Shown here: in pieces, positions 1-64,000 of the stretch
Numbering within the stretch: the first letter of the stretch is position 1
Layout: each line of letters opens with the position of its first letter
Assembly: GCA_035546035.1 (NCBI GenBank)
Contig: DASZXC010000008.1
Coordinates: 123,951-187,950 of the forward strand
Length of the DNA: 64,000 nt
Reading direction: 5' to 3'
From: Minisyncoccota bacterium
GTDB taxonomy: Bacteria > Patescibacteriota > Minisyncoccia > Phycocordibacterales > UBA6065
Notes under the pieces: generated by a model
Databases searched by the model: none
Told to the model about the DNA's origin: nothing
The model's input: the letters and a program-made list of their open reading frames with translations, nothing else
Position numbers and translations under genes: made by a program

Positions 1-242
1 TCGAACGTCGCGCGCACGATCTGTCCCCGCTTGCCGTATTCTTTCTTATATGCGGTCGCGAGAGCCATCTCGATAGCCTCGATGATCTTCTCTTTCGGTA
101 TGCCACGCTCCTCCTCGAGCTGGCCGAGGACGGAATGAATCGTTTTAAGGTCGAAAAGCATTTTTTCTGCTATAAGGGCTTTTAATAAAGAAAGTCCGCC
201 CCCATGGACGAACTGCGCGGACTTCTCTGATATTTCTATCAT
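1..242 (-). CDS. nusA: Transcription termination/antitermination factor NusA, N-terminal part (C-terminal part lies off-window to the left)
   Basis: Minus-strand translation from ATG at 240-242 gives MIEISEKSAQFVHGGGLSLLKALIAEKMLFDLKTIHSVLGQLEEERGIPKEKIIEAIEMALATAYKKEYGKRGQIVRATF. This resembles the conserved NusA N-terminal domain. Not in the ORF track because it is truncated by the window edge. Confidence 0.65.
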   Translation of the reverse strand, partial: MIEISEKSAQFVHGGGLSLLKALIAEKMLFDLKTIHSVLGQLEEERGIPKEKIIEAIEMALATAYKKEYGKRGQIVRATF

Positions 243-319
243 ATCACTTCGCCGAAATATGTCAAATCGAATTCCGGCACCCGTAAGGGATGCTTTCATG
301 CGTATAGTACAATATATGT

Positions 320-826
320 ATGAAAGCATTTGCCGCCCTCTTGTTCATACTGCTTGTCTGTGCGGGAGCCTATTATTTCTTCATGAATACGACGCTTTTC
401 GATACATCGTATCAGTCTCTCGACCTCGGTATACGCTTTAGCCACGCTTCAGATCTCCTCGTCCGCAATTCAGCTAACGGCGACGGCCTCGATATCAGTG
501 ATTCTTCCTTGGACAAAGAAGTCGTCCTTATACGCCGTTACAGGAACGATACGTTTCCCGGAGAGGACATCTCTTTCCGCATCGCGAGGGAATTCGGCTC
601 TAACATGTTCGACGAAAAGGACGCTACATTCAATCATATAGACGGCCTGGCATTTGAATGGCAGGGAGAAAAAGGTCGGGAAAGCGCGTTCGCATTCCAG
701 TCGGGGCTCTATGACATCGTCGTCTCTACCTTCGGCATGCCCGATCGAAACGTTGCCAGGTACGCGAACGGGGTCTTGGGCTCTCTCGAGATCGTAGACG
801 CTCGCCCTGATACAGGGGAGTTCTAG
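320..826 (+). CDS. Hypothetical exported/membrane-anchored protein (N-terminal hydrophobic segment)
   Basis: 168-aa ORF starting MKAFAALLFILLVCAGAYYFF (signal/anchor-like). No recognisable catalytic motif. First gene of a same-strand block of surface proteins. Confidence 0.5.
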   Translation: MKAFAALLFILLVCAGAYYFFMNTTLFDTSYQSLDLGIRFSHASDLLVRNSANGDGLDISDSSLDKEVVLIRRYRNDTFPGEDISFRIAREFGSNMFDEKDATFNHIDGLAFEWQGEKGRESAFAFQSGLYDIVVSTFGMPDRNVARYANGVLGSLEIVDARPDTGEF

Positions 827-863
827 GATTGACGGCTGCATACGCGTGATACAATTAATCCGT

Positions 864-2192
864 ATGAAAAAAATAAGAAGCACTTTTGCCCTTCGAGGGG
901 GGCTTATCATCGCGATACTGCTCATGCCGCAAGCCGCTGCTTTCGGCGCCACCGCGATCCCGAAGGGGACCGCCACGTTACCGGTGCCCGCTTCCTGCGA
1001 TCTCGTGCTGAACGGGGTCAAGGCGCGCATTGCGCCCATAGGCGAAGTTCCTGTCGCAGGCGGGGATCTGGACCTCTCTGTCACTCTTTCGAACGAGAAC
1101 GCCTATCCGGTAAGGGGCATGGATGTCGTCGCACGCATCTCGAAGCTCGCTCAGAAGGCCGGCGACGCATATGCGATGGCTACCGATACCGTCGCCCGCA
1201 TCGATCTGGCCAAAGGAGTCTCTCTTTCGACCGGCGAATCCCGAGAGATCGCCCTTGCGTGGCATATGCCGGCAAATCTCGTAGCAGGGCCGTATCGCGT
1301 CGATATCTTCGCTAATTCAGGCGATTCGGCCGTAGGGGGGAACGAATATCTCGGCGTGCCGGCAGGAAGCTATCCGGTCCGCATCGCAGGCGGAACAAAG
1401 GAAGTCTCGTTCCTGAAGCCTTCTTCGGTCGCCGTCAACGGAGCCAAGCCGTTCGCCAATCTTGTCGCCGACGTAAGATCGGCCTCGAATGCCGTGTCTG
1501 TCGTGGCCCAGAGCACTCATTCAAAGGCGGTATCGGCGACGATGCGCTGGAGGGTCTATAGCTCTTATTTCGCGGACGAGGCCGCTCTCGTAACGACGAA
1601 ATCGGAGGCGGTGACTATCCCTGCGGGTGGAACGCAGGCTGTATCCTATTCGTTCAGCGGAGCGGAGAAGGGAACCTATCTCGTCGTCGGCGAGCTCGTC
1701 GACCAATCGAAGGTCTCGCGCGTAGCCGTGCGATTGAACAGGACAGACAAGCCTGAACCGGTCGTTCGATCGCTCGTGCTCTCTGATTTTCCCCTCTCGT
1801 CGTCGGGCGCAACTCCCGTATTCGGCTGCATCGCCGACAGCTCTAACGGAAATCTCCCTGCGACCGCGGTAAAAGTGACTCTTACCGATGCGAAAGGCTC
1901 CGTCGTATATTCAGGCGCTTTCCACAAGACCCCATCGAATCCCTTCCTTCAGTTCATCGGCAATATACTTCCGAATATAAAAGCCGAGAATCCTCTTACG
2001 CTCGCCCTTACCGCGTATGCCGCGGACGGAAGCGTCATCGCCGCGAAATCGGTCGTCTATTCATGCGATGACGGCTCTTGCGACCAGAGCTCAGGAGAGG
2101 ATACGGCCACATACGCCGGCATCGTCGCGCTCGCTCTCCTCGCGATCGCCGCGCTTCTGGTCTGGGAAAAGAAGCACAGGAAACAACTCTAA
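864..2192 (+). CDS. Hypothetical cell-surface protein with N-terminal signal peptide and C-terminal TM anchor plus basic tail
   Basis: ORF 846..2192. Likely start is the internal Met at 864 (MKKIRSTFALRGGLIIAILLMPQAAAFGA). C-terminus YAGIVALALLAIAALLVWEKKHRKQL is a hydrophobic helix plus basic tail. No LPXTG motif seen. Confidence 0.55.
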   Translation: MKKIRSTFALRGGLIIAILLMPQAAAFGATAIPKGTATLPVPASCDLVLNGVKARIAPIGEVPVAGGDLDLSVTLSNENAYPVRGMDVVARISKLAQKAGDAYAMATDTVARIDLAKGVSLSTGESREIALAWHMPANLVAGPYRVDIFANSGDSAVGGNEYLGVPAGSYPVRIAGGTKEVSFLKPSSVAVNGAKPFANLVADVRSASNAVSVVAQSTHSKAVSATMRWRVYSSYFADEAALVTTKSEAVTIPAGGTQAVSYSFSGAEKGTYLVVGELVDQSKVSRVAVRLNRTDKPEPVVRSLVLSDFPLSSSGATPVFGCIADSSNGNLPATAVKVTLTDAKGSVVYSGAFHKTPSNPFLQFIGNILPNIKAENPLTLALTAYAADGSVIAAKSVVYSCDDGSCDQSSGEDTATYAGIVALALLAIAALLVWEKKHRKQL

Positions 2193-2193
2193 T

Positions 2194-3465
2194 ATGAAAC
2201 ATATGAAGAACCTGTTGAAATACGTTTCGGTCGCAGCAGCGGTGCTCGTCTTGGCGCTGATCGTCGTGCCGCATGCGGCTTCGGCTCAGTGGTACTACGG
2301 CTTTGGAGGCTATAGCTTTAACCCTAATACGGACGCGCTCTACATAGACGGCGTTCGCGTCGAGTTCTGGCCTCCTAATGAGGGCGGAGACAATGGAGGA
2401 GGAGGTGGTTCCGTCAGCATGGATACTCAGTGCCCTGACGGCTCTACGGTCCCGGAGGGACAGCAGTGCCCTCCGACCACAAAGGTATGTCAGGACGGCA
2501 GCGTCGTCGCCATAAACGATTCGTGTCCTCCGCTCACCAAACAATGCCCTGACGGCAGCACGGTTGATATCTCTGCCCAATGCCCTCCGACGACGAAACA
2601 ATGCCCTGACGGCAGCGTCGTGGCCATAAATGCCCAATGCGCGCCGAATACATGCCAGGACCCTTCGGCATCGAACTATGGCGGAAGCCTTCCGTGCGAC
2701 TATCCTCCGGCTCTCTGCACGGATCCGTCCGCTTCTAACTACGGCAATTCGCTTCCATGCCAATATGTGCCGATTCAGTATTGCAACGACCCAGCGGCTC
2801 TAAACTATGGCCAGCCGGGAGATTGTGACTATCCTCCTGCAGTGACTATATGCCAGGACCCTTCGGCATCGAACTATGGCGGAAGCCTTCCGTGCGACTA
2901 TCCGCCGATATGCTCTGATCCGTCCGCTTTGAACTATGGCCAGGAAGGCTCGTGCTCGTATCCTCCGCAGAATGTATGCGAGGATCCGAATGCCAACAAT
3001 TACGGCCAGGTCGGCGGATGCACATATGGCGGCGGGGGAAACAATGGCGACAATAATAACGCCCAAACAGGCTTCACCATCTCCGGTCCGAACAGCGTGA
3101 GCGCCACGTTCATCGGAACCCAGTCGGGCGAATCCCAGGTCGCTTCAGTCACGGTGAATCCGGTCGGTGGGTTCGACTCCGATGTCGCCGTTGGAGTGAG
3201 TTCGACCTCGTGCCCGAACGTTTCCGGCTATTCGTTCGACGGCGGTCCGTATACGTCGTCACCGGCGACGGTCATGCGACAGAATCCTAGCGGATGGTAT
3301 GCAGCTCCTTCAGGCAATCTCTATCTCGCGGTGAGGGTCGGTTTCTCGAGTCCTATCCCGTCTCCGTGTCAGGTGACGATCGCCGCTTCGGGCGGCGGCA
3401 AGAGCGCGGATTTCACCATGACCGTCCATCCTGATTCCAAGAATCCTCAATTCCAGGAATTCTAG
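2194..3465 (+). CDS. Secreted Cys-rich tandem-repeat protein with C-terminal -FQEF
   Basis: Start ATG 2194 (MKHMKNLLKYVSVAAAVLVLALIVVPHAASA = signal peptide), in frame inside track ORF 2017..3465. About 19-aa repeats CPDGSTV...QCPPTTK occur 4 times, and about 21-aa repeats C.DPSASNYG.SLPCDYPP occur about 6 times. Ends ...KNPQFQEF-stop. Confidence 0.7.
   Translation: MKHMKNLLKYVSVAAAVLVLALIVVPHAASAQWYYGFGGYSFNPNTDALYIDGVRVEFWPPNEGGDNGGGGGSVSMDTQCPDGSTVPEGQQCPPTTKVCQDGSVVAINDSCPPLTKQCPDGSTVDISAQCPPTTKQCPDGSVVAINAQCAPNTCQDPSASNYGGSLPCDYPPALCTDPSASNYGNSLPCQYVPIQYCNDPAALNYGQPGDCDYPPAVTICQDPSASNYGGSLPCDYPPICSDPSALNYGQEGSCSYPPQNVCEDPNANNYGQVGGCTYGGGGNNGDNNNAQTGFTISGPNSVSATFIGTQSGESQVASVTVNPVGGFDSDVAVGVSSTSCPNVSGYSFDGGPYTSSPATVMRQNPSGWYAAPSGNLYLAVRVGFSSPIPSPCQVTIAASGGGKSADFTMTVHPDSKNPQFQEF
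2652..2903 (+). repeat. Exact 54-nt direct repeat (copies 2652-2705 and 2850-2903) inside the Cys-rich repeat gene
   Basis: atgccaggacccttcggcatcgaactatggcggaagccttccgtgcgactatcc occurs identically twice, 198 nt apart. It encodes the CQDPSASNYGGSLPCDYP unit. Other repeat units are diverged. Confidence 0.8.
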
Positions 3466-3477
3466 GCGCTTCGCGGT

Positions 3478-4839
3478 ATGGACTTCGTCTTCATACTTCA
3501 CGCTATAGCCAACGCATTCGCGTCGGGAAGAAGCGTGATCAAAGTCGTGCTCCTTGCCGTCGCTGTTCTTATCGCTATCGGCGCGCGGCTTTACTATCGG
3601 AGAAGAGAGGGCGAAAAAGGCGCGGCTGCAGGGATACCGGAGAGGATATTTTTCTGGGCCTTGGGCGCATCATTCCTCCTGGGAGCCGTCGTCACATGGT
3701 ATGCGTATGTGACGTTCGGTGCCGGACCGGACCGGGTCATCGTCGCGATCGCCGAGCGCGACATCTCGACGACGCAGCCTTTTCATAGCCATGTGATGAA
3801 GGCGGCCTTTGGTGCGATCGCCGGCCTTGTTCCGGAGCATACGAGGCTCGCATGGGAGAATTCGGCTGATTTCGGCTATGCATACGCAAAGACATTGCCG
3901 CCGTGGATCGGCTTCGCGGGCTTCGCTGATTGCGCCGCGCTCGTCTCTCTGGCGATATGGCTCTTTGTCCGCTTCGCGGCGAGAGAGCGCAGGCTTTCCC
4001 TCGTCATCCTCTTTGCCGTCGCTCTGGTATCCGCGCTAAAGAACGTATTTGACGGAGGGGCGACGAACCACGAAGCGATTCCGGCGACCATCGTCTTGGG
4101 GCTCCTCGTTTTTGGGACGCGGCCCAAGAAGGCTCTGCTCGGGCTCGCGATCTTGCCTCTAGGCTTCGCGCTCGCAGGGGTCTGCTTTTCAGGCATGCCT
4201 TTGGGCGGAGCAGCGGAATATCTCCGTCATGCATTCGGATTAATGCTCATATATATATGCTGGTTCGCTCTTTCGGAGGATCGTGTTCCCAAGGTCCCCG
4301 CTATCATCGGGCTCATTGCCGGGGTGTTGTCTCTCGCGTCTCTCTTCGGTCTCGGCGCGCGCGACGCGCAATATGCCGCGACGCCGATATCGTATATCCA
4401 GACGTTCATCGGCACCTACGGCGACACCGAGCTCGGACAGTCGTACGAGAGGATCGGGTCTCTTTCTATACGCTCGTTCGCGACCACTTCTTCTCTTACG
4501 ATCGGCGGCTTGGCGTCCCTGATTGGAGAGGGTACTGCCTATAGCCCTATCTCTATCCGTACGAAGAGCTGCGAGTTCAAGAATGCGACGGCGCGTGTCT
4601 CGCTTGAAGCCGTCTCACGCTTCGACCTTGCCAAGCCGGCGGTTGTCCACAAGCTCGCGCGTATAGACAGCCTTATCTTTCGAGGAGAGAGCGATGGGTG
4701 GAAGCGATATGACGCCGATGTTTCCTTTTCAGAATGCGTCCCTCGTTCATTGACCGTCATCGCAGAGCTTTTTCATGAAGCGGGGGCGCCGTATCTTATC
4801 CTCCTGCCGCGATTAGGCGAGTCAGGCATGCCTTACTGA
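3478..4839 (+). CDS. Polytopic integral membrane protein (about 8-9 TM N-terminal region plus ~150-aa C-terminal soluble domain), function unknown
   Basis: 453-aa ORF with many hydrophobic helices, starting 13 nt after the preceding gene and ending 3 nt before the next. No family recognised by eye. A GT-C-like glycosyltransferase or exosortase-like role is speculative. Confidence 0.6.
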   Translation: MDFVFILHAIANAFASGRSVIKVVLLAVAVLIAIGARLYYRRREGEKGAAAGIPERIFFWALGASFLLGAVVTWYAYVTFGAGPDRVIVAIAERDISTTQPFHSHVMKAAFGAIAGLVPEHTRLAWENSADFGYAYAKTLPPWIGFAGFADCAALVSLAIWLFVRFAARERRLSLVILFAVALVSALKNVFDGGATNHEAIPATIVLGLLVFGTRPKKALLGLAILPLGFALAGVCFSGMPLGGAAEYLRHAFGLMLIYICWFALSEDRVPKVPAIIGLIAGVLSLASLFGLGARDAQYAATPISYIQTFIGTYGDTELGQSYERIGSLSIRSFATTSSLTIGGLASLIGEGTAYSPISIRTKSCEFKNATARVSLEAVSRFDLAKPAVVHKLARIDSLIFRGESDGWKRYDADVSFSECVPRSLTVIAELFHEAGAPYLILLPRLGESGMPY

Positions 4840-4842
4840 TCT

Positions 4843-5334
4843 ATGGATACTCTCTTCAAAGAGGCAGAGACTCTCATAATTCTTGCAGGAGCCGTGAATA
4901 TCGCTCTCAATATACTCGGCGCGCTTAAGCGCCGCTTCGGTCTGGAGAGATTCGACGCACCATTCGATTTCCGGATCGCCATCGGCGGGAGGAGGCTTTT
5001 GGGCGCGTCGACGACTTGGATCGGATTCATCCTCTGTGCTCTTTCGGGGGCGCTTATGTCCGTTTGGGGCATAGCATACGGCTATGTCATAGCATTCGGG
5101 GTCTTTTTTGGGCATGCTCTGGGCAGTTTCATAAAGCGAAGGATGGGCGTAGCTGACGGGGGTCCGCTTCCTCTGGTAGATCGTGCCAATTTCGTCGTCC
5201 TATCGGGAGCCGCGCTTCTCTTTATGGGCTCGATGCGCCCTGTCGCATATGTCGCGGCGGTCATCCTTGCCTATTTCATTCATCCTGTATTCTGTAAACT
5301 GGGTGTCATGCTCGGTATCAGGGTGGTACAATAG
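4843..5334 (+). CDS. Small membrane protein with divergent CdsA/CarS/dolichol-kinase-like (CTP-transferase superfamily) motif
   Basis: 163 aa, about 5 TM. Segment GHALGSFIKRRMGVADGGPLPLVDRANFVV resembles the S-x-F-K-R-x4-(K)D-...-DR signature of the CdsA/CarS family but lacks the HGG triplet. Size is similar to archaeal CDP-archaeol synthase. Assignment is tentative. Confidence 0.45.
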   Translation: MDTLFKEAETLIILAGAVNIALNILGALKRRFGLERFDAPFDFRIAIGGRRLLGASTTWIGFILCALSGALMSVWGIAYGYVIAFGVFFGHALGSFIKRRMGVADGGPLPLVDRANFVVLSGAALLFMGSMRPVAYVAAVILAYFIHPVFCKLGVMLGIRVVQ

Positions 5335-5342
5335 GGCCAGTC

Positions 5343-6566
5343 ATGAAAAATAGATTCGCGGCAATATTTTTCGCTCTCGCGGCGGTCATCTTCGCCTTTC
5401 CTTCCGTCTCTTCGGCCGGTTCCGCTCATAATATGTCAGGCTTCGCCTGGTCGTCGACCATAGGTTGGATCAGTTTCAACTGTACCAATGACAGCAGCTG
5501 TGCGACCGCTGACTATGGCGTGAATAAAGACGCTGACGGCACTCTCAACGGCTATGCGTGGTCTTCGAACGTCGGCTGGATACAGTTCAGCGGCCTTTCG
5601 AGCTTTCCGACGGGCGGCGGCACTTCGGCGGTAAATGCCCAAATGTCCGGATCGAGCCTTATCGGCTGGGTCAAAGCCGTCGCGGCTGACGGCAATGGCT
5701 GGGACGGATGGATAGCGCTCTCCGGCACGGGCTACGGCGTGACTCTTTCAGGCACGGCATTCACCGGCTATGCATGGGGAAGCGATACGGTCGGCTGGAT
5801 AAGCTGGAATTGCCTCTCTGACAGTTCCTGCGGAGCGGCGAGCTATGCCGTCAGCCTCTCCGGCGACGCGTCTCTCGACATAACGAGCGGCGGCTCGACC
5901 ATCGTCGGGTCGAGTTCGGTCCCCTACGGCACTATCCCGACATTCCAGTGGACCCTCACGACTCTTCCGGTCGGGACGACATGCGCGGTCTCCAAAACCT
6001 CTTCCGGAGGCACGGCATTCACGACTATAAGCGGCATAACGTCTTCGGGTTCCGCATCGGGAGACCCTCTGACCGAAGGCCCGTACACGTTCCAGATACA
6101 ATGCATGAACGGCGGTTCGACGCTCGTTACCAAGACGGCGAGTTTCACCGTCGCCTCCCAGCCGCCCGGCTTCGATCTAGGCCCGTCCGAAACCGCTTTC
6201 ATCCAATTCCTCAACGCAGGAGAGGCGACATCCCAGCAGAAGAGCATATTCGTGAGCGCATTCGGCGGTTTTTCGAATCCGGTCACCATATCGATCACTG
6301 GATTCCCGGCCGCCCCGGCTTCGACGACCTTCTCGTATTCGCTCGGCGGCAGCGCTTTTTCCGCCAATCCGCCGAGCGTCGTCATCAGTAGCCCGTATTC
6401 ATCGGGTACGACGCTCAAGATCCGCGTGACGAGGGTCTCCGGCGCCCCGGCATTCACCGGAAATTTCACGGTGACGCTCACAGGCACGGCCGCGGGAGCG
6501 TCGGCTGATACCAAAGATATCGTCCTCACGCCGACGACCTTCGTCCCGGCATTCCAAGAATTCTAA
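5343..6566 (+). CDS. Secreted Trp-rich repeat protein with C-terminal -FQEF
   Basis: Signal peptide MKNRFAAIFFALAAVIFAFPSVSSA. Repeated motif G(Y/F)AW(S/G)S..GWI(S/Q)(F/W)(N/S)C occurs 3-4 times, followed by a Thr/Ser/Gly-rich region. Ends ...FVPAFQEF-stop, the same last four residues as the 2194..3465 gene. Confidence 0.7.
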   Translation: MKNRFAAIFFALAAVIFAFPSVSSAGSAHNMSGFAWSSTIGWISFNCTNDSSCATADYGVNKDADGTLNGYAWSSNVGWIQFSGLSSFPTGGGTSAVNAQMSGSSLIGWVKAVAADGNGWDGWIALSGTGYGVTLSGTAFTGYAWGSDTVGWISWNCLSDSSCGAASYAVSLSGDASLDITSGGSTIVGSSSVPYGTIPTFQWTLTTLPVGTTCAVSKTSSGGTAFTTISGITSSGSASGDPLTEGPYTFQIQCMNGGSTLVTKTASFTVASQPPGFDLGPSETAFIQFLNAGEATSQQKSIFVSAFGGFSNPVTISITGFPAAPASTTFSYSLGGSAFSANPPSVVISSPYSSGTTLKIRVTRVSGAPAFTGNFTVTLTGTAAGASADTKDIVLTPTTFVPAFQEF

Positions 6567-6582
6567 GCCTAAGAATAAAATC

Positions 6583-6831
6583 ATGAGCAAAACAACGAAA
6601 GTGATCATTCCAATCCTTCTCCTTACCGTCGTGGCGGGCCTTGTCGCGCTTATGATGCGGGCACATAATAAAGGCATGGAGGATACTCCCGAATACCGCG
6701 CGCAGGTCATCGATACGCTTACCGCATCATCGAACCCAAAGCCTGACCAGAAAGTCATCGATTCTCTTTCCGCTCCCGCCGCTCCATCGAAAGAAGAAGG
6801 AGACATATTAAAAACATTACAAGCGCAATAA
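6583..6831 (+). CDS. Small single-pass membrane protein, hypothetical
   Basis: 82-aa ORF. N-terminal VIIPILLLTVVAGLVALMM hydrophobic helix. Tightly spaced in the surface-protein block. Confidence 0.4.
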   Translation: MSKTTKVIIPILLLTVVAGLVALMMRAHNKGMEDTPEYRAQVIDTLTASSNPKPDQKVIDSLSAPAAPSKEEGDILKTLQAQ

Positions 6832-6837
6832 AAATCC

Positions 6838-8394
6838 ATGAGCCGAAAGATCTTTAAGACGTTCGTCATAGCTCTCGCCGCAGTCCTGCCTCTTTCCGCC
6901 TCTGCGCAGTGGTCAGGGCCGGGAGCGACCCCGCCTTCAGGCAATGCTGCTCCGCCTCTCAATACGTCCTCGACCGCGCAATCGAAAGCAGGCGGACTCC
7001 TCTTGAATACCGGCAACGCGACGAACGGCCTCATCGTTCAATATGGAAACGTCGGCGTGGGCGCTACGTCTCCGGGAGCGAAGCTTCATGTGCTCGGCGG
7101 CGGCGCCATTCTGGGCACCACGGGGTCGGCCGCTAGTTCAAGGACCCTCACCATCCTCGATAACGCTGACGGCCAGATAAACTTCGGCTCGTATTCCGGC
7201 CAATGGAGGTCGTCTATCCAGATCCAGTCGAACGACGCGGCGCGCCTCCTCTTTATCGCTCCTCCTGAATCGGACTACGGATACGGCATCCTCCGCGCGG
7301 CGAACGGCGGACTTAAAATAGACGTCGGCGGCACGACGGGGGACAGCGGCAGCAATGCGATCTCGATCGAATCGAACGCCAAGGTCGGCATCGGCATGAC
7401 GCCGTCGGTCAAGCTCGACGTGAACGGCGAGATACAGACGAACGACTGGCTCTACAACTCGACGTCAGCCAAAGGCCTCTACAATACCAGCACGGGCAAG
7501 CATTTCTATTCGGAATCCGCGAGCTATTGGGCGCTGAACTCTACCAACGGCCTTGTCCTTCGGAACGGCTACGCGGGAACGGTTACGGGCTACCTCTATT
7601 GGGACGGAACGGCCGGTTCGAACAACTTCGGCCTCCTTTCGCCGAACGGCTCCTGGAAAGTGCGAACGGATAATTCCACGACCCAGCTCTACGGCAACGT
7701 GTACATGCCCTTCTTCTATGACACTGACAACTCGGCCTATTATGTCGACCCTCATAGCGTGTCGCGATTCAATGATATCCGTCCGAACATCATCTATGAC
7801 GGCAACGACACGAACTATTATCTCGATATGAACGGCTCGTCGAAGATCGGGTATACGCTCTTCCCGGGCGGTGCGAACATGCAGTCGACGCTCTATATAA
7901 CGGGCGGCGCTCTGTGGGCGCAGGGAGGAGTGACGACATACCTCGACGGATATGTCTGGGTCCGAGGCCCGGCATACGGAGGGCAGGGCGATGTCCAGAT
8001 CGACGGCGACCTCTCGCTCGGCGCTCATGTAGCGAGCGGAGGAGGAGGAACGATACATCTCTATGGCGACGGCTACTATTGGGGCTCGTGGAACAACATG
8101 TCGGACCAGAGGCTCAAGAAGAATATCGTGCCTATCGCCGATCCTATCGAGAAGATCGAAAAATTGAACGGCGTCGCATTCGATTGGAAGGATTCGGGCA
8201 AACATTCCGTCGGCGTCATCGCGCAGGACGTCGAGAAAGTATTTCCGGAGCTCGTATCCACCGATGACAAGACGGGATACAAGGCGGTCCAATATCAGAA
8301 CCTCGTCGCTCCTCTCATAGAAGCCGTAAAGGCTCAGCAGAAGGAGATCGAGGCGCTCAAGGCGGAAGTCGAAGCCCTCAAGAAAGACAGATAA
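6838..8394 (+). CDS. Secreted fibre-like protein with C-terminal intramolecular chaperone/auto-processing domain (Peptidase S74, endosialidase-chaperone type)
   Basis: Signal peptide MSRKIFKTFVIALAAVLPLSASA, followed by a long Gly/Thr/Asn/Ser-rich region. C-terminus SDQRLKKNIVPIADPIEKIEKLNGVAFDWKDSGKHSVGVIAQDVEKVFPELVSTDDKTGYKAVQYQNLVAPLIEAVKAQQKEIEALKAEVEALKK matches the S-D-x-R-L-K ... IAQE(V).PE.V ... LI.A.K coiled-coil pattern of phage tail-spike chaperone domains. Confidence 0.7.
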   Translation: MSRKIFKTFVIALAAVLPLSASAQWSGPGATPPSGNAAPPLNTSSTAQSKAGGLLLNTGNATNGLIVQYGNVGVGATSPGAKLHVLGGGAILGTTGSAASSRTLTILDNADGQINFGSYSGQWRSSIQIQSNDAARLLFIAPPESDYGYGILRAANGGLKIDVGGTTGDSGSNAISIESNAKVGIGMTPSVKLDVNGEIQTNDWLYNSTSAKGLYNTSTGKHFYSESASYWALNSTNGLVLRNGYAGTVTGYLYWDGTAGSNNFGLLSPNGSWKVRTDNSTTQLYGNVYMPFFYDTDNSAYYVDPHSVSRFNDIRPNIIYDGNDTNYYLDMNGSSKIGYTLFPGGANMQSTLYITGGALWAQGGVTTYLDGYVWVRGPAYGGQGDVQIDGDLSLGAHVASGGGGTIHLYGDGYYWGSWNNMSDQRLKKNIVPIADPIEKIEKLNGVAFDWKDSGKHSVGVIAQDVEKVFPELVSTDDKTGYKAVQYQNLVAPLIEAVKAQQKEIEALKAEVEALKKDR

Positions 8395-8408
8395 CTGATA
8401 CACTTAAT

Positions 8409-9206
8409 ATGATCAAACACATGAAAATCATATATCGAGCATCGTCTGCCGCCGCTGCGCTCCTTGCCGCCGCTTCGGTCCATGCTCAAGCGATCCCTCA
8501 GCAGACCGTAACGCCGCCTCCGCCCCCTCCGAACATCGTAGCCCCGACGCCGGCGACCCCTGCGATCGGAGCAGGTTCTTCGGCGAGCGTCGTCTCTGAG
8601 ACGGCGCCTGCCGCCAATACGGCGGCTTCTTCGGGAGGTACCGCGTTGGCGGCTCCCGGCAACGCTTCGGCATCGGGCGAAGCTCCTGTCGGAAACGTCA
8701 CGGCAAAGCCGACGGCTGATCCTTTGTCGAGCCTTAACGCTCCCGGCGCTTCGACGGCAGGAAAGACGAATACGCCCGTCACGGCTCCCGTGAAAAGCAC
8801 GACAAGCGCTGCTACGGGCGCCATCTCTTCGCTCCTTCCGGTCGATGCGGCGAACCAGCTCTCGTCGAATGCAAATATCGTGTCTGATAAGCTTCGTGGC
8901 GCCATCGATAAGCTCGTCGCGGCCCGCGACAAGATCGTCGTGAGGAACGAGGCAGTGAAGGCGCGCGCGGCAGCCGGCACGGCTTCTGAGGCCGACGCTA
9001 AACTCGCAATGGCGGACGCCAAGCTCGCCCTCGCGCGTGCGGCGGTAACGGCGATCGCTGCTTCGATATCAGGCAGATCGACGGTCGAATCGGCGGCGAC
9101 GGCTCTCGAGTCGGCTGATGAAATCGCCCGCACGTCCATTCGCGCCGCGCAGGGCGCTTTGAAAGCCGCCCTTACAGTTCTTCAGGCCGCCGAGGCGAAT
9201 AAATAA
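8409..9206 (+). CDS. Secreted Ala/Pro/Thr-rich low-complexity protein, hypothetical
   Basis: Signal peptide (..AAALLAAASVHAQA), a PPPPPP stretch, and an Ala-rich helical C-terminal region. No catalytic motif. Confidence 0.5.
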   Translation: MIKHMKIIYRASSAAAALLAAASVHAQAIPQQTVTPPPPPPNIVAPTPATPAIGAGSSASVVSETAPAANTAASSGGTALAAPGNASASGEAPVGNVTAKPTADPLSSLNAPGASTAGKTNTPVTAPVKSTTSAATGAISSLLPVDAANQLSSNANIVSDKLRGAIDKLVAARDKIVVRNEAVKARAAAGTASEADAKLAMADAKLALARAAVTAIAASISGRSTVESAATALESADEIARTSIRAAQGALKAALTVLQAAEANK

Positions 9207-9212
9207 ACGCAT

Positions 9213-9500
9213 ATGAACCCACAAGAAAATTCAAGCAACCGCGCATACTGGATGATCCTCGCTGGCGTCGCTCTCCTCGCTGCTTTGGGCCTCGTCGCGT
9301 TCTATCTCTATCTCCAGAAAGAGGCCGCTCAGACGCCCGTTGACCAGACTCCCGTCACGACGGTTCCTGTGAATAGCGGCTCGCAGCAGAATGCGGCGTC
9401 ATCGGGCTCTCAAAGCGGGGCCACGACTGCAGAGCAGGATCTTTCGGGGGACGTGCTTTCAGGCACTGAATACAATCTCCGCGCTGGTTTGAGCCAATAA
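9213..9500 (+). CDS. Small membrane protein, hypothetical
   Basis: 95 aa. TM helix YWMILAGVALLAALGLVAFYLYL. Rest is Ser/Gln-rich. Confidence 0.4.
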   Translation: MNPQENSSNRAYWMILAGVALLAALGLVAFYLYLQKEAAQTPVDQTPVTTVPVNSGSQQNAASSGSQSGATTAEQDLSGDVLSGTEYNLRAGLSQ

Positions 9501-9705
9501 TGGCCGATTGACGCCCTTTGTCAGGCGAGGGATAATTTTCTTAGTATGAACCCTCTAGACCATCCTGTGATAGCGGGGTTTGCAGTCATCGTCGCGACCG
9601 GCCTGTGGCTCGTCTTGCTCAAGGCAAGGCAGGCTCCCAAAGGCATCGAAGACGAGCAGGGGTTCCATTATGCCGAAAAATAGCCCCATACCCCGAAGCG
9701 TTGCG

Positions 9706-9731
9706 AGAGCGGCCTTAAAGGCCGCTCTTTT
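9706..9731 (+). terminator. Intrinsic terminator hairpin before the pilus operon
   Basis: agagcggcc-ttaa-ggccgctct followed by TTTT. Confidence 0.55.
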
Positions 9732-9735
9732 CCGT

Positions 9736-9766
9736 TTAGCCGTCTGCGCCCGTCTTGCGGTATAAT
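9736..9766 (+). promoter_or_regulatory. Putative sigma70-type promoter of the type IV pilus operon
   Basis: TATAAT at 9761-9766 with TTAGCC about 19 nt upstream. Lies 18 nt before the pilB ATG at 9785. Confidence 0.4.
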
Positions 9767-9784
9767 AGATACACCGCTCTCTCT

Positions 9785-11536
9785 ATGTACATCGAAGAAT
9801 CCCAGCTCAAGCAATTCATCGCTGATTCGGGCCTCGTCTCGAAGAAAGACATGACCGATGCTCAGACAGAAGCCAAAGCCAAGAAGACGGGTCTCGGAGA
9901 GATCCTCGTCAACCACGGAAAGATATCCGAAGACGATCTCCGCAAGATGCAGGCATACATCCTTGGCATCCCGTTCGTGGATCTCAAGGGCCAGAAAATA
10001 GATTTCGCCATCCTCTCTCTCATTCCCGAGCCGATCGCGCGAAACCATAATATCGTCGCGTTCAAGAAAGACCCTTCGGCTCTCGAGGTTGCCATGCTCG
10101 ACACCGACGACCTTTCGGCCATCGATTTCATAAAGAAGAAGACCGGCCTCAAGATCCTCTCGCGCCTCACCGATACCGAATCCATAAAATCGGTCCTTCT
10201 CCAATATCAGAAGAGCCTTAAGGCCGAATTCGGCGATCTCATAAAAAACGAGACCGCGACTCTGAAAGCGCTCTCCGAGGAGATCGGTTCGAAAGGGAAG
10301 AGCGGCGACGACCTGAAGAAGATGGCCGAGGACCTGCCGGTCATCCGCATCGTGGATACGCTCTTAAAGCATGCCATCATCCAGGGCGCATCCGATATAC
10401 ATATCGAGCCTCTGGAAAAAGAGCTTTTGGTCCGCTACCGCATAGACGGCCTCCTCCACGACGCTATGGTCCTGCCGAAAGAAGCCGAGATGTCCATCAC
10501 GGCGCGCATCAAGGTGCTCTCGAACCTCAAGCTCGACGAGAAGCGCCTTCCGCAGGACGGACGATTCAAAGTAGAGATGAACGGCGAGAAAGTCTCGCTC
10601 CGCGTCTCTATCATGCCGACGTTCTATGGCGAAAAGACGGTGATGCGCCTGCTCCGTGAATCGGTTTCCGGATTCACGCTCGAGCATCTCGGTTTCCACG
10701 GCCCTGCGCTTGAACGGATCCACGATGCGACGCGATTGGCGACGGGCATGATCCTGGCTACAGGCCCTACGGGTTCGGGCAAATCGACGACGCTCTATAC
10801 GGTCCTCGATATCCTGAACCAGCCCGACGTGAATATCGCGACGGTCGAAGATCCTGTCGAATATCAGATGCCGCGCGTGAACCAGACCCAGGTCCGCCCC
10901 GACATCGGATTCACGTTCGCGTCGGGCCTCCGATCCCTTGTCCGCCAGGATCCGGACATCATCATGGTAGGCGAGATCCGCGACAACGAGACGGCGTCCC
11001 TTGCCGTGAACGCGGCTCTTACGGGTCACCTCGTGCTTTCGACCCTTCATACCAATTCCGCCGCGGGCTCCATGCCGCGCCTCATGGATATGAAGATCGA
11101 GCCGTTCCTGCTCGCTTCAACGCTTGCCGTCGTCATCGGCCAGCGCCTCGTGCGGCGCCTCGCGGACAATAAAGACCTCAAGCCTTTGACTAAGGCCGAG
11201 CTCGGCGCATTGGGCAAGGTCGTGGATCTTGACCGCATGCTCGCGCTTCTCCGCGACGAGAAGATCATCGGTCCGAAGGACGATTGGGCTAAGGTCATGT
11301 TCGGCTCCCCTCGCGCCGAAGGCGACAATGACGGATACAAGGGCCGCGTCGGCATCCATGAAGTGCTCAAGATGACGCCGACGATCAGGGAGCTGATCAT
11401 GAAAGGAGCGACGTCCGCCGAGATCGAGGCGCAGGCCAAGAAAGAGGGAATGATCACCATGCTCGAAGACGGCATATTCTCCGCCGCTCAGGGCCTGACG
11501 ACGATCGAAGAGGTTCTCCGCGTGGTTTCCGAATAG
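9785..11536 (+). CDS. pilB: Type IV pilus assembly ATPase PilB (GspE family)
   Basis: Walker A GPTGSGKST, ..VEDPVEYQ.., and the tetracysteine-less GspE core are recognisable. Start taken at internal Met (MYIEES) of track ORF 9755..11536, just downstream of the promoter. Confidence 0.9.
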   Translation: MYIEESQLKQFIADSGLVSKKDMTDAQTEAKAKKTGLGEILVNHGKISEDDLRKMQAYILGIPFVDLKGQKIDFAILSLIPEPIARNHNIVAFKKDPSALEVAMLDTDDLSAIDFIKKKTGLKILSRLTDTESIKSVLLQYQKSLKAEFGDLIKNETATLKALSEEIGSKGKSGDDLKKMAEDLPVIRIVDTLLKHAIIQGASDIHIEPLEKELLVRYRIDGLLHDAMVLPKEAEMSITARIKVLSNLKLDEKRLPQDGRFKVEMNGEKVSLRVSIMPTFYGEKTVMRLLRESVSGFTLEHLGFHGPALERIHDATRLATGMILATGPTGSGKSTTLYTVLDILNQPDVNIATVEDPVEYQMPRVNQTQVRPDIGFTFASGLRSLVRQDPDIIMVGEIRDNETASLAVNAALTGHLVLSTLHTNSAAGSMPRLMDMKIEPFLLASTLAVVIGQRLVRRLADNKDLKPLTKAELGALGKVVDLDRMLALLRDEKIIGPKDDWAKVMFGSPRAEGDNDGYKGRVGIHEVLKMTPTIRELIMKGATSAEIEAQAKKEGMITMLEDGIFSAAQGLTTIEEVLRVVSE

Positions 11537-11548
11537 ATCTCGAACAAA

Positions 11549-12763
11549 ATGCTTTTCTCATACACAGCGGTTCGAAAAGACGGCACCCATTACGAGGATA
11601 CGCTCGAGGCTGCCGACAAATTCGCTCTTTATAAAGAGCTCCATGCCCGCGGCGAGACCGTGCTCTCCGTTTCCGACAAGAGATCGAAGCCGAACGCGCT
11701 CAAGCGCTTCGCATCGATTAGCCTCGGCGGCATAAAGGCCGAAGACAGGATCCTTTTTGCCAAGAATCTCTCCGCTATGATCAAGGCGGGCCTTCCTCTG
11801 TCGCGCTCGCTCGCGGTCCTCGATCGCCAGATGAATAAGAAGCAGTGGAAGGGGATCATTGCGTCTCTCGAAGACTCTCTCTCCAAAGGGTCGAGCTTTT
11901 CCCAGGCTCTGGCAGCGTTCCCGAAGTATTTCCCGCCGTTCCTCACGTCCATGGTCGCCGTGGGCGAAGAATCCGGATCGCTCTCCCAGTCCCTTTTGAT
12001 CGTCGCGGACCAGCTGGAGAAATCGCATAACCTCCAGAAAAAAGTCCGCGGCGCGATGATATATCCAGCTATCATCCTTACCGTCATGGCGGCGATCGGC
12101 GTCATGATGTTCGTATTCGTCGTGCCGAAATTGACCGCGACGTTCGCTTCATTCAATACCGAGCTTCCTCTCGCTACCCGCTCCGTCATCGCGGCGAGCG
12201 ATTTCTTCAGCCATTACTGGCTCATCGTCCTTGTCGCGCTTATCCTCGTCGTCCTTGGCGTATATGCATTGGCGAAGACCGCCGGAGGCAAGAGGGCGAT
12301 CCACAAGCTCATCCTCAAGCTACCTATCACCGGCAAGATCGCGGTCAATATAAATACCGCCCGCACGGCCCGAACCCTTTCGTCCATGCTCGCGTCGGGT
12401 GTCGATGTCGTCGCGGCGCTCCGCATCACGGGCGACGTCGTCCAGAACATCCATTATCGCGCGATGCTCCAGAAAGCCGCCGATGATATACAAAAAGGCT
12501 CCACGCTCCAGTCGCTTTTCGTCAGCCGCGAAGACATATATCCGGCATTCATAGCCGAGATGATCGGGGTGGGAGAGGAGACAGGCACGCTCTCGAAGAC
12601 TCTCCTCGAAGTCGCGTCGTTCTATGAAGCCGAAGTTGAGGAAAAGACCAAGGACATGTCCACTATCATCGAGCCTGTGCTCATGGTGATCATCGGCATC
12701 GGCGTCGGTTTCTTCGCGCTCGCCATGATATCGCCGATCTACTCGCTCTCGAGCGCTATATAG
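11549..12763 (+). CDS. pilC: Type IV pilus inner-membrane platform protein PilC (GspF family)
   Basis: 404 aa with two GspF repeats (..LSAMIKAGLPLSRSLAVL.. / ..LSSMLASGVDVVAALRI..) and three TM segments. Immediately follows pilB. Confidence 0.9.
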   Translation: MLFSYTAVRKDGTHYEDTLEAADKFALYKELHARGETVLSVSDKRSKPNALKRFASISLGGIKAEDRILFAKNLSAMIKAGLPLSRSLAVLDRQMNKKQWKGIIASLEDSLSKGSSFSQALAAFPKYFPPFLTSMVAVGEESGSLSQSLLIVADQLEKSHNLQKKVRGAMIYPAIILTVMAAIGVMMFVFVVPKLTATFASFNTELPLATRSVIAASDFFSHYWLIVLVALILVVLGVYALAKTAGGKRAIHKLILKLPITGKIAVNINTARTARTLSSMLASGVDVVAALRITGDVVQNIHYRAMLQKAADDIQKGSTLQSLFVSREDIYPAFIAEMIGVGEETGTLSKTLLEVASFYEAEVEEKTKDMSTIIEPVLMVIIGIGVGFFALAMISPIYSLSSAI

Positions 12764-13231
12764 ATGAAAACTCCTGTTCCCACAACGCGCGGATTCAATA
12801 TCGTCGAGCTCCTCCTCGTCATCGCCATTCTTAGCCTGGTCGTGGGCGTTTCCGTCCAGTCCTATGTGAACTTCTCGCGCGCGCAAAGCCTCGCCGCCTC
12901 GGCTTCGGCTCTCGCCGGCGCGCTCCGCGACGCCCGCGCGCGCACCCTCGCCTCTGTTTCCGCCTCCCAGTACGGCGTGAAGACCGACACGAACATATTC
13001 ACGGTCTTCAAGGGCTCTTCGTTCTCTTCGTCCACCCCGGGGAACGAGACGTTCACGTTCCCTTATCCCGTGGCCGCTTCCTCGTCTTCGTCCATGCGCA
13101 CGGTCACGTTCACCCGCGTGACGGGGAACGCGTCGGCGTCTGGTACAATTGACCTGTACCTTCCTGGCCTCCCCGGTGTCCAGAAAAAGACGGTCTCCAT
13201 ACAGAATACGGGGCTCGTAAGCATCCAATAG
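12764..13231 (+). CDS. Prepilin-type (pseudo)pilin
   Basis: N-terminus ...TRG/FNIVELLLVIAILSLVVGV is a class III signal peptide with Glu at +5. Start is adjacent to the pilC stop. Confidence 0.75.
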   Translation: MKTPVPTTRGFNIVELLLVIAILSLVVGVSVQSYVNFSRAQSLAASASALAGALRDARARTLASVSASQYGVKTDTNIFTVFKGSSFSSSTPGNETFTFPYPVAASSSSSMRTVTFTRVTGNASASGTIDLYLPGLPGVQKKTVSIQNTGLVSIQ

Positions 13232-13693
13232 ATGAATCCCAAAGGATCAGTGATTCTCGAAGTCGTGGTCGCCGCGTCCATCATGGCCGTCGTCGCTCTC
13301 GCATTCCTCGGCAGCTTCGCTGTCCTCACGCGCGTCCATGAAAGGAATATGTTGTTCATCAAGGGCGACCTCCTCGCCGAAGAGGGCCTCGAGGCGATGC
13401 GCTTCATCAAGGCCGCGGGCTGGAACAACCTTTCCGGCATTCCTTCCGGTACGGCGCGATATCTGGCCGTCGGCGTCTCGGCCTGGAGCGTCACGACGAC
13501 TCCTGAAAGGATCGACGGCGATTTCTACCGCACCATAAGGGTCTATCAGGTATCAAGGAATTCGTCCGACGACATCGTCGCGTCGGGCGGGACCGTCGAC
13601 GCGAATACGCTCCTTACCGAATCGAGCGTCTCGTGGTCGTATCGCGGCGCCACGACGACCGTAACATATAAGGCTTATGTCACGAACATCTAA
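13232..13693 (+). CDS. Minor pilin-like protein (PilV-like N-terminus)
   Basis: MNPKG/SVILEVVVAASIMAVVALAFLG: prepilin-like leader with Glu+5. Start abuts the previous stop. Confidence 0.6.
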   Translation: MNPKGSVILEVVVAASIMAVVALAFLGSFAVLTRVHERNMLFIKGDLLAEEGLEAMRFIKAAGWNNLSGIPSGTARYLAVGVSAWSVTTTPERIDGDFYRTIRVYQVSRNSSDDIVASGGTVDANTLLTESSVSWSYRGATTTVTYKAYVTNI

Positions 13694-14195
13694 AGGATAT
13701 ACTCTCGTCGAGATGCTCGTCTATATCGCGCTCATCGCGCTCCTCTTCAGCGCGCTCGCGGCGGCGGTCTCACAGATATCGAAATCAGAGCGCCGCGCCC
13801 GCGCATTCCTCGACATAAACTCTGCGGCCATATCGGCATTCAGTCGCTTCTCGCGCGACATCCGCCGCGCTACGTCCATCGATATCGTGAACAGTACGCT
13901 CTCCGCGAGCTCAGGCAAGCTCGCTCTCATCATGAAGAATGCCGACGGCACGTCTTCGACGACGAAATTCTATCTGTCCGCCGACGGCATGGTCAAAGTC
14001 GAGCAGGACGGCGTATACGCCGGAAGCGTGACATCCGACAACATGCAGGTTTCGAACCTGACGTTCTGGAAATTCTCGCAGGCTTCGACCACGGCAGTGA
14101 GGATAGAGATGACGCTCGCTCCCGATGCTTCCACAACCGTGCCGGCGCTTAACTTCTACGGCACGTACGTCCTGCGAGGCTCATATCTTGAATAA
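13677..14195 (+). CDS. Prepilin-type (pseudo)pilin
   Basis: MSRTSKG/YTLVEMLVYIALIALLFSALAAAV, a canonical prepilin cleavage/methylation motif. Overlaps the previous gene by 17 nt. Confidence 0.75.
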   Translation: MSRTSKGYTLVEMLVYIALIALLFSALAAAVSQISKSERRARAFLDINSAAISAFSRFSRDIRRATSIDIVNSTLSASSGKLALIMKNADGTSSTTKFYLSADGMVKVEQDGVYAGSVTSDNMQVSNLTFWKFSQASTTAVRIEMTLAPDASTTVPALNFYGTYVLRGSYLE

Positions 14196-14207
14196 CTAAG
14201 GCCTTCC

Positions 14208-15938
14208 ATGAAAAAAATATACGAAACGCAGAAAGGATTCGCTCTCATGACCGCGCTCATATTTGTCCTCGTGGGCGGGGCGGTGATCGTGGGCGGCATC
14301 GCGGACGCCGTCTCGCGCGAGGTCAAAACGGTCCGCAACGAATCTAATTCCAAGCAGAGCTACTACACGTCTGAGTCGTCTCTCGAAGACTCCATATACA
14401 GGATCAAAAACAGCAAGCAGATCGGATCGGTCGAGACGCTCGCTATCGGCACGACGAAGGCAACTTCCACTATTGTTACGGGCTCTGATGGCGACAAGCA
14501 GATAGATTCGGCGAGCGACGTCGTCGGCACGAACCGCACGACCGAAGCGACGCTCGATATAACTGCGGGCGTGTCATTCCCATTCGTGCTCCAGGGCGGA
14601 GTAGGGGGCATAGACCTGAATAGCGGCTCGGTTACGGGCGATATCTATACGACCGGATCAATCCGCGGCTGCGGATTCTGCAGCATATCAGGCCTCGCCA
14701 CGGCAGCGGGCGGATCGTCGGCTGACTTGGACCAAGATAATTCATCGCCTTCGACGCCGACTAATTCCATAAGCTTCGCTTCGACGACGAATGCCCAGGA
14801 CTTTGCGCAGAGCTTCACTGTTTCGCAGACGCTTTCGATCGCCGATCTCCAGCTATATATAAAGAAAGTGGGCAGTCCTTCGAATGCGACCATCAGGATC
14901 ACGACGAATAGTTCCGGCTCGCCGTCGAATACGGTTCTTGCGAGCGGCACACTCTCCTCGTCCCTGGTTTCGACGTCGTATTCATGGGAAGACATCACCC
15001 TCACGGCCAATCCGATACTGACCATGGGCACGACCTATTGGATAGTCATAGACGCTAATAACAACTCCTCGAATTATTACGTCATCGCCGCGAATAATAA
15101 CGCCTATAGCTCCGGCTCGGCGAAGCTTGGTAAATACAACACGTCGTGGAGCAACGTCTCTCCGGCGACTCTCGATGCGTATTTCAGGATCTATATCGGC
15201 ACGAATCAGACGAGTATCGAAGGCATAGACAGCTATACCGGATTCACGGTCGGAAGCGCGTATGGATACAACGTATCGAACGTGACCTCGTCGGGCGTGC
15301 TCTACTGCCAGACAGGAAGCGAGAATAACAAGGCCTGTGACACGTCCCGCGGCGATCCTCCGATAGAGCAATATCCCGCGGCCGACTCGACCATCACGGG
15401 TTGGAAGGCTACTGCAGCCGCAGGCGGCACGTATTCGGGCAATCGAAGCGTCGATTGGTCGGGCGCGACCATCGGCCCGCAGAAGATAAGCGGCAACCTG
15501 ACGGTTTCCGGCGGCGGAACGCTCGTCGTATCTGGCATAATATGGGTCACGGGCGACGTGACGATAAACGGCGGCGCGACCGTCATGCCGCAGGGAACGG
15601 GCAAAAGCTTCGCCATCATCTCTGACGGCAAGATAAGCCTCAACGGCGGCGCGAGCATCACCGGAAGCTCTGGAAACGGCCACATACTCCTCGTTTCCAC
15701 CAATACGGCCGATCCGGCCATCACCATAAACGGCGGGGCGAATGATACGGTCGTTTTCGTGCCGTACGGCGGCCTCCTCATCACCGGCGGCGCCACCGCA
15801 AAAGCGGCTTCGGCAAAGCATATAACGACCGACGGCGGGGCGAACCTCATATATGACCCTTCTGTAGCGAGTTTGAACCTTACCGGCGGTACGACCGAAG
15901 GCTCTTTCGGCATAAAGACCTGGAAAGAAACCCAATAG
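14208..15938 (+). CDS. Large pilus-associated minor pilin/tip protein (PilX-like N-terminus plus beta-helix-like repeats)
   Basis: MKKIYETQKG/FALMTALIFVLVGGAVIVGG prepilin-like N-terminus. 576 aa rich in Gly/Thr/Ser with repeated ..NGGA../..TGG.. units. Last gene of the pil operon. Confidence 0.6.
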   Translation: MKKIYETQKGFALMTALIFVLVGGAVIVGGIADAVSREVKTVRNESNSKQSYYTSESSLEDSIYRIKNSKQIGSVETLAIGTTKATSTIVTGSDGDKQIDSASDVVGTNRTTEATLDITAGVSFPFVLQGGVGGIDLNSGSVTGDIYTTGSIRGCGFCSISGLATAAGGSSADLDQDNSSPSTPTNSISFASTTNAQDFAQSFTVSQTLSIADLQLYIKKVGSPSNATIRITTNSSGSPSNTVLASGTLSSSLVSTSYSWEDITLTANPILTMGTTYWIVIDANNNSSNYYVIAANNNAYSSGSAKLGKYNTSWSNVSPATLDAYFRIYIGTNQTSIEGIDSYTGFTVGSAYGYNVSNVTSSGVLYCQTGSENNKACDTSRGDPPIEQYPAADSTITGWKATAAAGGTYSGNRSVDWSGATIGPQKISGNLTVSGGGTLVVSGIIWVTGDVTINGGATVMPQGTGKSFAIISDGKISLNGGASITGSSGNGHILLVSTNTADPAITINGGANDTVVFVPYGGLLITGGATAKAASAKHITTDGGANLIYDPSVASLNLTGGTTEGSFGIKTWKETQ

Positions 15939-15959
15939 CGCCTCTGCTATAATTGGGCG

Positions 15960-16727
15960 ATGGGCATAGCAAAGAAAAGCTTCATACTGGTCGGCAATTG
16001 GAAGATGAATCCCGCTACGCGCGAAGAAGCGAAGGCGATATTTTCGCCCATTCTGCGCGCCGCAAAGGACGCTCGAAAGACTACGGTCGTCATAGCTCCT
16101 CCGGCGCCTTTTATCCGCGAGCTCGTCGGAAAAGGACCGATCCATATTTCCGCTCAGGATGTTTCCGAACATGCCGAGGGCGCTTTCACCGGCTCGGTAT
16201 CGGCGCGCGAGCTCAAGAGCGCAGGCGCAGAATACGCCATCGTCGGCCATAGCGAGCGACGCAAAGCAGGCGATACGGACGAGATCGTAGCGAAAAAAGC
16301 GGCGCAGGCTCTTGAGGCGGGCCTCCGCGTCATCGTCTGCGTCGGAGAATCCGAGCGCGACCCGAATGCACAGTATCTACGCGCCGTGCGGGAGCAGGTC
16401 ATCGGCATACTCTCTTCGGTAAATAAGAAGCTTGCGAAGTGGGTTACGATCGCCTATGAGCCTGTCTGGGCGATCGGCAAAAGCTATGACACGTCGCTCT
16501 CGCCGTCAGACATCCACGAGATGACTATATATATCCGCAAGGTCGCGGCCGAAGCCCTCGGAAAAAAAGACGGGCTCAAGATCCCCGTCCTCTATGGAGG
16601 CTCCGTCGATTTCGAGCATGCCAAAGCGATGCTCGCCGAATCGTCCGTCGACGGGCTTTTGATCGGCCGCCAGTCGCTCGATCCGAAGGCTTTCAGCGCG
16701 ATCATCGAATATGCCGACTCCCTTTAA
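15960..16727 (+). CDS. tpiA: Triosephosphate isomerase
   Basis: FILVGNWKMN, IAPPAPFI, VGHSERR and YEPVWAIG motifs are present. Confidence 0.9.
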   Translation: MGIAKKSFILVGNWKMNPATREEAKAIFSPILRAAKDARKTTVVIAPPAPFIRELVGKGPIHISAQDVSEHAEGAFTGSVSARELKSAGAEYAIVGHSERRKAGDTDEIVAKKAAQALEAGLRVIVCVGESERDPNAQYLRAVREQVIGILSSVNKKLAKWVTIAYEPVWAIGKSYDTSLSPSDIHEMTIYIRKVAAEALGKKDGLKIPVLYGGSVDFEHAKAMLAESSVDGLLIGRQSLDPKAFSAIIEYADSL

Positions 16728-17838
16728 GAAAATCGCAGACGAAAAGGATATCAAGGGCAAGAAGATCCTCTTGCGCCTCGATTTGAACGTCCCTATCGTC
16801 GGCGGGGAAGTCCGAGACGATTTCCGCATCCGGCGCTCGATGCCGACGCTTAAAATGCTCCGCGAAAAGGGCGCTAAGACCATCGTCATAAGCCATATCG
16901 AAAGCGATGTGACGGATTCTCTATCGCGAGTCGCCACATATATAACCGCGAAAATGCCGGTCAAGGCATTCGTCGCCAAACTCGAAGACGCTCAGAAAGT
17001 CGTGAACACCATGCAGGACGGCGATATCATCATCCTCGAAAATCTCCGCCAGGATCCGGGGGAAAAGGAGAACGACCCCGTATTCGCCGGCCGTTTGGCG
17101 TCTCTGGCCGACTATTACGTGAACGACGCGTTCGCCGTGTCGCATCGCGAGCACGCTTCGATCGTATCCGTGCCGAGACTGATCCCTCATTTCGCGGGCC
17201 CGCTTTTGGCAGAAGAGGTGGGAGAGCTTTCAAAGGCCTTCAACCCTCCGCATCCGTTCTTGTTCGTCCTCGGCGGAGCGAAATTCGACACGAAATTGCC
17301 TCTCATCGAAAAATTCCTGGATATCGCCGACTATGTTTTCGTCGGCGGCGCATTGGCGAACGATATTTACAAAGAGAAAGGCTATGAAGTCGGCATTTCG
17401 ACTATTGCTAAAGCCCGCGTCAATCTGAAGCACATCGAAAAGAACCCGCGCCTCATGATACCGGCCGACGTCGTCGTATCGAGCCCTCTTGAGAGGGTCG
17501 TGCGCGATCCCGAACTGGTCGGTCCCGGCGAAAAGATCATGGACGCCGGGCCGCGCACCATAAGCGAGCTCGCCGATCTTTTGAACGAGATCGAATTCGT
17601 GCTCTGGAACGGCCCGCTCGGCGACTATGAGAGCGGTTTCGGGGAGGGAACGGAATCTTTGGCCCGCGCCATCGCCGACAGCCATGCGAGGTCTATCATC
17701 GGCGGAGGCGACACCATCGCATCGGTCGCTAAAATGGGGCTCCTGGATAGATTCTCTTTCGTATCCACGGGCGGCGGCGCCATGATCGAATTCCTCGCTA
17801 AGGGAACCCTGCCGGGAATAGAAGCTCTTGGCGCCTAA
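16711..17838 (+). CDS. pgk: Phosphoglycerate kinase
   Basis: ILLRLDLNVP, ..GGAKFDTK.. and ..GGGDT.. motifs. Overlaps tpiA by 17 nt (operon). Confidence 0.9.
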   Translation: MPTPFKKIADEKDIKGKKILLRLDLNVPIVGGEVRDDFRIRRSMPTLKMLREKGAKTIVISHIESDVTDSLSRVATYITAKMPVKAFVAKLEDAQKVVNTMQDGDIIILENLRQDPGEKENDPVFAGRLASLADYYVNDAFAVSHREHASIVSVPRLIPHFAGPLLAEEVGELSKAFNPPHPFLFVLGGAKFDTKLPLIEKFLDIADYVFVGGALANDIYKEKGYEVGISTIAKARVNLKHIEKNPRLMIPADVVVSSPLERVVRDPELVGPGEKIMDAGPRTISELADLLNEIEFVLWNGPLGDYESGFGEGTESLARAIADSHARSIIGGGDTIASVAKMGLLDRFSFVSTGGGAMIEFLAKGTLPGIEALGA

Positions 17839-18200
17839 GTCCGGAGATTGTCGCGGATAAGCTCTGCATTTTTGGCGAAATCTTTCGGATCCCCGGCGAT
17901 ATTCTTATCCGGATATATCCAGATGTGCGCATGGGGCACTTCTTCGCCTATGATCTTTGAGAGGACGAAGTCGGTGTCGAAGGCTTTTTTCTGGGCAAGG
18001 GCGATTTTGCGCGCGATCTCGAAATATGCGCCTGCATTCGGAACGTCCCAGACCCAGCGATAGTGCTTTTTCGGTATGACGAGCGCGTGTCCCGGCGAAA
18101 GGGGATTTATATCGAGAAATCCCAGGAAATCAGGGTCCTCGTAGACCTTGTGGGCGGGTATCGTTCCCGCAACTATCTTACAGAATATGCAGCTTTCCAT
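17835..18200 (-). CDS. HIT (histidine triad) family hydrolase
   Basis: CIFCKI...HxHxHxx (HAHIWIY) motifs in a 121-aa protein. Confidence 0.8.
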   Translation of the reverse strand: MESCIFCKIVAGTIPAHKVYEDPDFLGFLDINPLSPGHALVIPKKHYRWVWDVPNAGAYFEIARKIALAQKKAFDTDFVLSKIIGEEVPHAHIWIYPDKNIAGDPKDFAKNAELIRDNLRT

Positions 18201-18232
18201 ATCTCGATGATATCACATGCTAAAATACGCTT

Positions 18233-19996
18233 ATGAATTACGCCGTCCGGACGCCTCTCGCAGACAAACCAGCCGAACTCGGAGCTTTTTCGGACGTCGT
18301 CGCGAACCTCTTATACTCACGCGGCGTCAGGACGGCAGAAGACGCGGCGGCATTCCTTACCCCTGATTATGATTCCCATACGCACGATCCGTTCCTGATG
18401 CGCGATATGGACAAAGCGGTCGAGCGCGTCCATCGCGCCGTCAAAAATAACGAAAAGATCATCATATACAGCGACTATGACGCCGACGGCATACCGGGCG
18501 GAGTCGTTTTGCATGATGCCTTGAAGAAGATCGGTTATGACAATTTCGAAAATTACATCCCGCACCGCCACGACGAAGGGTTCGGCCTCAATTCCGGCGC
18601 GATCCAAGGATTCAAGGAAAGCGGCGCCAAGCTCCTCATCACCATAGATTGCGGCATCGCCGATTTGGAAGAGGTCGCTGAAGCGATGGGCGCGGGAATA
18701 GACGTCGTCGTGACCGACCATCATATGCCGCCGCTCGCCGAAGATGGGATAATGCAGAGATTGCCGGATGCATACGCGATTCTCAACCCGAAAGTGGCGT
18801 CGTGCGCGTATCCGGAGAAGATGCTCTGCGGTTCGGGCGTCGTCTTTAAATTCGTCCAGGCATTCTTCCGCAAGCACGGCGCTGAATTCGGCATAAAGCA
18901 GGACTGGGAGAAATGGTTCCTCGACATGGTGGGCATAGCGACGCTCTCCGATATGGTACCTTTGACCGGCGAGAACCGCACGCTCGCGTTCTATGGCCTT
19001 AAAGTACTGAAGAAGACCGCGCGGCCCGGCCTTTCCCAGCTTTTCAGGAAGCTGCGCGTAAAGCGCGAGTATATCTCCGAAGACGATGTCGGATTCACTA
19101 TAACTCCGCGCATCAATGCCGCGTCGCGGATGGGCGAACCGAAGGTCGCCTTTGATCTGCTGTCGACATCGGACGAAGCGCTGGCGGGCGCATATGCCGA
19201 CGCCCTCGAGCACGTGAACAACGAGCGTAAGGGGACCGTTGCCGCCTTGGTCAAAGAGGTCAAAAAGATATTAGCCGAGCGCGACATCGTCGATAAAAAA
19301 GCGATCGTCCTCGGAAATCCGGCCTGGAGGCCGTCGCTTTTGGGGCTTGTAGCCAATAGTTTGGCCGAAGAATACGGCAGGCCCGCATTCCTGTGGGGCA
19401 GGGACGGCGAAGGCGTCATCAAGGGCTCGTGCAGGTCGGGGAAGACGAATGCGTCAGGCGGTGCGGCGAGCGTCCTTGCCATCATGCAGAAGACGCCGGC
19501 TTCATTCATCGCATTCGGCGGCCACGGAGCGTCCGGAGGCTTTGAGGTTTCGAATGAAAGCGTTCATATGCTTGCCGAATCTCTCGAAAAAGCGGCTGAA
19601 GAGCTTTCGGCAGCGCACGCCGACGGAAATCCTGCTTTGGCGCAATCGGCGGTCGAGGTAGACGCGGTCATATCGCTCGAAGAAATCTCTTGGGACCTTT
19701 ATAAGGACATAGAAAAGCTCGCGCCGTTCGGCGTAGGCAATCCGAAGCCGATGTTCCTCGTAAAGGGAGCGTTCATTGACGCGGTGAAGTCGTTTGGCAA
19801 GGAAGGAAATCACACAGAACTCATCTTCCGCGACCTTGCGGGTAGGAAGATATCGGCGATCCAGTTTTTCTCGCCTACGGAATCGCTCCCGAAGCACGTC
19901 GCAGCGCAAAAGCCCGTAGACATCGTCGCTCATATAGAAAAATCGACGTTCAAGAATTATCCCGAACTGCGCCTGCGCATTGTTGATATACTCTAG
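18233..19996 (+). CDS. recJ: Single-stranded-DNA-specific exonuclease RecJ (DHH/DHHA1)
   Basis: DYDADG, VVTDHH and GGH motifs of DHH phosphoesterases. 587 aa with a C-terminal OB-like region. Confidence 0.85.
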   Translation: MNYAVRTPLADKPAELGAFSDVVANLLYSRGVRTAEDAAAFLTPDYDSHTHDPFLMRDMDKAVERVHRAVKNNEKIIIYSDYDADGIPGGVVLHDALKKIGYDNFENYIPHRHDEGFGLNSGAIQGFKESGAKLLITIDCGIADLEEVAEAMGAGIDVVVTDHHMPPLAEDGIMQRLPDAYAILNPKVASCAYPEKMLCGSGVVFKFVQAFFRKHGAEFGIKQDWEKWFLDMVGIATLSDMVPLTGENRTLAFYGLKVLKKTARPGLSQLFRKLRVKREYISEDDVGFTITPRINAASRMGEPKVAFDLLSTSDEALAGAYADALEHVNNERKGTVAALVKEVKKILAERDIVDKKAIVLGNPAWRPSLLGLVANSLAEEYGRPAFLWGRDGEGVIKGSCRSGKTNASGGAASVLAIMQKTPASFIAFGGHGASGGFEVSNESVHMLAESLEKAAEELSAAHADGNPALAQSAVEVDAVISLEEISWDLYKDIEKLAPFGVGNPKPMFLVKGAFIDAVKSFGKEGNHTELIFRDLAGRKISAIQFFSPTESLPKHVAAQKPVDIVAHIEKSTFKNYPELRLRIVDIL

Positions 19997-19998
19997 CC

Positions 19999-20685
19999 AT
20001 GTCCATCACTATATTCACCGACGGATCCTCCCGAGGGAATCCCGGCTCCGGCGGCTGGGGAGCTATCATCCGCACCGACGATGAGGTAACTGAATTGGGC
20101 GGCAGGGAGGAGAATACTACCAATAATCGCATGGAGCTTTCGGCAGCGATAAACTCCCTTGTATTTGTGAGCGAGAACAAGGTTGAGGGACCGATCGTCG
20201 TTCAAAGCGACTCGAAATACGTTATTCAGGGCATAACCGAATGGGTTTCGGGCTGGCAAAGGAACGGTTGGAAGACCGCAGGCAAAAAAGACGTGGGCAA
20301 TCGCGACCTTTGGGAAGCTCTGGCGTTCGCCGTGAAAGGTCTCTCTATACAATGGAAATATGTCGAAGGGCATGCGGGATATCCGGGCAACGAACGCTGT
20401 GACGAGATAGCGACATCCTGCGCCGATGGGCGCGATCCGGGTCTGTATCAAGGCGCTCGCAAACAGTACCCGATCGATCTCGATGCGAAGCCTGCCGCTG
20501 GGACGAAAAGACTATCGTCTTCGGCTCCCGCATATTCGTATCTGTCTCTCGTCGACGGCGTTTTGGAAAAGCATAAGACCTGGACCGAGTGCGAGGCTCG
20601 CGTCAAAGGCGTTCGCGGGGCGAAATTCAAGAAATCAGTGAGCGCCGTGGACGAAGCGGCTATCATTAAAGAGTGGGGGATGTAG
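19999..20685 (+). CDS. rnhA: Ribonuclease HI with C-terminal Cauli_VI-like hybrid-binding domain
   Basis: N-terminal 150 aa: IFTDGSSRGNPGSGGWGAII...NNRMEL...H...D catalytic RNase H fold. C-terminal 70 aa ..KTWTECEARVKGVRGAKFKKSVSAVDEAAIIKEW resembles the TW.EC...V.G..GA.FK.F....EA hybrid-binding (Cauli_VI) motif. Confidence 0.8.
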   Translation: MSITIFTDGSSRGNPGSGGWGAIIRTDDEVTELGGREENTTNNRMELSAAINSLVFVSENKVEGPIVVQSDSKYVIQGITEWVSGWQRNGWKTAGKKDVGNRDLWEALAFAVKGLSIQWKYVEGHAGYPGNERCDEIATSCADGRDPGLYQGARKQYPIDLDAKPAAGTKRLSSSAPAYSYLSLVDGVLEKHKTWTECEARVKGVRGAKFKKSVSAVDEAAIIKEWGM

Positions 20686-20710
20686 GGATCGGGAAATAGG
20701 CGGAAATAAA

Positions 20711-20746
20711 AGGCGGCGCGATTCTCATCGCGCCGCCTGGTTATTT
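20711..20746. terminator. Bidirectional hairpin between convergent rnhA and the hypothetical gene
   Basis: aggcggcgcg-attctcat-cgcgccgcct, a 10-bp GC stem, with T-runs nearby. Confidence 0.55.
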
Positions 20747-21085
20747 GAATGTCCGAGGTTCAGGGTCTTGGATGTACGGATCGTCGATCAATCCTGCGCA
20801 GAGCTGTTCGGAATAGCGCCTGTCTGTCACTGCCGGTTCGAGCTTCGCGAGCATATAGAAGTCGAACGCGCCGACTTCCGCCCGAAGGAGCCACTGGCCG
20901 TGAGGGCTTCCGATCTGGTGGGCCGGATCGGTATGCCATTTTTCGCGCTTTTTCCGGGCTTCGAGCCATTGCCTTCGCGCAGATTCGATTCTGTTCCGCC
21001 GCCGCTTATCCCACACCTCGAATATCGTCACCGCGATGATCAATATGGCGATCACGGATAGCAGTATCCATTCGATGGGCCTCAT
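20741..21085 (-). CDS. Small membrane protein, hypothetical
   Basis: 114 aa. N-terminal TM helix WILLSVIAILIIAVTIF then a basic stretch. Confidence 0.4.
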   Translation of the reverse strand: MRPIEWILLSVIAILIIAVTIFEVWDKRRRNRIESARRQWLEARKKREKWHTDPAHQIGSPHGQWLLRAEVGAFDFYMLAKLEPAVTDRRYSEQLCAGLIDDPYIQDPEPRTFK

Positions 21086-21165
21086 GATTCTTTTTCTACC
21101 TTACCATCGGGATTTTTTCTGCGCTACTTCACGTTTCCTTCATCTTCCTTCGATAAAGTTTCGGT

Positions 21166-22638
21166 ATGAAGAGCTTCGCATTCTATCTTTTATCCATATC
21201 TTTTTTCGCCGGAGTGCTCGCGGCGTCTTTTGTCGCTATGCCTTTTGCATTTCTCATATGCGGTGCGATCGCATGCGCGATTGTTCTGATACTGATGCGG
21301 GGCAGGCCGAAGCCTTTCCTATACACATGCTCCGTGCTCGTATGCATAGTCGGAGCTTTGCGATTCGGCGTTACTAAGAGCGACGATCATCCTCTGGATC
21401 AATATATAGGCAGAAAGACGACGGTTTCCGGCATCGTCTGCGCAGAGCCGGATCAAAAGGCGGACGGGCAGAGGTTTTGCTTTCAGCCTGAAAAGAGCCC
21501 TGACCGTATCGTCGTTTCCGCGTCAAAATTTCCCGGATATCGCTATGGGGACGAGCTTCTGATAACGGCGACGCTCAAATTGCCGGAGAATTTCGAGACG
21601 TTCGAAGGCGGCCCTGAATTCGATTACATCTCATATCTCGGCAAAGACGGCATCCGCTATAAAATGTCTTTTCCCAAAATAAAAAGGCTCGCTTCGGGAA
21701 AAGGGAATCCGATCGTTTCGGGGCTCATCGCCATCAAATCCGCTTTCATGGACCGGATACGCGATGCCTTGCCCGAACCGCAGTCGTCATTCGTCGGCGG
21801 ACTGCTTCTGGGCGAAAAGGGGGCTTTGCCCGAAGACGTAACGGAACATTTCCGCCGGTCGGGCTTGACGCATATACTCGTCCTTTCCGGCTCGAACGTA
21901 ACGGTTGTCGCCGAAAGCCTCCTGGCGGCTTTTTCTTTCCTGCCGAAAACGGCGGGAAGATCCGCGGGCGCCGTATCCGTCGTGCTTTTCGCCGTGATGA
22001 CGGGTGCATCCGCCACGACCGTGCGCGCGACGATCATGGCCCTTGTGCATTTATTCGCCGAAGGCATGGGCAGGCGATATGACGTCGTGCGGGCGCTCGT
22101 CCTTTCGGCATTTGTCATGCTCGTTCAGAATCCGCGCATACTGGCATTCGATATATCGTTCCAGCTCTCGTTCCTTGCGACGATAGCCGTTATATTCGTC
22201 GCACCTCTCATAAAAGAACGGCTCTCATTCATCCCTGAACGGTTCGGCATGCGCGAAACTCTTTCGATGACGATCGGAACGCAGATATTCACCCTGCCTT
22301 TCATCCTTTCCAAGATGGGCGAGATATCGGTCATAGCGCTCATACCGAATCTTCTAGTATTGCCGGGCGTCCCGTACGCCATGCTTGGAGGATTCGTACT
22401 GGGCATGGCCGGATTCATCGGCCATATCATTGCCGTACCCTTTGCATGGGCGACGAATCTGCTCCTTGTATACATGCTTAAGACGGTCGATGTGTTCGGT
22501 TCGCTCCCGTTCGCGACGATAAAGGCGCGCGGCTCCCTCTTCGGGGCGCCTCTCTTCGCGGTCTCTTACGCGATCTTCGCCGCGGTCCTTATTTTCCTGC
22601 GGAAGCGGCGTAATTCTCCTCAGCCGTCTGCCAATTGA
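21166..22638 (+). CDS. comEC: DNA internalisation competence protein ComEC/Rec2, membrane (competence) domain only
   Basis: Multi-TM protein with LTHILVLSGSNVTVV competence-domain motif and an N-terminal DUF4131-like region. No metallo-beta-lactamase domain in this ORF. Confidence 0.8.
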   Translation: MKSFAFYLLSISFFAGVLAASFVAMPFAFLICGAIACAIVLILMRGRPKPFLYTCSVLVCIVGALRFGVTKSDDHPLDQYIGRKTTVSGIVCAEPDQKADGQRFCFQPEKSPDRIVVSASKFPGYRYGDELLITATLKLPENFETFEGGPEFDYISYLGKDGIRYKMSFPKIKRLASGKGNPIVSGLIAIKSAFMDRIRDALPEPQSSFVGGLLLGEKGALPEDVTEHFRRSGLTHILVLSGSNVTVVAESLLAAFSFLPKTAGRSAGAVSVVLFAVMTGASATTVRATIMALVHLFAEGMGRRYDVVRALVLSAFVMLVQNPRILAFDISFQLSFLATIAVIFVAPLIKERLSFIPERFGMRETLSMTIGTQIFTLPFILSKMGEISVIALIPNLLVLPGVPYAMLGGFVLGMAGFIGHIIAVPFAWATNLLLVYMLKTVDVFGSLPFATIKARGSLFGAPLFAVSYAIFAAVLIFLRKRRNSPQPSAN

Positions 22639-23188
22639 GATTGACGAAGAAGTCTTCGACGTAATTCTTCTTGCCGGAAGGCTGATAGTCAGTCACGAAC
22701 GAATGCTCCCACATGTCGAGGGTCAGGATAGGGGACGCGTCTACGAGCTGGCCAAGGTGCTGTTCGTCCACCCAGCCGTTCACGAGGCGGCCGGTCTTCT
22801 TGTCGGCATAGAGCATTGCCCAGCCCACGCCGCGGGTCAAAGCGATCGCCTTGAATCGCGCGAGCCAGCCGTCGAACGAGCCCCATTCAGCCTCGATCTC
22901 GGAGCGGAGGATGCTTCCATCGGCAAGGGTCTTCGGACCGCCTTCGAAATGGGCGAAATAGTATTCATGGTTCCTCATGCCGCCCCATTCGAAGCCGAAG
23001 CGCCTCTGGAGTTCGCCAAGGGCATACGCGTTTTTCTCGGAATCCTTCGCCATCTCGTCTATCTTCTCGAGGATGAGGTTTACGTGCTTCACATAGCCGG
23101 AATAGAGCTTAAGGTGCTCTTCGATATTTTTGGCGCTGATGCCTTTGAGGGCAGGGATATTGAATTTCTTTTCTTCGAATTTCTTCAT
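22589..23188 (-). CDS. sod: Fe/Mn superoxide dismutase
   Basis: ..HH..YV..LN...., ..FGSGW-like GWAML.., and DMWEH..V.DYQ motifs. 199 aa. 3' end overlaps the comEC 3' end by 50 nt (convergent). Confidence 0.9.
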   Translation of the reverse strand: MKKFEEKKFNIPALKGISAKNIEEHLKLYSGYVKHVNLILEKIDEMAKDSEKNAYALGELQRRFGFEWGGMRNHEYYFAHFEGGPKTLADGSILRSEIEAEWGSFDGWLARFKAIALTRGVGWAMLYADKKTGRLVNGWVDEQHLGQLVDASPILTLDMWEHSFVTDYQPSGKKNYVEDFFVNLNWQTAEENYAASAGK

Positions 23189-23259
23189 AGTAGTGATGGT
23201 TATATTTTGATTATACGCTCTTCATCTTTATTTCATAGAGGGCCGATATATTCCTCTCT

Positions 23260-24153
23260 ATGGATATACGAATGGATACAAGGATAAGGACGGGAATCGT
23301 TTTCGGTTTCGCGATTTTGGTATGCGCCGTCTTCGTTCGGTTCTTTATCGCGCGTCCGCATGATGCCTGGCGAGCTTTCGTCGAAGATGGGCTTCTTCAT
23401 GTCTATTTCCTCGATATAGGGCAAGGCGACGCCATATATGTCCGCGCGCCTGACGGAAGCGACATGCTCGTAGACAGCGGCCCTTCGGCGGAAGTTTTGC
23501 GGGAGAAGCTCTCTGACGTCATGCCGCCCGGCGACAGGAAAATAGACGTCGTCGTCGAAACCCATCCCGATGCCGATCATATCTCCGGCTTCCCGGACAT
23601 TTTGGAGGATTTCGAGGTCGGATCATTCCTCGAGCCCGGCATCGGCTCGAAGAATTCTATCGATGACGAGATCAAAAAGCTTGTTTCGGAGAAAGGCATC
23701 CGCGATATCCGCGCGCGGAGAGGAGAGTCGTATAAAATCGGCCCGGACGTCTCGTTCAGGATCCTTTTTCCCGACGAAGACGTCTCGAATTATAAAGACA
23801 CGAATGAAGCCTCCATCGTAGCGGAGGTCGTCTACGCTTCGACGACGGTACTCCTCACAGGCGATTCCCCGAAGAAAATAGAGAATCATCTTATGAAGCT
23901 CGATGCGGCAGGCTTGAGAAGCGATATTCTGAAGCTCGGTCACCACGGATCGCGAACATCGTCGGGCAAAGCCTTCGTCCAAGCGGTGTCTCCCGCATAT
24001 GCCATCGTCTCTGCCGGAGAGGGGAACCGATACGGCCATCCTCACAAGGAAGTCCTGGATATTTTGCGGTCGCTCCATATTCCCGTGCTCCGAACTGATC
24101 GGGAAGGCACGATCGAATTCGTCAGCGACGGAAAAAGGGTTTGGCGAAAATGA
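23260..24153 (+). CDS. ComEC-type metallo-beta-lactamase domain protein (stand-alone C-terminal module of ComEC)
   Basis: N-terminal TM anchor, then HVYFLDIGQGDAIYV..., VETHPDADHISG, LKLGHHGSRTSS: the MBL module normally fused to ComEC. Confidence 0.75.
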   Translation: MDIRMDTRIRTGIVFGFAILVCAVFVRFFIARPHDAWRAFVEDGLLHVYFLDIGQGDAIYVRAPDGSDMLVDSGPSAEVLREKLSDVMPPGDRKIDVVVETHPDADHISGFPDILEDFEVGSFLEPGIGSKNSIDDEIKKLVSEKGIRDIRARRGESYKIGPDVSFRILFPDEDVSNYKDTNEASIVAEVVYASTTVLLTGDSPKKIENHLMKLDAAGLRSDILKLGHHGSRTSSGKAFVQAVSPAYAIVSAGEGNRYGHPHKEVLDILRSLHIPVLRTDREGTIEFVSDGKRVWRK

Positions 24154-24182
24154 AAAAACCCCGCTCCGGCGGGGTTTTTTCG
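24154..24182. terminator. Bidirectional intrinsic terminator between comEC-MBL (+) and rpmB (-)
   Basis: aaaaaaccccgc-tccg-gcggggtttttt, a perfect GC stem flanked by A-run and T-run. Confidence 0.8.
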
Positions 24183-24184
24183 CA

Positions 24185-24427
24185 TTAGATGATGCCTGCC
24201 TTCTTGAGAGTCGCGTACGCGCCGTTCTTATTGATGGTCTTGATGGCGCGAGTCGAAAGAGTGAGTCGGATAGACTTCTTCATCTCAGGGATATAGATCT
24301 TCTTCGGCTGAAGATTGAGGTGTCGGCGGACTTTTCCGGTAGGGTTGAACTGCGTCGCACGGGTGCGGTTCGAATATCCGCCTCCTACGAGGGACGTCCT
24401 TTTTGTGACTGGGCAGATTTTTGCCAT
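24185..24427 (-). CDS. rpmB: 50S ribosomal protein L28
   Basis: MAKICPVTKRTSLVGGGYSNRTRATQFNPTGKVRRHLNLQ... matches bL28. Confidence 0.85.
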   Translation of the reverse strand: MAKICPVTKRTSLVGGGYSNRTRATQFNPTGKVRRHLNLQPKKIYIPEMKKSIRLTLSTRAIKTINKNGAYATLKKAGII

Positions 24428-24435
24428 AGGCCGTC

Positions 24436-25101
24436 ATGCTATCATACGTATGTCTTTTCGCAAGCTTTTCGCTTTATATGGCCTTTCAATTCATATTTTC
24501 GCTTATCGTCCTTCTGTTCTCGGTCATCATCCATGAAGTAGCCCATGGATATGCGGCTTTGGCCCAAGGCGACCGCACCGCCGAATACGAAGGCCGCCTG
24601 ACGCTCAACCCGCTCAAGCATATAGACCCTGTCGGCACTATCATATTGCCCGCGCTGTCGCTGATGCTTCCGGGAAGCTTCCTCTTCGGCTGGGCCAAGC
24701 CCGTTCCGTTCAATCCGTACAACCTGCGCAATCAGCGTTGGGGCGAAGCGATCGTGGCGGCCGCCGGACCATTGTCCAATCTCGGGATAGCCTTCGTATT
24801 CGGATTGATCATCCGTTTCTATATAGCCCCGCAGGGCATGATCGCCGGTCCGGCGGCCGCGCTCTGCGCCATCATCGCTCTCGTGAATGTCACGCTCGCG
24901 ATATTCAATCTTATTCCCATACCGCCCCTCGACGGGTCAAAGATATTGAGCGCGATCCTCCCGCGATCGTGGATGCGCGTGCGCCAATCCATAGAGCGCC
25001 TCGGCTTTATCGGCGTGCTTATATTCCTCGTCTTCCTTTGGCCAATCTTCGAGCCGGTCATTCCCTGGCTCTTCCGCGTCATTACGGGGGTGTCGCTCTA
25101 G
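24436..25101 (+). CDS. Site-2-protease-like (M50 family) membrane zinc metallopeptidase
   Basis: HEVAHGY (HExxH) motif inside a TM helix. 221 aa, polytopic. Confidence 0.6.
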   Translation: MLSYVCLFASFSLYMAFQFIFSLIVLLFSVIIHEVAHGYAALAQGDRTAEYEGRLTLNPLKHIDPVGTIILPALSLMLPGSFLFGWAKPVPFNPYNLRNQRWGEAIVAAAGPLSNLGIAFVFGLIIRFYIAPQGMIAGPAAALCAIIALVNVTLAIFNLIPIPPLDGSKILSAILPRSWMRVRQSIERLGFIGVLIFLVFLWPIFEPVIPWLFRVITGVSL

Positions 25102-25129
25102 TCTTCTCGGCGTGCGTCGTTCGGTGTGA

Positions 25130-26056
25130 TTATACGCGGCTCCTCAATACTTTGAATTTGCCGTCATCGGCTATCGTTTCGGTCGGGCCTATATATTTTT
25201 CAAGCGTCCCTTCATATGCGAGGAACGAGTTCGCGACGATATAGCATTCGCCGCCCGGCTTCAAATGCTTCTTCGCTCCCGCGGCGAATCTCTCTATGAA
25301 TGAATAGTTCGTCTCGATGCCTGAATGGAACGGGGGATTGGATACGATGAGATCGAATCGGCCTTCGATCGATTCGAATGCGTCTGAATGAACGACTTGC
25401 GCGGCCAGTCCGTTCTTTTTCCTCGTCTCCTCGCTTGCATGCACAGCGATCATGCTCGTATCTGACATGGTCACATCTGCCGTCGGATTCGTCTCCTTGT
25501 ATACCGCGCCTATGATGCCTGCTCCGCAACCGATATCGAGGATAGAAGCTTTGTCGTATGGAATATTATCCAAGAGCAGCTTGGTCCCTTCATCCAATTC
25601 GCCTGCGCTGAAGACGCCGGGGATATTGGCGATGTCGAGCGTCAGATTTTTATATGAAAGCGAGAAGAACTTCAGAAAATCTCGCCACGTCTTGCCTGCG
25701 CCGAGTCTTTTATTGCGACCGACATAGAGCGCTGAATGGTTTCCGACGATCTTTCGGTCGACGGGGCCTATATTTTTCTCATACAGGTCTTTCGCCGACC
25801 TGATACCCGCATCGTTCGCGCCCGCGAGCACGATCAGGCCGTTTTCCGCGACCATTCCCGACACGAGAGCGAGCGTCATGTCTATTAGTCCCTTTGATTT
25901 AGGCAAGAACACGACCGCGCTCTGGGCAGCGGCGCCAGCAGCAGAGAACGCAGGCCTGAAGATATCGGCATCGCTCTCTATAAAAAGCGGTTCGACGAGG
26001 TCGAGCTCCTGGGCGTGCTTGCGGAATAGCTCATAGGGCTGATTGCCGGTTTTCAT
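25130..26056 (-). CDS. rsmC: Class I SAM-dependent rRNA (guanine-N2) methyltransferase, RsmC/RlmG-like
   Basis: PGVFSAGELDEGTKLLL, VLDIGCGAGIIG (motif I) and LIVSNPPFH (motif IV, N-methylation type). Confidence 0.7.
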   Translation of the reverse strand: MKTGNQPYELFRKHAQELDLVEPLFIESDADIFRPAFSAAGAAAQSAVVFLPKSKGLIDMTLALVSGMVAENGLIVLAGANDAGIRSAKDLYEKNIGPVDRKIVGNHSALYVGRNKRLGAGKTWRDFLKFFSLSYKNLTLDIANIPGVFSAGELDEGTKLLLDNIPYDKASILDIGCGAGIIGAVYKETNPTADVTMSDTSMIAVHASEETRKKNGLAAQVVHSDAFESIEGRFDLIVSNPPFHSGIETNYSFIERFAAGAKKHLKPGGECYIVANSFLAYEGTLEKYIGPTETIADDGKFKVLRSRV

Positions 26057-26250
26057 ACTGCAAATCTAGCATATCCCTGCTTTTATGCTTTTTCTTGCCC
26101 AAACTCTCTATTTATAGTAATCTCACGAGGCGTCCCAGATTTAAGTATCTGGCGCTATTTAACAGGGAAGAGGCGAGTAACGGCGCCGGACACTGAACAA
26201 CCTCGTCCGGAACCGCGAAGTCACCGCATCTTCCGTAACAAAACCAACGA

Positions 26251-26667
26251 ATGCCAACCATTCACCAGCTGGTGAAGCGAAACCGACGTTCCCTCAAAAG
26301 GAAGTCGAAGTCCGTCGCCCTCACCAAGAGCTTCAACGTGCTCAAGAACAAGCCTCGTTATTTCTATTCGCCGTTCAAGCGCGGCGTGTGCATCAAAGTG
26401 ACGACCAAGACCCCGAAGAAGCCTAACTCGGCAATCCGAAAGATCGCCCGCGTTCGACTCTCTAACGGTATGGAAGTCACCGCATACGTCCCAGGCATGG
26501 GCCACAACCTCCAGGAGCACTCTGTGGTGCTTCTCAAGGGCGGTCGCGTCAAAGACGTCGGTCTTCGATACTCCGTCGTCCGCGGCGTCCTCGACTCCGC
26601 AGGCGTGGAGACTCGTCGCAAAGGTCGCAGCCAGTATGGCACCAAGAGGCCAAAGGCGGCTAAATAA
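26251..26667 (+). CDS. rpsL: 30S ribosomal protein S12
   Basis: [13 protein letters not shown]...[13 protein letters not shown].. conserved uS12. Confidence 0.95.
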
Positions 26668-26695
26668 GCTTTATATTCCTTAAACCAACAATCCC

Positions 26696-27166
26696 ATGCG
26701 ACGCAAGATCAATATAAAGCGCGACCTCGCTCCAGACGTAAAATACCAGTCTGAAAAGGTCTCGAAGCTTATGAACTACATCATGTACGACGGCAAGAAG
26801 AACCAGGCCCGCACGAACGTGTACAAATGCTTCGAAATCATCAAAGAGAAGACCAAGTCTGAGAATCCTCTCGACGTCTTCGAGGCGGCTCTCAAGAATA
26901 CCGCTCCTAACGTAGAAGTACGCTCCCGACGCGTCGGCGGCGCCAACTATCAGGTCCCTGTCGAAGTCAGGCCGAAGCGCAAGGACGCTCTCTCTATCAA
27001 GTGGATCATAGACGCCGCTCGTTCGAAGAAGGGCGCGCCTATCTCCGCGAAGCTCGCTGACGAGATCATCGCCGCATCGAAGAACGAAGGCGAGGCGGTC
27101 AAGAAGCGTGAGAACACCCATAAGATGGCCGAAGCCAACAAGGCGTTCGCTCATTTCGCTTGGTAA
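26696..27166 (+). CDS. rpsG: 30S ribosomal protein S7
   Basis: uS7 conserved sequence. Position after rpsL. Confidence 0.95.
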   Translation: MRRKINIKRDLAPDVKYQSEKVSKLMNYIMYDGKKNQARTNVYKCFEIIKEKTKSENPLDVFEAALKNTAPNVEVRSRRVGGANYQVPVEVRPKRKDALSIKWIIDAARSKKGAPISAKLADEIIAASKNEGEAVKKRENTHKMAEANKAFAHFAW

Positions 27167-27198
27167 TTATCTAGTTCTTTTGTTCAATTAATTAATCT

Positions 27199-29343
27199 AT
27201 GAATCGAGACTACCCATTGGATAAGGTCCGGAACTTCGGCGTCATCGCCCACATCGATGCGGGTAAGACCACGACTTCGGAGCGAATCCTTTACTACACC
27301 GGCATGATCCACAAGATCGGCGAGGTGCACGAGGGCGAGACGACCACTGACTGGATGGAACAGGAGAGGGAGCGCGGCATCACTATTACGGCTGCCGCTA
27401 TCACCTGTTTCTGGAATCCGACGTACATGCCGAAGGGCGACAACAGCATGAAGCACCGCTTCAACGTCATCGACACTCCGGGACACATCGACTTCACCGT
27501 AGAGGTCAAGCGATCCCTCCGCGTGCTCGACGGCGCGGTCGTCGTATTCGACGGCGTGGCAGGCGTAGAGCCGCAGTCTGAGACTAACTGGCGCTATGCG
27601 GACGAGTCGAACGTCCCCCGCATCTGTTTCATCAACAAGCTCGACCGCATGGGCGCTTCGTTCGAAAAGTCGTTCGCATCGATCCTCGAACGCCTTAATA
27701 AGAACGGCGTGCGCATCCAGATCCCTGTCGGCGCGGAAGAGAACTTCAAGGGCGTCATAGACCTCGTTAAAATGAAGTTCTATACCTTCGAAGGCGAAAT
27801 GGGCATCAACGTCATCGAACAAGAAATCCCTGCGGACATGCAGGCAGAGGCAGACAAATACCGGGCTATCCTCATCGAAAAGATCGCGGAAACCGACGAC
27901 AGCCTCATGAACGCGTACCTCGAAGGAAAGCAGTTCGACATCTCGACCATCAAGGCCGGCCTCCGCAAGGCGACCCTCGCATGCAAGCTCTTCCCGGTCA
28001 TGACCGGTACGGCTCTCAAGAACAAGGGCGTCCAGCTCGTTCTCGACGCCGTCGTGGACTATCTCCCGTCGCCGCTCGACATTCCTGCGGTTAAGGGCCA
28101 TCACCCTGATACGGGCGAGGAGATCCTCCGTCACGCAGACGACAAGGAGCCTTTCGCGGCGCTCGCATTTAAGCTCCAGAACGATCCGTTCGTCGGCGCG
28201 CTCACGTTCTTCCGCGTGTACTCCGGTACCGTAGAAGCTGGTTCGTACATATATAACTCGACCACGGGCAAAAAAGAGCGCCTCTCGCGCATCGTGCGCC
28301 TTCAGGCGAACAAGCGCGAAGAAGTGACGAAAGTCTATGCAGGCGAGATCGCTGCAGCCGTAGGCTTAAAGGACGCTCTCACGTCTCATACGCTCTGCGA
28401 CGAGAACAATCCGATCGTCCTCGAAGCCATCAAGTTCATGGAACCGGTCATCTCGCTTCGCATCGAGCCTGCTACTAAGGCCGACCAGGAGAAGATGGGC
28501 ACGGCGCTCCGCAAGCTCGCGAACGAAGACCCTACGTTCCGCATCACGTCCAACGCTGAAACGGGCGAGACCCTCATCGCAGGCATGGGCGAGCTCCATC
28601 TCGAGATCATGGTAGACCGCATGAAGCGCGAATTCGGCGTCAATGCGAACGTCGGCAAGCCGCAGGTGGCATATCGCGAAACGATCCTCGGGACCGCGGA
28701 AGCAGAGCACAAGTACATCAAGCAATCGGGCGGTAAGGGTCAGTACGGCCACGTAAAGATCACTCTCAAGCCTCTCCCTGCATTGATAGAAGGCGAGAAG
28801 ATCCCGAAGAACGTCTCCCGATACGATGACTTCGAATTCATCGACTCGATCAAGGGCGGCGTCATCCCGGGCGAATTCATCCCTGCGGTAGAGAAAGGTG
28901 TTCACGAAGCTATGGATCGCGGTATCGTCGCGGGCTACAAGATGGTGAACGTATCGTGCGAATTGACCTACGGTTCGTACCACGACGTGGACTCTTCGGA
29001 AATCGCATATAAGATCGCCGCCTCGATGGCATTCCAGGAAGGCGCCAAGCGTGCGAAGCCCGTCATCCTCGAGCCGATCATGAAGCTCGAAGTCGTAGCC
29101 CCGGAGAAATTCATGGGCGACGTCACCGGCTCCATCATGGCGAAGCGCGGCATGATCGAAGGCACGAACCCGAAGGGCCAGGCCGTTTCGATCATCGCAA
29201 AGGTCCCGTTGGCCGAGATGTTCGGCTATACGACCGCTCTCCGCTCGATGACCTCGGGCCAGGGAAGCGCGCAGATGGAATTCGACCACTACGAGGTCGT
29301 TCCTCCGAACGTCGAGAAGACGATCGTCGAGGCAAGGAAATAG
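27199..29343 (+). CDS. fusA: Elongation factor G
   Basis: [18 protein letters not shown], and 714 aa with EF-G domains IV/V. Confidence 0.95.
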
Positions 29344-29363
29344 CCTTATTCGAATCTTGCAAG

Positions 29364-29392
29364 AAAAAGCCGCCTCGCGAGGCGGCTTTTTC
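29364..29392 (+). terminator. Intrinsic terminator after fusA
   Basis: aaaaagccgcctcgcgaggcggctttttc. Confidence 0.75.
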
Positions 29393-29444
29393 TTGACCTG
29401 TGGCGAAAGCAGGGTAGTATCGAGACGAAACTTGTACATCAATT

Positions 29445-30059
29445 ATGATTAAAATCGTTGAAAGAACAAAAAGGAATCCTCCGGAAACTGGGCTCCTTAT
29501 CCGCCGCGACGGCATATGGCGTCGCGTCATTCAATTGGACGACCGGCTCGTCGAGGAGCCTTACGAAGGAGTGATCTTTCCGGCGACCGAAAAAGAGATC
29601 GACGAGCTCCTCGCGCGAGGCGTTTCCCCGTATTGGCAGGCCTTCGGAGAGGTCTTCTATGGCGTTCCCCTTGATGACATCAGCGAGACTGCCGATGTCA
29701 GGAAGATCTTCTGGAATAGCAGTCTGGGCAGTCCGGCGTGGCAGAAAGGCTCCGTTCCGAGCCTTCCTCTTCTCGCCGCCGACGTCATCGTCTGCCGGTT
29801 CTTCGAGCATCCGTTCCCGCCGGGGACGCAGGTCCCGGTCAGCGAATTGCTTGCAGGCTTTACGCCGAGCGAAAAAGACCTCGATATCGCTGACGATCCT
29901 CATAAGACGAGCGATCTCCAGGTCTGGCTCACGGCCTGGGCCGCATACCGGAAAGTCACATTCAGCGAATCGCTTCCGATGCGCTCGCTCCTGCTCGACA
30001 AGCTCAAATGCGCGCTCATCGAGCTTGAAGCTCTGGCTAGGGCAGGGAGTTCGGACTAA
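29445..30059 (+). CDS. Hypothetical protein inserted between fusA and tuf
   Basis: 204-aa ORF, no recognisable motif. Own terminator upstream. Confidence 0.45.
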   Translation: MIKIVERTKRNPPETGLLIRRDGIWRRVIQLDDRLVEEPYEGVIFPATEKEIDELLARGVSPYWQAFGEVFYGVPLDDISETADVRKIFWNSSLGSPAWQKGSVPSLPLLAADVIVCRFFEHPFPPGTQVPVSELLAGFTPSEKDLDIADDPHKTSDLQVWLTAWAAYRKVTFSESLPMRSLLLDKLKCALIELEALARAGSSD

Positions 30060-30275
30060 TCGGGCTCCGAAACGCTTTCGATCGATGTCCGAGGCCGCTC
30101 CCTGATAGGGAAGCGGCCTTTTCTTAACATAAATTGACTTCAGCGTCCGTTCTGATACTATGCTCTCATACGCATTTTTGCGTCTTTTATTATCCTTAGA
30201 ACATTCATTTCGTAGACGCTCTGGATCTGGCATCTCTCGCGCACAGATCTAGGCCGCCTACAAAAGAAAAATCTT

Positions 30276-31469
30276 ATGGCAGAATTCACACGAAGCAAGC
30301 CGCACGTTAACGTGGGTACCATCGGCCACGTTGACCACGGCAAGACTACGCTTACGACTGCGATCCTCGCGACGCAGGCTCGAGACGGTCTTGCAGTAGG
30401 CAAGGCATACGCAGATATCGCCAAGGGCGGTACCGTGCGCGATGCATCGAAGGTCGTTACCATCTCGCTCGCTCACGTCGAGTACGAGTCGAACGCGCGC
30501 CACTACGCTCACATCGACGCTCCTGGCCACGCCGACTATATCAAGAACATGATCACGGGTGCCGCTCAAATGGACGGCGCTATCCTCGTAGTGTCGGCGA
30601 TCGACGGCCCTATGCCGCAGACTCGAGAGCACATCCTCCTCGCAAAGCAGGTCGGCGTGCCAAGGATCGTGGTATTCCTCAACAAATGCGATGCCGTTGA
30701 AGACAAGGATCTCATCGACCTTGTCGAAGGCGAAGTCAGGGATCTCCTTACGAAATACGGCTATGACGGCGCTAACACTCCTGTTATCCGCGGATCGGCT
30801 CTCAAGGCTCTTGAAGCGAAGGACAATACGGACGAGTGGGCAATGAAGATCAAGGATCTCATGAATACGCTCGACACCTATATCCCTATGCCGGAGCGCG
30901 CTACGGACAAGCCATTCCTCATGCCTATCGAGGACATCTTCTCGATCGAAGGCCGCGGAACTGTGGTCACGGGCCGTATCGAGCGCGGTCAGGTAAAAGT
31001 CGGCGACACCGTCGAGATCGTCGGTATCAAGGACACCACGAACACGACGATCACTGGTATCGAAATGTTCAACAAGCAGCTCCAGTCGGGCATGGCGGGC
31101 GACAACGCCGGCGTTCTCCTCCGCGGCACCGCGAAGGACGCCGTCCATCGCGGTCAGGTCCTCGCAAAGCCGGGCTCGGTCACCCCTCACACCGAATTCG
31201 AGGCAGAGGTCCTCATCCTCAAGAAGGAAGAAGGTGGCCGCCACACTCCATTCTTCAACGGTTACAAGCCGCAGTTCTACGTTCGAACCACGGACGTTAC
31301 CGGCGAAGTCACCCTCAAGCCTGGCGTTGAAATGGTCATGCCTGGCGACACCGTCACGTTTTCGGTCAAGCTCCACGCTCCTATCGCCCTTGAGGCGCAG
31401 CAGCGCTTCGCTATCCGCGAAGGCGGCAAGACCGTAGGCGCAGGCGTCGTCACCAAGATCAACAAGTAA
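30276..31469 (+). CDS. tuf: Elongation factor Tu
   Basis: [22 protein letters not shown]. 397 aa. Confidence 0.97.
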
Positions 31470-31471
31470 TT

Positions 31472-31843
31472 ATGGCTACGGCTCCTAAAAAAGCAGCTCC
31501 GAAGAAGGCTCCGGCAAAAGCGAAAGCGGCAGACACCTCTCCTCGCTTGAGGATCCGCGTGCGAGCGTACGAGAACAAGATCCTCGACGCTTCGGTCAAG
31601 CAGATCATCGACACCGCTCTCCGTTACGACGTAACGGTTCTCGGCCCGGTCCCTCTTCCTACGGAGATCAAGAAATATACGGTGAACCGCTCGTCGTTCG
31701 TATACAAGAATGCGCGAGAACAGTTCGAGATGCGAGTCCACAAGCGCCTCATCGATATCTTGAATCCGAACGCGAAGATCATCGAAGCCCTTACGAATAT
31801 GTCGCTCCCATCGGGCGTGAACATCGACGTCAAGATGATCTAA
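31472..31843 (+). CDS. rpsJ: 30S ribosomal protein S10 (with about 22-aa Lys/Ala-rich N-terminal extension)
   Basis: ..RLRIRVRAYENKILDASVKQIIDTA.. core of uS10. Preceded by MATAPKKAAPKKAPAKAKAA. Confidence 0.92.
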   Translation: MATAPKKAAPKKAPAKAKAADTSPRLRIRVRAYENKILDASVKQIIDTALRYDVTVLGPVPLPTEIKKYTVNRSSFVYKNAREQFEMRVHKRLIDILNPNAKIIEALTNMSLPSGVNIDVKMI

Positions 31844-31844
31844 A

Positions 31845-31910
31845 GCAGAAACCTGCAATATAAAACCACCCCGCCGAGGCCTGGGGTGGTTTTATATTGC
31901 AGGTTTCTGC
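31845..31910. terminator. 66-nt perfect hairpin (28-bp stem) between convergent rpsJ and the pilin gene; bidirectional terminator candidate
   Basis: gcagaaacctgcaatataaaaccacccc-gccgaggcct-ggggtggttttatattgcaggtttctgc. Stem abuts the rpsJ stop (31841-43) and overlaps the pilin stop (31910-12). Confidence 0.7.
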
Positions 31911-32356
31911 TAAGGACAGACCGACGACGTGGCAGGACCCGACGAACCCTTCGATGCGCCCATAGAGTCTACGCACCAATAAGTCGAGGTCGAGACGAGC
32001 TGCGCCGATACCGCCCATGCCGTCTGGGTTCCGGCAGGGGATGCGTAGCATGCCACTGCAGGGGACGTAGATGCCAATGCCGCTATCTGGTCGCTCATCT
32101 TCGGGTCGGCGACGAATATCGAGCCAGAGGTCGAGCATGACGAGACCGTGCCTGCCGCCGATCCGTAATTGCCCGCGCCGTCGAAATAGAGCTCCGCTTG
32201 AGGGCGAAGGGAGACGAGCTGCGCCTTTACGGCCGCGTCGCTGCCCTTGTTTCGCGCCGAATTCAACGATGCGAGCACTACCGACGACAATATGCCGATG
32301 ATAGCGATCACAACGAGGAGTTCGATGAGGGTAAAGCCTTTCTTCAAATTCTTCAT
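31910..32356 (-). CDS. pilA: Type IV major pilin (PilA-like prepilin)
   Basis: Start at internal Met (complement 32354-32356): MKNLKKG/FTLIELLVVIAIIGILSSVVLASL is a class III signal with Glu+5. 148 aa Ser/Ala-rich with C-terminal Cys pair (..WCVD...SVCP). Confidence 0.8.
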   Translation of the reverse strand: MKNLKKGFTLIELLVVIAIIGILSSVVLASLNSARNKGSDAAVKAQLVSLRPQAELYFDGAGNYGSAAGTVSSCSTSGSIFVADPKMSDQIAALASTSPAVACYASPAGTQTAWAVSAQLVSTSTYWCVDSMGASKGSSGPATSSVCP

Positions 32357-32560
32357 ATCGATCAAAAAACTAATAATGCTGTGTTTTTCAGCTCGAGGAT
32401 AAGTATAGCAGGCGTTTTCGGCCCTCATTTGCTTTATTTTCCCCAGTGGGGTAGTATGACCCCCACAAGAGAAGCACGGCTTCTTTTTTGATTTCAGTTT
32501 TATTTATTTGGGATATTAAGAGAGCCTACGGAGCCCCCAGCTCCGCGCTCGCGCAAACCA

Positions 32561-33193
32561 ATGAAGAAATTCATCCTTGGCACTAAAAAGGCCATGACGC
32601 AGGTCTTCGACGCAGAGGGCCGCGCCTTCCCGGCGACGGTCCTTTCGGCAGGCCCTGTTACGGTCACGCAGGTAAAGACGGTAGACAACGACGGATATTC
32701 GGCTTTCCAGGTCGGCTTCGGCGACCAGAAGGAGTCTCGCCTCGGTAAGGCTCTTGTCGGACATATGAAGGACAAAGGCGCCGGCAATTTCCGACACCTC
32801 GGCGAATTCTGCGTTTCCGCGGAAGAGGCCGCTAAATTCAAGGTCGGCGACAAGATCGACCTTTCCATGTTCGCCGTAGGCGATACGGTTTCGGTTCGCT
32901 CGGAATCGAAGGGCAAGGGCTTCCAGGGTGCCGTCAAGCGCCACCACTTCAAGGGCGGTTCGCGAACCCACGGCCAGAAGCACTCGGAGCGCGAAGTCGG
33001 TTCGATCAACGGCAAAGGCCGCCACAGCTCGGGCCGCGTCAACAAGGGCAAGCGCATGCCGGGACGCATGGGCGGCGACATGGTCACCGTCAAGAATCTC
33101 AAGGTCCTCCAGGTCCGCCCGGAGACCAATGAACTCGTTATCCACGGCTCTCTTCCCGGTCGAAAGGGAGTTCTCGTATCTATCGTCGCGTAA
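32561..33193 (+). CDS. rplC: 50S ribosomal protein L3
   Basis: uL3 conserved sequence (..KGKGFQG..KRHHF.GG..THG). Confidence 0.95.
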   Translation: MKKFILGTKKAMTQVFDAEGRAFPATVLSAGPVTVTQVKTVDNDGYSAFQVGFGDQKESRLGKALVGHMKDKGAGNFRHLGEFCVSAEEAAKFKVGDKIDLSMFAVGDTVSVRSESKGKGFQGAVKRHHFKGGSRTHGQKHSEREVGSINGKGRHSSGRVNKGKRMPGRMGGDMVTVKNLKVLQVRPETNELVIHGSLPGRKGVLVSIVA

Positions 33194-33210
33194 TCTTCAC
33201 ATACACGAAT

Positions 33211-33951
33211 ATGAAAAACGAAACTAAAGCAGTAAAGAAGGCGGCAGCGCCAAAGGCGAAGGCTCCAAAGGCAGCAAAAGCTTCTGTCGGCCTCGAGGCG
33301 ACGATCTATAACACCAAGGGCGCATCGGCAGGCACGGTCAAGCTCCCTGAAAAGGTCTTCGGCCTTCCATGGAATGCTGACCTTGTCCACCAGGTCATGC
33401 ACTCGATGATGTCGACCGCTCGACAGCCTATTGCTCATACCAAGACCCGCGGGGAAGTGCGCGGCGGCGGCAAGAAGCCATGGCGCCAGAAGGGCACCGG
33501 TCGCGCTCGACACGGCTCTACCCGATCGCCTCTTTGGGTAGGCGGCGGCGTCGCTCACGGCCCTCGCAACGACAAGAACTATGATCGCAAGGTCAATAAG
33601 GGCGCGAAGGCGAAGGCTTTCCTCACGCTCCTTTCCAAGAAGTACCGCGACGGCGAGGTCATCTTCGTCGAATCGCTCTCGTTCTCGGCTCCGAAGACCG
33701 CTGAGGCTATCTCGGCTCTTGCCGGCCTCGCCAAGAATAAGGATTTCAGCAAGCTCGTCACGAAGCCTAAGAACGCGGCATTCATCGCTCTTTCGAAGAA
33801 AGACGTCAACGTCGAGAAGTCCTTCAGGAACGTCCGCGCAGTCTCCGTAGACGAAGTGCGAAACGTCAACCTCCTCGATGTCCTCACCAACAAATTCCTC
33901 GTCATCGAGAATCCTACGGAGTCGCTCAAGGTTATCGAAAATAAGATCTAA
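33211..33951 (+). CDS. rplD: 50S ribosomal protein L4
   Basis: ..[18 protein letters not shown].. uL4 motif. Lys/Ala-rich N-terminal extension. Confidence 0.93.
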
Positions 33952-33955
33952 TACC

Positions 33956-34408
33956 ATGTCGCTTTTCAACACACAAAGGAAGAAGGCCGGCAATGCGACC
34001 GCAGGCGAGGACAAGGCAAAGAAGACCAAGGCCGTCGCCGTAGTTAAGCCTGCCAAGGAGGATAAAAAGGAAGCAAAAGCAAAGAAGGAGTCCAAGGACG
34101 AAAAGCGCGCTGCAGCGGCTGCGGGCGTCGTCTTCGACAAGAAGTCGGTCATCATCAAACCCCGCGTCACGGAAAAGGCAGGCATCCTCTCGCAGTCGGG
34201 CGTATACACGTTCGATGTGAAGGTAGGCGCGAACGTCCGCCAGATCGCTGACGCTATCGAAGCCGCATACAAGGTCACGCCGGTAAAGGTCTCGACCGCT
34301 GCGGTAAAGGGCAAGGCCATGTTCGCTCGCGGCCGAAAGGGTTCGACTTCGGCAGGCAAGAAGGCCTACGTCTATCTCGAGAAGGGACAGACCATCGAAT
34401 TCATATAA
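33956..34408 (+). CDS. rplW: 50S ribosomal protein L23 (with long Lys/Ala-rich N-terminal extension)
   Basis: Start at ATG 33956 (MSLFN...), in frame within track ORF 33878..34408 and right after the rplD stop. C-terminal uL23 core ..IKPRVTEKA....YTFDV...ANVRQIADAIEAAYKV. Confidence 0.9.
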   Translation: MSLFNTQRKKAGNATAGEDKAKKTKAVAVVKPAKEDKKEAKAKKESKDEKRAAAAAGVVFDKKSVIIKPRVTEKAGILSQSGVYTFDVKVGANVRQIADAIEAAYKVTPVKVSTAAVKGKAMFARGRKGSTSAGKKAYVYLEKGQTIEFI

Positions 34409-34428
34409 TCTAAGTAATTATCAATCCA

Positions 34429-35283
34429 ATGAAATCATATCGACCAACATCTCCAGGCAGGCGCCAGATGCAGACGATCAACTTCAAGGAGTACATCACC
34501 CAGAAGGATCCTGTTAAGGCTCTCACCTATGGCCGAAAGCGCGACGTAGGACGAAACGCGGCAGGACGCGTTACCGTGCGCCACAAGGGCGGCGGCCATA
34601 AGCGCCTCTATCGCGACATCTCTTTCATGTATGACAAGAAAGACATTCCTGCGACCATCAAGTCCATTGAATACGATCCGAACCGATCGGGCTTCATCGG
34701 CCTCGCGGCATATCGCGACGGCGAGCGACGCTACGTCCTCCTTCCGAAGGGCGTAAAGCCAGGCACGACCATCGTGACCGGCGTCACCGCTCCTCTCCAG
34801 CCAGGCAACGCTCTTCCTTTGAAGAAGATCCCTGTAGGCACCTTCATCTACAACATCGAGCTTAAGCCGAACTCCGGCGCAAAGGCGGCTCGTGCAGCAG
34901 GCATATTCGCCCAGGTCATCGGTAACGACGCAGGCTATACCATGATCAAGATGCCTTCGACCGAAGTCCGAAAGGTCCACGAAGAGGCATTCGCTACCGT
35001 CGGCCAGGTATCGAACGACGAGCACTGGCTCGTGAACTCGGGTAAGGCAGGCCGCTCGCGATGGCTGGGTATCCGCCCGACGGTCCGTGGTACCGCGCAG
35101 AACCCGGTAGACCATCCATACGGCGGCGGTGAAGGCCGACAGGGCCGCGGTCTCCGAAGGCTCAAGACCCGATGGGGCAAGCCGGCCGGCAAGGGCCAGA
35201 AGACCCGTACGCCGAAGAAGTACTCGAACGTCTTCATCGTTTCGAGGCGCAAGGTTGGAAAGGATAGGAACAATATTCAGTAA
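34429..35283 (+). CDS. rplB: 50S ribosomal protein L2
   Basis: uL2 conserved sequence (..RHKGGGHKR.YR..., ..GGGEGR..). Confidence 0.95.
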   Translation: MKSYRPTSPGRRQMQTINFKEYITQKDPVKALTYGRKRDVGRNAAGRVTVRHKGGGHKRLYRDISFMYDKKDIPATIKSIEYDPNRSGFIGLAAYRDGERRYVLLPKGVKPGTTIVTGVTAPLQPGNALPLKKIPVGTFIYNIELKPNSGAKAARAAGIFAQVIGNDAGYTMIKMPSTEVRKVHEEAFATVGQVSNDEHWLVNSGKAGRSRWLGIRPTVRGTAQNPVDHPYGGGEGRQGRGLRRLKTRWGKPAGKGQKTRTPKKYSNVFIVSRRKVGKDRNNIQ

Positions 35284-35287
35284 TGAA

Positions 35288-35320
35288 ACAAAAAAACGGC
35301 CGGATGGCCGTTTTTTTGTT
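35288..35320 (+). terminator. Strong intrinsic terminator immediately after rplB, at the start of the AT-rich insertion
   Basis: aaaaaaacggccggatggccgtttttttg. Confidence 0.8.
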
Positions 35321-36231
35321 TCTATGCTTGAATGGATTAAACTTCTTTAACTTATGACTGCTACTCCGTTTGAAATAAAACTTATCGGCAAGATGGCTCT
35401 CGCGAATGAAAAGATTAAGAAGATTCCTCGAAAACTCCATGCGGCCACGTGTCCCATCGAAGGACCGTCGGGAGGAGAGAAATGTAATTGTGGGGCTCAA
35501 GATTTCAATTCGAACCTTGATGGGATCGTCAACGATCTTAAGGTCGATTAATCTCTTTGCAAATCTGGCCACTCCATTGGTCGGGTTTTTTTGAGGAAAT
35601 CGTTGTTTAATAGCGAAAAGTCTTTTACCTATGTCATCCATAAGCCCAGACGTCAGCGATGCTCCGCCCATGGACGATTCTATGCGGCAGTTCATCGCGA
35701 AGATTCCAAAAATCCTTCGAAATGCATCGAATTGGTAAACAAGATCAGCAAAGAGCATGGAGGAGCAGAGGGATTAAGTCCCTCTATTCACAAGAGAGCT
35801 AAGGAGCTCTCTTTTTGTTTGCTTTCTTAGGCTTTAGCCTGGATGATAGAATGTTCCTTATAGATCAATGTTAATTAAACATGATTAAAGTAGAATTTGA
35901 TAAGGGGAGGGGATTTAATCCGCACGTTTCCGATTTCTTAGATGCTCATAAGGAAATGACGTTACTTGGACTTGCATGGGCTTTGTTTTGGAGATTTTCA
36001 GTCGCATATGGCGCTATAGGCATTATTTTTGCAACTTTGTCTAACATTTTAGGCTGGTAATGCAAAATATTTGACTTATTTCCGTCCTCTGATAGGATAT
36101 CCACCACTAGCTTCGGAATGGGCACTAGACGGTAGAAACTAGGTAAAAGCCTAGTTTTTATCTTCCACCAGTTGTTTCTAGCAACTATAGCCCAGACGCC
36201 CGAGCTGTAATCCATTGTTTCAACACAGCAA

Positions 36232-36576
36232 ATGACGCGATCCCTTTCAAAAGGACTGAACGTAGATCCAAGGCTTCTCAAGAAGATCGAGGGCAAGAAA
36301 CCCCAGGAAACCGGCGTTATTAAGACGTGGCTTCGCGCATGCCACATTTCGCCTGAAATGGTGGGTTTCAAGTTCGGCGTCCATAACGGCAAAGACTTCG
36401 TCGAGGTCCTCGTGTCGGAAGACATGGTAGGTCACCGCCTCGGCGAATTTTCTTTGACCCGCAAGTTCACCAAGCACGGCGGCAAGATGCAGAAGGAGCT
36501 TGAAATGAAGAAGAAGGAGTCTGAAATGGCGGCTGCATCGGCAGCTAAGGCCGCTACGACCGAGAAAAAGGCCTAA
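36232..36576 (+). CDS. rpsS: 30S ribosomal protein S19
   Basis: [20 protein letters not shown]....IKTW.R...[36 protein letters not shown]. conserved uS19. Lys/Ala-rich C-terminal tail. Confidence 0.92.
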
Positions 36577-36591
36577 TATCTATATATTCCC

Positions 36592-36969
36592 ATGGTCACC
36601 GCATCTCTCACTAACTATCGCCAGTCTCCTCGCAAGGTCCGCCTCGTCGCGTCTTTGATCAAGGGCAAGACCGTCGCGCAGGCTCTCGATATGCTCGGCG
36701 TGACCACAAAACGCGCTTCGGATCCATTGGCCAAGCTCATTAATTCGGCAGTCGCTAATGCCAAGAACCTCGGCGTAGCAACAGAGAACCTCTACGTAAA
36801 GGAGTGCACCGTGAACCAGGGCGTCACCATGAACCGCTATATGCCGGGCGCCCGCGGCTCTGCGTTCCCGATCAGGAAGAAGTCGAGCCACGTAAAGCTC
36901 GTCCTCGAGACCAAGGAACCGAAGGCCAAGAAAGCAGCCAAAGCAAAGGCTCCTAAGACAACCAAATAA
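36592..36969 (+). CDS. rplV: 50S ribosomal protein L22
   Basis: uL22 conserved sequence. Confidence 0.93.
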   Translation: MVTASLTNYRQSPRKVRLVASLIKGKTVAQALDMLGVTTKRASDPLAKLINSAVANAKNLGVATENLYVKECTVNQGVTMNRYMPGARGSAFPIRKKSSHVKLVLETKEPKAKKAAKAKAPKTTK

Positions 36970-36974
36970 TTACT

Positions 36975-37667
36975 ATGTCACACACCGTACATCCATACGC
37001 GCATCGCCTCGGCATCATCAGGGACTGGAAGTCCCGATGGTTCGCAGGTAAGGGCAAGTACCAGGAGAACCTCAAGTCCGACGTCCTTTTGCGCGAATTC
37101 CTCGCCAAGAAGTTCCGCGGCATGTACGTCGCCGACCTCAACATAGAGCGCAACGAGAAAGCCGTCCGCATCATCATTACGACCTCGCGACCGGGCGTAA
37201 TCATCGGCCGACAGGGCGAGGGCGCGGTAAAGCTCAAGTCCGATATCCTCTCGTTCATGCAGAAGAACGGCTCCAAGCTCGCAAAGGGTCAGGACCTCAA
37301 GATCGACATCGAAGAGATCCGATCGCCTGAATCTAATGCGGCTATCGTCGCGTACATGATCGCCGAATCCCTCGAGAAACGCCTCCCGTTCCGCCGCGTC
37401 ATGAAGCAGACCGTCGAAAAGGTCATGGCTAACCGCGATGTGAAGGGCGTCCGCATCTTCCTCGGCGGCCGCCTCGGCGGAGCTGAAATGGCGCGCGTCG
37501 AAGACATGAAGAAGGGCCAGGTTCCTCTCCAGACCTTCCGCGCCGACATCGATTTCGCTCGCGAGAAGGCTCACATGACCTATGGAGACATCGGCATCAA
37601 GGTCTGGATCTATAAGGGCGAGGTTTTCAATAAGAAGGAGGCCGCTCGTCCTAACGCCGCTAAATAA
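36975..37667 (+). CDS. rpsC: 30S ribosomal protein S3
   Basis: uS3 (KH domain ..GIIIGRQG..). Confidence 0.95.
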   Translation: MSHTVHPYAHRLGIIRDWKSRWFAGKGKYQENLKSDVLLREFLAKKFRGMYVADLNIERNEKAVRIIITTSRPGVIIGRQGEGAVKLKSDILSFMQKNGSKLAKGQDLKIDIEEIRSPESNAAIVAYMIAESLEKRLPFRRVMKQTVEKVMANRDVKGVRIFLGGRLGGAEMARVEDMKKGQVPLQTFRADIDFAREKAHMTYGDIGIKVWIYKGEVFNKKEAARPNAAK

Positions 37668-37678
37668 TACAAACTCCC

Positions 37679-38104
37679 ATGCTTGTCCCTAAAAAAGTAA
37701 AGTACAGGAAGTGGCACGTGATGCGCAAGAACCCTTCGAAAGTGGGTATGGAGACCCGCGGCACGTACCTTTCGTTCGGATCGTTCGGCCTCAAGGCTAT
37801 CTCTGCGGCTCGCATCCGATCTGAGCAGATCGAATCGGCCCGCAAGGTCATCTCTCGCGAGATCGGCAAGAACGGCAAGCTCTGGATCCGCATCTTCCCG
37901 GACATGCCGTATACCCAGAAGCCTGCCGAAGTTAAGCTCGGCAAGGGCAAGGGCGATCTCCAGGGCTACTGCGCTCCGGTAAAGCCCGGCCGCGTGCTCT
38001 TCGAAGTGGACGGCATCGACGAAGCTATGGCCCGCGAGGCTCTCCGCAAGGGCGGCACCAAGCTCCCGACCAAGACGGTCATAATCTCCCGCGAGATCGC
38101 GTAA
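37679..38104 (+). CDS. rplP: 50S ribosomal protein L16
   Basis: uL16 conserved sequence. Confidence 0.95.
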   Translation: MLVPKKVKYRKWHVMRKNPSKVGMETRGTYLSFGSFGLKAISAARIRSEQIESARKVISREIGKNGKLWIRIFPDMPYTQKPAEVKLGKGKGDLQGYCAPVKPGRVLFEVDGIDEAMAREALRKGGTKLPTKTVIISREIA

Positions 38105-38125
38105 TACGACGTAACACTTAATACC

Positions 38126-38437
38126 ATGTCTATCTTTAGCAAAAAACCAGCAGCAGAGAAGAAAGCGGACGCCCCGAAATCCGTCGCCTCTTCGACGACC
38201 GCTAAGGCCGGCGAGGGCAAGATCCTTCAGGGTGTCGTCGTCTCCGCAAAGATGAAGGACACTGTCGTCGTCAAAGTAGACCGCTTCGTAAAGGTCCCTA
38301 AATACGAGCGCTTCATGAAGGTTTCGAAGAAGTTCAAGGCTCACGACGCCGGCAACACCAAGAAAGAAGGCGACAAAGTCACCATCGTCGAGTGCGCGCC
38401 TATCTCCAAGGACAAGAATTTCATCGTAGCCGCATAA
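38126..38437 (+). CDS. rpsQ: 30S ribosomal protein S17 (with about 30-aa N-terminal extension)
   Basis: ..KILQGVVVSAKMKDTVVVKVDRFVKVPKYERFMK.. uS17 core. Starts 21 nt after the rplP stop, so there is no rpmC between them. Confidence 0.92.
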   Translation: MSIFSKKPAAEKKADAPKSVASSTTAKAGEGKILQGVVVSAKMKDTVVVKVDRFVKVPKYERFMKVSKKFKAHDAGNTKKEGDKVTIVECAPISKDKNFIVAA

Positions 38438-38454
38438 TCATTTAATCAACTCCC

Positions 38455-38826
38455 ATGCTTCAGCCACGCTCAATAGTCGTAATAGCAGACAACTCCGGCG
38501 CAAAGATAGGCCGCATCTTCAAGGTGCTCGGCTCGGCCGCGAAGCGCTATGCGGAGATCGGCGACGTCGTCGTGCTCTCGGTTCAGAAAGCCGAGCCTCG
38601 CAAGGCCGTCAAAAAGAAGGACGTCCTCCACGCAGTCGTCGTCCGCACCGTAAAGGAAGCGAAGCGCAGGGACGGCTCGTATATCCGCTTCGACGAGAAC
38701 GCGGTCGTCATCCTCGAAAAGGGCAAGAAAGAGCCTCTCGCCGGACGCGTCTTCGGTCCTATCCCTCGCGAGCTCGCGGAGAAGGGCTTCCAGACCATCG
38801 CGTCGCGCGCAGCCGAAATCGTTTAA
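38455..38826 (+). CDS. rplN: 50S ribosomal protein L14
   Basis: uL14 conserved sequence. Confidence 0.95.
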   Translation: MLQPRSIVVIADNSGAKIGRIFKVLGSAAKRYAEIGDVVVLSVQKAEPRKAVKKKDVLHAVVVRTVKEAKRRDGSYIRFDENAVVILEKGKKEPLAGRVFGPIPRELAEKGFQTIASRAAEIV

Positions 38827-38837
38827 TACACACCACC

Positions 38838-39056
38838 ATGCACGTAAAGAAAGGAGACAAAGTGATAGTTTTGGCAGGGAAGGACGCAGGCAAGACCGGC
38901 GAGGTGGTTAAGTCTATGCCTAAGGAGAACAAGGTCATCGTATCTGGCGTCAATAAAATGAAGCGCCACATGAGGCCTCGCAAGCAGGGCGAGAAAGGCC
39001 AGGTCATAGACAAGGAGATGCCCCTCCACGCATCGAACGTCGCAAAGGCGAAGTAA
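38838..39056 (+). CDS. rplX: 50S ribosomal protein L24 (short form, 72 aa)
   Basis: MHVKKGDKVIVLAGKDAGKTGEVV.. KOW motif of uL24. Confidence 0.9.
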   Translation: MHVKKGDKVIVLAGKDAGKTGEVVKSMPKENKVIVSGVNKMKRHMRPRKQGEKGQVIDKEMPLHASNVAKAK

Positions 39057-39075
39057 TTTCAGTAACGACACCATT

Positions 39076-39612
39076 ATGAAAACTCTCAAAGAAAAGCAGG
39101 TCGCCGCATTCGAAGTCATGAAGAAAGACTTCGGCTACAAGAACGCCATGCAGGCTCCGAAGGTACTCAAGGTCGTCGTATCGGCCGGCGTAGGCTCGTT
39201 CAAGGACAAGAAGAAGATCGAACTCGCAGGCGATAGGCTCATGAAGATCACCGGCCAGAAGGCGGTATTGAAGGGCGCCAAGAAGTCCATCGCTTCGTTC
39301 AAATCGCGCGAAGGCGATCCAATGGGCTACCAGGTCACGCTGCGCGGCGTAAAGATGTGGAACTTCCTCGAGAAGCTCGTGCATATCGCGCTCCCTCGAA
39401 CCAAAGACTTCCGCGGCCTTCCTGCGGCTTCGATGGACGGCATGGGCGGCTACTCGATCGGCGTCAAAGAGCACTCGATCTTCCCGGAGACGACCGATGA
39501 AGAGCTCAAGGACGTCTTCGGCCTCGGCGTGACCGTTCTCACGAACGTCCGCAAGAAGGAAGAGACCAAGAAATTCCTCGAACTCCTCGGTTTCCCGATC
39601 AAGAAGGCGTAG
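39076..39612 (+). CDS. rplE: 50S ribosomal protein L5
   Basis: uL5 conserved sequence. Confidence 0.95.
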   Translation: MKTLKEKQVAAFEVMKKDFGYKNAMQAPKVLKVVVSAGVGSFKDKKKIELAGDRLMKITGQKAVLKGAKKSIASFKSREGDPMGYQVTLRGVKMWNFLEKLVHIALPRTKDFRGLPAASMDGMGGYSIGVKEHSIFPETTDEELKDVFGLGVTVLTNVRKKEETKKFLELLGFPIKKA

Positions 39613-39710
39613 TTTGACAGGGCGGTGTCGGTTTGATAGGATGGCTTTACAAAGCTTTTCCCAAGGCTTTTTATTTTTCGCCGGGCATTTTCCCGGCTTT
39701 CCCACAGCAA

Positions 39711-39896
39711 ATGGCAAAAACTTCAGTAGTAGCGCGAGCGAACAAGAAACCTAAGTTCTCTACGAGGGTTGTTCGACGCTGCTTCCGCTGCGGTCGCAAG
39801 AACGGCTTCATGCGCGACTTCGGCGTATGCCGCATCTGCTTCAGGGAGTTGGCTAACGACGGCCTCATCCCAGGCATCAAGAAATCATCCTGGTAG
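39711..39896 (+). CDS. rpsZ: 30S ribosomal protein S14, zinc-binding type Z (61 aa)
   Basis: Start at internal Met of track ORF 39633..39896: MAKTSVVARANKKPKFSTRVVRRCFRCGRKNGFMRDFGVCRICFRE. CxxC...CxxC zinc ribbon. Confidence 0.9.
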   Translation: MAKTSVVARANKKPKFSTRVVRRCFRCGRKNGFMRDFGVCRICFRELANDGLIPGIKKSSW

Positions 39897-39968
39897 ACCA
39901 TTATTAATTTAGGCAGTAGCGATCGGAGGACACTGACAGTTACGACCGAAAGCTATACGCTAAATCAC

Positions 39969-40358
39969 ATGCGAGACCCAATTTCAAACCTCATAACGAA
40001 CCTCAAGAACGGCTCCGCCGCGAAGAAAGACGTCGTGGCCGTCCCTCTTTCCAATTTCACCGAAGCCGTCGTCGCGGCTCTTTCGCGTAAAGGCTATGTA
40101 AAGCCCGGCATCAAGAAGGGTAAGAAGGTCGCGAAGACCCTCGAAGTAGGTCTTATCTATGTCGAGGGTAAGGCTCGCATCACGGACGTGAAGCGCCTCT
40201 CGAAGCCTTCGAAGCGCCTCTACAAGGGCTATTCCGAGATCTTTCCGGTCAAGCAGGGCTATGGCTCGACGTTCGTCTCTACCCCGAAGGGCATCCTCTC
40301 GGATGACGAAGTTCGTAAAGAAAAGGTCGGCGGCGAGATCCTCTTCCAGATCTGGTAA
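39969..40358 (+). CDS. rpsH: 30S ribosomal protein S8
   Basis: uS8 conserved sequence. Confidence 0.95.
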   Translation: MRDPISNLITNLKNGSAAKKDVVAVPLSNFTEAVVAALSRKGYVKPGIKKGKKVAKTLEVGLIYVEGKARITDVKRLSKPSKRLYKGYSEIFPVKQGYGSTFVSTPKGILSDDEVRKEKVGGEILFQIW

Positions 40359-40376
40359 TTTCTCATACAAAATCAC

Positions 40377-40904
40377 ATGTCACGCGTAGCAAAGAAACCA
40401 ATAGCGATACCAGAGAAGACGACCGTAGCCGTTAACGGCCAGACCGTTTCCGTAAAGGGCCCGTTGGGCGAGATGGTCCGCGACTTCAAGCCGGGCATCG
40501 AGTTCAAGGTAGAGAGCAATGCTGTCACCGTCGCTCTCCATCGCCCGGAAGATTATATGCTCTGGGGCACGTATGCATCGCACCTCAAGAACATGATCAA
40601 GGGCGTCAACGCTGGCTTCACCAAGAAGCTCATCATCGAAGGCATCGGCTTCAAGTCCGATGTCAAGGGGGCAAAGCTCGCTCTTTCGCTCGGCTTCTCG
40701 CATCCGATAGACCTCGATATACCGAAGGATCTTAAGGTGACCGCAGATAAGAACGTTATAACCATCACGGGCGTTTCGAACGAGAAGGTCGGCGAATTCG
40801 CTTCGAAGATCCGCGCATTGAAGAAGCCGGAGCCGTATAAGGGCAAGGGCATCCGATATGAGGGCGAGGTCATCCGCAGGAAGCAGGGTAAGAAAGCAGC
40901 GTAA
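40377..40904 (+). CDS. rplF: 50S ribosomal protein L6
   Basis: uL6 conserved sequence. Confidence 0.95.
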   Translation: MSRVAKKPIAIPEKTTVAVNGQTVSVKGPLGEMVRDFKPGIEFKVESNAVTVALHRPEDYMLWGTYASHLKNMIKGVNAGFTKKLIIEGIGFKSDVKGAKLALSLGFSHPIDLDIPKDLKVTADKNVITITGVSNEKVGEFASKIRALKKPEPYKGKGIRYEGEVIRRKQGKKAA

Positions 40905-40921
40905 TCCTTCGTAACAATCCT

Positions 40922-41284
40922 ATGAAACACAACATCAAAAAGGAAAAGAGGATACGACGCCACAAGGCGATCAGGACGCGCCTTTCGGGCACCGCTGAAA
41001 AGCCGCGTCTCGCGGTATTCCGCTCGAACAAGTTCATGTACGCCCAGCTTATAGATGACGCTGCGGCGAAAACGATCGCGTCGGCGACGTCGCATACGGG
41101 CAAGAAGGCGAAAGCCAAGTCCGCAAAGAAGGTAGATGCCGCATTCGCGGTCGGTAAGGCAATAGCCGAAAAGGCGGTCGCTCTCAAGGTGAAGGCGGTC
41201 GTATTCGATCGCGGAGGCTTCGGCTTCAAGGGCCGCGTCGCGGCTCTCGCTGCGGGCGCTCGCGAAGGCGGACTCAAATTCTAA
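40922..41284 (+). CDS. rplR: 50S ribosomal protein L18
   Basis: uL18 conserved sequence. Confidence 0.93.
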   Translation: MKHNIKKEKRIRRHKAIRTRLSGTAEKPRLAVFRSNKFMYAQLIDDAAAKTIASATSHTGKKAKAKSAKKVDAAFAVGKAIAEKAVALKVKAVVFDRGGFGFKGRVAALAAGAREGGLKF

Positions 41285-41295
41285 TAATTAAAAGT

Positions 41296-41946
41296 ATGAA
41301 CCCAGAGAACGAGAACAAGACGACGGCTCCGACTGCAGCTCCTGCTGCGGCCGCTTCGACGACGGCTTCGGCCGCTCCTGCAGAGAACCGCGATCGCGAT
41401 TTCCGCGGATTCCGCGATCAGGCAGGAAGGGGGCAGGGAGGCCGCGGTCGCGGTCCCCGCAAGGGCGACACTCGCGCCCCTCGCGCGAAGCCGGAGTATG
41501 ACTCCGTCATGCTCAATATCCGACGCGTTTCCCGAACCGTCGCCGGCGGACGACGCTTCGCATTCTCGGTCGCTCTCGTCGCAGGCAACAAGAAGGGCAT
41601 GGTGGGCGTCGGCCTCGGAAAGGCGGGCGACACCGCCCTTGCCATAGACAAGGCTACCCGCAACGCCAAGAAGCACATGATCAAGGTCAATACGACCAAG
41701 GACATGTCCATACCTCACGAAGTCTCGTCGAAATACTCGTCGGCCCGCGTCTCGATCCGCCCTGTGAAAGACCGCGGCCTCGTCGCGGGTTCGGCGGTCC
41801 GAACGGTCCTCGAGCTCGCCGGCGTCAAGAACGTCGCCGCGAAGATCGTCTCTCCTTCGAAGAACAAGCTCAACATCGCCCGCGCCACGATCGACGCCCT
41901 CGAGAGCCTTAACCTCGTCCGACCGGTCGGCTCCAAAAAGGCTTAA
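41296..41946 (+). CDS. rpsE: 30S ribosomal protein S5 (with about 60-aa Ala/Arg/Gly-rich N-terminal extension)
   Basis: uS5 core ..RRVSRTVAGGRRF.F.VA.VAGNKKGMVGVGLGKA... C-terminal domain. Confidence 0.93.
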   Translation: MNPENENKTTAPTAAPAAAASTTASAAPAENRDRDFRGFRDQAGRGQGGRGRGPRKGDTRAPRAKPEYDSVMLNIRRVSRTVAGGRRFAFSVALVAGNKKGMVGVGLGKAGDTALAIDKATRNAKKHMIKVNTTKDMSIPHEVSSKYSSARVSIRPVKDRGLVAGSAVRTVLELAGVKNVAAKIVSPSKNKLNIARATIDALESLNLVRPVGSKKA

Positions 41947-41958
41947 TACACAAATCAT

Positions 41959-42417
41959 ATGCAGCTTAACAACATCAGCAGGAAGACCCCGAACGCAAAG
42001 ACGCCCCTCATCGGTCGCGGCGGCAAGCGCGGCAAGACCTCGGGACGCGGCACCAAAGGCCAGAAGGCCCGTGCCGGCAACAAAAAGCGTCCGGAGATCC
42101 GCGATTTCATCAAGCGAATGCCGAAGCTTCGCGGCTATGCGTTCAAGTCGTTCGCGAAGAAACCCGTTCTCGTCGCTCTTTCGGCCGTCGAAAGGGAATT
42201 CAAGGCGGGTGATCGCGTCGAGCCGGCTACGCTCGTAGCCAAGGGTCTCGTTCAGAAGACGGAAGGCAACTTTCCTCGCATCAAGCTCCTCACGTCCAAG
42301 GCTTCGACCAAGCAGGGCGCGGTAGAGATCACCAAGAAACTCGTCGTTTCGGGCGTCGAAGTGTCCGCGGGCGCGAAAGTGGCCCTTGAAAAGGCGGGCG
42401 GTACGGTGCATGCTTAA
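41959..42417 (+). CDS. rplO: 50S ribosomal protein L15
   Basis: uL15 conserved sequence. Follows rpsE directly, so there is no rpmD (L30) between them. Confidence 0.93.
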   Translation: MQLNNISRKTPNAKTPLIGRGGKRGKTSGRGTKGQKARAGNKKRPEIRDFIKRMPKLRGYAFKSFAKKPVLVALSAVEREFKAGDRVEPATLVAKGLVQKTEGNFPRIKLLTSKASTKQGAVEITKKLVVSGVEVSAGAKVALEKAGGTVHA

Positions 42418-42439
42418 AAGGACGGGTTAGACCCCTCAT

Positions 42440-43711
42440 ATGAACGCTTTTTTCGAAAAAATCTCTCACGTCTTCAGGGATAAGAACTTGCGCAAGCGCA
42501 TCCTCTTCGTCGTCGGCGCGCTCGTCATATTCCGTCTCCTTACCATGATCCCGATCCCGGGCATCGATACGGCGAAATTGGCGTCCCTTTTCGCGAACAG
42601 CCAGTTCCTCGGCCTTCTCAACATATTCTCGGGCGGCGGCCTTTCGAACCTGTCGATCGTCATGCTCGGCGTCGGTCCGTACATCACGGCGTCTATCATC
42701 ATGCAGCTCCTCACCATCATGGTGCCCTCGCTCAAGGCCATGTATCAGGAGGAAGGCGAAGCCGGCCGCGCGAAGTTCGCGCAGTACTCGCGCCGACTCG
42801 CATTGCCGTTGGCTCTCATCCAGGCATTCTCTTTCATCGTCATATTCCAGCGACAGGGCATCATCGCCGACCTCACGGTATTCAGCCTCCTTCTGAACAT
42901 CTTCACCATCGCCGGCGGCTCGATGCTCCTTATGTGGCTCGGCGAGCTCATCACTGAATTCGGATTGGGCAACGGCACGTCGCTCATCATATTCGCCGGC
43001 ATCGTCGCGCGGATCCCGCAGGGCATTTCGGGCGCGCTCGCATCGTATGATCCGTCCCAGCTTCCGGTATATATCGCTATCGTCGCTCTCGCGGCCGTCA
43101 TCATATACGGCGTCGTCGTCGTCACCGAGGCGGAGCGACCGATCCCGGTCACATATGCCAAGCAAGTCCGCGGCATGAAAGTCTACGGCGGTGTTTCGAC
43201 ATACCTCCCGTTGCGCCTCAATCAGGCAGGCGTCATTCCTATCATATTCGCGCTCTCGATACTCTTGTTCCCGCAGATGCTCTTCAATTTCTTTGCCGTC
43301 TCGACGAACGAGGCCTTGAAGCACGTCTCGACCGTGGGACTTTCCCTCATCAACACGCCGTGGCTCTATGACTCGTTCTACTTCATCCTTGTCTTCGTCT
43401 TCACGTACTTCTATACGGCGGTGACGTTCGATCCGATGATGATATCGGAGAACCTCCAGAAGTCAGGCGCATTCATCCCGGGCGTCCGCCCCGGCCAGTC
43501 CACGGCCGAATACCTTTCCAAGATCGTCACGCGCATCACTCTTGTGGGCGCCCTGTTCCTCGGCATCATCGCGGTATTGCCGCTCGTTCTCAGGACCATT
43601 TCGGGCATCACGACTCTTGCTATCGGCGGCACCGCGCTTCTCATCGTGGTCTCTGTGGTGCTGGATGTGGTCAAGAAGCTGGATGCGCAAGTATCCATGC
43701 GAGAGTATTAA
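42440..43711 (+). CDS. secY: Preprotein translocase subunit SecY
   Basis: 10-TM protein, 423 aa, with conserved SecY motifs (..GGSMLLMWLGE.I.E.G.GNG.S.II..). Confidence 0.95.
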   Translation: MNAFFEKISHVFRDKNLRKRILFVVGALVIFRLLTMIPIPGIDTAKLASLFANSQFLGLLNIFSGGGLSNLSIVMLGVGPYITASIIMQLLTIMVPSLKAMYQEEGEAGRAKFAQYSRRLALPLALIQAFSFIVIFQRQGIIADLTVFSLLLNIFTIAGGSMLLMWLGELITEFGLGNGTSLIIFAGIVARIPQGISGALASYDPSQLPVYIAIVALAAVIIYGVVVVTEAERPIPVTYAKQVRGMKVYGGVSTYLPLRLNQAGVIPIIFALSILLFPQMLFNFFAVSTNEALKHVSTVGLSLINTPWLYDSFYFILVFVFTYFYTAVTFDPMMISENLQKSGAFIPGVRPGQSTAEYLSKIVTRITLVGALFLGIIAVLPLVLRTISGITTLAIGGTALLIVVSVVLDVVKKLDAQVSMREY

Positions 43712-43715
43712 TCCT

Positions 43716-43745
43716 TAAAAATCCCGCTCCGGCGGGATTTTTTAT
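43716..43745 (+). terminator. Intrinsic terminator after secY
   Basis: aaaaatcccgctccggcgggatttttt. Confidence 0.8.
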
Positions 43746-43772
43746 TTCCTGAAAGTCCTATAAAATAGAAGC

Positions 43773-44384
43773 ATGAAACATCCCATCACGGTGGTCTTCT
43801 TCGGCAAGTCGGGCGCGGGCAAGGGCACGCAGGCGACGCTTCTCCTTAAAAGCTTCGAAAGGCTGGACGCCGCCCGCCCGACCATATACGTGGAGACTGG
43901 CCAGAAATTTAGGAACTTCGTGAGCACGAGCCCGTCATACATGGCGAAAAGGATATATGAGGTCATCCATGCCGGAAAATTCCTCCCCCCGTTTATTCCT
44001 ATCTGGATGTGGACGCAGTTCTTCGTGGACGAGATCAAGACGGGCGAAGAGCATATGGTATTCGACGGCGTCTGTCGCCAGCCGGAAGAAGGGCCGATCC
44101 TCGACTCGGCGCTTCAATTCCTGGGCCGCATAAAGCCGGTCGTTATCTTGCTCGACGTCCATCATGACGAAGTCACCAAGCGCCTTCTGAAGCGCGGTCG
44201 TCACGACGACACCCATGAGAAGATCGCATCGCGCCTTGCCGCATTCGAAAAAGAGGGAATGCCGTCCGTCACTTATTTCAAAACCAGCCCGCACGTGAAA
44301 TTCGTGACCGTGAACGGCGACCAGCCCATAGAAAAGGTTCACGAAGACGTACTCGCCGCGATCGGGATCGAAGGTAGACTATAA
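43773..44384 (+). CDS. adk: Adenylate kinase
   Basis: P-loop GKSGAGKGTQA and the LID/NMP organisation. 203 aa. Confidence 0.88.
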   Translation: MKHPITVVFFGKSGAGKGTQATLLLKSFERLDAARPTIYVETGQKFRNFVSTSPSYMAKRIYEVIHAGKFLPPFIPIWMWTQFFVDEIKTGEEHMVFDGVCRQPEEGPILDSALQFLGRIKPVVILLDVHHDEVTKRLLKRGRHDDTHEKIASRLAAFEKEGMPSVTYFKTSPHVKFVTVNGDQPIEKVHEDVLAAIGIEGRL

Positions 44385-44403
44385 GCCCGTCACAGGGTAG
44401 TCT

Positions 44404-45180
44404 GTGGTCATGGCCATACGGCTCAAATCCAAGGAAGACATAGCCATCATGCGCGAAGGCGGCAAGCGCCACGCTTTCATATTAAAAGAGCTCGCCGGCA
44501 TGGTCGCTCCCGGCGTCTCTGCGCAGGCGCTCGACGATAGGGCGGCGGAATTGATAGCTGAAGGCGGCGACGCAGCGGCGTTTCTGAACTACAAGCCCTA
44601 TGGTGCCAAGCGCCCGTTTCCGGCAAGCCTCTGCGTGTCCGTAAATGACGCGGTCGTTCACGGCATACCGAACGAACGGCCGTATATCATCAAAGAGGGC
44701 GATATCGTATCGCTCGACCTCGGCCTCGTCCATAAGGGTTTCATCACCGATATGGCCGTGACCGTCCCTGCAGGAGAGATAGACAAAGGAGCGGCGGCGC
44801 TTTTGAAAGCGACGAAAAAGGCGCTCGAGCTCGGCGTGAAACAGGCCAAAGCAGGGAATACCACGGGACATATCGGCGAAGCCGTCGAATCGTTCATCGC
44901 GTCTCTCGGCTATGGCATCGTCGAAGAGCTCGCGGGCCACGGCGTCGGATATGAGGTCCACGAAGACCCGTACGTTCCGAATTACGGAACCGCGGGCGAC
45001 GGCGAAGCTCTCGTTCCCGGCATGGTCATAGCCATCGAGCCTATCGTCACCGAAGGATCGGGCAGGATCTTTTTGGATAAGGACGGATACACCTACCGCA
45101 CCAAAGACGGCAAGCGCAGCGCACATTTCGAAGTGACCGTCGCCATCACCGAAAAGGGAGCGGAGGTGCTGACAAAATAA
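44404..45180 (+). CDS. map: Type I methionine aminopeptidase
   Basis: Pita-bread fold metal ligands D..D..H..E..E pattern. ..VSVNDAVVHGIP.. motif. Confidence 0.9.
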   Translation: MVMAIRLKSKEDIAIMREGGKRHAFILKELAGMVAPGVSAQALDDRAAELIAEGGDAAAFLNYKPYGAKRPFPASLCVSVNDAVVHGIPNERPYIIKEGDIVSLDLGLVHKGFITDMAVTVPAGEIDKGAAALLKATKKALELGVKQAKAGNTTGHIGEAVESFIASLGYGIVEELAGHGVGYEVHEDPYVPNYGTAGDGEALVPGMVIAIEPIVTEGSGRIFLDKDGYTYRTKDGKRSAHFEVTVAITEKGAEVLTK

Positions 45181-45210
45181 TCCCACTGCTTCGGCACGCG
45201 ATAGGGTATA

Positions 45211-45774
45211 ATGTCGGGCATGCAACACCCGAAAAAAGAACGCACGCTCGTCATCGTGAAGCCTGACGGCATCCAGAGAAGCCTGGTCGGAGAGATCATC
45301 GGCAGGTTCGAGCGCATCGGATTGAAGATCGTCGCTGCAAAAATGACGGTCGCGACGCCTGAACATATCGAGGCGCACTACACCTTGGATTCGAACTGGC
45401 GCCGCGTCACAGGCGAGAAGACCATCAAAGCCTATACCGACAAAGGCCAGAAACATCCGGTCAGCCAGGATCCTATCGAAGTCACGGACGTCATACTGAA
45501 AAAGCTCAAAAAATACATGACGAGCGGGCCGATCATCCCGATGGTGCTCGAAGGCGCCCATTCCGTCGCCATCGTCAGGAAATTGATAGGCTCTACCGAG
45601 CCGCTCTCGTCCGATGTCGGCACCATTCGCGGCGATTTCGTCCTCGATTCCTATGCCATGAGCTACGCCGACGACCGATCGGTGCGAAATCTCGTCCATG
45701 CATCGGGTTCGGTAGGGGAAGCGGAGCAGGAGATCAAGCACTGGTTCAAGCCGGAAGAGATTCTCTACGGCTAG
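45211..45774 (+). CDS. ndk: Nucleoside diphosphate kinase (with about 40-aa internal insertion)
   Basis: ERTLVIVKPDGIQRSLVGEIIGRFE..., ..MTSGPIIPMVLEG.., ..NLVHASGSVGEAEQEI..W (active-site His). An insertion sits between the first helix hairpin and the Kpn loop region. Confidence 0.85.
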   Translation: MSGMQHPKKERTLVIVKPDGIQRSLVGEIIGRFERIGLKIVAAKMTVATPEHIEAHYTLDSNWRRVTGEKTIKAYTDKGQKHPVSQDPIEVTDVILKKLKKYMTSGPIIPMVLEGAHSVAIVRKLIGSTEPLSSDVGTIRGDFVLDSYAMSYADDRSVRNLVHASGSVGEAEQEIKHWFKPEEILYG

Positions 45775-46006
45775 AAACTTTTTCGACCGCCGGTCGTATT
45801 CATTTACTCTTTCCTTTTTTCGTTTTGCAGGCTTTGTCCCCACTTGTACCTCGGAGAAGGGAGATTATAATGAAATGGGTTATTCGAAAGATTAACTCTA
45901 TAACATTTTTTTAGGGAAATAGCGCATTGAGTCCGATCTTGGTCGGACGTTACGCTTCCCACCTAGTGCAAACTAGGGACAATCTTCCGAATGACCCCCA
46001 GAGAAC

Positions 46007-46036
46007 CCGTTCTCATCCCCGTGAGAACGGTTTTTC
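46007..46036 (+). terminator. Intrinsic terminator upstream of the GC-rich cassette
   Basis: ccgttctca-tccccg-tgagaacgg followed by TTTTT. Confidence 0.6.
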
Positions 46037-46062
46037 TATTCCGGACGGGCGCGCAGAGGCGT

Positions 46063-46091
46063 TTGACATAAAGTACTATAAGGTGTATAAT
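46063..46091 (+). promoter_or_regulatory. Consensus sigma70 promoter (TTGACA-17 nt-TATAAT)
   Basis: ttgaca at 46063-46068, a 17-nt spacer, tataat at 46086-46091. About 60 nt downstream is a consensus RBS aaggagatacaat-ATG (46155). Confidence 0.7.
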
Positions 46092-46154
46092 ATAATAAAG
46101 TTCATTGAGTAGAGGAAACCAAAACCGCCCGAATAAGGGCAAGGAGATACAATA

Positions 46155-46751
46155 ATGAGCACACATGCAGGATTCGCGGCCGCCGCTCCGGCGTTTAGCC
46201 GGCTCGGCGCCCTCTTCAGGAGATTCGCCGGTAGGGAAAGCGCGTTTCGCCCTGTACGGGGCGGCGTTCAGAACGGGATCATCCGCTTCAAGCTCACGGG
46301 CCGGGGAATGACCGATGAGCAATGGCTTGCCCGTTTCAAAGCCAGGGGTATCCGGGTCGAAGACCAAGCCAGAAGCGTGCTCCGTACGTCGGAGTTCAAA
46401 CCTGCCGAAGGCGTCGTCGCTGCGGAGGTTGCGATCCTGAAGGACGCGATCTGGCGCGGCTGCGATCGGAGCACCGAGAATATCCGGGTCTTCGCCGCCG
46501 GGCATGGGCTCGGACGGCCGAATGCCGACCTCGCCTGCCTTATCCGCGACTCGCTCTCGGACCAGGAGATCGAGGCGATGGGCCTCCGCTGGATCGTCGC
46601 CATGCACGAACCGATCAAGGATCCCTATGGCGATCCCGGCCTCCTCGCCGCAGGGCCCGGCCGCTGTCTGGATGCGTATTGCGTCAGGCCCGGCCAGACT
46701 TGGAAGCGAGGGATCGGTTTTGCGTTCATCGTCCCTCAGGCAAGCCCTTGA
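46155..46751 (+). CDS. Hypothetical protein (GC-rich cassette; no recognisable family)
   Basis: 198-aa ORF with a perfect AAGGAG RBS 8 nt upstream and a consensus promoter. Arg/Ala/Gly-rich. GC visibly higher than the flanks. The overlapping minus-strand ORF 45963..46607 was rejected. Confidence 0.5.
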   Translation: MSTHAGFAAAAPAFSRLGALFRRFAGRESAFRPVRGGVQNGIIRFKLTGRGMTDEQWLARFKARGIRVEDQARSVLRTSEFKPAEGVVAAEVAILKDAIWRGCDRSTENIRVFAAGHGLGRPNADLACLIRDSLSDQEIEAMGLRWIVAMHEPIKDPYGDPGLLAAGPGRCLDAYCVRPGQTWKRGIGFAFIVPQASP

Positions 46752-46765
46752 GGCCGCGTCATAGC

Positions 46766-46799
46766 CCCGTTCCGGTTTACCGGAACGGGGCTATTTTTT
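46766..46799 (+). terminator. Intrinsic terminator after the cassette ORF
   Basis: ccccgttccgg-tttac-cggaacgggg-ctatttttt. Confidence 0.75.
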
Positions 46800-46818
46800 C
46801 GCGTGCTATACTTTTTCT

Positions 46819-47211
46819 ATGTTCTGGAACCGATTCCTCTTTCCGATGCTCGCCGCGCTGGTCGCCGTTGCCGGCCTGAACTGGATAGGCGGGGCCGAAG
46901 GCTATTATTTTACGACCGCATGGTACGATTGGCCCGTACATTTTTTGGGCGGCGTCTGGTCCGGGCTCTTTCTGCTCTGGATATTCAATCTCCCGCATAT
47001 GGGTCGCTTCAAGCGGTTCGCTTCGCTCGAAGCCGTATTGGGCCTCGTATTCCTCATCGGCCTCGCATGGGAGGGATATGAGCTTTTCTTCGGCCTGACG
47101 AGCCTCTACAAAGCGGGATACGGCTTCGATACGTTCCATGACCTCGTGAACGACGTTCTCGGCGCGGCCGCGGCGTTCTGCCTTACCCGCCGAACTATCG
47201 CTCGCGCATAA
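46819..47211 (+). CDS. Small integral membrane protein (about 4 TM), hypothetical
   Basis: 130 aa, hydrophobic helices, aromatic-rich (WYDWPVHFLGGVWSGLFLLWIF). Confidence 0.45.
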   Translation: MFWNRFLFPMLAALVAVAGLNWIGGAEGYYFTTAWYDWPVHFLGGVWSGLFLLWIFNLPHMGRFKRFASLEAVLGLVFLIGLAWEGYELFFGLTSLYKAGYGFDTFHDLVNDVLGAAAAFCLTRRTIARA

Positions 47212-48590
47212 TGAAAGGATTCACGCTCACAGCATGTGCGGCGGTGGGGAATGCCACAGGGGCGAACTTCCTCGTAGAGACCCCGGAGACGTCGTTCCTC
47301 GTCGACTGCGGCCTGGTCCAGGGATCGCAGTTCGCTCAAGATGAAAATCGAGAACCCTTTCCTTTCGATATTCCCAAGGTATCGTTCCTCCTCGTGACCC
47401 ATGCGCATATGGATCATGTCGGCAGGATACCGAAGCTGGTCCGCGAAGGATTCAGCGGGACCATATATTCGACGCCGGAAACGAAAGAGCTTGCCGCGCT
47501 CATGCTCGACGACGCGGTAGGGCTCTTGGACAGGGAAGCGAAAGAAAAGAAGATCGCGCCTCTGTACGAGCGCTCCGATATCGCCCGCGCCATGGGCCTC
47601 TGGAAGGCGATCGAATACCATGCGCAGACGGACATAACGCCGGATATCTCTGCGCTCTTCAAGGACGCCGGGCACGTCCTCGGCTCCTCTATCATCGAAG
47701 TGACGCTCCGCAATGCCGCCGGCGACAAGGGCGTTACGATCGCGTTCACAGGCGACCTCGGCAATTCGCCGACGCCGCTCCTGCGCGACACGGAATATGT
47801 CACGAACGCCGATTACTTGGTCATGGAATCGGTCTACGGCGACAGGAACCACGAGCCGAAGGATGTCCGCGACCAAAGGCTCAAAGACATACTCGGCGCA
47901 GGCCTCCGGCGCGGCGGGACGGTGGTCATTCCCGCGTTCTCGCTGGAGCGGACGCAGGTCATTCTGTACGAGATCAATAACCTGATCGAATCAGGAGCTA
48001 TTCCGCGCGCTCCGGTATATCTTGATTCTCCTTTGGCCATAAAAGTGACGGACGTATACCGCAGGCATACGGCGGATTTCAATAAGAAGATACAGGGCGC
48101 TATCGAAGGAGGCGACGATATATTCGATTTTCCCGGCCTGCGCATCATCGGGAATCCGCAGGAATCCGCGGCGATCCACGGTATGAAAGGGGCCAAGATC
48201 GTCATCGCCGGTTCCGGTATGTCGGTCGGCGGCCGCGTCCTGTCGCATGAAGCGTTCTATCTTGGAGACCCGGACGCTACGATACTGCTCGTCGGCTATC
48301 AGGTGCCGGGCAGCCTCGGCAGGAAGATAGAGGAGCGCGCGTCGAAGCTCGTCATCAATGGCCAGCCGGTGCGCGTGCGCGCTCGTATAGAGAAGATCAG
48401 TGGCTATTCTTCGCACAAAGATTCGAACGGCATGGTCGAATTCGTGTCGCATGCGTTGCCGAGATTGAAGAGGGCGTTCATCGCCATGGGAGAGACTAAA
48501 TCTTCCGCCTTCCTGGCCCAGCGCCTTCGCGATGAGATCGGGGCGAATGCGATAGTGGCGGAGAAGAATAAGTCGTACGAACTAAAATAA
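47211..48590 (+). CDS. Beta-CASP family metallo-beta-lactamase ribonuclease (RNase J/CPSF-like)
   Basis: MBL motif LVTHAHMDHVGRIP (HxHxDH), downstream ..DAGH.LGSS.. and ..H..H, then beta-CASP and C-terminal RNA-metabolising MBL segments. 459 aa. Confidence 0.75.
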   Translation: MKGFTLTACAAVGNATGANFLVETPETSFLVDCGLVQGSQFAQDENREPFPFDIPKVSFLLVTHAHMDHVGRIPKLVREGFSGTIYSTPETKELAALMLDDAVGLLDREAKEKKIAPLYERSDIARAMGLWKAIEYHAQTDITPDISALFKDAGHVLGSSIIEVTLRNAAGDKGVTIAFTGDLGNSPTPLLRDTEYVTNADYLVMESVYGDRNHEPKDVRDQRLKDILGAGLRRGGTVVIPAFSLERTQVILYEINNLIESGAIPRAPVYLDSPLAIKVTDVYRRHTADFNKKIQGAIEGGDDIFDFPGLRIIGNPQESAAIHGMKGAKIVIAGSGMSVGGRVLSHEAFYLGDPDATILLVGYQVPGSLGRKIEERASKLVINGQPVRVRARIEKISGYSSHKDSNGMVEFVSHALPRLKRAFIAMGETKSSAFLAQRLRDEIGANAIVAEKNKSYELK

Positions 48591-48654
48591 ACTCCGAACG
48601 CATATAAAAACCACCCCAGGGCTTGGCGGGGTGGTTTTTATATGCGTTCGGAGT
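48591..48654. terminator. 64-nt perfect hairpin (27-bp stem) between convergent beta-CASP gene and rplT; sister of the 31845-31910 element
   Basis: actccgaacgcatataaaaaccacccc-agggcttggc-ggggtggtttttatatgcgttcggagt. Stem starts right after the stop at 48588-90 and ends at the rplT stop (48654-56). Confidence 0.7.
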
Positions 48655-48998
48655 TACTTTACCTTCGCAACGATCCTGTCGAACGTCTCCGGGTTGTTGT
48701 GAGCGAGGTCGGCGAGGATCTTGCGGTCGATCTGGATGTTCGCCTTCTTCATGGCGCCCATGAATTTCGAGTAGGAGAGGCTCTTTGCGTCGAGAGCCGC
48801 GTTGATCTTGATTATATTGAGGGAGCGGCGGTCAGATTTCTTGTCGCGGCGATGGGCGAACGCGTATGCGCCCGCGTGCGAGATAGCCTCGTATGCCGCG
48901 CGCTCGTTCGTAGAACGGCGGAAGCGATAGCCCTTTACCTGCTTGAGGACGTTGCGGCGGGTCTTAAGCGCATTTACTCCTTTTTTGACGCGTGCCAT
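48654..48998 (-). CDS. rplT: 50S ribosomal protein L20
   Basis: MARVKKGVNALKTRRNVLKQVKGYRFRRS.. conserved bL20. Confidence 0.92.
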   Translation of the reverse strand: MARVKKGVNALKTRRNVLKQVKGYRFRRSTNERAAYEAISHAGAYAFAHRRDKKSDRRSLNIIKINAALDAKSLSYSKFMGAMKKANIQIDRKILADLAHNNPETFDRIVAKVK

Positions 48999-49025
48999 GG
49001 GTGTTTAAGTTAAAGATATCGAGAA

Positions 49026-49214
49026 TTATCGGATGCCGGCGAGAAAGCGCGCCTTTTCCTTGTGGGTCATGTGAAATTCGACGGTCGAGCCCTTCTTGAT
49101 CTGCGATCGGCCCGATTCCTTGGCGTTGAAGTGGTTCTGGCCGGCGCGGCGCACGAGAACCTTGCCGTTCCTCGTCACTTTGAGCCTCTTCGCGAATGAC
49201 TTGTTCGTTTTCAT
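49026..49214 (-). CDS. rpmI: 50S ribosomal protein L35
   Basis: MKTNKSFAKRLKVTRNGKVLVRRAGQNHFNAK. bL35. Confidence 0.88.
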   Translation of the reverse strand: MKTNKSFAKRLKVTRNGKVLVRRAGQNHFNAKESGRSQIKKGSTVEFHMTHKEKARFLAGIR

Positions 49215-49278
49215 GAGATAAAAATAGCCCGAATGGGCGATAGGGCTATATTAGCGCATTTCCCGGATTTGTCCAGCG

Positions 49279-49791
49279 TTAGGCCCTTTCGATGATGGTC
49301 GTAAGACCTTTCGGGCTTTTCGTGGGCTTTTCGGCTAGCTTATGAGGCTCGGTCACGAGAGTGAGGATGCGCTTGAGGCGCTCTTCGAGGAATTTCGGAT
49401 CCATGTATTTAGACCTGCCCGGAAGGAAGAGGTCGAGCTTGATCCTGTGGCCTTCTTTGAGCCATTCGGACGCTTTCTTGGCCTTGAGCTCCAGATCGTG
49501 CTCGCCGGTCCCTATCTTGACCTGTAACGACTTTATCTCGATGACATGGGCCTTTGCTTTCTGAGCTTTTTGCTTCTTGTTCTCTTCGTACGAGAATTTG
49601 CCGTAGTCGGTGATCTTGGCTACAGGCGGGACGGCGTTAGGGGAGATCTCGATGAGGTCGAGTCCGGCGCCGTGCGCCTTTTGGAGCGCTTCGGAGAGGG
49701 AAATGACGCCATAGTTCTCGCCCTCGGGGCCGATGACGCGCAATTCCAGCGCTTTTATCTGGTGATTTATTCGAGTCCTGTCTTTGCTCAT
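49279..49791 (-). CDS. infC: Translation initiation factor IF-3
   Basis: ..INHQIKALELRVIGPEGENYGVISLSEALQKAHGAGLDLIEISPNAVPPVAKI. IF3 N- and C-domains. First gene of the infC-rpmI-rplT operon. Confidence 0.9.
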   Translation of the reverse strand: MSKDRTRINHQIKALELRVIGPEGENYGVISLSEALQKAHGAGLDLIEISPNAVPPVAKITDYGKFSYEENKKQKAQKAKAHVIEIKSLQVKIGTGEHDLELKAKKASEWLKEGHRIKLDLFLPGRSKYMDPKFLEERLKRILTLVTEPHKLAEKPTKSPKGLTTIIERA

Positions 49792-49830
49792 GAGACCCTA
49801 TAAAAGCATATTTAGGCATATAATGGAAGC

Positions 49831-50544
49831 ATGTTCGATGTATCCATTCCGGTCGCGTTCCTCGCGGGGCTTGTCTCGTTCGCGTCTCCGTGCGTCCTGC
49901 CGATCATTCCCGGCTTCCTCGCATACATAGCGGGTTCGGCCGCGTCATCAGAAGCGTCCCGGACGAACTCTCGCGACGTATTCCTCGCGAGCGTCTTCTT
50001 CGTGCTCGGATTTTCGGTCGTGTTCGCGCTTCTCGGCATACTTCTGAATACCGTCCTCGCCGATGCGGCGTACGGCGTTCAGACCTGGCTCGCGCGGATC
50101 GGCGGTTCGATCATCATCGTCTTCGGCCTCTATCTGGCGGGCCTTCTCGATATCCCGTGGCTTTCCCGCGCGCACACGATGAAGGTATCGGCGAAGAAGC
50201 ACTCGCGTAACGTCACGTCGTTCCTGTTCGGCTTCGCTTTCGCGGCGGGGTGGACGCCGTGCGTCGGCGCGATACTCGGGGCCATCATCGCCCTGGCCGC
50301 GTCGCACCCAGGGTCAGCGTTCTTTCTTTTGCTCTCGTATTCGATGGGGCTCGGCGCGCCGTTCCTCGCCGTGGGGCTTTTCGCGGGCAAGGCTTCGGCA
50401 TTCATCGAACGCTATGCGCGGACGTTCGCCCTTATCTCCAAGATATTCGGCGGCGTGCTCGTCGTCCTCGGCATATTCGTATTTACCCAAGAGCTTTCGC
50501 GCGTCGCTGATTTCGATTTCGTCAATAATATTTTGATCAAATGA
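49831..50544 (+). CDS. ccdA: Cytochrome c-type biogenesis / thiol-disulfide transporter CcdA (DsbD family)
   Basis: 6-TM protein with FASPCVLP and GWTPCVG Cys motifs in TM1/TM4. Confidence 0.8.
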   Translation: MFDVSIPVAFLAGLVSFASPCVLPIIPGFLAYIAGSAASSEASRTNSRDVFLASVFFVLGFSVVFALLGILLNTVLADAAYGVQTWLARIGGSIIIVFGLYLAGLLDIPWLSRAHTMKVSAKKHSRNVTSFLFGFAFAAGWTPCVGAILGAIIALAASHPGSAFFLLLSYSMGLGAPFLAVGLFAGKASAFIERYARTFALISKIFGGVLVVLGIFVFTQELSRVADFDFVNNILIK

Positions 50545-51674
50545 TGAGGAACAAGCAGATCGTCGGTCTCGTGGTCGCGATAGTCGTTATCGTGGTCAGC
50601 ATCATGTATCTCCAAATGGGCAAAGCGAAGCCGGTCATCTCTGGCGCGCCTGCAGCGGAGGTGACGGCCGCCGAGGCGTCTCCATCTCTGATGCCGGCCG
50701 ATTCTGCGGCGCGCATCGCGGCGAAGAGCGCCATGTATGAAAAGGCCAAAGAGATCGCCGCTCCGTCCGGGTTCGTGAATACGGACGGCCAGCCGATCAC
50801 GATATCGCAATACGTGGGCAAGAAGGTCGTCCTTCTCGACATCATGACCTACAGTTGCATCAACTGCATACGCACGTTCCCGTATCTCGTCGATTGGTAT
50901 AAAAAATATGAAGACAAGGGCCTCGTCATCATCGGCATACACACGCCGGAATTCGATTTCGAGAAGAACATAGATAATGTGACCGCGGCGATGAAGAAAT
51001 ACGGCATCACGTTCCCGGTCGTGCTCGATAACGACTATGGAACATGGTCGGCATACAAGAATCTCTATTGGCCGAGAAAGTATCTCATCGACATAGACGG
51101 ATTCATCCGCTATGACCATATCGGTGAAGGGGGCTATGGAGAGACCGAGGAAAAGATACAGGATCTGTTGAAGGAGCGCGCCGACGTTTTGGGCTTGGGC
51201 GCCGCCGTGTCATCGTCGATCGACATGCCGACGATGCCGGAAGCGGTGAGCCAGGCTCCGGAGTCGTTGGATCAGAGCAGGGAGACGTATTTTGGTTCTG
51301 CGAGGAACGAATTTTTCGGCAATGGCGCTCCGGGCCGGACGACAGGCGGCATGTTCACGATACCTGACAAACCGACGCTCAACCGGTTCTATCTTGGCGG
51401 CGAATGGAGCATCCTTCCTGACCATGCCGAAAACACCGCGGTGCCGGCAAAGATCGTCTACCCGTTCGTGGCGCGCAAGGTGTTCTTTGTCGCGTCGGCC
51501 GATTCCCCGGTCGCCGTAAACGTCTCCGTAGACGGAAAGGCCCTTGCTCCGATCACGGTCCATGAAGCGCGCCTCTATGACGTGTATGCGACCGACGCTC
51601 TGGGCCAGCATACGCTCGAGCTCTCCCCGCAGGGGAAGGGGCTCCAAGCGTTCACATTGACGTTCGGGAACTAA
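50541..51674 (+). CDS. Membrane-anchored thioredoxin-fold thiol-disulfide oxidoreductase (TlpA/ResA-like) with extra C-terminal domain
   Basis: N-terminal TM. Thioredoxin fold with ..TYSCINCIRTFP.. (CxxC), then ..GIHTPEFDFEKN.. Overlaps ccdA by 4 nt. Confidence 0.7.
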   Translation: MMRNKQIVGLVVAIVVIVVSIMYLQMGKAKPVISGAPAAEVTAAEASPSLMPADSAARIAAKSAMYEKAKEIAAPSGFVNTDGQPITISQYVGKKVVLLDIMTYSCINCIRTFPYLVDWYKKYEDKGLVIIGIHTPEFDFEKNIDNVTAAMKKYGITFPVVLDNDYGTWSAYKNLYWPRKYLIDIDGFIRYDHIGEGGYGETEEKIQDLLKERADVLGLGAAVSSSIDMPTMPEAVSQAPESLDQSRETYFGSARNEFFGNGAPGRTTGGMFTIPDKPTLNRFYLGGEWSILPDHAENTAVPAKIVYPFVARKVFFVASADSPVAVNVSVDGKALAPITVHEARLYDVYATDALGQHTLELSPQGKGLQAFTLTFGN

Positions 51675-52825
51675 TGCCGATGGCCGGCGTGCTCGATGAC
51701 GCGCATCTCTTCTTCTATCTTTTTATCATCGTCGGCGGGGGAAGGATTCTTTACGAGCATGAATACGGCGATCACGGTTGTCACCGGGACGGCGAGAATG
51801 AGCCCTATGGATCCCACGAGGGAGCGGACGATCTCGGTCGCGAACGTCTCTCGGTTCAATATGAGCCCGATCGATTCGCCTGAAGCCGAATAGAAGAGGA
51901 GGAGCAGGGGAAGCGACGCGCCGACATATGCGATGGCGAGCGTGTTCACGAGCGCGCCGATATGCTCGCGGCCTATGCGTATCGCCCGGCTGTATATAGT
52001 CCTGCGCGAGACGTGAGGGGCGATGCGGTGGAGCTCTTCGACCGATATGGCCTGGCCGATAGCGGCGTCGTACATGACGCCGAGCAGGCCGATGAGGATT
52101 CCGCCTAAAAGTATGCCCGCCAGATCGAGCGTGCCGCGGAAATTGAAATTGAGGTACGTCGCTTCTTCGTCCCCGAAACCGGCCAGCCGCGCGTAGCCGA
52201 TCGCAAAATGGGCGAAGATCCCGACGATGAGAACGGTGACGACCATGCCGATGACCGCCGACGTCGTGGTCTTATTGAATCCGTGCGTTATATACGAGCC
52301 GAGGACGATGATGACCGATGAGACGACGATCGAAAGCAGGATAGGGGAATAGCCCTGGATGATTCCGGGGATGAGGGCGAAAACGATGAATGCGAGACTG
52401 CCGATGAGAGATGCGATGCCCCGCGCGCCCTGTTTTCCGCCGAATATGACGACGAGAATGACGAATATGATCGCGAGCATGCCGAGCTGGGGCAGGCGAT
52501 CGGGTTCCGAGACGATGAATGTCTCGGTGCCGCCGTCCCACGGCACGAGGTGCGCCGCATAGAACGTCTCGCCTTCCTCGAGGCGGATGAGATCGTTTTT
52601 GATCGTCACGGTCTTGCCTTCGGCGAGGCCGGTAAGGATCTTCGCTTCGATATTCTGGATCAGATGAGGGGTATCAGTGCCCGGAATCATCTCCGTATTC
52701 GAATCTATGATGTGAACCACCTGGGCTCTCACGATCTCTTGCTTGTCCTGCATGACCTCCTGGCCATGCGCGCTGTTCGCGGCAAAAGCGAGGATGGAAA
52801 TAAGGATAAAGAGTATTCTTTTCAT
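51671..52825 (-). CDS. YibE/F-like polytopic membrane protein
   Basis: Signal peptide, then about 120-aa extracytoplasmic region, then about 7 TM helices. Architecture resembles YibE/F family. Tentative. Confidence 0.45.
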   Translation of the reverse strand: MKRILFILISILAFAANSAHGQEVMQDKQEIVRAQVVHIIDSNTEMIPGTDTPHLIQNIEAKILTGLAEGKTVTIKNDLIRLEEGETFYAAHLVPWDGGTETFIVSEPDRLPQLGMLAIIFVILVVIFGGKQGARGIASLIGSLAFIVFALIPGIIQGYSPILLSIVVSSVIIVLGSYITHGFNKTTTSAVIGMVVTVLIVGIFAHFAIGYARLAGFGDEEATYLNFNFRGTLDLAGILLGGILIGLLGVMYDAAIGQAISVEELHRIAPHVSRRTIYSRAIRIGREHIGALVNTLAIAYVGASLPLLLLFYSASGESIGLILNRETFATEIVRSLVGSIGLILAVPVTTVIAVFMLVKNPSPADDDKKIEEEMRVIEHAGHRH

Positions 52826-52835
52826 GCCGCGCTCA

Positions 52836-53297
52836 TTATACAGCGCATCGTTTGCATATGCCGAAGAATTCGAGGGTATGGTCGGTGATCTCCGCGAAGC
52901 GCTTCATGGCGAGCGAGTTTGCCGAAGGCATCGGCGCGCAGGCGTCCACCGATTCCATGGCGCCGCATGCCGTGCAGGTGATGTGATGATGATGCGGTCG
53001 GCCGATATTGGTCTCATAGAGTGCTTCGGTGCTGCCGATGTCTATCTTGCGGACGAGCTTTGCTTTCAGGAGAGTCTCCAGGGTGCGGTAGAGAGTTGCG
53101 GTGTCGTGTTTTTGCACGGATCGACGGAGCTCTTTTATCGAAACAGGGCGATCGAAATGCGAGAGGGCGGTCAAGATGTGGATCCTGGCTTTAGTCACTT
53201 TGCGCTTCGCGGTATATATATGGGTGCCGAGGGCGATCTCTTCGCTCGTATATTTTTCTAGGATGTCTTTTTTGTTCGACGGTCGGCGATTGTGCAT
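52836..53297 (-). CDS. zur: Fur-family metalloregulator (likely Zur)
   Basis: Start taken at internal Met (MHNRRPSNKK..). Winged-helix ..TKARIHILTAL.., then HHHHITCTAC....CKRC metal sites. Divergent from a ZIP zinc transporter. Confidence 0.78.
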   Translation of the reverse strand: MHNRRPSNKKDILEKYTSEEIALGTHIYTAKRKVTKARIHILTALSHFDRPVSIKELRRSVQKHDTATLYRTLETLLKAKLVRKIDIGSTEALYETNIGRPHHHHITCTACGAMESVDACAPMPSANSLAMKRFAEITDHTLEFFGICKRCAV

Positions 53298-53300
53298 AAA

Positions 53301-53347
53301 ACCATGATATTCTAGTTGCAAATGATTTGCAACTAGAATATCATGGT
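53301..53347. promoter_or_regulatory. 47-bp palindromic operator (23-bp perfect arms) in the zur-ZIP divergent intergenic region
   Basis: accatgatattctagttgcaaat-g-atttgcaactagaatatcatggt. Core TTGCAAATGATTTGCAA is Fur/Zur-box-like. It produces the artefactual shared MQLEYHGF N-termini of both flanking track ORFs. Confidence 0.7.
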
Positions 53348-53410
53348 TTTCGAGACGATATCTCGCCTCAAGTCCTCGATTTTATCTATCTAATATTTGC
53401 TCGTCCTATC

Positions 53411-54136
53411 ATGATCATCCTGATTGCCCTCGGCGCATTAGCGGCTACGTTCTTCGGCGGTCTCTTCGCTCTCAGATGGAGCGACAAGCTCCATCTGATC
53501 CTCGGCTTTTCCGCGGGCGCTCTTATCGGCGTCGCATTGTTCGACCTCATGCCGGAGGCATTAGAGCTCGGCGGGGGATATTGGAACCTCGACATGCTCA
53601 TGCTCGCCCTAGCGGGGGGATTCACCGCGTATCTTCTCCTTGATCGGATGTTCCTTATGCACTGCCATGAAGAGGACCATGACCATCGCTCTCATCACGC
53701 GCATCGCGGACGATTCGGCGCGGGAAGCCTCTCGTTCCATAGCTTCCTCGACGGCGCGGCGATAGGCGTCGCCTTCCACGTATCGCCGGTCATCGGTGCG
53801 GTCGTCGCGGCGGCGGTCTTGGCCCATGATTTCTCCGACGGTATCAATACGGTGAGCATGATCCTCCGACACGGCGGGGAAAAGAGGCAGGCGTTCCGCT
53901 GGCTCGTCGTGGACGCGGTCGCGCCGGTCGTCGGCATCGCCTCGACCTATTTCTTCTCGATATCGGAATCAGCGCTCTCGCTCGTCCTCATGGTGTTCTG
54001 CGGATTCTTTATATATATAGGCGCGAGCGACCTCCTGCCGGAAAGCCATCATAAGCACCCGACCCGCTGGACGACCATCACGACCATCATAGGCATGGCG
54101 GTCATATATATGGTGGTGCATATCGCAGGGGTTTAG
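53411..54136 (+). CDS. zupT: ZIP family metal (zinc) transporter ZupT-like
   Basis: Start at internal Met (MIILIALGA..). His-rich loop HEEDHDHRSHHAHRG. Conserved ..HSFLDGAAIGVAF.. and ..LAHDFSDGI.. ZIP motifs. Confidence 0.8.
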   Translation: MIILIALGALAATFFGGLFALRWSDKLHLILGFSAGALIGVALFDLMPEALELGGGYWNLDMLMLALAGGFTAYLLLDRMFLMHCHEEDHDHRSHHAHRGRFGAGSLSFHSFLDGAAIGVAFHVSPVIGAVVAAAVLAHDFSDGINTVSMILRHGGEKRQAFRWLVVDAVAPVVGIASTYFFSISESALSLVLMVFCGFFIYIGASDLLPESHHKHPTRWTTITTIIGMAVIYMVVHIAGV

Positions 54137-54151
54137 GTATACTAGACCCCT

Positions 54152-54385
54152 ATGAAAAGGACATTGAAGAAGATGAAGGACCACCGCGCGGCGTTCGGCG
54201 TCTGTTCCGGGATCGCCTATTGGATCGGCGCTCCTGTGTGGCTCGTACGATTCGCATGGGTATGTTCGGTGCTCTTCTGGGGCACGGGCTGCGCGCTCTA
54301 TCTCATCCTCGCCGTATTCATGCCGACGTGGGAGAAAGACCCTGCTGATTTCGACCAGGTAACGGGACATAAAGACGCTGCCTAA
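54152..54385 (+). CDS. PspC-domain membrane protein
   Basis: ..GVCSGIAYWIGAPVWLVRFAWVCSVLFWGTGCALYLILAVFMP.. matches PspC N-terminal domain. Confidence 0.7.
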   Translation: MKRTLKKMKDHRAAFGVCSGIAYWIGAPVWLVRFAWVCSVLFWGTGCALYLILAVFMPTWEKDPADFDQVTGHKDAA

Positions 54386-54386
54386 G

Positions 54387-54414
54387 CAAAAAGCTCCCTC
54401 GAGGGAGCTTTTTT
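54387..54414 (+). terminator. Intrinsic terminator after pspC-domain gene
   Basis: aaaaagctccctcgagggagctttttt. Confidence 0.8.
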
Positions 54415-54419
54415 ATTTG

Positions 54420-54819
54420 TGGAGATGCCGAGAGTCGAACTCGGGTGCAGAAAGATGTTCCAGTTGCTTCTACGCGACCTAGCGGTCTTTTGCCAGTGAG
54501 GCTTTAAGCGGGCGCACTATAAAGATTCGCGAAACGTGCGGACGCCGATCTTCGCGGGCCGAAGCCCTTCGATAAGGAGCGAAGAGTCTCCGTATCTATC
54601 CTGGATCTATAACACCGGGTCCTGCCGCGCCAGGAATGCGAGCGGGCCGATGTCGTTTAGGCGGGGCTTATTAAGCAGCCGCGTAAGCGAATGAAAACGT
54701 GTTCGTCGCGAAAGGCGATTTTACAGATTTTGCATTTGATGGGCGGAAAGTTTAGAGAGGTATCCTGCTCTATCGCGCGCAAAGGGAAGCTGTCCCTCTG
54801 TCTATGCCTGTCATCCCCA
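54420..54819 (-). ncRNA. ssrA: tmRNA (SsrA)
   Basis: Minus-strand 5' end GGGGAUGACAGGCAU... pairs with 3' end ...GGUUCGACUCUCGGCAUCUCC-A (T-arm-like GUUCGA, 7-bp acceptor stem with G3:U70). Immediately downstream of smpB. Internal frame GCG ACG AAC ACG UUU UCA UUC GCU UAC GCG GCU GCU UAA UAA (about 54669-54710) is a candidate tag ORF. Confidence 0.8.
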
Positions 54820-55266
54820 TTATTCTTGTCCTTTCAATGTTCTCCTGATGTCCCGGTCGGTCTCGCGCTTTTGGATCGAAGCCCGTTTGTCGAACTTCTT
54901 CTTGCCGCGGACGACTGCAATAGCTACCTTGAGCTTTGTTCCTTTATTATACACCCGAATTGGCACTATTGTCAAGCCCTTCTTGGCTTCCATATCAGCC
55001 AATTGGCGTATTTCGGCCTTGGTCATGATCAGTCGGCGCATGCGCATCGGGTCATAATCTGCCGGAGTGTTCGTCGGCTGATAGGGAGCGATTGACATCT
55101 GCAGTATATACGCCTCTCCGCCGCGTATAGTTACATAGGCGCCGTCGAGCACGGCGCCGTGCGTGCGCAAGGACTTCGCTTCGAGGCCGAGCAATTCGAT
55201 GCCGGCCTCGTATTCATCGAGGATCTCGTAGTCGAAGAAGGCTTTTTTGTTTTCCGCGAGGGCCAT
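54820..55266 (-). CDS. smpB: SsrA-binding protein SmpB
   Basis: ..NKKAFFDYEILD..EAGIELLGLEAKS.R...., basic C-terminal tail. 148 aa. Confidence 0.92.
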   Translation of the reverse strand: MALAENKKAFFDYEILDEYEAGIELLGLEAKSLRTHGAVLDGAYVTIRGGEAYILQMSIAPYQPTNTPADYDPMRMRRLIMTKAEIRQLADMEAKKGLTIVPIRVYNKGTKLKVAIAVVRGKKKFDKRASIQKRETDRDIRRTLKGQE

Positions 55267-55337
55267 GCGTTCATGCTATCACACATCGCAAATCATCTGC
55301 TCGCCGTTTCGGTTTTTCTGTTATAGACTGGCCCCAT

Positions 55338-57260
55338 ATGGCAATGCAATTTCAAAAGAATCCTAAGAACAAGAATAGGAAAGATATCCCTCGGCAGAGC
55401 ATGATGCGATTCCTCGGCAGCTTCGGTTCCGGGCTTCTCATATTCTTTTTCCTCATCGCGCTCTATTCGCTGCTTTCCGGAGGAGGCGATGCGGGGACGG
55501 CGATATCGCTGTCCGAGCTTTCTAACGACGTGAGCAAGGGCGCAGTCAAGGTCATACAGATAGACGGCACCGACCTGACCGCGACGTATAACGACGGCAC
55601 GACCAAGACGACGAAGAAAGAGGCCGACAGCCCTCTAACGACGACCCTTACTAATTATGGGGTCACGCCTCAAAAGATCTCTGCCGTTGATATACAGATA
55701 AAAGAGCCGTCAGGATTTTCGTACTGGTTCATCGCATTGGCGCCGTTCATCGTGCCTCTCATATTCATCGGCTTCCTCGTATGGCTTCTGACGCGGCAGG
55801 TCCGGGGAGCGGGCATGCAGGCGTTCTCGTTCGGCCAGTCGAAGGCGCGGATAACCCATCCTGACGACAAGAAATCGAAAGTGACGTTCAAGGACGTCGC
55901 GGGCGCGAAGGAAGCGAAGCAGGAGTTGATGGAGATCGTGGACTTCCTCCGCAATCCGAAGAAATTCCTTGACCTGGGCGCGGTGATACCGAAGGGCATT
56001 CTCTTGATGGGCGCGCCGGGCACGGGCAAGACCCTGTTGGCGCGCGCGGTCGCGGGCGAGGCAGGCGTGGCGTTCTTCTCTATATCAGGCTCCGAATTCG
56101 TCGAGATGTTCGTGGGCGTGGGCGCTTCGCGGGTGCGCGACCTGTTCAAGATGGCGAAATCGGCGGCGCCGGCCATCATATTCGTGGACGAGATCGACGC
56201 GGTGGGACGAAGCCGCGGCGTCGGCATGGGCGGCGGCAACGACGAGAGGGAGCAGACCTTGAACCAGATACTCGTCGAAATGGACGGCTTCGAGCCGAAC
56301 GAGAAAGTGATCGTCATGGCGGCGACCAACAGGCCTGACGTTCTGGACCCTGCGCTTTTGAGGCCGGGCCGATTCGACCGACGCGTCACCATAGATGTGC
56401 CTGATCGCAATGATCGCGAGGAGATCCTAAAGATACACGCGCGCAAGAAGCCGTTCGCGGAAGACGTCAATCTGAAGGTGATCGCGGAGCGCACGCCGGG
56501 CTTCTCGGGCGCCGATCTGTATTCGCTCATGAACGAAGGAGCGATCCTGGCCGCGCGCGAGAACCGTACCAAGGTCTCGCAATACGACCTGATCCGCGCT
56601 ATCGAAAAGGTCATGCTCGGCCCTGAACGCAAAAGCCATATATTGTCGCAGGAGGAGAAAAAGATCACTGCGTATCACGAAGCCGGCCATGCCGTCGTTT
56701 CTTCCACGCTCGATTATGCCGATCCGGTCCATAAGATATCGATCGTCTCGCGCGGGCGGGCTGCGGGATATGTCCTCCATCTGCCGCTCGAGGACAGGAA
56801 GCTTCAATCCAAGAAAGAATTCCTCGACGACATCGCCGTGTCGCTCGGCGGATATGTCGCCGAGCGTCTGATGTTCGCGGATCTCACGACCGGCCCGTCG
56901 AATGACCTGCAGGTCTCGACCGCACTGGCTCGCGATATGGTGACCAAATACGGTATGTCCGCGACGCTCGGTCCCGTGGCATTGGAAGGCGCCGGCGGCC
57001 GCGTATTGTTCGGCCGCGGCGTCGAAGAAGGAGAATATTCGGAAAAAGTAGCGTCTGAAATAGACGCTGAAGTGAAAGCCATCATGACCGAGGGCATGAG
57101 CCGCGCCGAAAAGACCATCAAGACGAACAAAAAATTGCTCGACGCCATCGCCAAGCGATTGATGGAAGTCGAGACGATAGAGCGGGATGAATTCGAAAAG
57201 CTCCTCGTTGCTCACGGCGTTACCCCGAAGAAGAAAAAGGACATAGAGCACCAGCCATAA
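55338..57260 (+). CDS. ftsH: ATP-dependent zinc metalloprotease FtsH
   Basis: N-terminal TMs. Walker [18 protein letters not shown] zinc site. 640 aa. Confidence 0.96.
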
Positions 57261-57290
57261 AAAAAGAGCCGCTCCGAAGGAGCGGCTCTT
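57259..57290. terminator. Bidirectional terminator between ftsH and the minus-strand hypothetical gene
   Basis: aaaaaagagccgctccgaaggagcggctctt. Confidence 0.7.
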
Positions 57291-57291
57291 G

Positions 57292-57690
57292 CTATGAGCG
57301 CGCGGTCGCGCGCTTTCCCAAAAGCTCTTGGAAGAGTCCGGAGAATTCAATCCGGATCGCATGGCTCGGAATCTCCGCGAGCGGGATGACGCTCGCTCCC
57401 GATCCCAGCTCCTTTCTCTTGCCCCGAAAGGCGAAAGAATAGAAACTGCAGGCGCAGTCTTTGCCCTCGAACCAGAACTGCTCCAGAGTCTCGATCACGG
57501 GCTCCATGCGAGAGAGCGACACGTCCTCGAAATAGGGTCGGAGCAGGCCGTTGAGGAAGATGTCATGCGAATGGGCGCCGTTTATGCCGTAGGGCAGGGT
57601 GAGCCTGCCTTGCCACGGAAGAAGGACGAGCTTGCCGTCCTCCGTGAGCGGGGCGAACACGTAAAGTGCCGGTTTTATATTGAAGATCAT
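57292..57690 (-). CDS. Hypothetical protein
   Basis: 132-aa ORF, no recognisable motif. Confidence 0.4.
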   Translation of the reverse strand: MIFNIKPALYVFAPLTEDGKLVLLPWQGRLTLPYGINGAHSHDIFLNGLLRPYFEDVSLSRMEPVIETLEQFWFEGKDCACSFYSFAFRGKRKELGSGASVIPLAEIPSHAIRIEFSGLFQELLGKRATARS

Positions 57691-57796
57691 GGTACCTCCT
57701 CGCTCTATTATAAGCCCATGCCCGATATTTGTATCCTCACCCGGTCTGGTTTAGTATAACGGAGCCTCTTATATTATATAGAGCCTGCCGCATCTT

Positions 57797-57872
57797 GCGC
57801 CTATAGCTCAGTTGGTTAGAGCATCGAGCTTATACCTCGAGGGTCCTTGGTTCGAATCCAAGTAGGCGCACC
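57797..57872 (+). tRNA. tRNA-Ile with anticodon UAU (reads AUA)
   Basis: Manual fold of gcgccta-ta-gctc-agttggtta-gagc-a-tcgag-ctTATac-ctcga-gggtc-cttgg-ttcgaat-ccaag-taggcgc-a-cc. All four stems pair (acceptor 7 bp). T-loop TTCGAAT. Anticodon loop c-t-TAT-a-c. CCA not encoded. Confidence 0.8.
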
Positions 57873-57890
57873 GGGTCGTAGCTGATATTA

Positions 57891-59423
57891 TTGGAAGCAT
57901 CGAAAGCAATGAATATATTCACTTATCTCAAACGTCACTCGGTACTCGCCACGACGCTCGCCATCGTGGCCGTTATAATGATGATCATCGCCGGCAGGAT
58001 GGCCGCGCGCAAAGGCGCCGCGATAGAGACGAATCTGGGCGCCCGCCAGGTCGCATTGGTCGCCGCGTCCGCCTTTAGGAAAGACGCTTCGACCGTCTCT
58101 GCGAACGGCACCGTAGAATCTATCGCCCAGGCCGACCTGAAAAGCCAGACATCCGCGCCCGTCTCGTCTATAAATGCCCAGGTGGGTGACAGCGTCTATG
58201 CAGGTCAGGTCATCCTGGAATTGAAGAACGCCGACATCCGTGCGCGCCTCGATCAAGCGAAGGCCTCTCTCGCATTGGCGCAGGGCCAGTACGAGACGGG
58301 CACGGTGTCGCTCGATTCTGCTCGGACAGGCGCTCGCGACAAGGCGAGGGACGCCTATTCAGCCGTCGACCAGGCGGCGAGGGGCCAGCTCGACCAGTTC
58401 TTGTTCAATGCTGCATCGGGCGTTCAGCCCCTTTCCGCGCGCGTCTCCGACGCCAAGCTCATCGACCAGCTCCACGCCGATCGCGACGACCTCGAGAACT
58501 ATCTCGCTCCCTGGAAGGCTAAGGTCGATTCGCTTACCGATACTTCCGACAATGACGAGCTCTTGGGCGTGCTGGCCCAGTCCAAGGTCGTCCTCGCTTC
58601 GGCGCAGAAACTGTTCGACGACGCCTCGACGGCTCTCAATTCCTTGTCCAAAGACATGTCATCATCCGATGCCGCCACCATTTCAGGATGGAAGGCCGTC
58701 GTCTCGTCCGCGAAGGCGTCCGTTTCGGGCGCGAGCGCGGCAGTGACGTCGGCTGATACGGCGCTCCGCAACGCCCAGTCGGGCCGCGGCACGACGGCAG
58801 AAGCGTCTATTGCTTCGGCGGAAGCCGGCGTAAAGAGCCTCGAAGCTGAGCTCGCCAAGACGATCGTCGTCTCTCCTATAAATGGCAAGGTCGCCGCGGT
58901 GCCTCTCCGCGTCGGCGAACTGGCGTCGCCGGGGACTCTCCTCGCGAGCGTCGTCGGCAGCCAGGGCCTTCAGGTCAAAGCCTTCGCGAGCGGGGAAGAC
59001 ATAGCGCGCATCACCAAAGGCGCGCCGGCGACTATCGCCGGCGCGGTCCAGGGCGTCGTTTCGGCCGTCGCTCCGAGCGTTAATCAGACCAATAAGAAAG
59101 TCGAGGTGACGATAGCCGTCTCGAATCCCGATCGGACGAACCTCGTCGTAGGGCAGAGCGTTTCGGTGGCCATCAAAGGCGCGTCGCAGACGGGCGCGAA
59201 TGCTGCGGGCTCGTACTTCCTGCCGATCCAGAACGTCAAGATAGTCCCCGGCGACGCGTATATATTCACCATCAACGCTGATTCGAAGCTCGTAAAGCAT
59301 TCGGTCACGCTCGGCGCGGTCCAGGGCGATTTCATCGAAGTCACGAGCGGTATCGCCGACGACATGAGGATCGTCTCGCCGGTATACGAATTGGAGGAAG
59401 GCCAGAAAGTAGACGCGGAATAG
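57891..59423 (+). CDS. Efflux RND periplasmic adaptor (membrane-fusion/HlyD family)
   Basis: N-terminal TM anchor, long coiled-coil Ala/Gln-rich hairpin region, then C-terminal beta-barrel ..VVSPINGKVAAVPLRVGE...G. An alternative start is possible at Met 57909. Confidence 0.75.
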   Translation: MEASKAMNIFTYLKRHSVLATTLAIVAVIMMIIAGRMAARKGAAIETNLGARQVALVAASAFRKDASTVSANGTVESIAQADLKSQTSAPVSSINAQVGDSVYAGQVILELKNADIRARLDQAKASLALAQGQYETGTVSLDSARTGARDKARDAYSAVDQAARGQLDQFLFNAASGVQPLSARVSDAKLIDQLHADRDDLENYLAPWKAKVDSLTDTSDNDELLGVLAQSKVVLASAQKLFDDASTALNSLSKDMSSSDAATISGWKAVVSSAKASVSGASAAVTSADTALRNAQSGRGTTAEASIASAEAGVKSLEAELAKTIVVSPINGKVAAVPLRVGELASPGTLLASVVGSQGLQVKAFASGEDIARITKGAPATIAGAVQGVVSAVAPSVNQTNKKVEVTIAVSNPDRTNLVVGQSVSVAIKGASQTGANAAGSYFLPIQNVKIVPGDAYIFTINADSKLVKHSVTLGAVQGDFIEVTSGIADDMRIVSPVYELEEGQKVDAE

Positions 59424-59439
59424 CGCGCCATAGATCATT

Positions 59440-62400
59440 ATGGATCATAAGAATAACGAGCATTCATCCGACAGCCGATATCTCGAACGCCTGACGTTCA
59501 ATCCGGAGCTCCGAAAGACGTGGCTCAACTTTTTCGTCACCAATTTCCGCGTGGTCATGCTCCTTATCCTCGTCATCACGGCGTGGGGCATATATTCGTT
59601 CGCGAGCCTGCCGCGCGAATCGAATCCCGAGGTAAAGATACCGATCGGCATCGTTTCGACGGTCTATCCGGGCGCGTCCCCGTCCGACGTCGAGGAATTC
59701 GTCACCAAGAAGATCGAGTCAAAGCTATCCGGCCTGAAGGGCGTCAAGAAAATCACGTCGAATTCCTACAATTCGCTTTCGTCGGTTCAGGTCGAGTTCA
59801 ACGCATCGGAGAACCTGGCCGACGCTATTCGAAACCTTCGCGACAAGGTCGCCGATGCCAAGCCCGACCTTTCGACCGAAGCGAAGGATCCTATAGTCAC
59901 CGAGATATCGCTCGACGATACGCCAATGTGGGCGATCTCCCTTACCGGACCCTATGATGGATTCACTTTGCGCGCATTCGCCGAAGACGTCAAAGACCAG
60001 CTCGAGCGCATCCCGGGCGTCAGGGAAGTGCATATATCCGGCGGCGACGAGACCGAATACGAGATCGCGTACAGGCCCGACGATCTTATCTTTTACGGCA
60101 TAAGCGCCGACGACGCCAACCGCGCTATCTTGTCGGCGAACGTCGCCATTCCTGCCGGAAACTTCGAGAGCGGCGCGTTCATATTCCCGATCCGTGCCGA
60201 CGGCCGCATGACCGAAGCCGACGAGATCGGTAACATTCCCGTCACCCATATGGCCGACGGGGGAACCGTCTATGTCCGAGACGTGGCCAACGTATCCGAA
60301 AAGGCCGTAAAGAAAACGTCGTATTCGAGGCTCTCTATCGGCGGCTCCGATCCGAAGAATGCGGTCAGCCTTTCCGTCGTAAAGCGCCAGGGCGCATCGG
60401 TTCTCGAGACTGCTGCGGCGGCGCGAGCAGTCGTCAATGCCGCCATCGCGAAATCGTCGCCGGGCATCACGTACAACGTGTCGCTCGACATGGCCAAAGA
60501 GATCGAGAAGAGCTTCGATCAGCTTTCGCACGACTTCCTCATAACCGTGCTCCTTGTTTCGGTCATCTTGTTCCTCATCGTCGGCCTCAAGGAAGCGTTC
60601 GTGGCAGGTCTCGCCATTCCGCTCGTATTCTTCGTGAGCTTCGGCTTTCTCCACGTGTTCGGCATGACGCTGAACTTCCTGTCGCTCTTCTCGCTCATAC
60701 TTTCGCTCGGCCTTCTCGTGGACGACGCTATCGTGGTGGTGTCCGCAACCAAGCAATATATCAATACGGGCAAATTCACGCCGGAAGAGGCGGTCCTATT
60801 GGTGCTCAACGACTTCAAATGGGTGCTCACCACGACGACCCTGGCGACGGTGTGGGCATTCCTGCCGCTCCTCATGGCGTCCGGTATCGTGGGCGAATAC
60901 CTTAAATCCATTCCGATCACGGTCTCGATCACGCTCGTCTCGTCGCTTCTGATCGCGCTCATGGTCAATCATCCATTAGCGGCTGTTCTCGAGCGCATTC
61001 GCATGACCAAGAAGCTCTTCTATGTCGCGGAAGCAGGCCTGGTCGTATTTGCGGGCATGATGTTCTATAACGCGGGTATGATACCGATCGTCCTCGGCAT
61101 CATCGCATTGGCTATCGAAGGCTGGCTCATATATTGGTATGAGAAGGGCGGCCGCGAAAAGATGGTCGAGAATGAGAGGCTCGTCGAAAGGGAATGGAAG
61201 GACGACGCTCTGGTCAGGCGCAAGCTCGCCGAGCAGGGCGCAAAGAACCACGATACGCTCACGTCGCGTTTCATACACGGCATCGTCAATTTCCATCGCT
61301 TCCTCCCAATATACGAGCGATCGCTCAAGCACTATATCTTCGACAAGAAGCGACGCCGATGGGTTTTGGGCGGCGTGACGGCTCTGTTCATCGCTTCTCT
61401 CATGCTCGTCGCGACGGGAATCGTCCGAAACGAATTCTTTCCGCAGTCTGACCAGGACTATGTATATATAGACGCGCGCGCGGCCGTCGGCTCGACGCTC
61501 GATCAGACGGACAGGCTTATCGCCCCTATAGAGAAGCGCGTGCAGGGATATGCCGAAGTCGGAAGCTATTCGAGCGTCGTCGGCCAGTCGAGCATCGCGG
61601 GCGGGGGATTCGGCGGCGGCACGGGCGCGTCGAACCTGGCGTCCATAACGCTTACCCTCAAGGACAAGAAAGACAGGGCGCATACGTCGTACGAGCTCGC
61701 CGATATCATCCGAAAGGACCTGACCGACGCGGATATTCCGGGCGTGACCATCAGCGTGTCGGCGCAGACGGGCGGCCCTCCGGCAGGCGCGGCATTCCAG
61801 GCCAATATCGCAGGCGACGACCTGACGGTACTGACGAAGATCATCAATGATCTGAAGCCGATCGTCGCTTCGATCCCGGGCGCGGTGAATGTGGATTCGT
61901 CTCTTAAAGATTCCGTCCCAGAATATACGTTCAAGCTCGACCAGACGGCGCTCGAGCGCAATTATCTGACCGCCGCTTCCGTCGGCACGACCCTTCGCAC
62001 CGCGGTTTCCGGCGTCGAATTGATGAAGGTCATAAAAGGGGAGAAAGAGATCAGCCTTCAGGCGACGTTCGACCGCGCCTCTATCCCTGACCTCGCTTCG
62101 ATCCAGAATCTCGAGATATTGAATGCACAGAAGCAGCCGGTATTCCTAAAAGACGTCGCGACGATCGAATTGCGCCCGGCCGTGGACACGATCACGCGCA
62201 TAGACCAGAAGCGCACGGTCGTCCTGACCGCCGCCGCCGACTCGACGACGAACGGCCCAGCGCTCCTCGCCGCATTCCAGAAAAAGACCGCCGACTACCG
62301 CTTGCCGGCAGGCTACACCATCACGTTCGGCGGCGAGAACGAGCAGAACGCCGAATCGTTCGCGTCTATACTCCGCGCTATGTTGATCGCCATGGTGCTC

Positions 62401-62847
62401 ATCGTCTCGACGCTCGTCATCCAGTTCAATTCGTTCAGGAAGGCGATCATCGTCCTGGTGCCGATCCCTTTGGCGCTTATCGGCGTATTCTGGGGCATGG
62501 CGGTATTCGACGTGTCGCTCGGCTTGCCCGGTTTGATCGGCATTCTCGCCCTATTCGGCATCGTGGTCAAAAACTCGATCATCCTGGTGGACAAGATCAA
62601 TCTGAACCTGAAGAGCGGCATCGCATTCGTCGACGCCGTCGCCGATGCGGGCAAGTCGCGACTGGAGGCCATCTTCATCACCTCCATCTGCACCATATTC
62701 GGCATATTGCCGGTGACGCTTTCCGATGAATTCTGGCGCGCGCTCGGCAGCTCGGTCATATTCGGCCTCATGCTGTCGTCGTTCCTGACGCTCTATATAG
62801 TGCCGGCGGTGTATCTCATCGTGATGAGGTCCAAAGAGGGAGAGTAG
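59440..62847 (+). CDS. RND superfamily efflux transporter permease (AcrB/HAE-like), 1135 aa
   Basis: Twelve-TM, two-large-loop architecture. Conserved ..FNPELRKTWLNFFV.. N-terminus and ..SLGLLVDDAIVVV.. TM4 motif. Confidence 0.85.
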   Translation: MDHKNNEHSSDSRYLERLTFNPELRKTWLNFFVTNFRVVMLLILVITAWGIYSFASLPRESNPEVKIPIGIVSTVYPGASPSDVEEFVTKKIESKLSGLKGVKKITSNSYNSLSSVQVEFNASENLADAIRNLRDKVADAKPDLSTEAKDPIVTEISLDDTPMWAISLTGPYDGFTLRAFAEDVKDQLERIPGVREVHISGGDETEYEIAYRPDDLIFYGISADDANRAILSANVAIPAGNFESGAFIFPIRADGRMTEADEIGNIPVTHMADGGTVYVRDVANVSEKAVKKTSYSRLSIGGSDPKNAVSLSVVKRQGASVLETAAAARAVVNAAIAKSSPGITYNVSLDMAKEIEKSFDQLSHDFLITVLLVSVILFLIVGLKEAFVAGLAIPLVFFVSFGFLHVFGMTLNFLSLFSLILSLGLLVDDAIVVVSATKQYINTGKFTPEEAVLLVLNDFKWVLTTTTLATVWAFLPLLMASGIVGEYLKSIPITVSITLVSSLLIALMVNHPLAAVLERIRMTKKLFYVAEAGLVVFAGMMFYNAGMIPIVLGIIALAIEGWLIYWYEKGGREKMVENERLVEREWKDDALVRRKLAEQGAKNHDTLTSRFIHGIVNFHRFLPIYERSLKHYIFDKKRRRWVLGGVTALFIASLMLVATGIVRNEFFPQSDQDYVYIDARAAVGSTLDQTDRLIAPIEKRVQGYAEVGSYSSVVGQSSIAGGGFGGGTGASNLASITLTLKDKKDRAHTSYELADIIRKDLTDADIPGVTISVSAQTGGPPAGAAFQANIAGDDLTVLTKIINDLKPIVASIPGAVNVDSSLKDSVPEYTFKLDQTALERNYLTAASVGTTLRTAVSGVELMKVIKGEKEISLQATFDRASIPDLASIQNLEILNAQKQPVFLKDVATIELRPAVDTITRIDQKRTVVLTAAADSTTNGPALLAAFQKKTADYRLPAGYTITFGGENEQNAESFASILRAMLIAMVLIVSTLVIQFNSFRKAIIVLVPIPLALIGVFWGMAVFDVSLGLPGLIGILALFGIVVKNSIILVDKINLNLKSGIAFVDAVADAGKSRLEAIFITSICTIFGILPVTLSDEFWRALGSSVIFGLMLSSFLTLYIVPAVYLIVMRSKEGE

Positions 62848-62877
62848 ATTGACTTTTCTATAGAAAGTGCTATAATA
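62848..62877 (+). promoter_or_regulatory. Near-consensus sigma70 promoter (TTGACT-17 nt-TATAAT) with no downstream protein gene
   Basis: ttgact at 62848-53, a 17-nt spacer, tataat at 62872-77. Confidence 0.65.
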
Positions 62878-62883
62878 CACAAA

Positions 62884-63118
62884 GGATACTCATTGGAGGT
62901 TTGATGCTACCCGCCACATGGTGTGACGGAGTGCAATTAGCCTCCAATGAGTCGAAAAAGAACGAAGCTGACGAAGAGTGATAGGCGAGTGCTTAAAAAC
63001 TTCGCGCTAGAAGTAGTTGCCCTGTGGATCTTGGTCCTGCCTCTAGCCTATTGGCTTCTTTGGGCCCTTGATCACCGGTACGATTAAAATCAGAGCCGCA
63101 AGAGCGGCTCTTTTATTT
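62884..63118 (+). ncRNA. Candidate structured small RNA of about 230 nt, identity unknown
   Basis: Promoter at 62848-77. Immediate 12-bp perfect hairpin acucauuggagg...ccuccaaugagu (62892-62957) enclosing a second hairpin ccgccaca-ugg-ugugacgg. Intrinsic terminator agagccgc-aaga-gcggctct-tttt at 63092-63118. No ORF longer than 12 codons with an RBS. Confidence 0.35.
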
Positions 63119-63176
63119 CGTTCGAATGCTTGGCAGGCCGACACTCCTGAGAGACCGATATTCTTCGTCTTTTCTC

Positions 63177-64000
63177 TCATTCGAAATGTATCTTGTCCCC
63201 GGCTCGGCGCTCGAGCTCTGCGCGGAGGCGGGGGAAGCGGGTCAGCGAATCGTCTTCGCCGACGAGGCGGAGCGCCTCATTGCGGGCAGCTTCGACCATC
63301 TTTACATTCTGTATCGCTTCCATGGCGATGTCGGATATGCCCCACTGCTTCCTGCCGTACAATTCGCCCGTGCCGCGGAACTTCAGGTCAAATTCAGCCA
63401 GTTCGAATCCGTTTTTGGCGGTCGAAAGCGCTTTCAGCCGCTTGATGGTCTTTTCGCTCTGTGTTTCGGCGAGGACGAAGCAATATGCCTGGTGGTTCGA
63501 GCGCACGACGCGGCCGCGGAGCTGGTGCAATTGGGCGAGGCCGAACCTTTCCGCGCCTTCGATCAGGATGACCGTAGCGTTCGGCACGTTCACGCCGACC
63601 TCGACGACGGAGGTGGCGACGAGGATATGTATCTTGCCGCGCTTGAATTCGAGCATGACGCGCTCTTTCTCGGCGTCTTTCATCTTACTGTGCAAAACGC
63701 CGATCTCACATTCCTTGAACACGGTCTCTTTAAGGCGTTTCGCCTCTTCTTTCACCGATTTTGCCTGGACGGCGCTCTCTTTGGTCGGGTCTGGCTCGTC
63801 TATGCGGGGGCATATGACATACGCCTGTCGGCCTTCGCGTAATTGGGCGCGGATCGCTTCGTATGCCTGTTCCCGGTCCATGACGTCGGCACTCGTTTTG
63901 ACGCTTTTCGCCGGAGCGACGATCTTCGTTATGATCGGCTTCCTGCCGTGGGGCATGGAATCGAGGAGCGATATATCGAGGTCTCCGTAGATAGTAAGAG
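63177..64000 (-). CDS. recG: ATP-dependent DNA helicase RecG, C-terminal part (N-terminus off-window to the right)
   Basis: Minus-strand frame gives helicase motifs ..YVICPRIDE.. and HSKMKDAEKERVMLEFKRGKIHILVATSVVEVGVNVPNATVILIEGAERFGLAQLHQLRGRVVR (motif VI), typical of RecG. Confidence 0.8.
   Translation of the reverse strand, partial: LTIYGDLDISLLDSMPHGRKPIITKIVAPAKSVKTSADVMDREQAYEAIRAQLREGRQAYVICPRIDEPDPTKESAVQAKSVKEEAKRLKETVFKECEIGVLHSKMKDAEKERVMLEFKRGKIHILVATSVVEVGVNVPNATVILIEGAERFGLAQLHQLRGRVVRSNHQAYCFVLAETQSEKTIKRLKALSTAKNGFELAEFDLKFRGTGELYGRKQWGISDIAMEAIQNVKMVEAARNEALRLVGEDDSLTRFPRLRAELERRAGDKIHFE

What the first reader, a model, noticed from the sequence alone, without database searches (positions are those of the whole stretch)
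2194..6566. Candidate undescribed sorting/modification module: two secreted repeat proteins ending in identical -FQEF-COOH flank a polytopic membrane protein and a CdsA/CarS-like membrane protein
Seen in sequence: four tightly packed same-strand genes with gaps of 12, 3 and 8 nt. Gene 1 (2194-3465) is a signal-peptide-bearing Cys-rich tandem-repeat protein. Gene 4 (5343-6566) is a signal-peptide-bearing Trp-rich repeat protein. They are unrelated in repeats, yet both terminate with the same tetrapeptide Phe-Gln-Glu-Phe directly before the stop (...NPQFQEF* and ...VPAFQEF*). Between them lie a 453-aa polytopic membrane protein with a C-terminal soluble domain, and a 163-aa 5-TM protein. The 5-TM protein's segment SFIKRRMGVADGGPLPLVDR resembles the CTP-transferase (CdsA / CDP-archaeol synthase / dolichol kinase) signature but lacks the canonical K-D and HGG residues. 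Inference: a shared extreme C-terminal motif on two otherwise unrelated exported proteins, bracketing membrane proteins in one operon, fits a substrate plus processing-enzyme arrangement. Known analogies are exosortase/PEP-CTERM, archaeosortase/PGF-CTERM (which adds archaeal lipid), and rhombosortase/GlyGly-CTERM. Here the motif is not followed by a TM helix and basic tail, so it does not fit any described sorting signal. The lipid-head-group-transferase-like partner would suggest C-terminal lipid or polyprenyl-sugar modification, or GT-C-type glycosylation fed by a polyprenol kinase. All of this is hypothesis.
Basis: partly seen in the sequence, partly recalled or inferred. Interest (0 to 1): 0.72.

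Follow-up and report, generated by a model that had tools for sequence, protein, structure and literature searches.

The report
Pilin-linked membrane enzyme pair in Patescibacteria
The shared -FQEF ending is real but is the tip of a shared 125-residue domain, and the more notable result is that the two membrane proteins between these genes form an undescribed, widely conserved gene pair (a new-fold membrane protein plus a CarS-like protein) that in ultra-small Patescibacteria almost always sits next to type IV pilin genes.

Summary
Four tightly packed + strand genes lie at the stated coordinates, and FQEF occurs only twice in the six-frame translation, both times directly before a stop codon.

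Two points change the picture.

1. The two secreted proteins are not otherwise unrelated. They share a homologous, roughly 125-aa C-terminal domain. In ten proteins from seven loci this domain always ends P-x-F-x-E-[F/I]-COOH.

2. The 453-aa and 163-aa proteins form a far more widely conserved pair.
- The 453-aa family has 93 cluster representatives, no Pfam or NCBIfam match and no PDB fold match, despite a confident model (pLDDT 92).
- Its invariant His, Lys and Asp residues and a two-Cys C-terminal domain are predicted to face outward.
- The CarS-like gene is its immediate neighbour in 18 of 18 checkable loci.
- A type IV pilin gene lies directly upstream in 10 of 22 loci, and pilus assembly genes lie close by in four more.
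- FQEF-type proteins flank the pair only in the window's own clade.

My best reading is a pilin and surface-protein accessory (modification) cassette in which g1 and g4 have become clients. That mechanism is inferred, not shown. An exosortase-like FQEF sorting system is not supported by motif anatomy, family models or fold.

The parts
846..2192 (+). g0: secreted protein (448 aa) with an N-terminal signal sequence and a C-terminal TM anchor plus basic tail (KKHRKQL). It is the first gene of the conserved cluster and ends 1 nt before g1.
   Evidence: Homologues lie upstream of g1 in L003, L006, L008 and L016.
2194..3465 (+). g1: secreted Cys-rich repeat protein (423 aa). It occupies the position directly upstream of g2 that a pilin gene holds in other lineages.
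   Evidence: TRF finds a 57-nt repeat at 2467-2647. Orthologues in L003, L006, L008 and L016 all end P-x-F-x-E-I.
3067..3465 (+). Shared C-terminal domain of g1 (about 130 aa), ending ...NPQFQEF (FQEF codons 3451-3462).
   Evidence: BLASTP against g4, E 7e-6. Alignments.
3478..4839 (+). g2: 453-aa protein with 8 TM helices and an unmatched fold. Invariant H103, K108, D131 and D192-G-G, and near-invariant H105 (97%), are predicted on the outer face. Residues 305-453 form an extracytoplasmic alpha/beta domain with a conserved Cys365/Cys420 pair.
   Evidence: 93 family representatives. Invariant columns. AF2 model pLDDT 91.9, pTM 0.90. No Pfam, NCBIfam or PDB match.
4843..5334 (+). g3: 163-aa membrane protein of the CarS-like (CTP-transferase superfamily) family, and the obligate neighbour of g2.
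   Evidence: Pfam PF01864, E 6e-13. NCBIfam CarS equivalog 62.9 bits against a cut-off of 148. PDB 5GUF, E 8e-7. Adjacent to g2 in 18 of 18 checkable loci.
5343..6566 (+). g4: secreted Trp-rich GWISF-repeat protein (407 aa) with a middle Ig-like region.
   Evidence: DUF5979, E 2.5e-5. Orthologues in L002, L003, L006 and L007 end FNPQF[QN]E[FI].
6165..6566 (+). Shared C-terminal domain of g4 (about 133 aa), ending ...VPAFQEF (FQEF codons 6552-6563).
   Evidence: No Pfam or PDB family match.
6838..8394 (+). g6: secreted fibre-like protein with a C-terminal Peptidase_S74 intramolecular-chaperone domain. It is conserved downstream of g4.
   Evidence: Pfam PF13884, E 1e-17. Homologues in L002, L003, L006 and L007.
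9755..12763 (+). Type IV pilus motor and platform genes: pilB (9755-11536) and pilC (11549-12763).
   Evidence: Pfam T2SSE, E 1e-119, and T2SSF, E 2e-54.
12764..14195 (+). Minor-pilin-like genes (12764-13231, 13232-13693, 13677-14195).
   Evidence: N_methyl motif. Sequences.
31910..32428 (-). Orthologue of the major pilin that in other lineages lies directly upstream of g2. Here it sits 27 kb away.
   Evidence: A profile of g2-adjacent pilins hits it at E 2e-20. Sequence.

Best explanation
What it is. The four genes belong to a conserved surface-protein operon (g0-g1-g2-g3-g4-...-g6) of one Paceibacterota (Patescibacteria/CPR) lineage.

The core pair. The functional core is g2-g3. g2 is an 8-TM protein with an unmatched fold. 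Its invariant His, Lys and Asp residues and its disulfide-type C-terminal domain face the outside of the cell. g3 is a small CarS-like protein of the CTP-transferase superfamily, whose active site in known relatives faces the cytoplasm.

Where the pair sits. Across Patescibacteria the pair is normally attached to a type IV major-pilin gene (pilin-g2-g3) or to pilMNO/pilB. It is therefore best read as a pilin and surface-protein accessory cassette.

Proposed mechanism (inferred, not shown). On the inner face, g3 uses CTP to activate or re-phosphorylate a membrane lipid: either a polyprenol or diacylglycerol acting as a kinase, or a lipid phosphate converted to a CDP-lipid. On the outer face, g2 transfers a head group (a glycan or a phospho-form) from that lipid-linked donor onto the exported client protein.

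The FQEF proteins. In the window's clade the pilin has moved away, and two Sec-secreted proteins, g1 and g4, flank the pair. Both carry the same roughly 125-aa C-terminal domain ending P-x-F-x-E-[F/I]-COOH, and they are the likely clients or partners here.
For: Shown:
- Operon conservation and the motif P-x-F-x-E-[F/I]-COOH in 10 of 10 homologues from 7 loci.
- The tail is one of the two most conserved stretches of the shared domain. Cross-paralogue identity is 0.64 for the last 8 columns against 0.28 for the rest.
- g2 family: 93 representatives matching over their full length. H103, K108, D131, G133, D192, G193, G194, P357, Y411 and C420 are invariant in 45 diverse members.
- Topology across the family. 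Loops 1-2, 3-4, 5-6 and 7-8 are K/R-rich, which places them inside. The conserved polar residues lie in the acidic loops. Every member has exactly 2 Cys in the C-terminal domain.
- The model is confident (pLDDT 91.9).
- g3 is the immediate neighbour of g2 in 18 of 18 checkable loci. This holds in same-strand, reversed (L022) and divergent (L012-15) arrangements, often with overlapping or abutting reading frames.
- An N_methyl pilin gene lies 11-64 nt upstream of g2 in 9 of the 10 pilin-adjacent loci; in L023 the gap is only 2 nt.
- pilM/O/B genes lie just downstream in L004, L016 and L018, and 5 kb downstream in the window.
- L005 has two g2 paralogues, each behind its own pilin, sharing a single g3. 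This is what a client-specific factor plus a general helper would look like.
- L023 carries a pilin-g2-g3-pilin cassette inserted inside the ribosomal-protein operon, so the cassette behaves as a self-contained unit.
- L020 has Bac_transf and a GT4 glycosyltransferase directly upstream of the cassette.

Precedent: pilin-accessory gene cassettes in which a polytopic enzyme gene follows pilA (TfpO, TfpW) are established in Pseudomonas aeruginosa (PMC11841053).
Against: - No chemistry is shown. No known transferase family or fold matches g2.
- Sugar-pathway genes sit next to the cassette in only one locus (L020).
- g3 falls well below the CarS equivalog cut-off.
- In g3 the residues aligned with ApCarS D100 and D125 are H and N in the window's clade, so g3 may not be a standard CTP transferase.
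- g1 and g4 have ordinary Sec signals and are not pilins. Their link to g2-g3 rests only on conserved synteny within one clade.
- The pilins next to g2 do not carry the FxE[F/I] tail.
- Only 64 kb of the genome could be read, so genome-wide enrichment of the tail was not tested.
Confidence: 0.45

Rival explanations
1. A dedicated 'FQEF-CTERM' sorting system. g2 would be a sortase-like enzyme that recognises the extreme C-terminal FxE[F/I] tail of g1 and g4. It would process that tail or attach it to a lipid made by g3, in analogy with exosortase/PEP-CTERM or archaeosortase/PGF-CTERM.
For: - The tail is invariant in position and strongly conserved in 10 of 10 proteins across two paralogous families.
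- These proteins flank g2-g3 in 7 of 7 loci of the clade.
- g2's conserved residues face outward.
- Many g2-adjacent pilins also end in a hydrophobic or aromatic residue, for example -TSF, -SAF, -GSF and -NSF. This is a weak hint only.
Against: - There is no TM helix or basic tail after the motif.
- No exosortase, archaeosortase or rhombosortase model matches any of 45 g2 family members.
- There is no invariant Cys or Ser in the membrane part of g2.
- There is no fold match.
- g2-g3 occurs in at least 15 loci with no FxE[F/I] protein nearby.
- The motif is the end of a shared folded domain, which by itself explains its recurrence.
Confidence: 0.12
2. g2-g3 is a non-catalytic pilus-assembly accessory or chaperone, TfpY-like in role. 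g1 and g4 are simply neighbouring surface proteins kept by synteny. FQEF is only the last strand or tail of an Ig-like anchoring domain.
For: - The strong pilin and pilus linkage.
- Non-enzymatic pilin accessory proteins are known (PMC11841053).
- The shared C-terminal domain gives weak Ig-like hints.
- Synteny is confined to one clade.
Against: - Invariant His, Lys, Asp and DGG residues conserved down to about 18% identity suggest catalysis or metal binding rather than a scaffold.
- An obligate pairing with an enzyme-family protein (CarS-like) is hard to explain for a chaperone.
Confidence: 0.25
3. g2-g3 is a membrane-lipid remodelling pair. It would make a CDP-lipid and exchange or transfer head groups on lipids scavenged from a host. 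It would have no protein substrate, and would be co-located with pilus and surface genes only because envelope genes cluster together.
For: - g3 belongs to a lipid-activating enzyme superfamily.
- CPR bacteria are thought to depend on scavenged lipids. This rests on general knowledge and was not tested here.
- No protein-modifying family matches g2.
Against: - The 2-64 nt spacing behind pilin genes in 10 loci.
- Paralogue-specific pairing of each g2 with its own pilin in L005.
- The pilin-g2-g3-pilin cassette inserted in a ribosomal operon.
All three point to a pilin-specific role.
Confidence: 0.15

Closest known systems
Pilin-accessory gene cassettes of Pseudomonas aeruginosa (pilA-tfpO and pilA-tfpW pilin glycosyltransferases; TfpX/Y/Z assembly accessories)
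   Same: [quoted passage not shown] Accessory and pilin pair specifically (two pilin-g2 pairs in L005). The size, about 450 aa, is similar to TfpO (size from my own knowledge). The active side faces outward.
   Different: g2 has no Wzy_C/O-antigen-ligase or GT-C sequence or fold similarity. It always comes with a CarS-like partner, which has no counterpart in the Tfp cassettes. In the window itself the gene upstream of g2 is not a pilin but a Sec-secreted repeat protein.
CDP-archaeol synthase CarS (Pfam PF01864; PDB 5GUF) and the wider CTP-transferase superfamily (CdsA; dolichol and phytol kinases)
   Same: g3 passes the Pfam family threshold. It aligns with ApCarS over residues 40-159, including the SF(I/V)KRR motif and the following conserved Asp. 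It has the same size and about the same number of TM helices (5).
   Different: It scores 62.9 bits against the 148-bit CarS equivalog cut-off. The positions aligned with ApCarS D100 and D125 are H and N here. The host is a bacterium with no sign of archaeal ether-lipid genes in the window. Its gene context is pilins, not lipid synthesis.
Exosortase/PEP-CTERM, archaeosortase/PGF-CTERM and rhombosortase/GlyGly-CTERM sorting systems
   Same: A conserved C-terminal signature on several secreted proteins encoded next to a polytopic membrane protein.
   Different: No TM helix or basic tail follows the motif. No family-model hit. No catalytic Cys/Arg/His or Ser/His arrangement in the membrane part. 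The membrane protein occurs widely without the motif.
C-terminal sorting or anchoring domains shared by otherwise different secreted proteins (for example the T9SS CTD, and the WxL or SLH domains of monoderms)
   Same: A folded, beta-rich domain of about 125 aa at the extreme C-terminus is shared by two proteins with different N-terminal parts. It has a conserved end.
   Different: No sequence match to any such family. The organism is a CPR bacterium. No cognate secretion or anchoring machinery was identified.
Neisseria PptA / EptA-type phospho-form transferases paired with lipid recycling (recalled from general knowledge, not tested)
   Same: The concept is the same: an outer-face transferase decorates pilin using a membrane-lipid donor, while an inner-face lipid kinase or activator recycles the by-product.
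   Different: g2 has no sulfatase-type domain and no sequence or fold similarity to these enzymes. This is purely an analogy.

Membership tests
Exosortase / archaeosortase / rhombosortase sorting systems | Substrates carry a tripartite C-terminal signal: motif, then a TM helix, then a basic tail. | tested here: not met
   g1 and g4 and all eight homologues stop directly after E-[F/I]. No hydrophobic segment follows.
Exosortase / archaeosortase / rhombosortase sorting systems | The polytopic enzyme matches the family models (NCBIfam/TIGRFAM exosortase, archaeosortase, rhombosortase; Pfam). | tested here: not met
   45 g2 family members were scanned. No such family appeared at E <= 0.1 in NCBIfam or at E <= 0.01 in Pfam.
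Exosortase / archaeosortase / rhombosortase sorting systems | Motif-bearing proteins and the enzyme co-occur across genomes. | tested here: inconclusive
   They are adjacent in 7 of 7 loci of the close clade, and in none of the 15 more distant g2 loci where the flanks could be read. Whole genomes could not be examined.
CDP-archaeol synthase (CarS) / Pfam CarS-like PF01864 | Score above the Pfam gathering threshold. | tested here: met
   49.5 bits against a cut-off of 22, E 6.3e-13. The CarS-like annotation is also on record for the g2 neighbours in 10 other loci.
CDP-archaeol synthase (CarS) / Pfam CarS-like PF01864 | Score above the NCBIfam CarS equivalog cut-off (NF003114), meaning the same function. 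| tested here: not met
   62.9 bits against a cut-off of 148.
CDP-archaeol synthase (CarS) / Pfam CarS-like PF01864 | Conserved catalytic and metal-binding residues of the CTP-transferase core. | tested here: inconclusive
   SFIKRR and the Asp of 'LVD' are invariant in 11 g3 homologues. The ApCarS D100 equivalent is H, T or S. The D125 equivalent is N in the window's clade and D elsewhere. I could not read the primary structure paper to confirm which residues are essential.
Pilin glycosyltransferase cassettes (TfpO: Wzy_C family; TfpW: GT-C) | The gene lies directly downstream of a major pilin gene. | tested here: met
   True for g2 homologues in 10 loci, with gaps of 2-64 nt. It is not true in the window itself, where g1 holds that position and the pilin orthologue lies at 31910-32428.
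Pilin glycosyltransferase cassettes (TfpO: Wzy_C family; TfpW: GT-C) | Sequence or fold membership in Wzy_C/O-antigen ligase or GT-C. | tested here: not met
Pilin glycosyltransferase cassettes (TfpO: Wzy_C family; TfpW: GT-C) | A covalent glycan on the pilin that depends on the accessory gene. | not testable with these tools
   This needs mass spectrometry and genetics.
Prepilin peptidase (Peptidase_A24, PilD) | A24 family match, with two catalytic Asp residues on the cytoplasmic side. | tested here: not met
   No A24 hit in 45 members. The invariant Asp residues lie in loops predicted to be outside by the positive-inside rule.

The most novel reading that the evidence does not exclude
g2-g3 is a previously undescribed, Patescibacteria-wide two-component protein-modification system. 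An outward-facing enzyme of a new fold decorates type IV pilins using a lipid-linked donor that a repurposed CarS-like CTP-transferase makes or recycles. In some lineages it also decorates other secreted proteins, recognised through a C-terminal P-x-F-x-E-[F/I]-COOH domain. It would be the first dedicated pilin-modification machinery known in CPR bacteria and a new enzyme class.
Probability: 0.35. Interest if true: 0.78.

Novelty: new variant of a known kind. Interest (0 to 1): 0.6.

Why it matters
Patescibacteria (CPR) are ultra-small episymbionts whose type IV pili drive host attachment, motility and probably DNA uptake. How their pilins and surface proteins are matured is essentially unknown: a recent Saccharibacteria pilus study could only predict glycosylation sites (PMC11623550).

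A conserved gene pair sits directly behind the major pilin gene in many lineages. Neither Pfam nor NCBIfam covers its larger member, and that member's confident model matches no solved fold. This gives a concrete, testable candidate for the missing machinery.

It would also assign a first non-archaeal role to the CarS-like family and add a new outward-facing membrane-enzyme fold. For annotation, both the g2 family and the P-x-F-x-E-[F/I] C-terminal domain deserve family models of their own.

Tried and rejected
1. Word-indexed homologue searches failed. g2 found only itself, a profile of the shared C-terminal domain found nothing, and the 45-sequence g2 profile returned only 2 proteins. The exhaustive HMMER search was what revealed the g2 family.
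2. The search for related loci with g3 alone found nothing in the species-representative genomes.
3. Structure prediction of g4 with only the two window sequences gave pLDDT 42.7, which is unusable. The fold of the FQEF domain, and whether the tail is a strand or a free tail, therefore remain unknown.
4. The AFDB Foldseek library was unavailable, so annotated structural neighbours of g2 outside the PDB were not examined.
5. I considered a prepilin peptidase (PilD) role for g2 and rejected it. There is no A24 match, and the conserved Asp residues are predicted outside.
7. I considered a repeated DNA element as the source of the FQEF codons and rejected it. The DNA similarity does not extend beyond the coding tail.
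8. ORF 320-826 also ends in -GEF, but it has no homologues in the related loci. I treat this as coincidence.
9. A weak Pfam 'Pilin' hit in the g4 C-terminal domain (E 0.063) and a PDB 6xi1 hit (E 5e-4, no stretch passing) are not significant.
10. The primary CarS structure paper could not be read, so the catalytic residues were not verified.

Full report
**1. Observation**

The window carries four + strand genes at the stated coordinates:
- g1, 2194-3465
- g2, 3478-4839
- g3, 4843-5334
- g4, 5343-6566

The gaps between them are 12, 3 and 8 nt. g1 ends ...NPQFQEF* and g4 ends ...VPAFQEF*. FQEF occurs only twice in the six-frame translation of the whole 64 kb, both times immediately before a stop. 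The corresponding DNA pattern gives 2 matches against 0.19 expected.

Both proteins have Sec-type signal sequences. g1 has 22 Cys and a 57-nt tandem repeat. g4 is Trp-rich with GWISF-type repeats.

Two things were missed.
- g1 and g4 share a homologous C-terminal domain of about 125 aa (BLASTP 26% identity, E 7e-6), so the identical tetrapeptide is the end of a shared domain.
- The cluster is longer than four genes. g0 (846-2192; signal peptide plus C-terminal TM anchor) ends 1 nt before g1. Same-strand genes run on to 9500, and the first strong terminator-like hairpin lies at 9705-9729, just before pilB.

The organism is a Candidatus Paceibacterota MAG. The window also holds pilB, pilC, minor pilins, comEC, the ribosomal-protein operon and secY.

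**2. The FQEF domain**

Related loci from genome and metagenome collections contain orthologues of g1 (L003, L006, L008, L016) and g4 (L002, L003, L006, L007). All ten proteins, counting the two in the window, stop exactly after P-x-F-x-E-[F/I]. The tails seen are FNPQFNEF, FNPNFKEI, FNPQFQEI, FNPSFKEI, FNPNFQEI and KDPRFSEI.

A regex for F-x-E-[hydrophobic]-stop over the ORFs of at least 50 aa in loci L002-L015 found only these proteins. Between the two paralogous families, the last eight columns are 64% identical against 28% for the rest of the domain. That ties them with the GGF..V segment as the most conserved stretch.

The domain matches no Pfam family and no PDB sequence; there are only weak Ig-like hints. 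Its structure could not be predicted with the sequences I was allowed to submit (pLDDT 42.7).

**3. The 453-aa protein (g2)**

The word-indexed search found only g2 itself. An exhaustive HMMER search of 1.84 billion representatives then found 93 full-length relatives of 400-520 aa.
- None of 45 diverse members matches any Pfam or NCBIfam family.
- No PDB sequence matches.
- With that alignment AlphaFold2 gives a confident model (pLDDT 91.9, pTM 0.90). It has eight TM helices, an extramembrane beta-hairpin and short-helix region (residues 81-141), and a C-terminal alpha/beta domain (305-453).

So g2 is not recognisably GT-C, O-antigen ligase, rhomboid, exosortase-like or a transporter of known fold.

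Invariant residues are H103, K108, D131, G133, D192-G193-G194, P357, Y411 and C420. H105, C365, P422-R423 and an N-terminal F-A-x-G-R-S motif are nearly invariant.

Family-wide charge counts place loops 1-2, 3-4, 5-6 and 7-8 (K/R-rich) in the cytoplasm, and all conserved polar residues on the outer face. Every member has exactly two Cys in the C-terminal domain. The inference is an outward-facing catalytic or metal-binding site plus a disulfide-stabilised extracytoplasmic domain.

**4. The 163-aa protein (g3)**

g3 passes the Pfam CarS-like threshold. It aligns with Aeropyrum pernix CarS (5GUF) over residues 40-159 at E 8e-7. It is far below the NCBIfam CarS equivalog cut-off, 62.9 bits against 148.

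SFIKRR and the following Asp are invariant in 11 homologues. The positions aligned with ApCarS D100 and D125 are H and N in this clade.

That is true, but ApCarS lacks them too. g3 is therefore a member of the CarS-like family and probably not a CarS orthologue. What is known of CarS and CdsA mechanism was taken from PMC9385802 and PMC7018664.

**5. Context across 22 distinct loci**

- The CarS-like gene is the immediate neighbour of g2 in 18 of 18 loci where the contig allows a check. It appears downstream on the same strand (most loci, often overlapping or abutting), upstream on the same strand (L022), or divergent (L012-L015).
- A type IV pilin gene (Pfam N_methyl, GFTLIEL) lies immediately upstream of g2 in ten loci: L005 (both g2 copies), L009, the P0009 locus, L017, L019, L020, L021, L023 and L024. 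The gap is 11-64 nt in nine of them and 2 nt in L023.
- These pilins are orthologous major-pilin-like proteins.
- pilM/N/O/B/T/C genes follow g2-g3 in L004, L016 and L018. In the window pilB starts 5 kb downstream.
- L005 has two g2 paralogues, each behind its own pilin, converging on a single g3.
- In L023 a pilin-g2-g3-pilin cassette is inserted in the ribosomal-protein operon between L5 and S14.
- In L020 a Bac_transf phosphoglycosyltransferase and a GT4 enzyme lie just upstream.
- FxE[F/I] proteins flank g2-g3 only in the seven loci whose g2 is at least 35% identical to the window's g2.
- In the window the major-pilin orthologue sits 27 kb away at 31910-32428 on the - strand, and g1 occupies the pilin's usual position.

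**6. Interpretation**

The primary, ancient association of g2-g3 is with type IV pilins, not with FQEF proteins. The arrangement is a major pilin gene followed by a gene for a polytopic, outward-facing protein with client-specific paralogues. This parallels the pilin-accessory cassettes of Pseudomonas aeruginosa, where TfpO and TfpW glycosylate their cognate pilins and TfpY-like proteins aid assembly (PMC11841053).

The invariant His, Lys and Asp constellation, and the obligate partnership with a lipid-activating-enzyme homologue, favour a catalytic role that uses a lipid-linked donor. In that model g3 acts on the inner face as a CTP-dependent kinase or cytidylyltransferase, and g2 transfers a head group onto the exported client on the outer face. 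All of this is inference. Neither the chemistry (glycan or phospho-form) nor the site of modification is known.

In the window's clade, g1 and g4 are the likely clients or partners, for three reasons:
- They replace the pilin in the operon.
- Their common domain has an unusually constrained, strictly terminal tail.
- Many g2-adjacent pilins also end in a hydrophobic or aromatic residue, such as -TSF, -SAF, -GSF and -NSF. This last point is only a weak hint.

**7. Rivals**

- An exosortase-like FQEF sorting system fails the tests on motif anatomy, family models, fold and wide co-occurrence. It is not excluded for this clade.
- A non-catalytic assembly accessory is possible, but it sits poorly with the invariant polar residues and the enzyme-family partner.
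- A pure lipid-remodelling pair sits poorly with the tight, paralogue-specific linkage to pilins.

**8. Verdict**

The strongest result is the g2-g3 pair: conserved, pilin-linked, uncovered by any family model, and with a fold that matches nothing solved. I found no description of it in the full-text searches I ran. The P-x-F-x-E-[F/I] C-terminal domain is a second, smaller novelty.

I rate it as a new variant of a known kind (pilin and surface-protein accessory cassettes), with an interest of 0.6.

Limits:
- No experimental evidence.
- No structure for the FQEF domain.
- The AFDB library was unavailable.
- Only 64 kb of the genome could be examined.

Noticed in passing
window 846-2192 (+): g0 has a signal peptide, a large extracellular part and a C-terminal TM helix followed by KKHRKQL. 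It is conserved directly upstream of g1 in L003, L006, L008 and L016. Only sub-threshold hits to the VPEID-CTERM and GVDTG sorting domains were seen (E 0.1-0.2). It is probably a plain membrane anchor, and possibly the membrane tether for g1.
   Followed up: partly
window 6838-8394 (+): g6 is a secreted 518-aa protein with a C-terminal Peptidase_S74 intramolecular-chaperone domain (as in phage tail spikes and endosialidases) followed by a coiled coil. It is conserved after g4 in L002, L003, L006 and L007, in versions up to 787 aa.
   Followed up: partly
window 9500-9755: The 255-nt gap before pilB holds two promoter-like sites (9508-9547) and a strong hairpin (9705-9729; 11-bp stem, 7 G-C pairs, T-rich tail) only 25 nt before the pilB start. 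It could be an operon boundary or an attenuator-like leader.
   Followed up: no
window 31910-32428 (-); L023 5462-8328: The major-pilin orthologue of this genome sits alone between the EF-Tu gene and the ribosomal-protein operon. In L023 a whole pilin-g2-g3-pilin cassette is inserted inside the ribosomal-protein operon, between the L5 and S14 genes.
   Followed up: partly
L005 1227-7611: Two g2 paralogues, each directly behind its own pilin gene, converge on a single CarS-like gene. A 553-aa polytopic protein with no Pfam match lies upstream of the second pilin.
   Followed up: partly
L020 3410-8607: Bac_transf (an initiating phosphoglycosyltransferase) and a GT4 glycosyltransferase lie immediately upstream of pilin-g2-CarS-like. 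This is the only locus where sugar-pathway genes adjoin the cassette.
   Followed up: no
window 320-826 (+): This ORF (168 aa, N-terminal hydrophobic segment) ends ...DTGEF, superficially like the -QEF tail. It has no homologue in the related loci, so this is probably coincidence.
   Followed up: yes
window 3451-3465 and 6552-6566: Both FQEF-stop stretches contain an EcoRI site (GAATTC) as a consequence of the Glu-Phe codons. No DNA similarity extends beyond the coding tail.
   Followed up: yes
window 21166-24153 (+): ComEC appears to be split. The Competence/DUF4131 part (21166-22638) and the metallo-beta-lactamase part (23260-24153) are separate ORFs, with a 194-aa ORF of no known family between them.
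   Followed up: no
window 49831-51674 (+): A DsbD-type membrane protein and a thioredoxin/AhpC-like protein are present. These are extracytoplasmic thiol-redox genes, consistent with disulfide-rich exported proteins such as g1 and the g2 C-terminal domain.
   Followed up: no

What the first reader, a model, noticed from the sequence alone, without database searches (positions are those of the whole stretch)
6838..8394. Secreted fibre protein carrying a phage tail-spike-type C-terminal intramolecular chaperone (Peptidase S74) domain
Seen in sequence: the last ~100 residues read SDQRLKKNIVPIADPIEKIEKLNGVAFDWKDSG-KHSVGVIAQDVEKVFPELVSTDDKTGYKAVQYQNLVAPLIEAVKAQQKEIEALKAEVEALKK. This contains the S-D-x-R-L-K autocleavage site, the IAQ(E/D)V...PE(L)V core and the terminal coiled coil. 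Together these are characteristic of the endosialidase/tail-fibre intramolecular chaperone that trimerises, folds a beta-helical fibre and then cleaves itself off at the Ser (established knowledge for phage K1F/phi29/T5 fibres and some bacterial adhesins). The ~400 residues upstream are Gly/Thr/Asn/Ser-rich with Y/W, consistent with a beta-helix or triple-beta-helix fibre, and the protein has a Sec signal peptide. There is no flanking phage gene, so this looks like a cell-encoded surface fibre or adhesin that may have been co-opted from phage, placed next to other surface proteins and the pilus operon.
Basis: partly seen in the sequence, partly recalled or inferred. Interest (0 to 1): 0.5.

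Follow-up and report, generated by a model that had tools for sequence, protein, structure and literature searches.

The report
Secreted self-cleaving fibre of a Patescibacterium
An ultrasmall (Patescibacteria/CPR) bacterium encodes an exported fibre protein that ends in the self-cleaving folding domain of phage tail fibres, an ordinary example of a known protein type that is a reasonable candidate for how these cells grip a host.

Summary
ORF 6838-8394 (+) encodes 518 aa. A Sec-type signal (ASA|QW) is followed by a Gly/Ser/Asn/Thr/Tyr-rich shaft. The C-terminus is a Peptidase_S74 intramolecular-chaperone domain (PF13884, E 1.1e-17, 64.5 bits against a cutoff of 22) with S422-D-Q-R-L-K427 and a terminal helix. 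The Ser and Lys are invariant in 15 aligned relatives. The modelled domain matches the MyRF and K1F chaperone structures.

The identical protein is already in NCBI as [quoted passage not shown]. No neighbouring gene is phage-like.

The closest characterised relatives are the Bdellovibrio S74-type "MAT" fibres. The family profile matches the Bd2133 and Bd3182 beta-helix crystal structures, including the VGxGTxxPxxKL capping loops.

- The N-terminal ~64 aa form a module found almost only in Patescibacteria. It heads many proteins with or without S74, sometimes in tandem arrays.
- In 27 of 55 loci the fibre gene lies within 1.5 kb, on the same strand, of a "GWISFN" three-beta-sandwich, adhesin-like gene. 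A small membrane protein with SLTAP-like repeats often lies between them.
- Linkage to the type IV pilus operon is looser (9 of 55).

Function as a surface adhesin is inferred, not shown. This is a new member of a known kind.

The parts
6838..8394 (+). Whole fibre gene, 518 aa plus stop. It is identical to an NCBI protein named 'tail fiber domain-containing protein [Candidatus Paceibacterota bacterium]', found on a 380 kb contig.
6838..6906 (+). Predicted Sec signal peptide, aa 1-23, MSRKIFKTFVIALAAVLPLSASA, with cleavage before Q24-W25. The position of the conserved Trp right after the hydrophobic segment is shared across the family.
   Evidence: Reading of the sequence; alignments. No signal-peptide predictor was run.
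6907..7098 (+). Lineage-specific N-terminal module, aa 24-87 (QWxGPxxxPPxGNxxxPLNxSxTAQxKxGGLxLNTGxAxNGLIVQxGNVGVGxTxPxAKLHV). The first ~30 aa were found only in Patescibacteria. The last ~35 aa are one copy of a very widespread beta-helix repeat.
7048..7089 (+). Capping-loop motif 1, aa 71-84, NVGVGATSPGAKLH. It aligns to RVGVGTTAPTSALH of Bd3182 (8ojn), apparently the R656-H669 capping loop named in PMC10769870 (that residue numbering was inferred, not shown by a tool).
7381..7419 (+). Capping-loop motif 2, aa 182-194, KVGIGMTPSVKLD.
7711..7848 (+). Two copies of a ~25 aa 'YDxxNxxYYxDPxxxS' repeat, aa 292-337. This region lies within the only shaft stretch (about aa 242-350) that has a phage match, to Synechococcus phage DSL-LC03 at 39% identity.
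7849..8100 (+). Distal shaft or tip, aa 338-421. This would be the new C-terminal end after self-cleavage and is the probable ligand-binding end.
   Evidence: Inference from the K1F, T5 and Bd3182 precedents. Conserved in P0002, P0003 and P0006. Model confidence is low.
8101..8391 (+). Peptidase_S74 intramolecular chaperone domain, aa 422-518. It has S422 and K427 in SDQRLK, the IAQDVEKVFPELV core at 461-473, and a helix at 486-517. The predicted scissile bond is M421|S422 (nt 8098-8103), releasing a 10.8 kDa fragment from a 41.6 kDa shaft.
5343..6566 (+). Linked partner gene: a secreted 407 aa protein with an N-terminal 'GWISFN'-repeat domain and two further beta-sandwich domains. It ends in PAFQEF. 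The model is confident and resembles chains of Ig-like adhesin domains.
6583..6831 (+). Linked small gene: an 82 aa protein with one N-terminal membrane helix and three SLTAP-like repeats (VIDTLTAS, VIDSLSAP, DILKTLQAQ).
8409..9206 (+). Downstream 265 aa Ala/Pro/Thr-rich protein with a signal-peptide-like N-terminus. It is conserved next to the fibre in L001 and, inverted, in L004.
9213..9500 (+). Downstream 95 aa single-pass membrane protein with a conserved C-terminal motif AEQDLSxDVLxGT. It is conserved in L001 and L004.

Best explanation
This is a chromosomal gene of a Patescibacteria (Candidatus Paceibacterota) cell. It encodes an exported homotrimeric fibre of the phage-tail-fibre / Bdellovibrio MAT type.

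Proposed sequence of events:
1. The precursor is exported by Sec and its signal peptide is removed at ASA|QW. This is inferred from the sequence.
2. Three C-terminal S74 domains (aa 422-518) associate through their terminal helices and nucleate folding of the preceding beta-helical shaft. This is inferred from family membership.
3. Each chain then cuts itself at M421|S422 using the S422/K427 dyad. A 10.8 kDa chaperone fragment is shed and the tip of a 3 x 41.6 kDa fibre is exposed. The motif is shown; the cleavage is inferred.
4. The fibre stays on the cell through its lineage-specific N-terminal module. The likely partners are the co-encoded GWISFN adhesin-like protein and/or the small SLTAP-repeat membrane protein. 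This step is speculative.
5. The distal end binds a surface structure of a partner or host cell, or a substrate, aiding the attached lifestyle typical of cultivated Patescibacteria. This is inferred by analogy with Bdellovibrio MAT fibres and phage receptor-binding proteins.
For: - S74 domain: Pfam E 1.1e-17. S422 and K427 are invariant. SDxxxK is present in 114 of 120 S74-bearing hits. The domain is modelled at pLDDT ~90 and matches MyRF ICA 7dc3 (E 2e-5, probability 1.0) and K1F 3gw6 (probability 0.80-0.98 across six chains). S16 gp37 (6f45) aligns across the cleavage site.
- Shaft: the family profile matches the solved trimeric beta-helices Bd2133 8ond (E 4e-16 over ~176 profile positions), Bd3182 8ojn (1.3e-8), Bd1334 and Bd2439. 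Bd3182 is an experimentally shown self-cleaving, surface-located S74 fibre (PMC10769870).
- Cellular rather than phage: the N-terminus looks like a signal peptide. No neighbour matches a phage family above threshold. Synteny is conserved in related chromosomes. The N-module was not found in IMG/VR and is almost confined to Patescibacteria genomes.
- Surface cassette: 28 of 29 GWISFN-type genes in 719 kb of loci lie within 1.5 kb of an N-module gene, all on the same strand. About 9 would be expected by chance. The partner protein models confidently as three beta-sandwich domains resembling Gram-positive and fimbrial adhesins.
Against: - No experiment or expression data exist for this protein.
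- The shaft could not be modelled as a monomer (pLDDT below 55), and no trimer prediction was possible.
- No anchoring motif is present (no LPXTG, no lipobox, no Cys), so surface retention is assumed.
- No ligand-binding or enzymatic domain is recognisable in aa 24-421.
- The organism is known only as a metagenome-assembled genome. Its lifestyle and any host are unknown.
Confidence: 0.7

Rival explanations
1. It is a leftover phage or tailocin tail-fibre gene from a degraded prophage, with no cellular role.
For: The C-terminal ~100 aa hit 36 PHROG families, nearly all annotated tail fibre or baseplate among the 25 shown, and phage S16 gp37. One cyanophage matches aa ~242-350.
Against: - No phage gene was found among the nine nearest unknown-function genes scanned against PHROGs, nor by Pfam across the 20 genes spanning 320-22,638.
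- A signal-peptide-like N-terminus is not expected on a virion fibre, which assembles in the cytoplasm.
- The gene and its neighbours are syntenic in relatives whose fibres share about 80%, 52% and 55% local identity with this one.
- The N-terminal module is absent from 2.9 million viral contigs, at the sensitivity of one search pattern.
- The reading frame is intact and the dyad is conserved.
Confidence: 0.05
2. It is an accessory or tip adhesin of the type IV pilus encoded immediately downstream.
For: It lies on the same strand, about 1.4 kb upstream of pilB. A PilB gene lies within 10 kb in 9 of 55 N-module loci, more than a single-copy locus in a ~1 Mb genome would give by chance. PMC10769870 raises possible interplay between MAT fibres and type IV pili.
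Against: - There is no prepilin-type (G|F/M) leader. The N-terminus looks like an ordinary Sec signal.
- In L004 the same cassette sits directly next to TIM and PGK with no pilus operon.
- In the window, a 45 aa ORF lies between the fibre block and pilB. It has its own promoter-like site and an 11 bp terminator hairpin, followed by a TATAAT before the pilB ATG at 9786. This suggests separate transcripts.
Confidence: 0.1
3. It is a secreted tailspike-like enzyme, such as a polysaccharide depolymerase, rather than an adhesin.
For: S74 was first described on endosialidases. Beta-helical shafts often carry glycan-cleaving clefts (PMC10769870).
Against: - No glycosidase or lyase family is detected in aa 24-421.
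- The shaft is short and made of fibre-type repeats homologous to non-enzymatic MAT shafts.
Confidence: 0.1

Closest known systems
Bdellovibrio bacteriovorus MAT (mosaic adhesive trimer) fibres, S74 subgroup, e.g. Bd3182 (PDB 8ONC, 8OJN, 8ONB; Caulton et al. 2024, PMC10769870)
   Same: Both are cell-encoded with a signal peptide, a trimeric beta-helix shaft with VGxGTxxPxxxL capping loops, and a C-terminal S74 domain with SDxxxK. In both cases the family has S74 and non-S74 members that share an N-terminus but differ in their tips. Both belong to bacteria that live on other bacteria. Profile matches: Bd2133 E 4e-16 and Bd3182 E 1.3e-8.
   Different: This protein is about half the size (518 aa against roughly 1,000). 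The N-terminal module is a ~64 aa Patescibacteria-specific sequence. The Bdellovibrionales and other non-Patescibacteria hits instead begin with a different post-signal domain, and they match only the internal repeat. This cell probably has no outer membrane. The gene is linked to a GWISFN protein and an SLTAP-repeat membrane protein, which are not described for MATs.
Phage tail-fibre and tailspike C-terminal intramolecular chaperone domains (K1F endosialidase 3GW6, T5 pb1 4UW8, S16 gp37 6F45)
   Same: The S74 fold, the Ser-Lys dyad in S-D-x-x-x-K, and the terminal helix. It sits at the C-terminus of a fibre.
   Different: This protein is exported through a signal peptide and encoded among cellular genes. 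The shaft and N-terminus are not those of any phage in the collections searched, apart from one 39% match over ~110 aa.
Myelin regulatory factor (MyRF) ICA domain (7DC3)
   Same: It is the best structural match to the modelled C-terminal domain (E 2e-5, TM 0.65 over the target). It is another non-viral user of S74 with an upstream beta-helical stalk.
   Different: MyRF is a eukaryotic membrane-bound transcription factor. Its cleavage releases a DNA-binding domain, not a fibre.

Membership tests
Peptidase S74 / C-terminal intramolecular chaperone domain (Pfam PF13884) | Match to the family HMM above the curated threshold | tested here: met
   64.5 bits against a cutoff of 22, E 1.1e-17, aa 422-473
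Peptidase S74 / C-terminal intramolecular chaperone domain (Pfam PF13884) | Catalytic Ser and Lys in the S-D-x-x-x-K motif | tested here: met
   S422 and K427 in SDQRLK. Both are invariant in 15 relatives. The motif is present in 114 of 120 S74-bearing hits.
Peptidase S74 / C-terminal intramolecular chaperone domain (Pfam PF13884) | Fold of the solved chaperone domains, ending in a long helix | tested here: met
   pLDDT ~90 for aa 422-518, with a helix at 486-517. Foldseek gives 7dc3 at probability 1.0 and 3gw6 at probability 0.80-0.98 across six chains.
Peptidase S74 / C-terminal intramolecular chaperone domain (Pfam PF13884) | Located at the C-terminus of a trimeric beta-helical fibre or spike | tested here: inconclusive
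   The position is C-terminal. The shaft profile is homologous to the solved trimeric beta-helices of Bd2133 and Bd3182. However, the monomer model of the shaft is unreliable and no trimer model could be made.
Peptidase S74 / C-terminal intramolecular chaperone domain (Pfam PF13884) | Autoproteolytic release of the domain after trimerisation | not testable with these tools
   This needs protein expression and S422A / K427A mutants.
Bdellovibrio MAT fibre family | Signal peptide | tested here: met
   MSRKIFKTFVIALAAVLPLSASA|QW, by reading the sequence. The family alignment shows the same layout.
Bdellovibrio MAT fibre family | Conserved ~130 aa beta-rich N-terminal domain directly after the signal peptide | tested here: inconclusive
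   This protein starts with a different, ~64 aa module whose first ~30 aa occur almost only in Patescibacteria. Bdellovibrionales and other non-Patescibacteria proteins match only the internal repeat, and the four with complete N-termini show a different N-terminal domain. The HD100 MAT N-domain sequence itself was not available for comparison.
Bdellovibrio MAT fibre family | Beta-helix shaft with capping loops (consensus V-G-G/N-pi-x-x-P-x-x-x-L) | tested here: met
   aa 71-84 NVGVGATSPGAKLH and aa 182-194 KVGIGMTPSVKLD. The profile hits 8ond, 8ojn, 8oml and 8ol4. The motif is described in PMC10769870.
Bdellovibrio MAT fibre family | Surface display and a role in recognising another cell | not testable with these tools
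   This needs localisation and binding experiments.
Phage virion tail fibre | Encoded in a phage or prophage structural module and assembled in the cytoplasm | tested here: not met
   No phage genes were found nearby. The chromosomal context is syntenic in relatives. The N-terminus looks like a signal peptide.

The most novel reading that the evidence does not exclude
The fibre is one component of a Patescibacteria-wide host-recognition kit that has not been described. In this reading, fibres share a lineage-specific N-terminal docking module and carry interchangeable tips. Some tips are matured by S74, most are not, and the genes are sometimes in tandem arrays of up to six. The fibres would be displayed together with a co-encoded GWISFN three-domain adhesin and a small SLTAP-repeat membrane tether, often near type IV pilus genes. 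The kit would set which host cell an ultrasmall episymbiont can attach to, as receptor-binding proteins do for phages and MAT fibres do for Bdellovibrio.
Probability: 0.25. Interest if true: 0.7.

Novelty: new member of a known kind. Interest (0 to 1): 0.4.

Why it matters
How Patescibacteria/CPR cells find and hold their hosts is described as largely unknown (PMC12206443, abstract). Type IV pili and unnamed adhesins are the only leads so far (PMC10633639 and PMC11665869). Neither of those two papers, nor the Minisyncoccus description (PMC12281837), mentions S74 or tail-fibre-like proteins. Three full-text searches pairing these organisms with such proteins returned nothing relevant.

A phage-type, self-maturing trimeric fibre with variable tips, tied to a conserved adhesin-like partner, gives concrete candidate genes for host specificity. 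The S422A cleavage test and binding assays with the mature trimer are simple experiments. As a protein type, however, it is not surprising. S74 domains are common in bacteria, the gene is already auto-annotated as a tail-fibre-domain protein, and the Bdellovibrio precedent was published in 2024.

Tried and rejected
- The AlphaFold2 monomer of the whole fibre gave a confident model only for the S74 domain. The shaft (pLDDT 40-55) is unusable, so no fold claim for the shaft rests on it. A trimer could not be submitted.
- NCBIfam gave no hit.
- The exhaustive representative search with the N-module profile was swamped by the internal repeat (profile positions ~31-70). That repeat occurs 20-70 times in giant proteins, and 133,128 clusters scored E <= 1e-3. 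The search shows the repeat is widespread but gives no size for the N-module family.
- The IMG/VR scan for the N-module found nothing. It used a single degenerate pattern, so this negative is weak.
- Literature searches pairing Patescibacteria/CPR/Parcubacteria with S74, endosialidase or tail fibre found nothing relevant. The three Patescibacteria papers checked do not mention such proteins.
- The prophage-remnant and pilus-subunit readings were considered and down-weighted (see rival explanations).
- Foldseek of the GWISFN partner gave only generic Ig-like adhesin matches with low TM-scores. No specific family can be assigned to its N-terminal domain.
- Rfam found no RNA element near the locus.
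Full report
**1. The observation**

ORF 6838..8394 (+) is real and encodes 518 aa. SDQRLK is aa 422-427 (nt 8101-8118), IAQDVEKVFPELV is aa 461-473, and a predicted helix runs from aa 486 to 517.

- Pfam PF13884 (Peptidase_S74, 'chaperone of endosialidase') matches aa 422-473 at E 1.1e-17 and 64.5 bits, against a curated cutoff of 22.
- PHROGs returns 36 families, nearly all annotated tail fibre or baseplate among the 25 shown, mostly through aa ~415-517.
- By sequence against the PDB, the distal long-tail-fibre subunit of phage S16 (6f45) aligns across the cleavage site at E 2.7e-9. With a family profile this improves to 3.4e-16.
- In an alignment of 15 relatives, S422 and K427 are invariant. 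SDxxxK was found in 114 of 120 S74-bearing hits, and at least one of the six misses is an artefact of my motif window.
- The AlphaFold2 model has pLDDT ~90 over aa 422-518. Its best structural matches are the MyRF ICA domain (7dc3, E 2e-5, probability 1.0, TM 0.65 on the target) and the K1F endosialidase chaperone (3gw6, probability 0.80-0.98 across six chains).

The mature shaft (aa 24-421) is G 16%, S 10%, N 8%, T 8% and Y 7%, with no Cys. The N-terminus MSRKIFKTFVIALAAVLPLSASA|QW looks like a Sec signal with an AxA site. No predictor was available, so this is a reading of the sequence.

**2. Source and annotation**

An identical 518 aa protein is in NCBI as 'MAG TPA: tail fiber domain-containing protein [Candidatus Paceibacterota bacterium]' on a 380 kb contig. 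Candidatus Paceibacterota resolves to the phylum Minisyncoccota, i.e. Patescibacteria/CPR. The S74 or tail-fibre nature is therefore already captured by automatic annotation. What is missing is any interpretation.

**3. Context**

All genes from about 320 to 22,600 are on the + strand.

- Upstream are secreted or membrane proteins without Pfam families: a 453 aa multi-pass membrane protein, a CarS-like protein, a 407 aa secreted protein (5343-6566) and an 82 aa single-pass membrane protein (6583-6831).
- Downstream are a 265 aa Ala/Pro/Thr-rich protein with a signal-peptide-like N-terminus and a 95 aa membrane protein. Then come PilB, PilC and four pilin-like genes, followed by TIM, PGK, RecJ, RNase H and ComEC.
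- None of the neighbours hits a phage family above threshold.
- Between the fibre block and pilB lies a 45 aa ORF (9547-9684). It has a promoter-like site and an 11 bp terminator hairpin (9705-9729), followed by a TATAAT and the likely pilB ATG at 9786. On sequence grounds the fibre block and the pilus operon look like separate transcripts.

**4. Relatives and synteny**

The closest relative (80% identity) has the same order: 393-417 aa protein, 94 aa protein, fibre, 259 aa protein, 94 aa protein, PilB, PilC, pilins.

A more distant relative is P0004 (686 aa; 61% identity over the N-module and 52% over the C-terminal ~190 aa). It keeps the whole upstream block (homologues of 846, 2017, 3478, CarS-like and 5343, plus a small protein of similar size and layout in the position of 6583). 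It is followed directly by TIM and PGK with no pilus operon. A Taylorbacteria fibre of only 284 aa again follows a 403 aa homologue of 5343 (59% identity) and a 97 aa small protein.

The constant neighbours are therefore the 400 aa protein and the small membrane protein, not the pilus genes.

**5. Anatomy of the fibre**

Searching with the shaft alone and mapping the hits shows that aa ~23-87 form a module. It is shared at 45-80% identity by about 90 of the collected proteins and always sits at their N-terminus, with or without a C-terminal S74 domain. Its consensus is (A)W-T-x-P-T-x-x-P-P-x-G-N-x-x-A-P-L-N-x-S-x-T-A-Q-x-K-x-G-G-L-x-L-N-T-G-G-A-x-N-G-L-I-V-Q-x-G-N-V-G-I-G-T-T-x-P-x-x-K-L-x-V.

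A profile of this module hits every solved Bdellovibrio MAT fibre:

| Fibre | PDB | E-value |
|---|---|---|
| Bd2133 | 8ond | 7e-15 |
| Bd3182 | 8ojn | 1.6e-6 |
| Bd1334 | 8oml | 2.4e-5 |
| Bd2439 | 8ol4 | 6e-4 |

These hits come only through profile positions ~31-70, which is one beta-helix turn plus the 'capping loop'. The window protein has two such loops, NVGVGATSPGAKLH (aa 71-84) and KVGIGMTPSVKLD (aa 182-194). The first aligns with RVGVGTTAPTSALH of Bd3182, apparently the R656-H669 capping loop described in PMC10769870 (the residue numbering is my inference). The full-length family profile matches about 176 positions of the Bd2133 trimeric beta-helix at E 4e-16. This is the basis for calling the shaft a trimeric beta-helix, because the monomer model of the shaft is unusable.

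The exhaustive search shows the repeat unit is extremely common. It scored E <= 1e-3 in 133,128 clusters and occurs up to ~70 times in giant proteins.

The first ~30 aa of the module are lineage-specific. A scan of 185,579 species genomes found the full module in 55 analysed loci (the scan was limited by one search pattern). All but two, plus a few labelled only 'bacterium', carry Patescibacteria-type labels. The two exceptions are short contigs in a Thermoplasmata bin and a Gammaproteobacteria bin, probably mis-binned. Bdellovibrio, Planctomycetota, Bacteroidales and other hits match only the repeat, and the four of those proteins with complete N-termini begin with a different domain.

No copy was found in IMG/VR. 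Against 50,697 phage genomes the shaft has one match, a cyanophage at 39% identity over aa ~242-350, the region holding the YYxDP repeats.

**6. A conserved cassette**

In the 55 genome loci with an N-module gene there are 74 such genes. These include tandem arrays: L013 has six in a row, none with S74. About 9 of the 55 loci carry an N-module gene that also has S74 (a few of these are short or contig-truncated ORFs with dubious S74 matches). So, as in Bdellovibrio, S74 and non-S74 tips share one N-terminus.

A homologue of the 407 aa protein lies within 1.5 kb on the same strand in 27 of 55 loci. Of 29 such genes in 719 kb, 28 lie in the 30% of sequence that is within 1.5 kb of an N-module gene. 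About 9 would be expected by chance.

That protein has 531 hits. All that carry a name are called hypothetical or Ig-like-domain proteins, nearly all from Patescibacteria-group organisms. They share an N-terminal ~150 aa domain with four G-[YF]-A-W-S-x-x-x-G-W-I-x-F repeats and differ in their C-terminal beta-sandwich domains. Its model is confident (pLDDT 88) and shows three beta-sandwich domains. It resembles chains of Ig-like adhesin domains (PrgB, antigen I/II, CfaE), but only generically.

Between or beside the two genes there is usually an 85-116 aa protein with one N-terminal membrane helix and two or three [VIL][ILM][DN][ST]L[TS]AP repeats. In the window these are VIDTLTAS, VIDSLSAP and DILKTLQAQ. 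PilB lies within 10 kb in 9 of 55 loci. That is more than chance for a small genome but far from constant.

**7. Mechanism**

- Shown: the domain, the dyad, the homology of the shaft to solved trimeric beta-helices, the cellular context and the gene linkage.
- Inferred from the family (K1F, T5, Bd3182; PMC10769870): after export, the three S74 domains trimerise and template the shaft. They then cut at M421|S422 and leave. The result is a 3 x 41.6 kDa fibre with a newly exposed distal end, plus 10.8 kDa fragments.
- Speculative: the N-module holds the fibre on the cell. There is no LPXTG, lipobox, Cys or second membrane segment, so a protein partner is needed. The two co-encoded proteins are the obvious candidates.
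- By analogy: the fibre acts as an adhesin for a host or partner surface.

**8. Rivals**

- A prophage remnant is unlikely, given the signal-peptide-like N-terminus, the synteny, the absence of phage genes and the absence of the N-module from viral contigs.
- A pilus subunit or tip adhesin is unlikely, given the lack of a prepilin leader, the loss of pilus linkage in L004 and the predicted separate transcript.
- A depolymerase cannot be excluded, but nothing supports it.

**9. Comparison and novelty**

The protein works like, and is partly homologous to, the S74 subgroup of Bdellovibrio MAT fibres. It is a clear member of the S74 domain family. It differs from MATs in its N-terminal module, its size and its partner genes, so I do not file it as a MAT family member.

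The held literature has nothing linking Patescibacteria with S74 or tail-fibre-like proteins. The protein type is known and the gene is already annotated, so I rate it a new member of a known kind. The family-level picture (lineage-specific N-module, interchangeable tips, conserved cassette) may be a new variant worth following up.

Noticed in passing
window 5343-6566 and 2017-3465; also L004 3112-4593 and 6520-7719; L006 96-3647, 3785-5074 and 6449-7660: Several otherwise different secreted proteins share a ~130 aa C-terminal beta-sandwich domain. The polypeptide ends exactly in a P-x-F-[QKRE]-E-[FIT] motif (PAFQEF, PQFQEF, PNFKEI, PEFREF and similar). This could be a surface-anchoring or sorting tag specific to these bacteria.
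   Followed up: partly
window 6583-6831; L009 9645-9929; L010 9653-9913; L034 9546-9890; L035 6641-6991; L056 1954-2211 and others: These are small (82-116 aa) single-pass membrane proteins with two or three [VIL][ILM][DN][ST]L[TS]AP repeats separated by Pro/Ser/Thr-rich linkers. They recur next to the fibre and GWISFN genes. No known family matches.
   Followed up: partly
L013 4852-14054: Six N-module fibre paralogues (516, 528, 605, 528, 566 and 262 aa) lie in tandem on one strand of a 301 kb Patescibacteria contig. None has an S74 domain. This looks like a diversified tip repertoire.
   Followed up: no
window 9501-9790: A 45 aa ORF (9547-9684, MNPLDHPVIAGFAVIVATGLWLVLLKARQAPKGIEDEQGFHYAEK) has one hydrophobic helix. 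It is preceded by TTGACG-17-GATAAT and followed by an 11 bp GC-rich hairpin (9705-9729). A TATAAT then comes before the probable true pilB start at ATG 9786, not the TTG at 9755 listed by the ORF finder.
   Followed up: partly
window 4843-5334 with 3478-4839: A CarS-like (CDP-archaeol synthase family, PF01864, E 6e-13) membrane protein sits next to a 453 aa multi-pass membrane protein. Both are syntenic in L004. This is an archaeal-type lipid enzyme family in a bacterial surface-protein cluster.
   Followed up: no
window 2017-3465: The listed ORF overlaps the preceding gene. The real start is probably the ATG at about 2194 (MKHMKNLLKYV..., signal-peptide-like). The protein has Cys-rich CPDGS(T/V)V repeats and eight or so 'DPSASNYGxxLPCxYPP' repeats before the shared C-terminal domain.
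   Followed up: no
window 54417-54818 (-) and 57797-57870 (+): A tmRNA (73 bits) and a tRNA (75 bits) are the only Rfam matches in the window.
   Followed up: no
proteins P0276-P0425: The ~40 aa beta-helix/capping-loop repeat (GGLxLNTGGAxNGLIVQxGNVGIGTTxPxAKLxV) occurs 20-73 times in giant proteins of 1,700-7,900 aa. It scores E <= 1e-3 in 133,128 clusters at 50% identity.
   Followed up: no

What the first reader, a model, noticed from the sequence alone, without database searches (positions are those of the whole stretch)
31845..32560. Major type IV pilin gene embedded antisense inside the S10 ribosomal operon (between rpsJ and rplC)
In bacteria rpsJ is normally followed directly by rplC. 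Here a 148-aa PilA-like prepilin gene (KKG/FTLIELLVVIAIIGIL) is inserted on the opposite strand between them. It is bounded on the rpsJ side by a 28-bp-stem perfect hairpin and on the rplC side by a 130-nt divergent promoter region. The location is separate from the pilus operon 20 kb away. This places the most highly expressed pilus subunit in the most highly transcribed chromosomal region, but it forces rplC onwards to use a new promoter.
Basis: seen in the sequence. Interest (0 to 1): 0.55.

Follow-up and report, generated by a model that had tools for sequence, protein, structure and literature searches.

The report
Pilin gene between rpsJ and rplC
A real, intact type IV pilin gene lies backwards between two ribosomal protein genes of an ultrasmall (Paceibacterota) bacterium, but in this lineage the ribosomal cluster already stops and restarts transcription at that point, and related species carry other, unrelated genes there.

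Summary
A 148-aa prepilin gene (31910-32356, minus strand) lies between rpsJ (31472-31843) and rplC (32561-33193). A perfect 29-bp (not 28-bp) palindrome fills the rpsJ/pilin spacer. The pilin-rplC spacer is 204 nt, not 130.

It is not a misassembly. The same layout is found on 12 contigs carrying a 90%-identical pilin, and a 68%-identical pilin also lies antisense downstream of rpsJ in a third lineage.

- The palindrome is a bidirectional intrinsic terminator.
- The rplC promoter and a roughly 100-nt structured leader are conserved in three sister species that have no pilin there. One has an empty 300-nt spacer; two carry unrelated cargo. The operon break therefore most likely predates the pilin.
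- 13 of 72 related species have at least 300 nt between rpsJ and rplC, with varied non-pilin contents.
- The gene is a paralogue. A 62%-identical pilin listed on a contig of the same length (380,287 nt), hence probably the same genome, heads a canonical pilin/PilD cluster.
- "Major pilin" and "placed for high expression" remain unsupported. The gene is antisense and has its own promoter-like motif.

Verdict: a lineage-specific gene capture at a shifted operon boundary. Modest interest.

The parts
30276..31469 (+). tuf (EF-Tu). Its stop codon lies 2 nt before the rpsJ start, so tuf and rpsJ are read as one transcription unit.
   Evidence: ORF list. Pfam annotation of the orthologue in L001. 99.7% identical to the L001 tuf. 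The single-unit reading is inferred from the 2-nt spacing.
31472..31843 (+). rpsJ (ribosomal protein S10), with a roughly 20-aa Lys/Ala-rich N-terminal extension
   Evidence: Pfam Ribosomal_S10, E = 4e-30.
31844..31911 (.). Perfect 29-bp palindrome with a 10-nt loop. The inner part (CCACCCC, loop, GGGGTGG, flanked by an A-tract and a T-tract) reads as an intrinsic terminator on both strands. It serves the convergent rpsJ and pilin genes and overlaps the pilin stop codon by 2 nt.
   Evidence: Relatives L001, L005, L007 and L008 carry a different bidirectional terminator at the same position, AAGAAAAAGCCCCGCGAAAGCGGGGCTTTTTCTT. The core, including the loop, is shared with the hairpin at 48578-48667.
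31910..32356 (-). Type IV prepilin gene, 148 aa. Leader MKNLKKG, then F+1 and E+5. Four conserved Cys residues (74, 103, 128, 147).
32402..32410 (-). Candidate pilin promoter: extended -10 element TGCTATACT, implying a 5' UTR of about 39 nt
   Evidence: Read from the sequence. Conserved in L001. The generic promoter scan did not flag it because there is no good -35. Inferred, not shown.
32429..32457 (+). Candidate rplC promoter: -35 TTGCTT (32429-32434), 17-nt spacer, -10 TAGTAT (32452-32457). It is divergent from the pilin promoter and 18 bp away from it.
   Evidence: The hexamers and the 17-nt spacing are conserved in the window, L001, L007, L008 and L009 while the spacer sequence varies. 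It matches the E. coli consensus at only 7 of 12 positions and was not flagged. Inferred from phylogenetic footprinting.
32467..32489 (+). Leader hairpin 1: AAGAGAAGC-ACG-GCTTCTTTT followed by a T-run. It is terminator-like and lies at the very 5' end of the predicted rplC transcript.
   Evidence: The stem GAAGC/GCTTC and the T-run are conserved in all five relatives. Its function (attenuator or 5' stabiliser) is not shown.
32520..32552 (+). Leader hairpin 2: GAGAGCC..GGAGCC-loop-GCTCC..GCTCGC, immediately 5' of the rplC start codon
   Evidence: RNAalifold gives 11 pairs, 4 of them with compensatory double changes among 5 sequences. Covariance model R1 hits only this clade. No Rfam family matches.
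32561..33193 (+). rplC (L3), the first gene of the rplC-rplD-rplW-rplB unit
   Evidence: Pfam Ribosomal_L3; ORF map.

Best explanation
In this small clade of Candidatus Paceibacterota the str/S10 ribosomal gene cluster is not one long operon. tuf and rpsJ are fused into one unit that ends at an intrinsic terminator just after rpsJ. rplC-rplD-rplW-rplB start again from their own promoter and a roughly 100-nt structured leader.

The DNA between that terminator and that promoter is an inter-operon spacer. Insertions there cause no polar damage, and different lineages have filled it with different genes.

In the window's lineage the cargo is a functional type IV pilin paralogue:
- It is transcribed on the opposite strand from its own extended -10 promoter, back-to-back with the rplC promoter.
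- It ends at a bidirectional terminator shared with rpsJ.
- Its product would be cleaved by PilD after Gly7 and assembled by the PilB/PilC machinery encoded 20 kb away.

What is shown and what is inferred:
- Shown: gene identities, the pilin fold, purifying selection, conservation of the layout, and conservation of the promoter/leader in relatives that lack the pilin.
- Inferred: the actual transcription start and stop sites, the order of events, and whether this is the major pilin.
For: - Functional gene. dN/dS = 0.10 against the 90%-identical orthologue, with dS about 0.7.
- Real arrangement. 12 contigs carry the same rpsJ / antisense pilin / rplC layout. L005, whose pilin is 68% identical, also has it antisense downstream of rpsJ.
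- The break predates the pilin.
  - The -35/17/-10 motif, hairpin 1 and hairpin 2 are conserved in L007, L008 and L009, which carry unrelated cargo (L007, L009) or none (L008).
  - The rpsJ terminator is homologous in L001, L005, L007 and L008.
  - tuf identity orders the pilin-bearing lineages (99.7%, 94.7%) as closer to the window than the pilin-less ones (93.1-91.1%).
- Insertion hotspot. 13 of 72 species have at least 300 nt between rpsJ and rplC. The contents include HlyIII, pirin and orphan secreted or membrane proteins, and none is a pilin.
- Terminator function rather than sequence is conserved. The spacer is only 48% identical to L001, yet both hold an A-tract/GC-stem/T-tract hairpin.
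- Paralogue. P0005 (62% identical) is listed on a contig of the same 380,287-nt length as the window's pilin. It heads a pilin-pilin-pilin-PilD-pilin-pilin cluster.
- Normal pilin context. None of 80 metagenomic pilin homologue loci is next to S10, L3, L4 or EF-Tu.
- Same design at a second joint. rplB is followed by a terminator, variable cargo, and a conserved promoter and leader before rpsS.
- Known pattern. Small insertions invading inter-operon spacers of this cluster are documented in other phyla (PMC8046335).
Against: - No transcript data exist, so promoters, terminators and the leader are all predictions. The proposed rplC promoter matches the E. coli consensus at only 7 of 12 positions, and the generic scan found no promoter.
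- Hairpin 1 sits about 2 nt from the predicted transcript start and looks like a terminator. That is awkward for a productive promoter unless it acts as an attenuator or stabiliser.
- The order of events rests on parsimony over six lineages ranked by tuf identity, not on a proper tree. If L007-L009 form one sister clade, ancestral presence of the pilin followed by a single replacement costs only one step more.
- In L005 the contig ends inside the pilin, so rplC adjacency is unconfirmed there.
- That P0005 belongs to the same genome is inferred from equal contig lengths. Its neighbourhood was read on a different Logan contig that carries the identical protein.
Confidence: 0.72

Rival explanations
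1. The pilin inserted into an intact rpsJ-rplC operon, split it and forced a new rplC promoter to evolve. The site was selected because it places the most abundant pilus subunit in the most heavily transcribed part of the chromosome.
For: - In most relatives rpsJ and rplC are adjacent: 33 of 72 have less than 60 nt between them.
- The pilin is retained under purifying selection across genomes with dS of 0.4-0.7.
- Pilins and pilus genes are reported as highly expressed in cultured Paceibacteria (PMC10936435).
Against: - The promoter, the leader and the rpsJ terminator are present in sister species without the pilin, including one with an empty spacer.
- Other Paceibacterota show an rpsJ terminator with an rplC-proximal promoter-like motif and non-pilin cargo or none.
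- The gene is antisense and terminator-insulated, so it cannot use ribosomal promoters.
- A paralogue heads the canonical pilin cluster, so "the major pilin" is unproven.
Confidence: 0.12
2. Assembly artefact: a chimeric join or a mis-placed pilin fragment in a metagenome-assembled genome.
For: The window comes from a MAG. Long perfect palindromes can confuse assemblers.
Against: - The same gene order is seen on 12 contigs carrying the 90%-identical pilin, from one NCBI MAG and several separate Logan run assemblies; 4 loci were inspected.
- It is seen again in a further MAG and a further Logan contig for the 68%-identical lineage.
- GC content matches the flanks, 0.56-0.57.
- The flanking non-coding DNA is conserved in register.
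Confidence: 0.02
3. A recently acquired mobile or foreign cassette: the pilin gene arrived by horizontal transfer on a small mobile element, and the long palindrome is its end.
For: - Cargo at this site differs between close species, which implies frequent turnover.
- The window's palindrome replaced the ancestral terminator. Its 34-nt core, loop included, recurs at 48578-48667, as expected for a copied palindromic element.
Against: - No integrase or transposase, and no flanking direct repeats.
- No compositional shift.
- All close homologues are Paceibacterota pilins, and the nearest non-orthologues sit in the lineage's own pilD clusters.
- The gene has been inherited vertically across at least three diverged lineages.
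Confidence: 0.08
4. Regulatory coupling: the back-to-back rplC and pilin promoters, 18 bp apart, and the shared terminator were selected to tie pilus production to ribosome synthesis, through supercoiling or shared upstream sites.
For: - The two promoter-like motifs are tightly divergent.
- The arrangement is conserved with 81-89% identity in the spacer while synonymous sites have diverged by 0.4-0.7.
- Sister species also carry pilin genes at other joints of the same cluster: L007 365-877 and 10552-11019, L009 97-702.
Against: - Purely inferential.
- The spacer conservation is strongest in the part shared with species that lack the pilin.
- Pilin genes are very numerous in these genomes, so co-location may be chance.
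- The other 80 pilin loci show no such association.
Confidence: 0.06

Closest known systems
Type IVa major pilins (PilA/PilE; e.g. Thermus thermophilus PilA4, PDB 6xxd; Pseudomonas aeruginosa PilA; Neisseria PilE)
   Same: - Short basic leader ending in Gly, then Phe+1 and Glu+5.
- Hydrophobic N-terminal helix of about 50 residues.
- Small alpha-beta head with a four-strand antiparallel sheet.
- A conserved C-terminal Cys pair.
- A size of about 140 residues.
   Different: - Sequence similarity to solved pilins is confined to the N-terminal helix, and Foldseek found nothing significant.
- There is a second conserved Cys pair (74/103).
- The genomic site is unusual: pilin genes normally sit alone or in pilin/PilD clusters, as this gene's own paralogue does.
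- Whether it is the major subunit is unknown.
Small gene insertions into inter-operon spacers of the str-S10-spc-alpha cluster (e.g. bfd-bfr between tufA and rpsJ in enterobacteria; Brandis 2021, PMC8046335)
   Same: A few unrelated genes invade the spacer between two concatenated translation operons. The operons themselves stay intact, and different lineages hold different cargo.
   Different: - Here the boundary lies after rpsJ rather than before it, because tuf and rpsJ are fused with a 2-nt gap.
- The insertion therefore appears to be inside the textbook S10 operon.
- The cargo is antisense.
Bidirectional intrinsic terminators between convergent genes
   Same: A GC-rich stem flanked by an A-tract on one side and a T-tract on the other, placed exactly between two convergent stop codons. 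Equivalent hairpins follow fusA, rplB and the RNase/rplT pair in this window.
   Different: The stem is extended by a further 16 perfectly paired bases beyond the T-tract. That part would not be present in a terminated RNA. The reason for the extension is unexplained.
Ribosomal-protein leader RNAs, e.g. the L4-responsive S10 leader of E. coli (attenuator hairpin plus U-run)
   Same: - A structured 5' leader in front of the operon that encodes L3 and L4.
- It contains a terminator-like hairpin with a U-run and a second hairpin next to the start codon.
- It is conserved, with compensatory changes.
   Different: - No sequence or structure match to any Rfam family.
- It lies upstream of rplC, not rpsJ.
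- It is restricted to five sampled lineages.
- No ligand is known, and the terminator-like hairpin begins about 2 nt from the predicted start.

Membership tests
Type IV pilin / prepilin (class III signal peptide proteins) | Short, positively charged leader ending in Gly(-1), cleavable by a prepilin peptidase | tested here: met
   The leader reads MKNLKKG|F. Pfam PF07963, E = 1.6e-9, and TIGR02532, E = 8.6e-10, both above their curated cut-offs. Cleavage itself cannot be tested here.
Type IV pilin / prepilin (class III signal peptide proteins) | Phe (or Met) at +1, Glu at +5, and a hydrophobic alpha1-N segment of about 20 residues | tested here: met
   F8, E12 and the LLVVIAIIGIL segment are invariant or nearly invariant in 67 homologues.
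Type IV pilin / prepilin (class III signal peptide proteins) | Lollipop fold: a long N-terminal helix packed on a four-strand antiparallel sheet | tested here: met
Type IV pilin / prepilin (class III signal peptide proteins) | C-terminal disulfide-bonded region | tested here: inconclusive
   Cys128 and Cys147 are invariant and Cys74 and Cys103 nearly invariant. Disulfide formation cannot be tested.
Type IV pilin / prepilin (class III signal peptide proteins) | Cognate machinery in the genome (PilB ATPase, PilC platform, PilD peptidase) | tested here: met
   PilB and PilC are at 9755-12763. PilD is in the paralogue's cluster, L167. That locus was read on a Logan contig carrying the identical protein, and P0005 is listed on a 380,287-nt contig, the same length as the window's.
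Major (fibre-forming) pilin, as opposed to a minor pilin | It is the predominant subunit of the assembled filament and the most expressed pilin | not testable with these tools
   Its size and fold fit a major pilin. A 62%-identical paralogue at the head of the pilD cluster is an equally good candidate. There are no expression or structural data.
Classical S10 operon (rpsJ-rplC-rplD-rplW-rplB-rpsS-..., one transcription unit) | rpsJ directly followed by rplC and co-transcribed with it | tested here: not met
   A 717-nt gap holds a bidirectional terminator, an antisense gene and a promoter-like motif. A second break lies between rplB and rpsS.
Classical S10 operon (rpsJ-rplC-rplD-rplW-rplB-rpsS-..., one transcription unit) | Promoter and regulatory leader upstream of rpsJ | tested here: not met
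   The tuf stop codon and the rpsJ start codon are 2 nt apart. The conserved leader lies upstream of rplC instead.
Known ribosomal-protein leader RNA families (Rfam) | Match to a curated covariance model | tested here: not met
   No hit at gathering score anywhere in the window, and none at E <= 10 in 31800-32620 other than spurious long-hairpin matches.
Known ribosomal-protein leader RNA families (Rfam) | Conserved secondary structure supported by covariation; binding by an encoded ribosomal protein | tested here: inconclusive
   4 of 11 pairs in hairpin 2 show compensatory double changes, but only 5 distinct sequences are available. Protein binding cannot be tested.
Mobile genetic element / genomic island | Recombinase gene, terminal repeats or target-site duplication, and a compositional anomaly | tested here: not met
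   No such ORF, no flanking direct repeats, and GC equal to the flanks.
Bidirectional intrinsic terminator | GC-rich stem-loop flanked by an A-tract and a T-tract, between convergent genes | tested here: met
   A functionally equivalent but different hairpin sits at the same place in relatives. Termination activity itself cannot be tested.

The most novel reading that the evidence does not exclude
This Paceibacterota clade may have re-partitioned the universal str/S10 cluster into short units: tuf-rpsJ, rplC-rplB, and rpsS onwards. Each unit would restart at a promoter followed by a previously undescribed leader RNA that carries a terminator-like hairpin. These leaders would be new ribosomal-protein autoregulatory attenuators. 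The insulated joints would act as landing pads that repeatedly capture surface-protein genes, pilins included, whose expression could then be coupled to the neighbouring ribosomal promoter.
Probability: 0.3. Interest if true: 0.5.

Novelty: new variant of a known kind. Interest (0 to 1): 0.3.

Why it matters
- Marker-gene use. The rpsJ-to-rpsQ block is used as a syntenic marker for placing uncultured bacteria on the tree of life and is usually treated as one operon. Here a lineage has moved the operon boundary to after rpsJ and tolerates changing cargo at that joint and at rplB|rpsS. Pipelines that assume contiguity should take note, and so should accounts of how strongly operon structure is constrained in reduced genomes.
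- Testable RNA elements. The conserved rplC and rpsS leaders are candidates for ribosomal-protein regulatory RNAs in a phylum where none are known.
- Pilus biology. The practical message is modest: this genome has at least two PilA-like candidates, and the one in the ribosomal cluster should not be assumed to be the major pilin.

Tried and rejected
- Rfam, at gathering score on the whole window and at E <= 10 on 31800-32620. It returned only tRNA, tmRNA and spurious miRNA-like matches to the long hairpin.
- Generic sigma-70 promoter scan: 0 sites. The promoter candidates therefore rest on conservation alone.
- Exact-sequence look-up of the window's own pilin found no record, so the source contig could not be re-fetched.
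- Leader-peptide idea. An 11-codon ORF (ATG at 32456) overlaps hairpin 1 and is kept in L001, but it is absent or out of frame in L008 and L009. Rejected (read from the alignment).
- Relic-of-pilin idea for the empty L008 spacer. blastn and tblastx found homology only at the terminator and promoter ends.
- Shared promoter with the paralogue. The upstream regions of the pilD-cluster pilins (L167, L006) resemble each other but not the window's pilin upstream region.
- Terminator travelling with pilin genes. A hairpin with the same AAACCACCCC/GGGGTGGTTT arms follows a pilin homologue in L092, but its loop and flanks differ. Judged to be convergence.
- Covariance model of leader hairpin 2. It found no members beyond the five seed lineages among 83 sources, the window plus 82 fetched loci.
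- Enrichment of pilins at cluster joints. The data are too few and the background density of pilin genes in these genomes is unknown, so no claim is made.
Full report
**1. What is in the sequence**

The window is from a Candidatus Paceibacterota (Patescibacteria/CPR) metagenome-assembled genome. The pilin protein is 100% identical to HVU06570.1, recorded on a 380,287-nt contig.

Gene order on the plus strand:
- rpsL 26251-26667
- rpsG 26696-27166
- fusA 27199-29343
- an orphan 204-aa ORF, 29445-30059
- tuf 30276-31469
- rpsJ 31472-31843
- rplC 32561-33193
- rplD 33211-33951
- rplW, ending at 34408
- rplB 34429-35283
- a roughly 950-nt low-GC gap
- rpsS 36232-36576, followed by the rest of the S10/spc genes

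Between rpsJ and rplC, on the minus strand, lies an ORF whose 148-aa form (31910-32356) begins MKNLKKG|FTLIELLVVIAIIGIL. Three details need correcting:
- The hairpin stem is 29 bp and perfect, with arms 31844-31872 and 31883-31911. The fold is -57.2 kcal/mol, z = -13.
- The pilin-rplC spacer is 204 nt, not about 130.
- The pilin stop codon overlaps the last two bases of the palindrome.

**2. The gene is a real, functional type IV pilin**

- It passes the Pfam N_methyl and NCBIfam GFxxxE models.
- It has thousands of Paceibacterota homologues.
- G7, F8, E12, the hydrophobic helix and Cys128/Cys147 are invariant in 67 relatives. Cys74 and Cys103 are nearly invariant.
- An AlphaFold2 model (pLDDT 90.8) has a 52-residue N-terminal helix and a four-strand sheet.
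- Foldseek was uninformative. Sequence similarity to solved pilins is limited to the N-terminal helix.
- Against its 90%-identical orthologue, dN/dS is 0.10 with dS of about 0.7. The gene is under purifying selection.
- PilB, PilC and three minor pilins lie at 9755-14195.

**3. It is not a misassembly, and it is conserved only narrowly**

- The 90%-identical pilin (P0002) is carried by 12 contigs, from one NCBI MAG and several separate Logan run assemblies. The loci inspected (L001-L004) all show rpsJ, antisense pilin, rplC.
- A 68%-identical pilin (P0003, locus L005) also lies antisense downstream of rpsJ. There, two extra small genes, each with its own promoter-like motif and terminator, sit between it and rpsJ.
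- The next most similar pilins (62-63% identical) head canonical pilin-pilin-pilin-PilD-pilin clusters. One of them, P0005, is listed on a contig of the same 380,287-nt length as the window's pilin, so it is probably in the same genome.
- None of 80 metagenomic loci holding the closest remaining homologues is next to S10, L3, L4 or EF-Tu. Most are in tandem with a second pilin.

**4. The rpsJ|rplC junction across relatives**

A scan of species-representative genomes with S10 returned 80 Paceibacterota loci. In the 72 loci where both genes could be placed, the spacer lengths were:

| Spacer between rpsJ and rplC | Species |
|---|---|
| under 60 nt | 33 |
| 60-299 nt | 26 |
| 300 nt or more | 13 |

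The long spacers hold unrelated contents and no pilin:
- an antisense haemolysin-III-family gene plus an orphan (L007)
- two orphan proteins with hydrophobic N-termini (L009)
- pirin (L067)
- several orphan membrane or secreted proteins

Nine of the 13 long spacers contain a long A-tract/stem/T-tract hairpin, in most cases within about 60 nt of rpsJ. The junction is therefore a recurrent insertion site, and the pilin is one cargo among many.

**5. The operon break is older than the pilin**

By tuf identity the closest genomes rank as follows:

| Locus | tuf identity to window | Pilin at rpsJ-rplC site |
|---|---|---|
| L001 | 99.7% | yes |
| L005 | 94.7% | yes |
| L009 | 93.1% | no |
| L007 | 91.4% | no |
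| L008 | 91.1% | no |
| next best | 82% | no |

About 130 nt upstream of rplC is conserved in the window, L001, L007, L008 and L009, whatever the cargo. This region contains:
- A -35/-10 pair. It reads TTGCTT, 17 nt, TAGTAT in the window (32429-32457). The hexamers and the spacing are conserved while the spacer sequence varies.
- A short hairpin followed by a T-run (32467-32489).
- A second hairpin abutting the start codon (32520-52). Four of its 11 pairs show compensatory double changes, for example GGAGC/GCTCC, GGGTC/GACCC and GGATTCA/TGAATTC.

L008 has only a 300-nt spacer with no ORF and no pilin relic. It still has the rpsJ terminator and this promoter/leader.

The rpsJ terminator AAGAAAAAGCCCCGCGAAAGCGGGGCTTTTTCTT is homologous in L001, L005, L007 and L008.

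The simplest history has three steps:
1. The ancestor of this clade already ended a tuf-rpsJ unit after rpsJ and restarted at rplC.
2. The spacer then accumulated different cargo in different lineages.
3. The pilin was captured once, on the branch leading to the window, L001 and L005.

The inference is by parsimony on identity ranks, not on a formal tree, and I give it about 0.7.

**6. How the locus most likely works (inferred; no transcript data)**

- Plus-strand transcription of tuf-rpsJ would end at the inner part of the palindrome, CCACCCC-loop-GGGGTGG-TTTTATATT.
- The same element read on the minus strand ends the pilin transcript.
- In L001 the spacer is only 48% identical but again holds an A-tract/GC-stem/T-tract hairpin. 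The function is conserved rather than the sequence.
- The pilin would be driven by an extended -10 element, TGCTATACT (32410 to 32402, minus strand). This element is conserved in L001 and lies 18 bp from the rplC -35 hexamer, so the two promoters are back-to-back.
- The generic promoter scan flagged neither promoter. The rplC candidate matches the E. coli consensus at only 7 of 12 positions and rests on phylogenetic footprinting.
- Hairpin 1 starts about 2 nt from the predicted rplC transcript start. It could be an attenuator or a 5' stabiliser, and I cannot tell which.
- No Rfam family matches. A covariance model of hairpin 2 finds only this clade.

**7. The same design elsewhere in the cluster**

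- rplB is followed by a bidirectional terminator (35287-35322) and about 900 nt of low-GC DNA with only small orphan ORFs.
- In the 90%-related genomes the same gap holds AAA_15 and DUF3226 genes.
- The 170 nt upstream of rpsS are nevertheless conserved between the two. They hold a TTGACT..TGaTAGGAT promoter-like motif and a hairpin with a T-run at 36137-36159.
- fusA is also followed by a perfect palindromic terminator (29360-29395) and an orphan gene that L001 lacks and L005 has.
- The cluster in this clade is therefore a chain of short, insulated units with variable joints.
- This fits the pattern described for other phyla, in which small insertions invade inter-operon spacers of the str-S10-spc cluster (PMC8046335). 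Here the boundary lies after rpsJ rather than before it.

**8. What remains odd**

- The outer 16 bp of the palindrome lie beyond the T-tract, so they would be absent from terminated RNAs. Their perfect pairing is unexplained.
- The 34-nt core, loop included, recurs in a 40-nt-arm hairpin between the convergent beta-CASP RNase gene and rplT, at 48578-48667. This suggests copying of a palindromic terminator within the genome.
- Sister species carry other pilin genes at other joints of the same cluster:
  - L007 365-877, divergent from fusA
  - L009 97-702, upstream of fusA
  - a frameshifted pilin after the rplB terminator in L007
- With so few genomes, and pilin genes so abundant in these organisms, I cannot say whether that association is more than chance.

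**9. Verdict**

The gene, its location and its boundaries are right. The claims that it broke an operon, that it is the major pilin and that it was placed for high expression are not supported.
- The finding is a lineage-specific variant of a known phenomenon: cargo captured at an operon boundary of the translation gene cluster, with the boundary shifted to after rpsJ.
- The most interesting by-product is the pair of conserved, undescribed leaders in front of rplC and rpsS.
- Literature searches found no description of a pilin gene in this position.

Noticed in passing
window 35284-36231: A second break in the same ribosomal cluster. rplB is followed by the bidirectional terminator AAACAAAAAAACGGCCGGATGGCCGTTTTTTTGTTT (35287-35322), then about 900 nt of low-GC (0.47) DNA with only small orphan ORFs before rpsS. 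In the 90%-related genomes (L002-L004) the same gap holds AAA_15 and DUF3226 genes.
   Followed up: partly
window 36071-36231: A conserved promoter-like motif (TTGACT..TGaTAGGAT) and leader lie upstream of rpsS, with a terminator-like hairpin AAACTAGG-TAAAAG-CCTAGTTTTT at 36137-36159. It is about 90% identical in L002 although the upstream cargo differs. The design is the same as the rplC leader, so this is a possible undescribed ribosomal-protein leader.
   Followed up: partly
window 48578-48667: A hairpin with 40-nt arms (88% complementary) lies between the convergent beta-CASP RNase gene (47211-48590) and rplT (48654-48998, minus strand). Its core and loop are nearly identical to the rpsJ/pilin palindrome, and its arms reach into both coding regions. 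It may be a copied palindromic terminator.
   Followed up: partly
window 29360-30059: A perfect 18+18-nt palindromic terminator follows fusA directly. After it comes an orphan 204-aa ORF (29445-30059, no Pfam or NCBIfam hit) before tuf. The ORF is absent in L001 and present as a 206-aa ORF in L005, so this is another variable joint.
   Followed up: partly
L007 365-877 (-), L007 10552-11019 (+), L009 97-702 (+): Sister species carry other pilin genes at other joints of the same translation cluster. A 170-aa pilin is divergent from fusA in L007, and a 48%-similar one lies upstream of fusA in L009. A pilin with a frameshift between its leader and mature parts follows the rplB terminator in L007. 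Whether this is enrichment or chance is unresolved.
   Followed up: partly
L034, L041, L042, L057, L062, L065, L077 (upstream of rplC); L015, L017, L020, L021, L023, L072: Other Paceibacterota have their own conserved motifs just 5' of rplC. One group has ...GGGACCAATAGA.. preceded by a TGTATAnT -10-like box. A second group has GCAATGGTTACCG(T)TATG. These suggest several independent rplC leaders in the phylum.
   Followed up: no
window 53298-53350: A perfect palindrome with 26-nt arms and a 1-nt loop (AAAACCATGATATTCTAGTTGCAAAT / ATTTGCAACTAGAATATCATGGTTTT) lies at the junction of two divergent ORFs. It may be an operator.
   Followed up: no
window 57797-57872 and 54417-54818: A tRNA-Ile with anticodon TAT (UAU), which is uncommon in bacteria, and a tmRNA gene with tag AKSVKSPFATNTFSFAYAAA.
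   Followed up: no
window 31472-31540 and 33878-34100: Lys/Ala-rich N-terminal extensions on S10 (about 20 aa) and apparently on L23. The longest rplW ORF is 176 aa, against 146 aa called in relatives.
   Followed up: no
window 31992-32015 and 32211-32234: A 24-nt direct repeat (88% identical) inside the pilin gene. It corresponds to the two AQLVS peptide motifs, at residues 45-49 and 117-121.
   Followed up: no
window 14208-15938: A 576-aa protein encoded after the minor pilins. It has a choice-of-anchor R domain and a weak GspK-like N-terminus, and may be a large tip or minor pilin.
   Followed up: no
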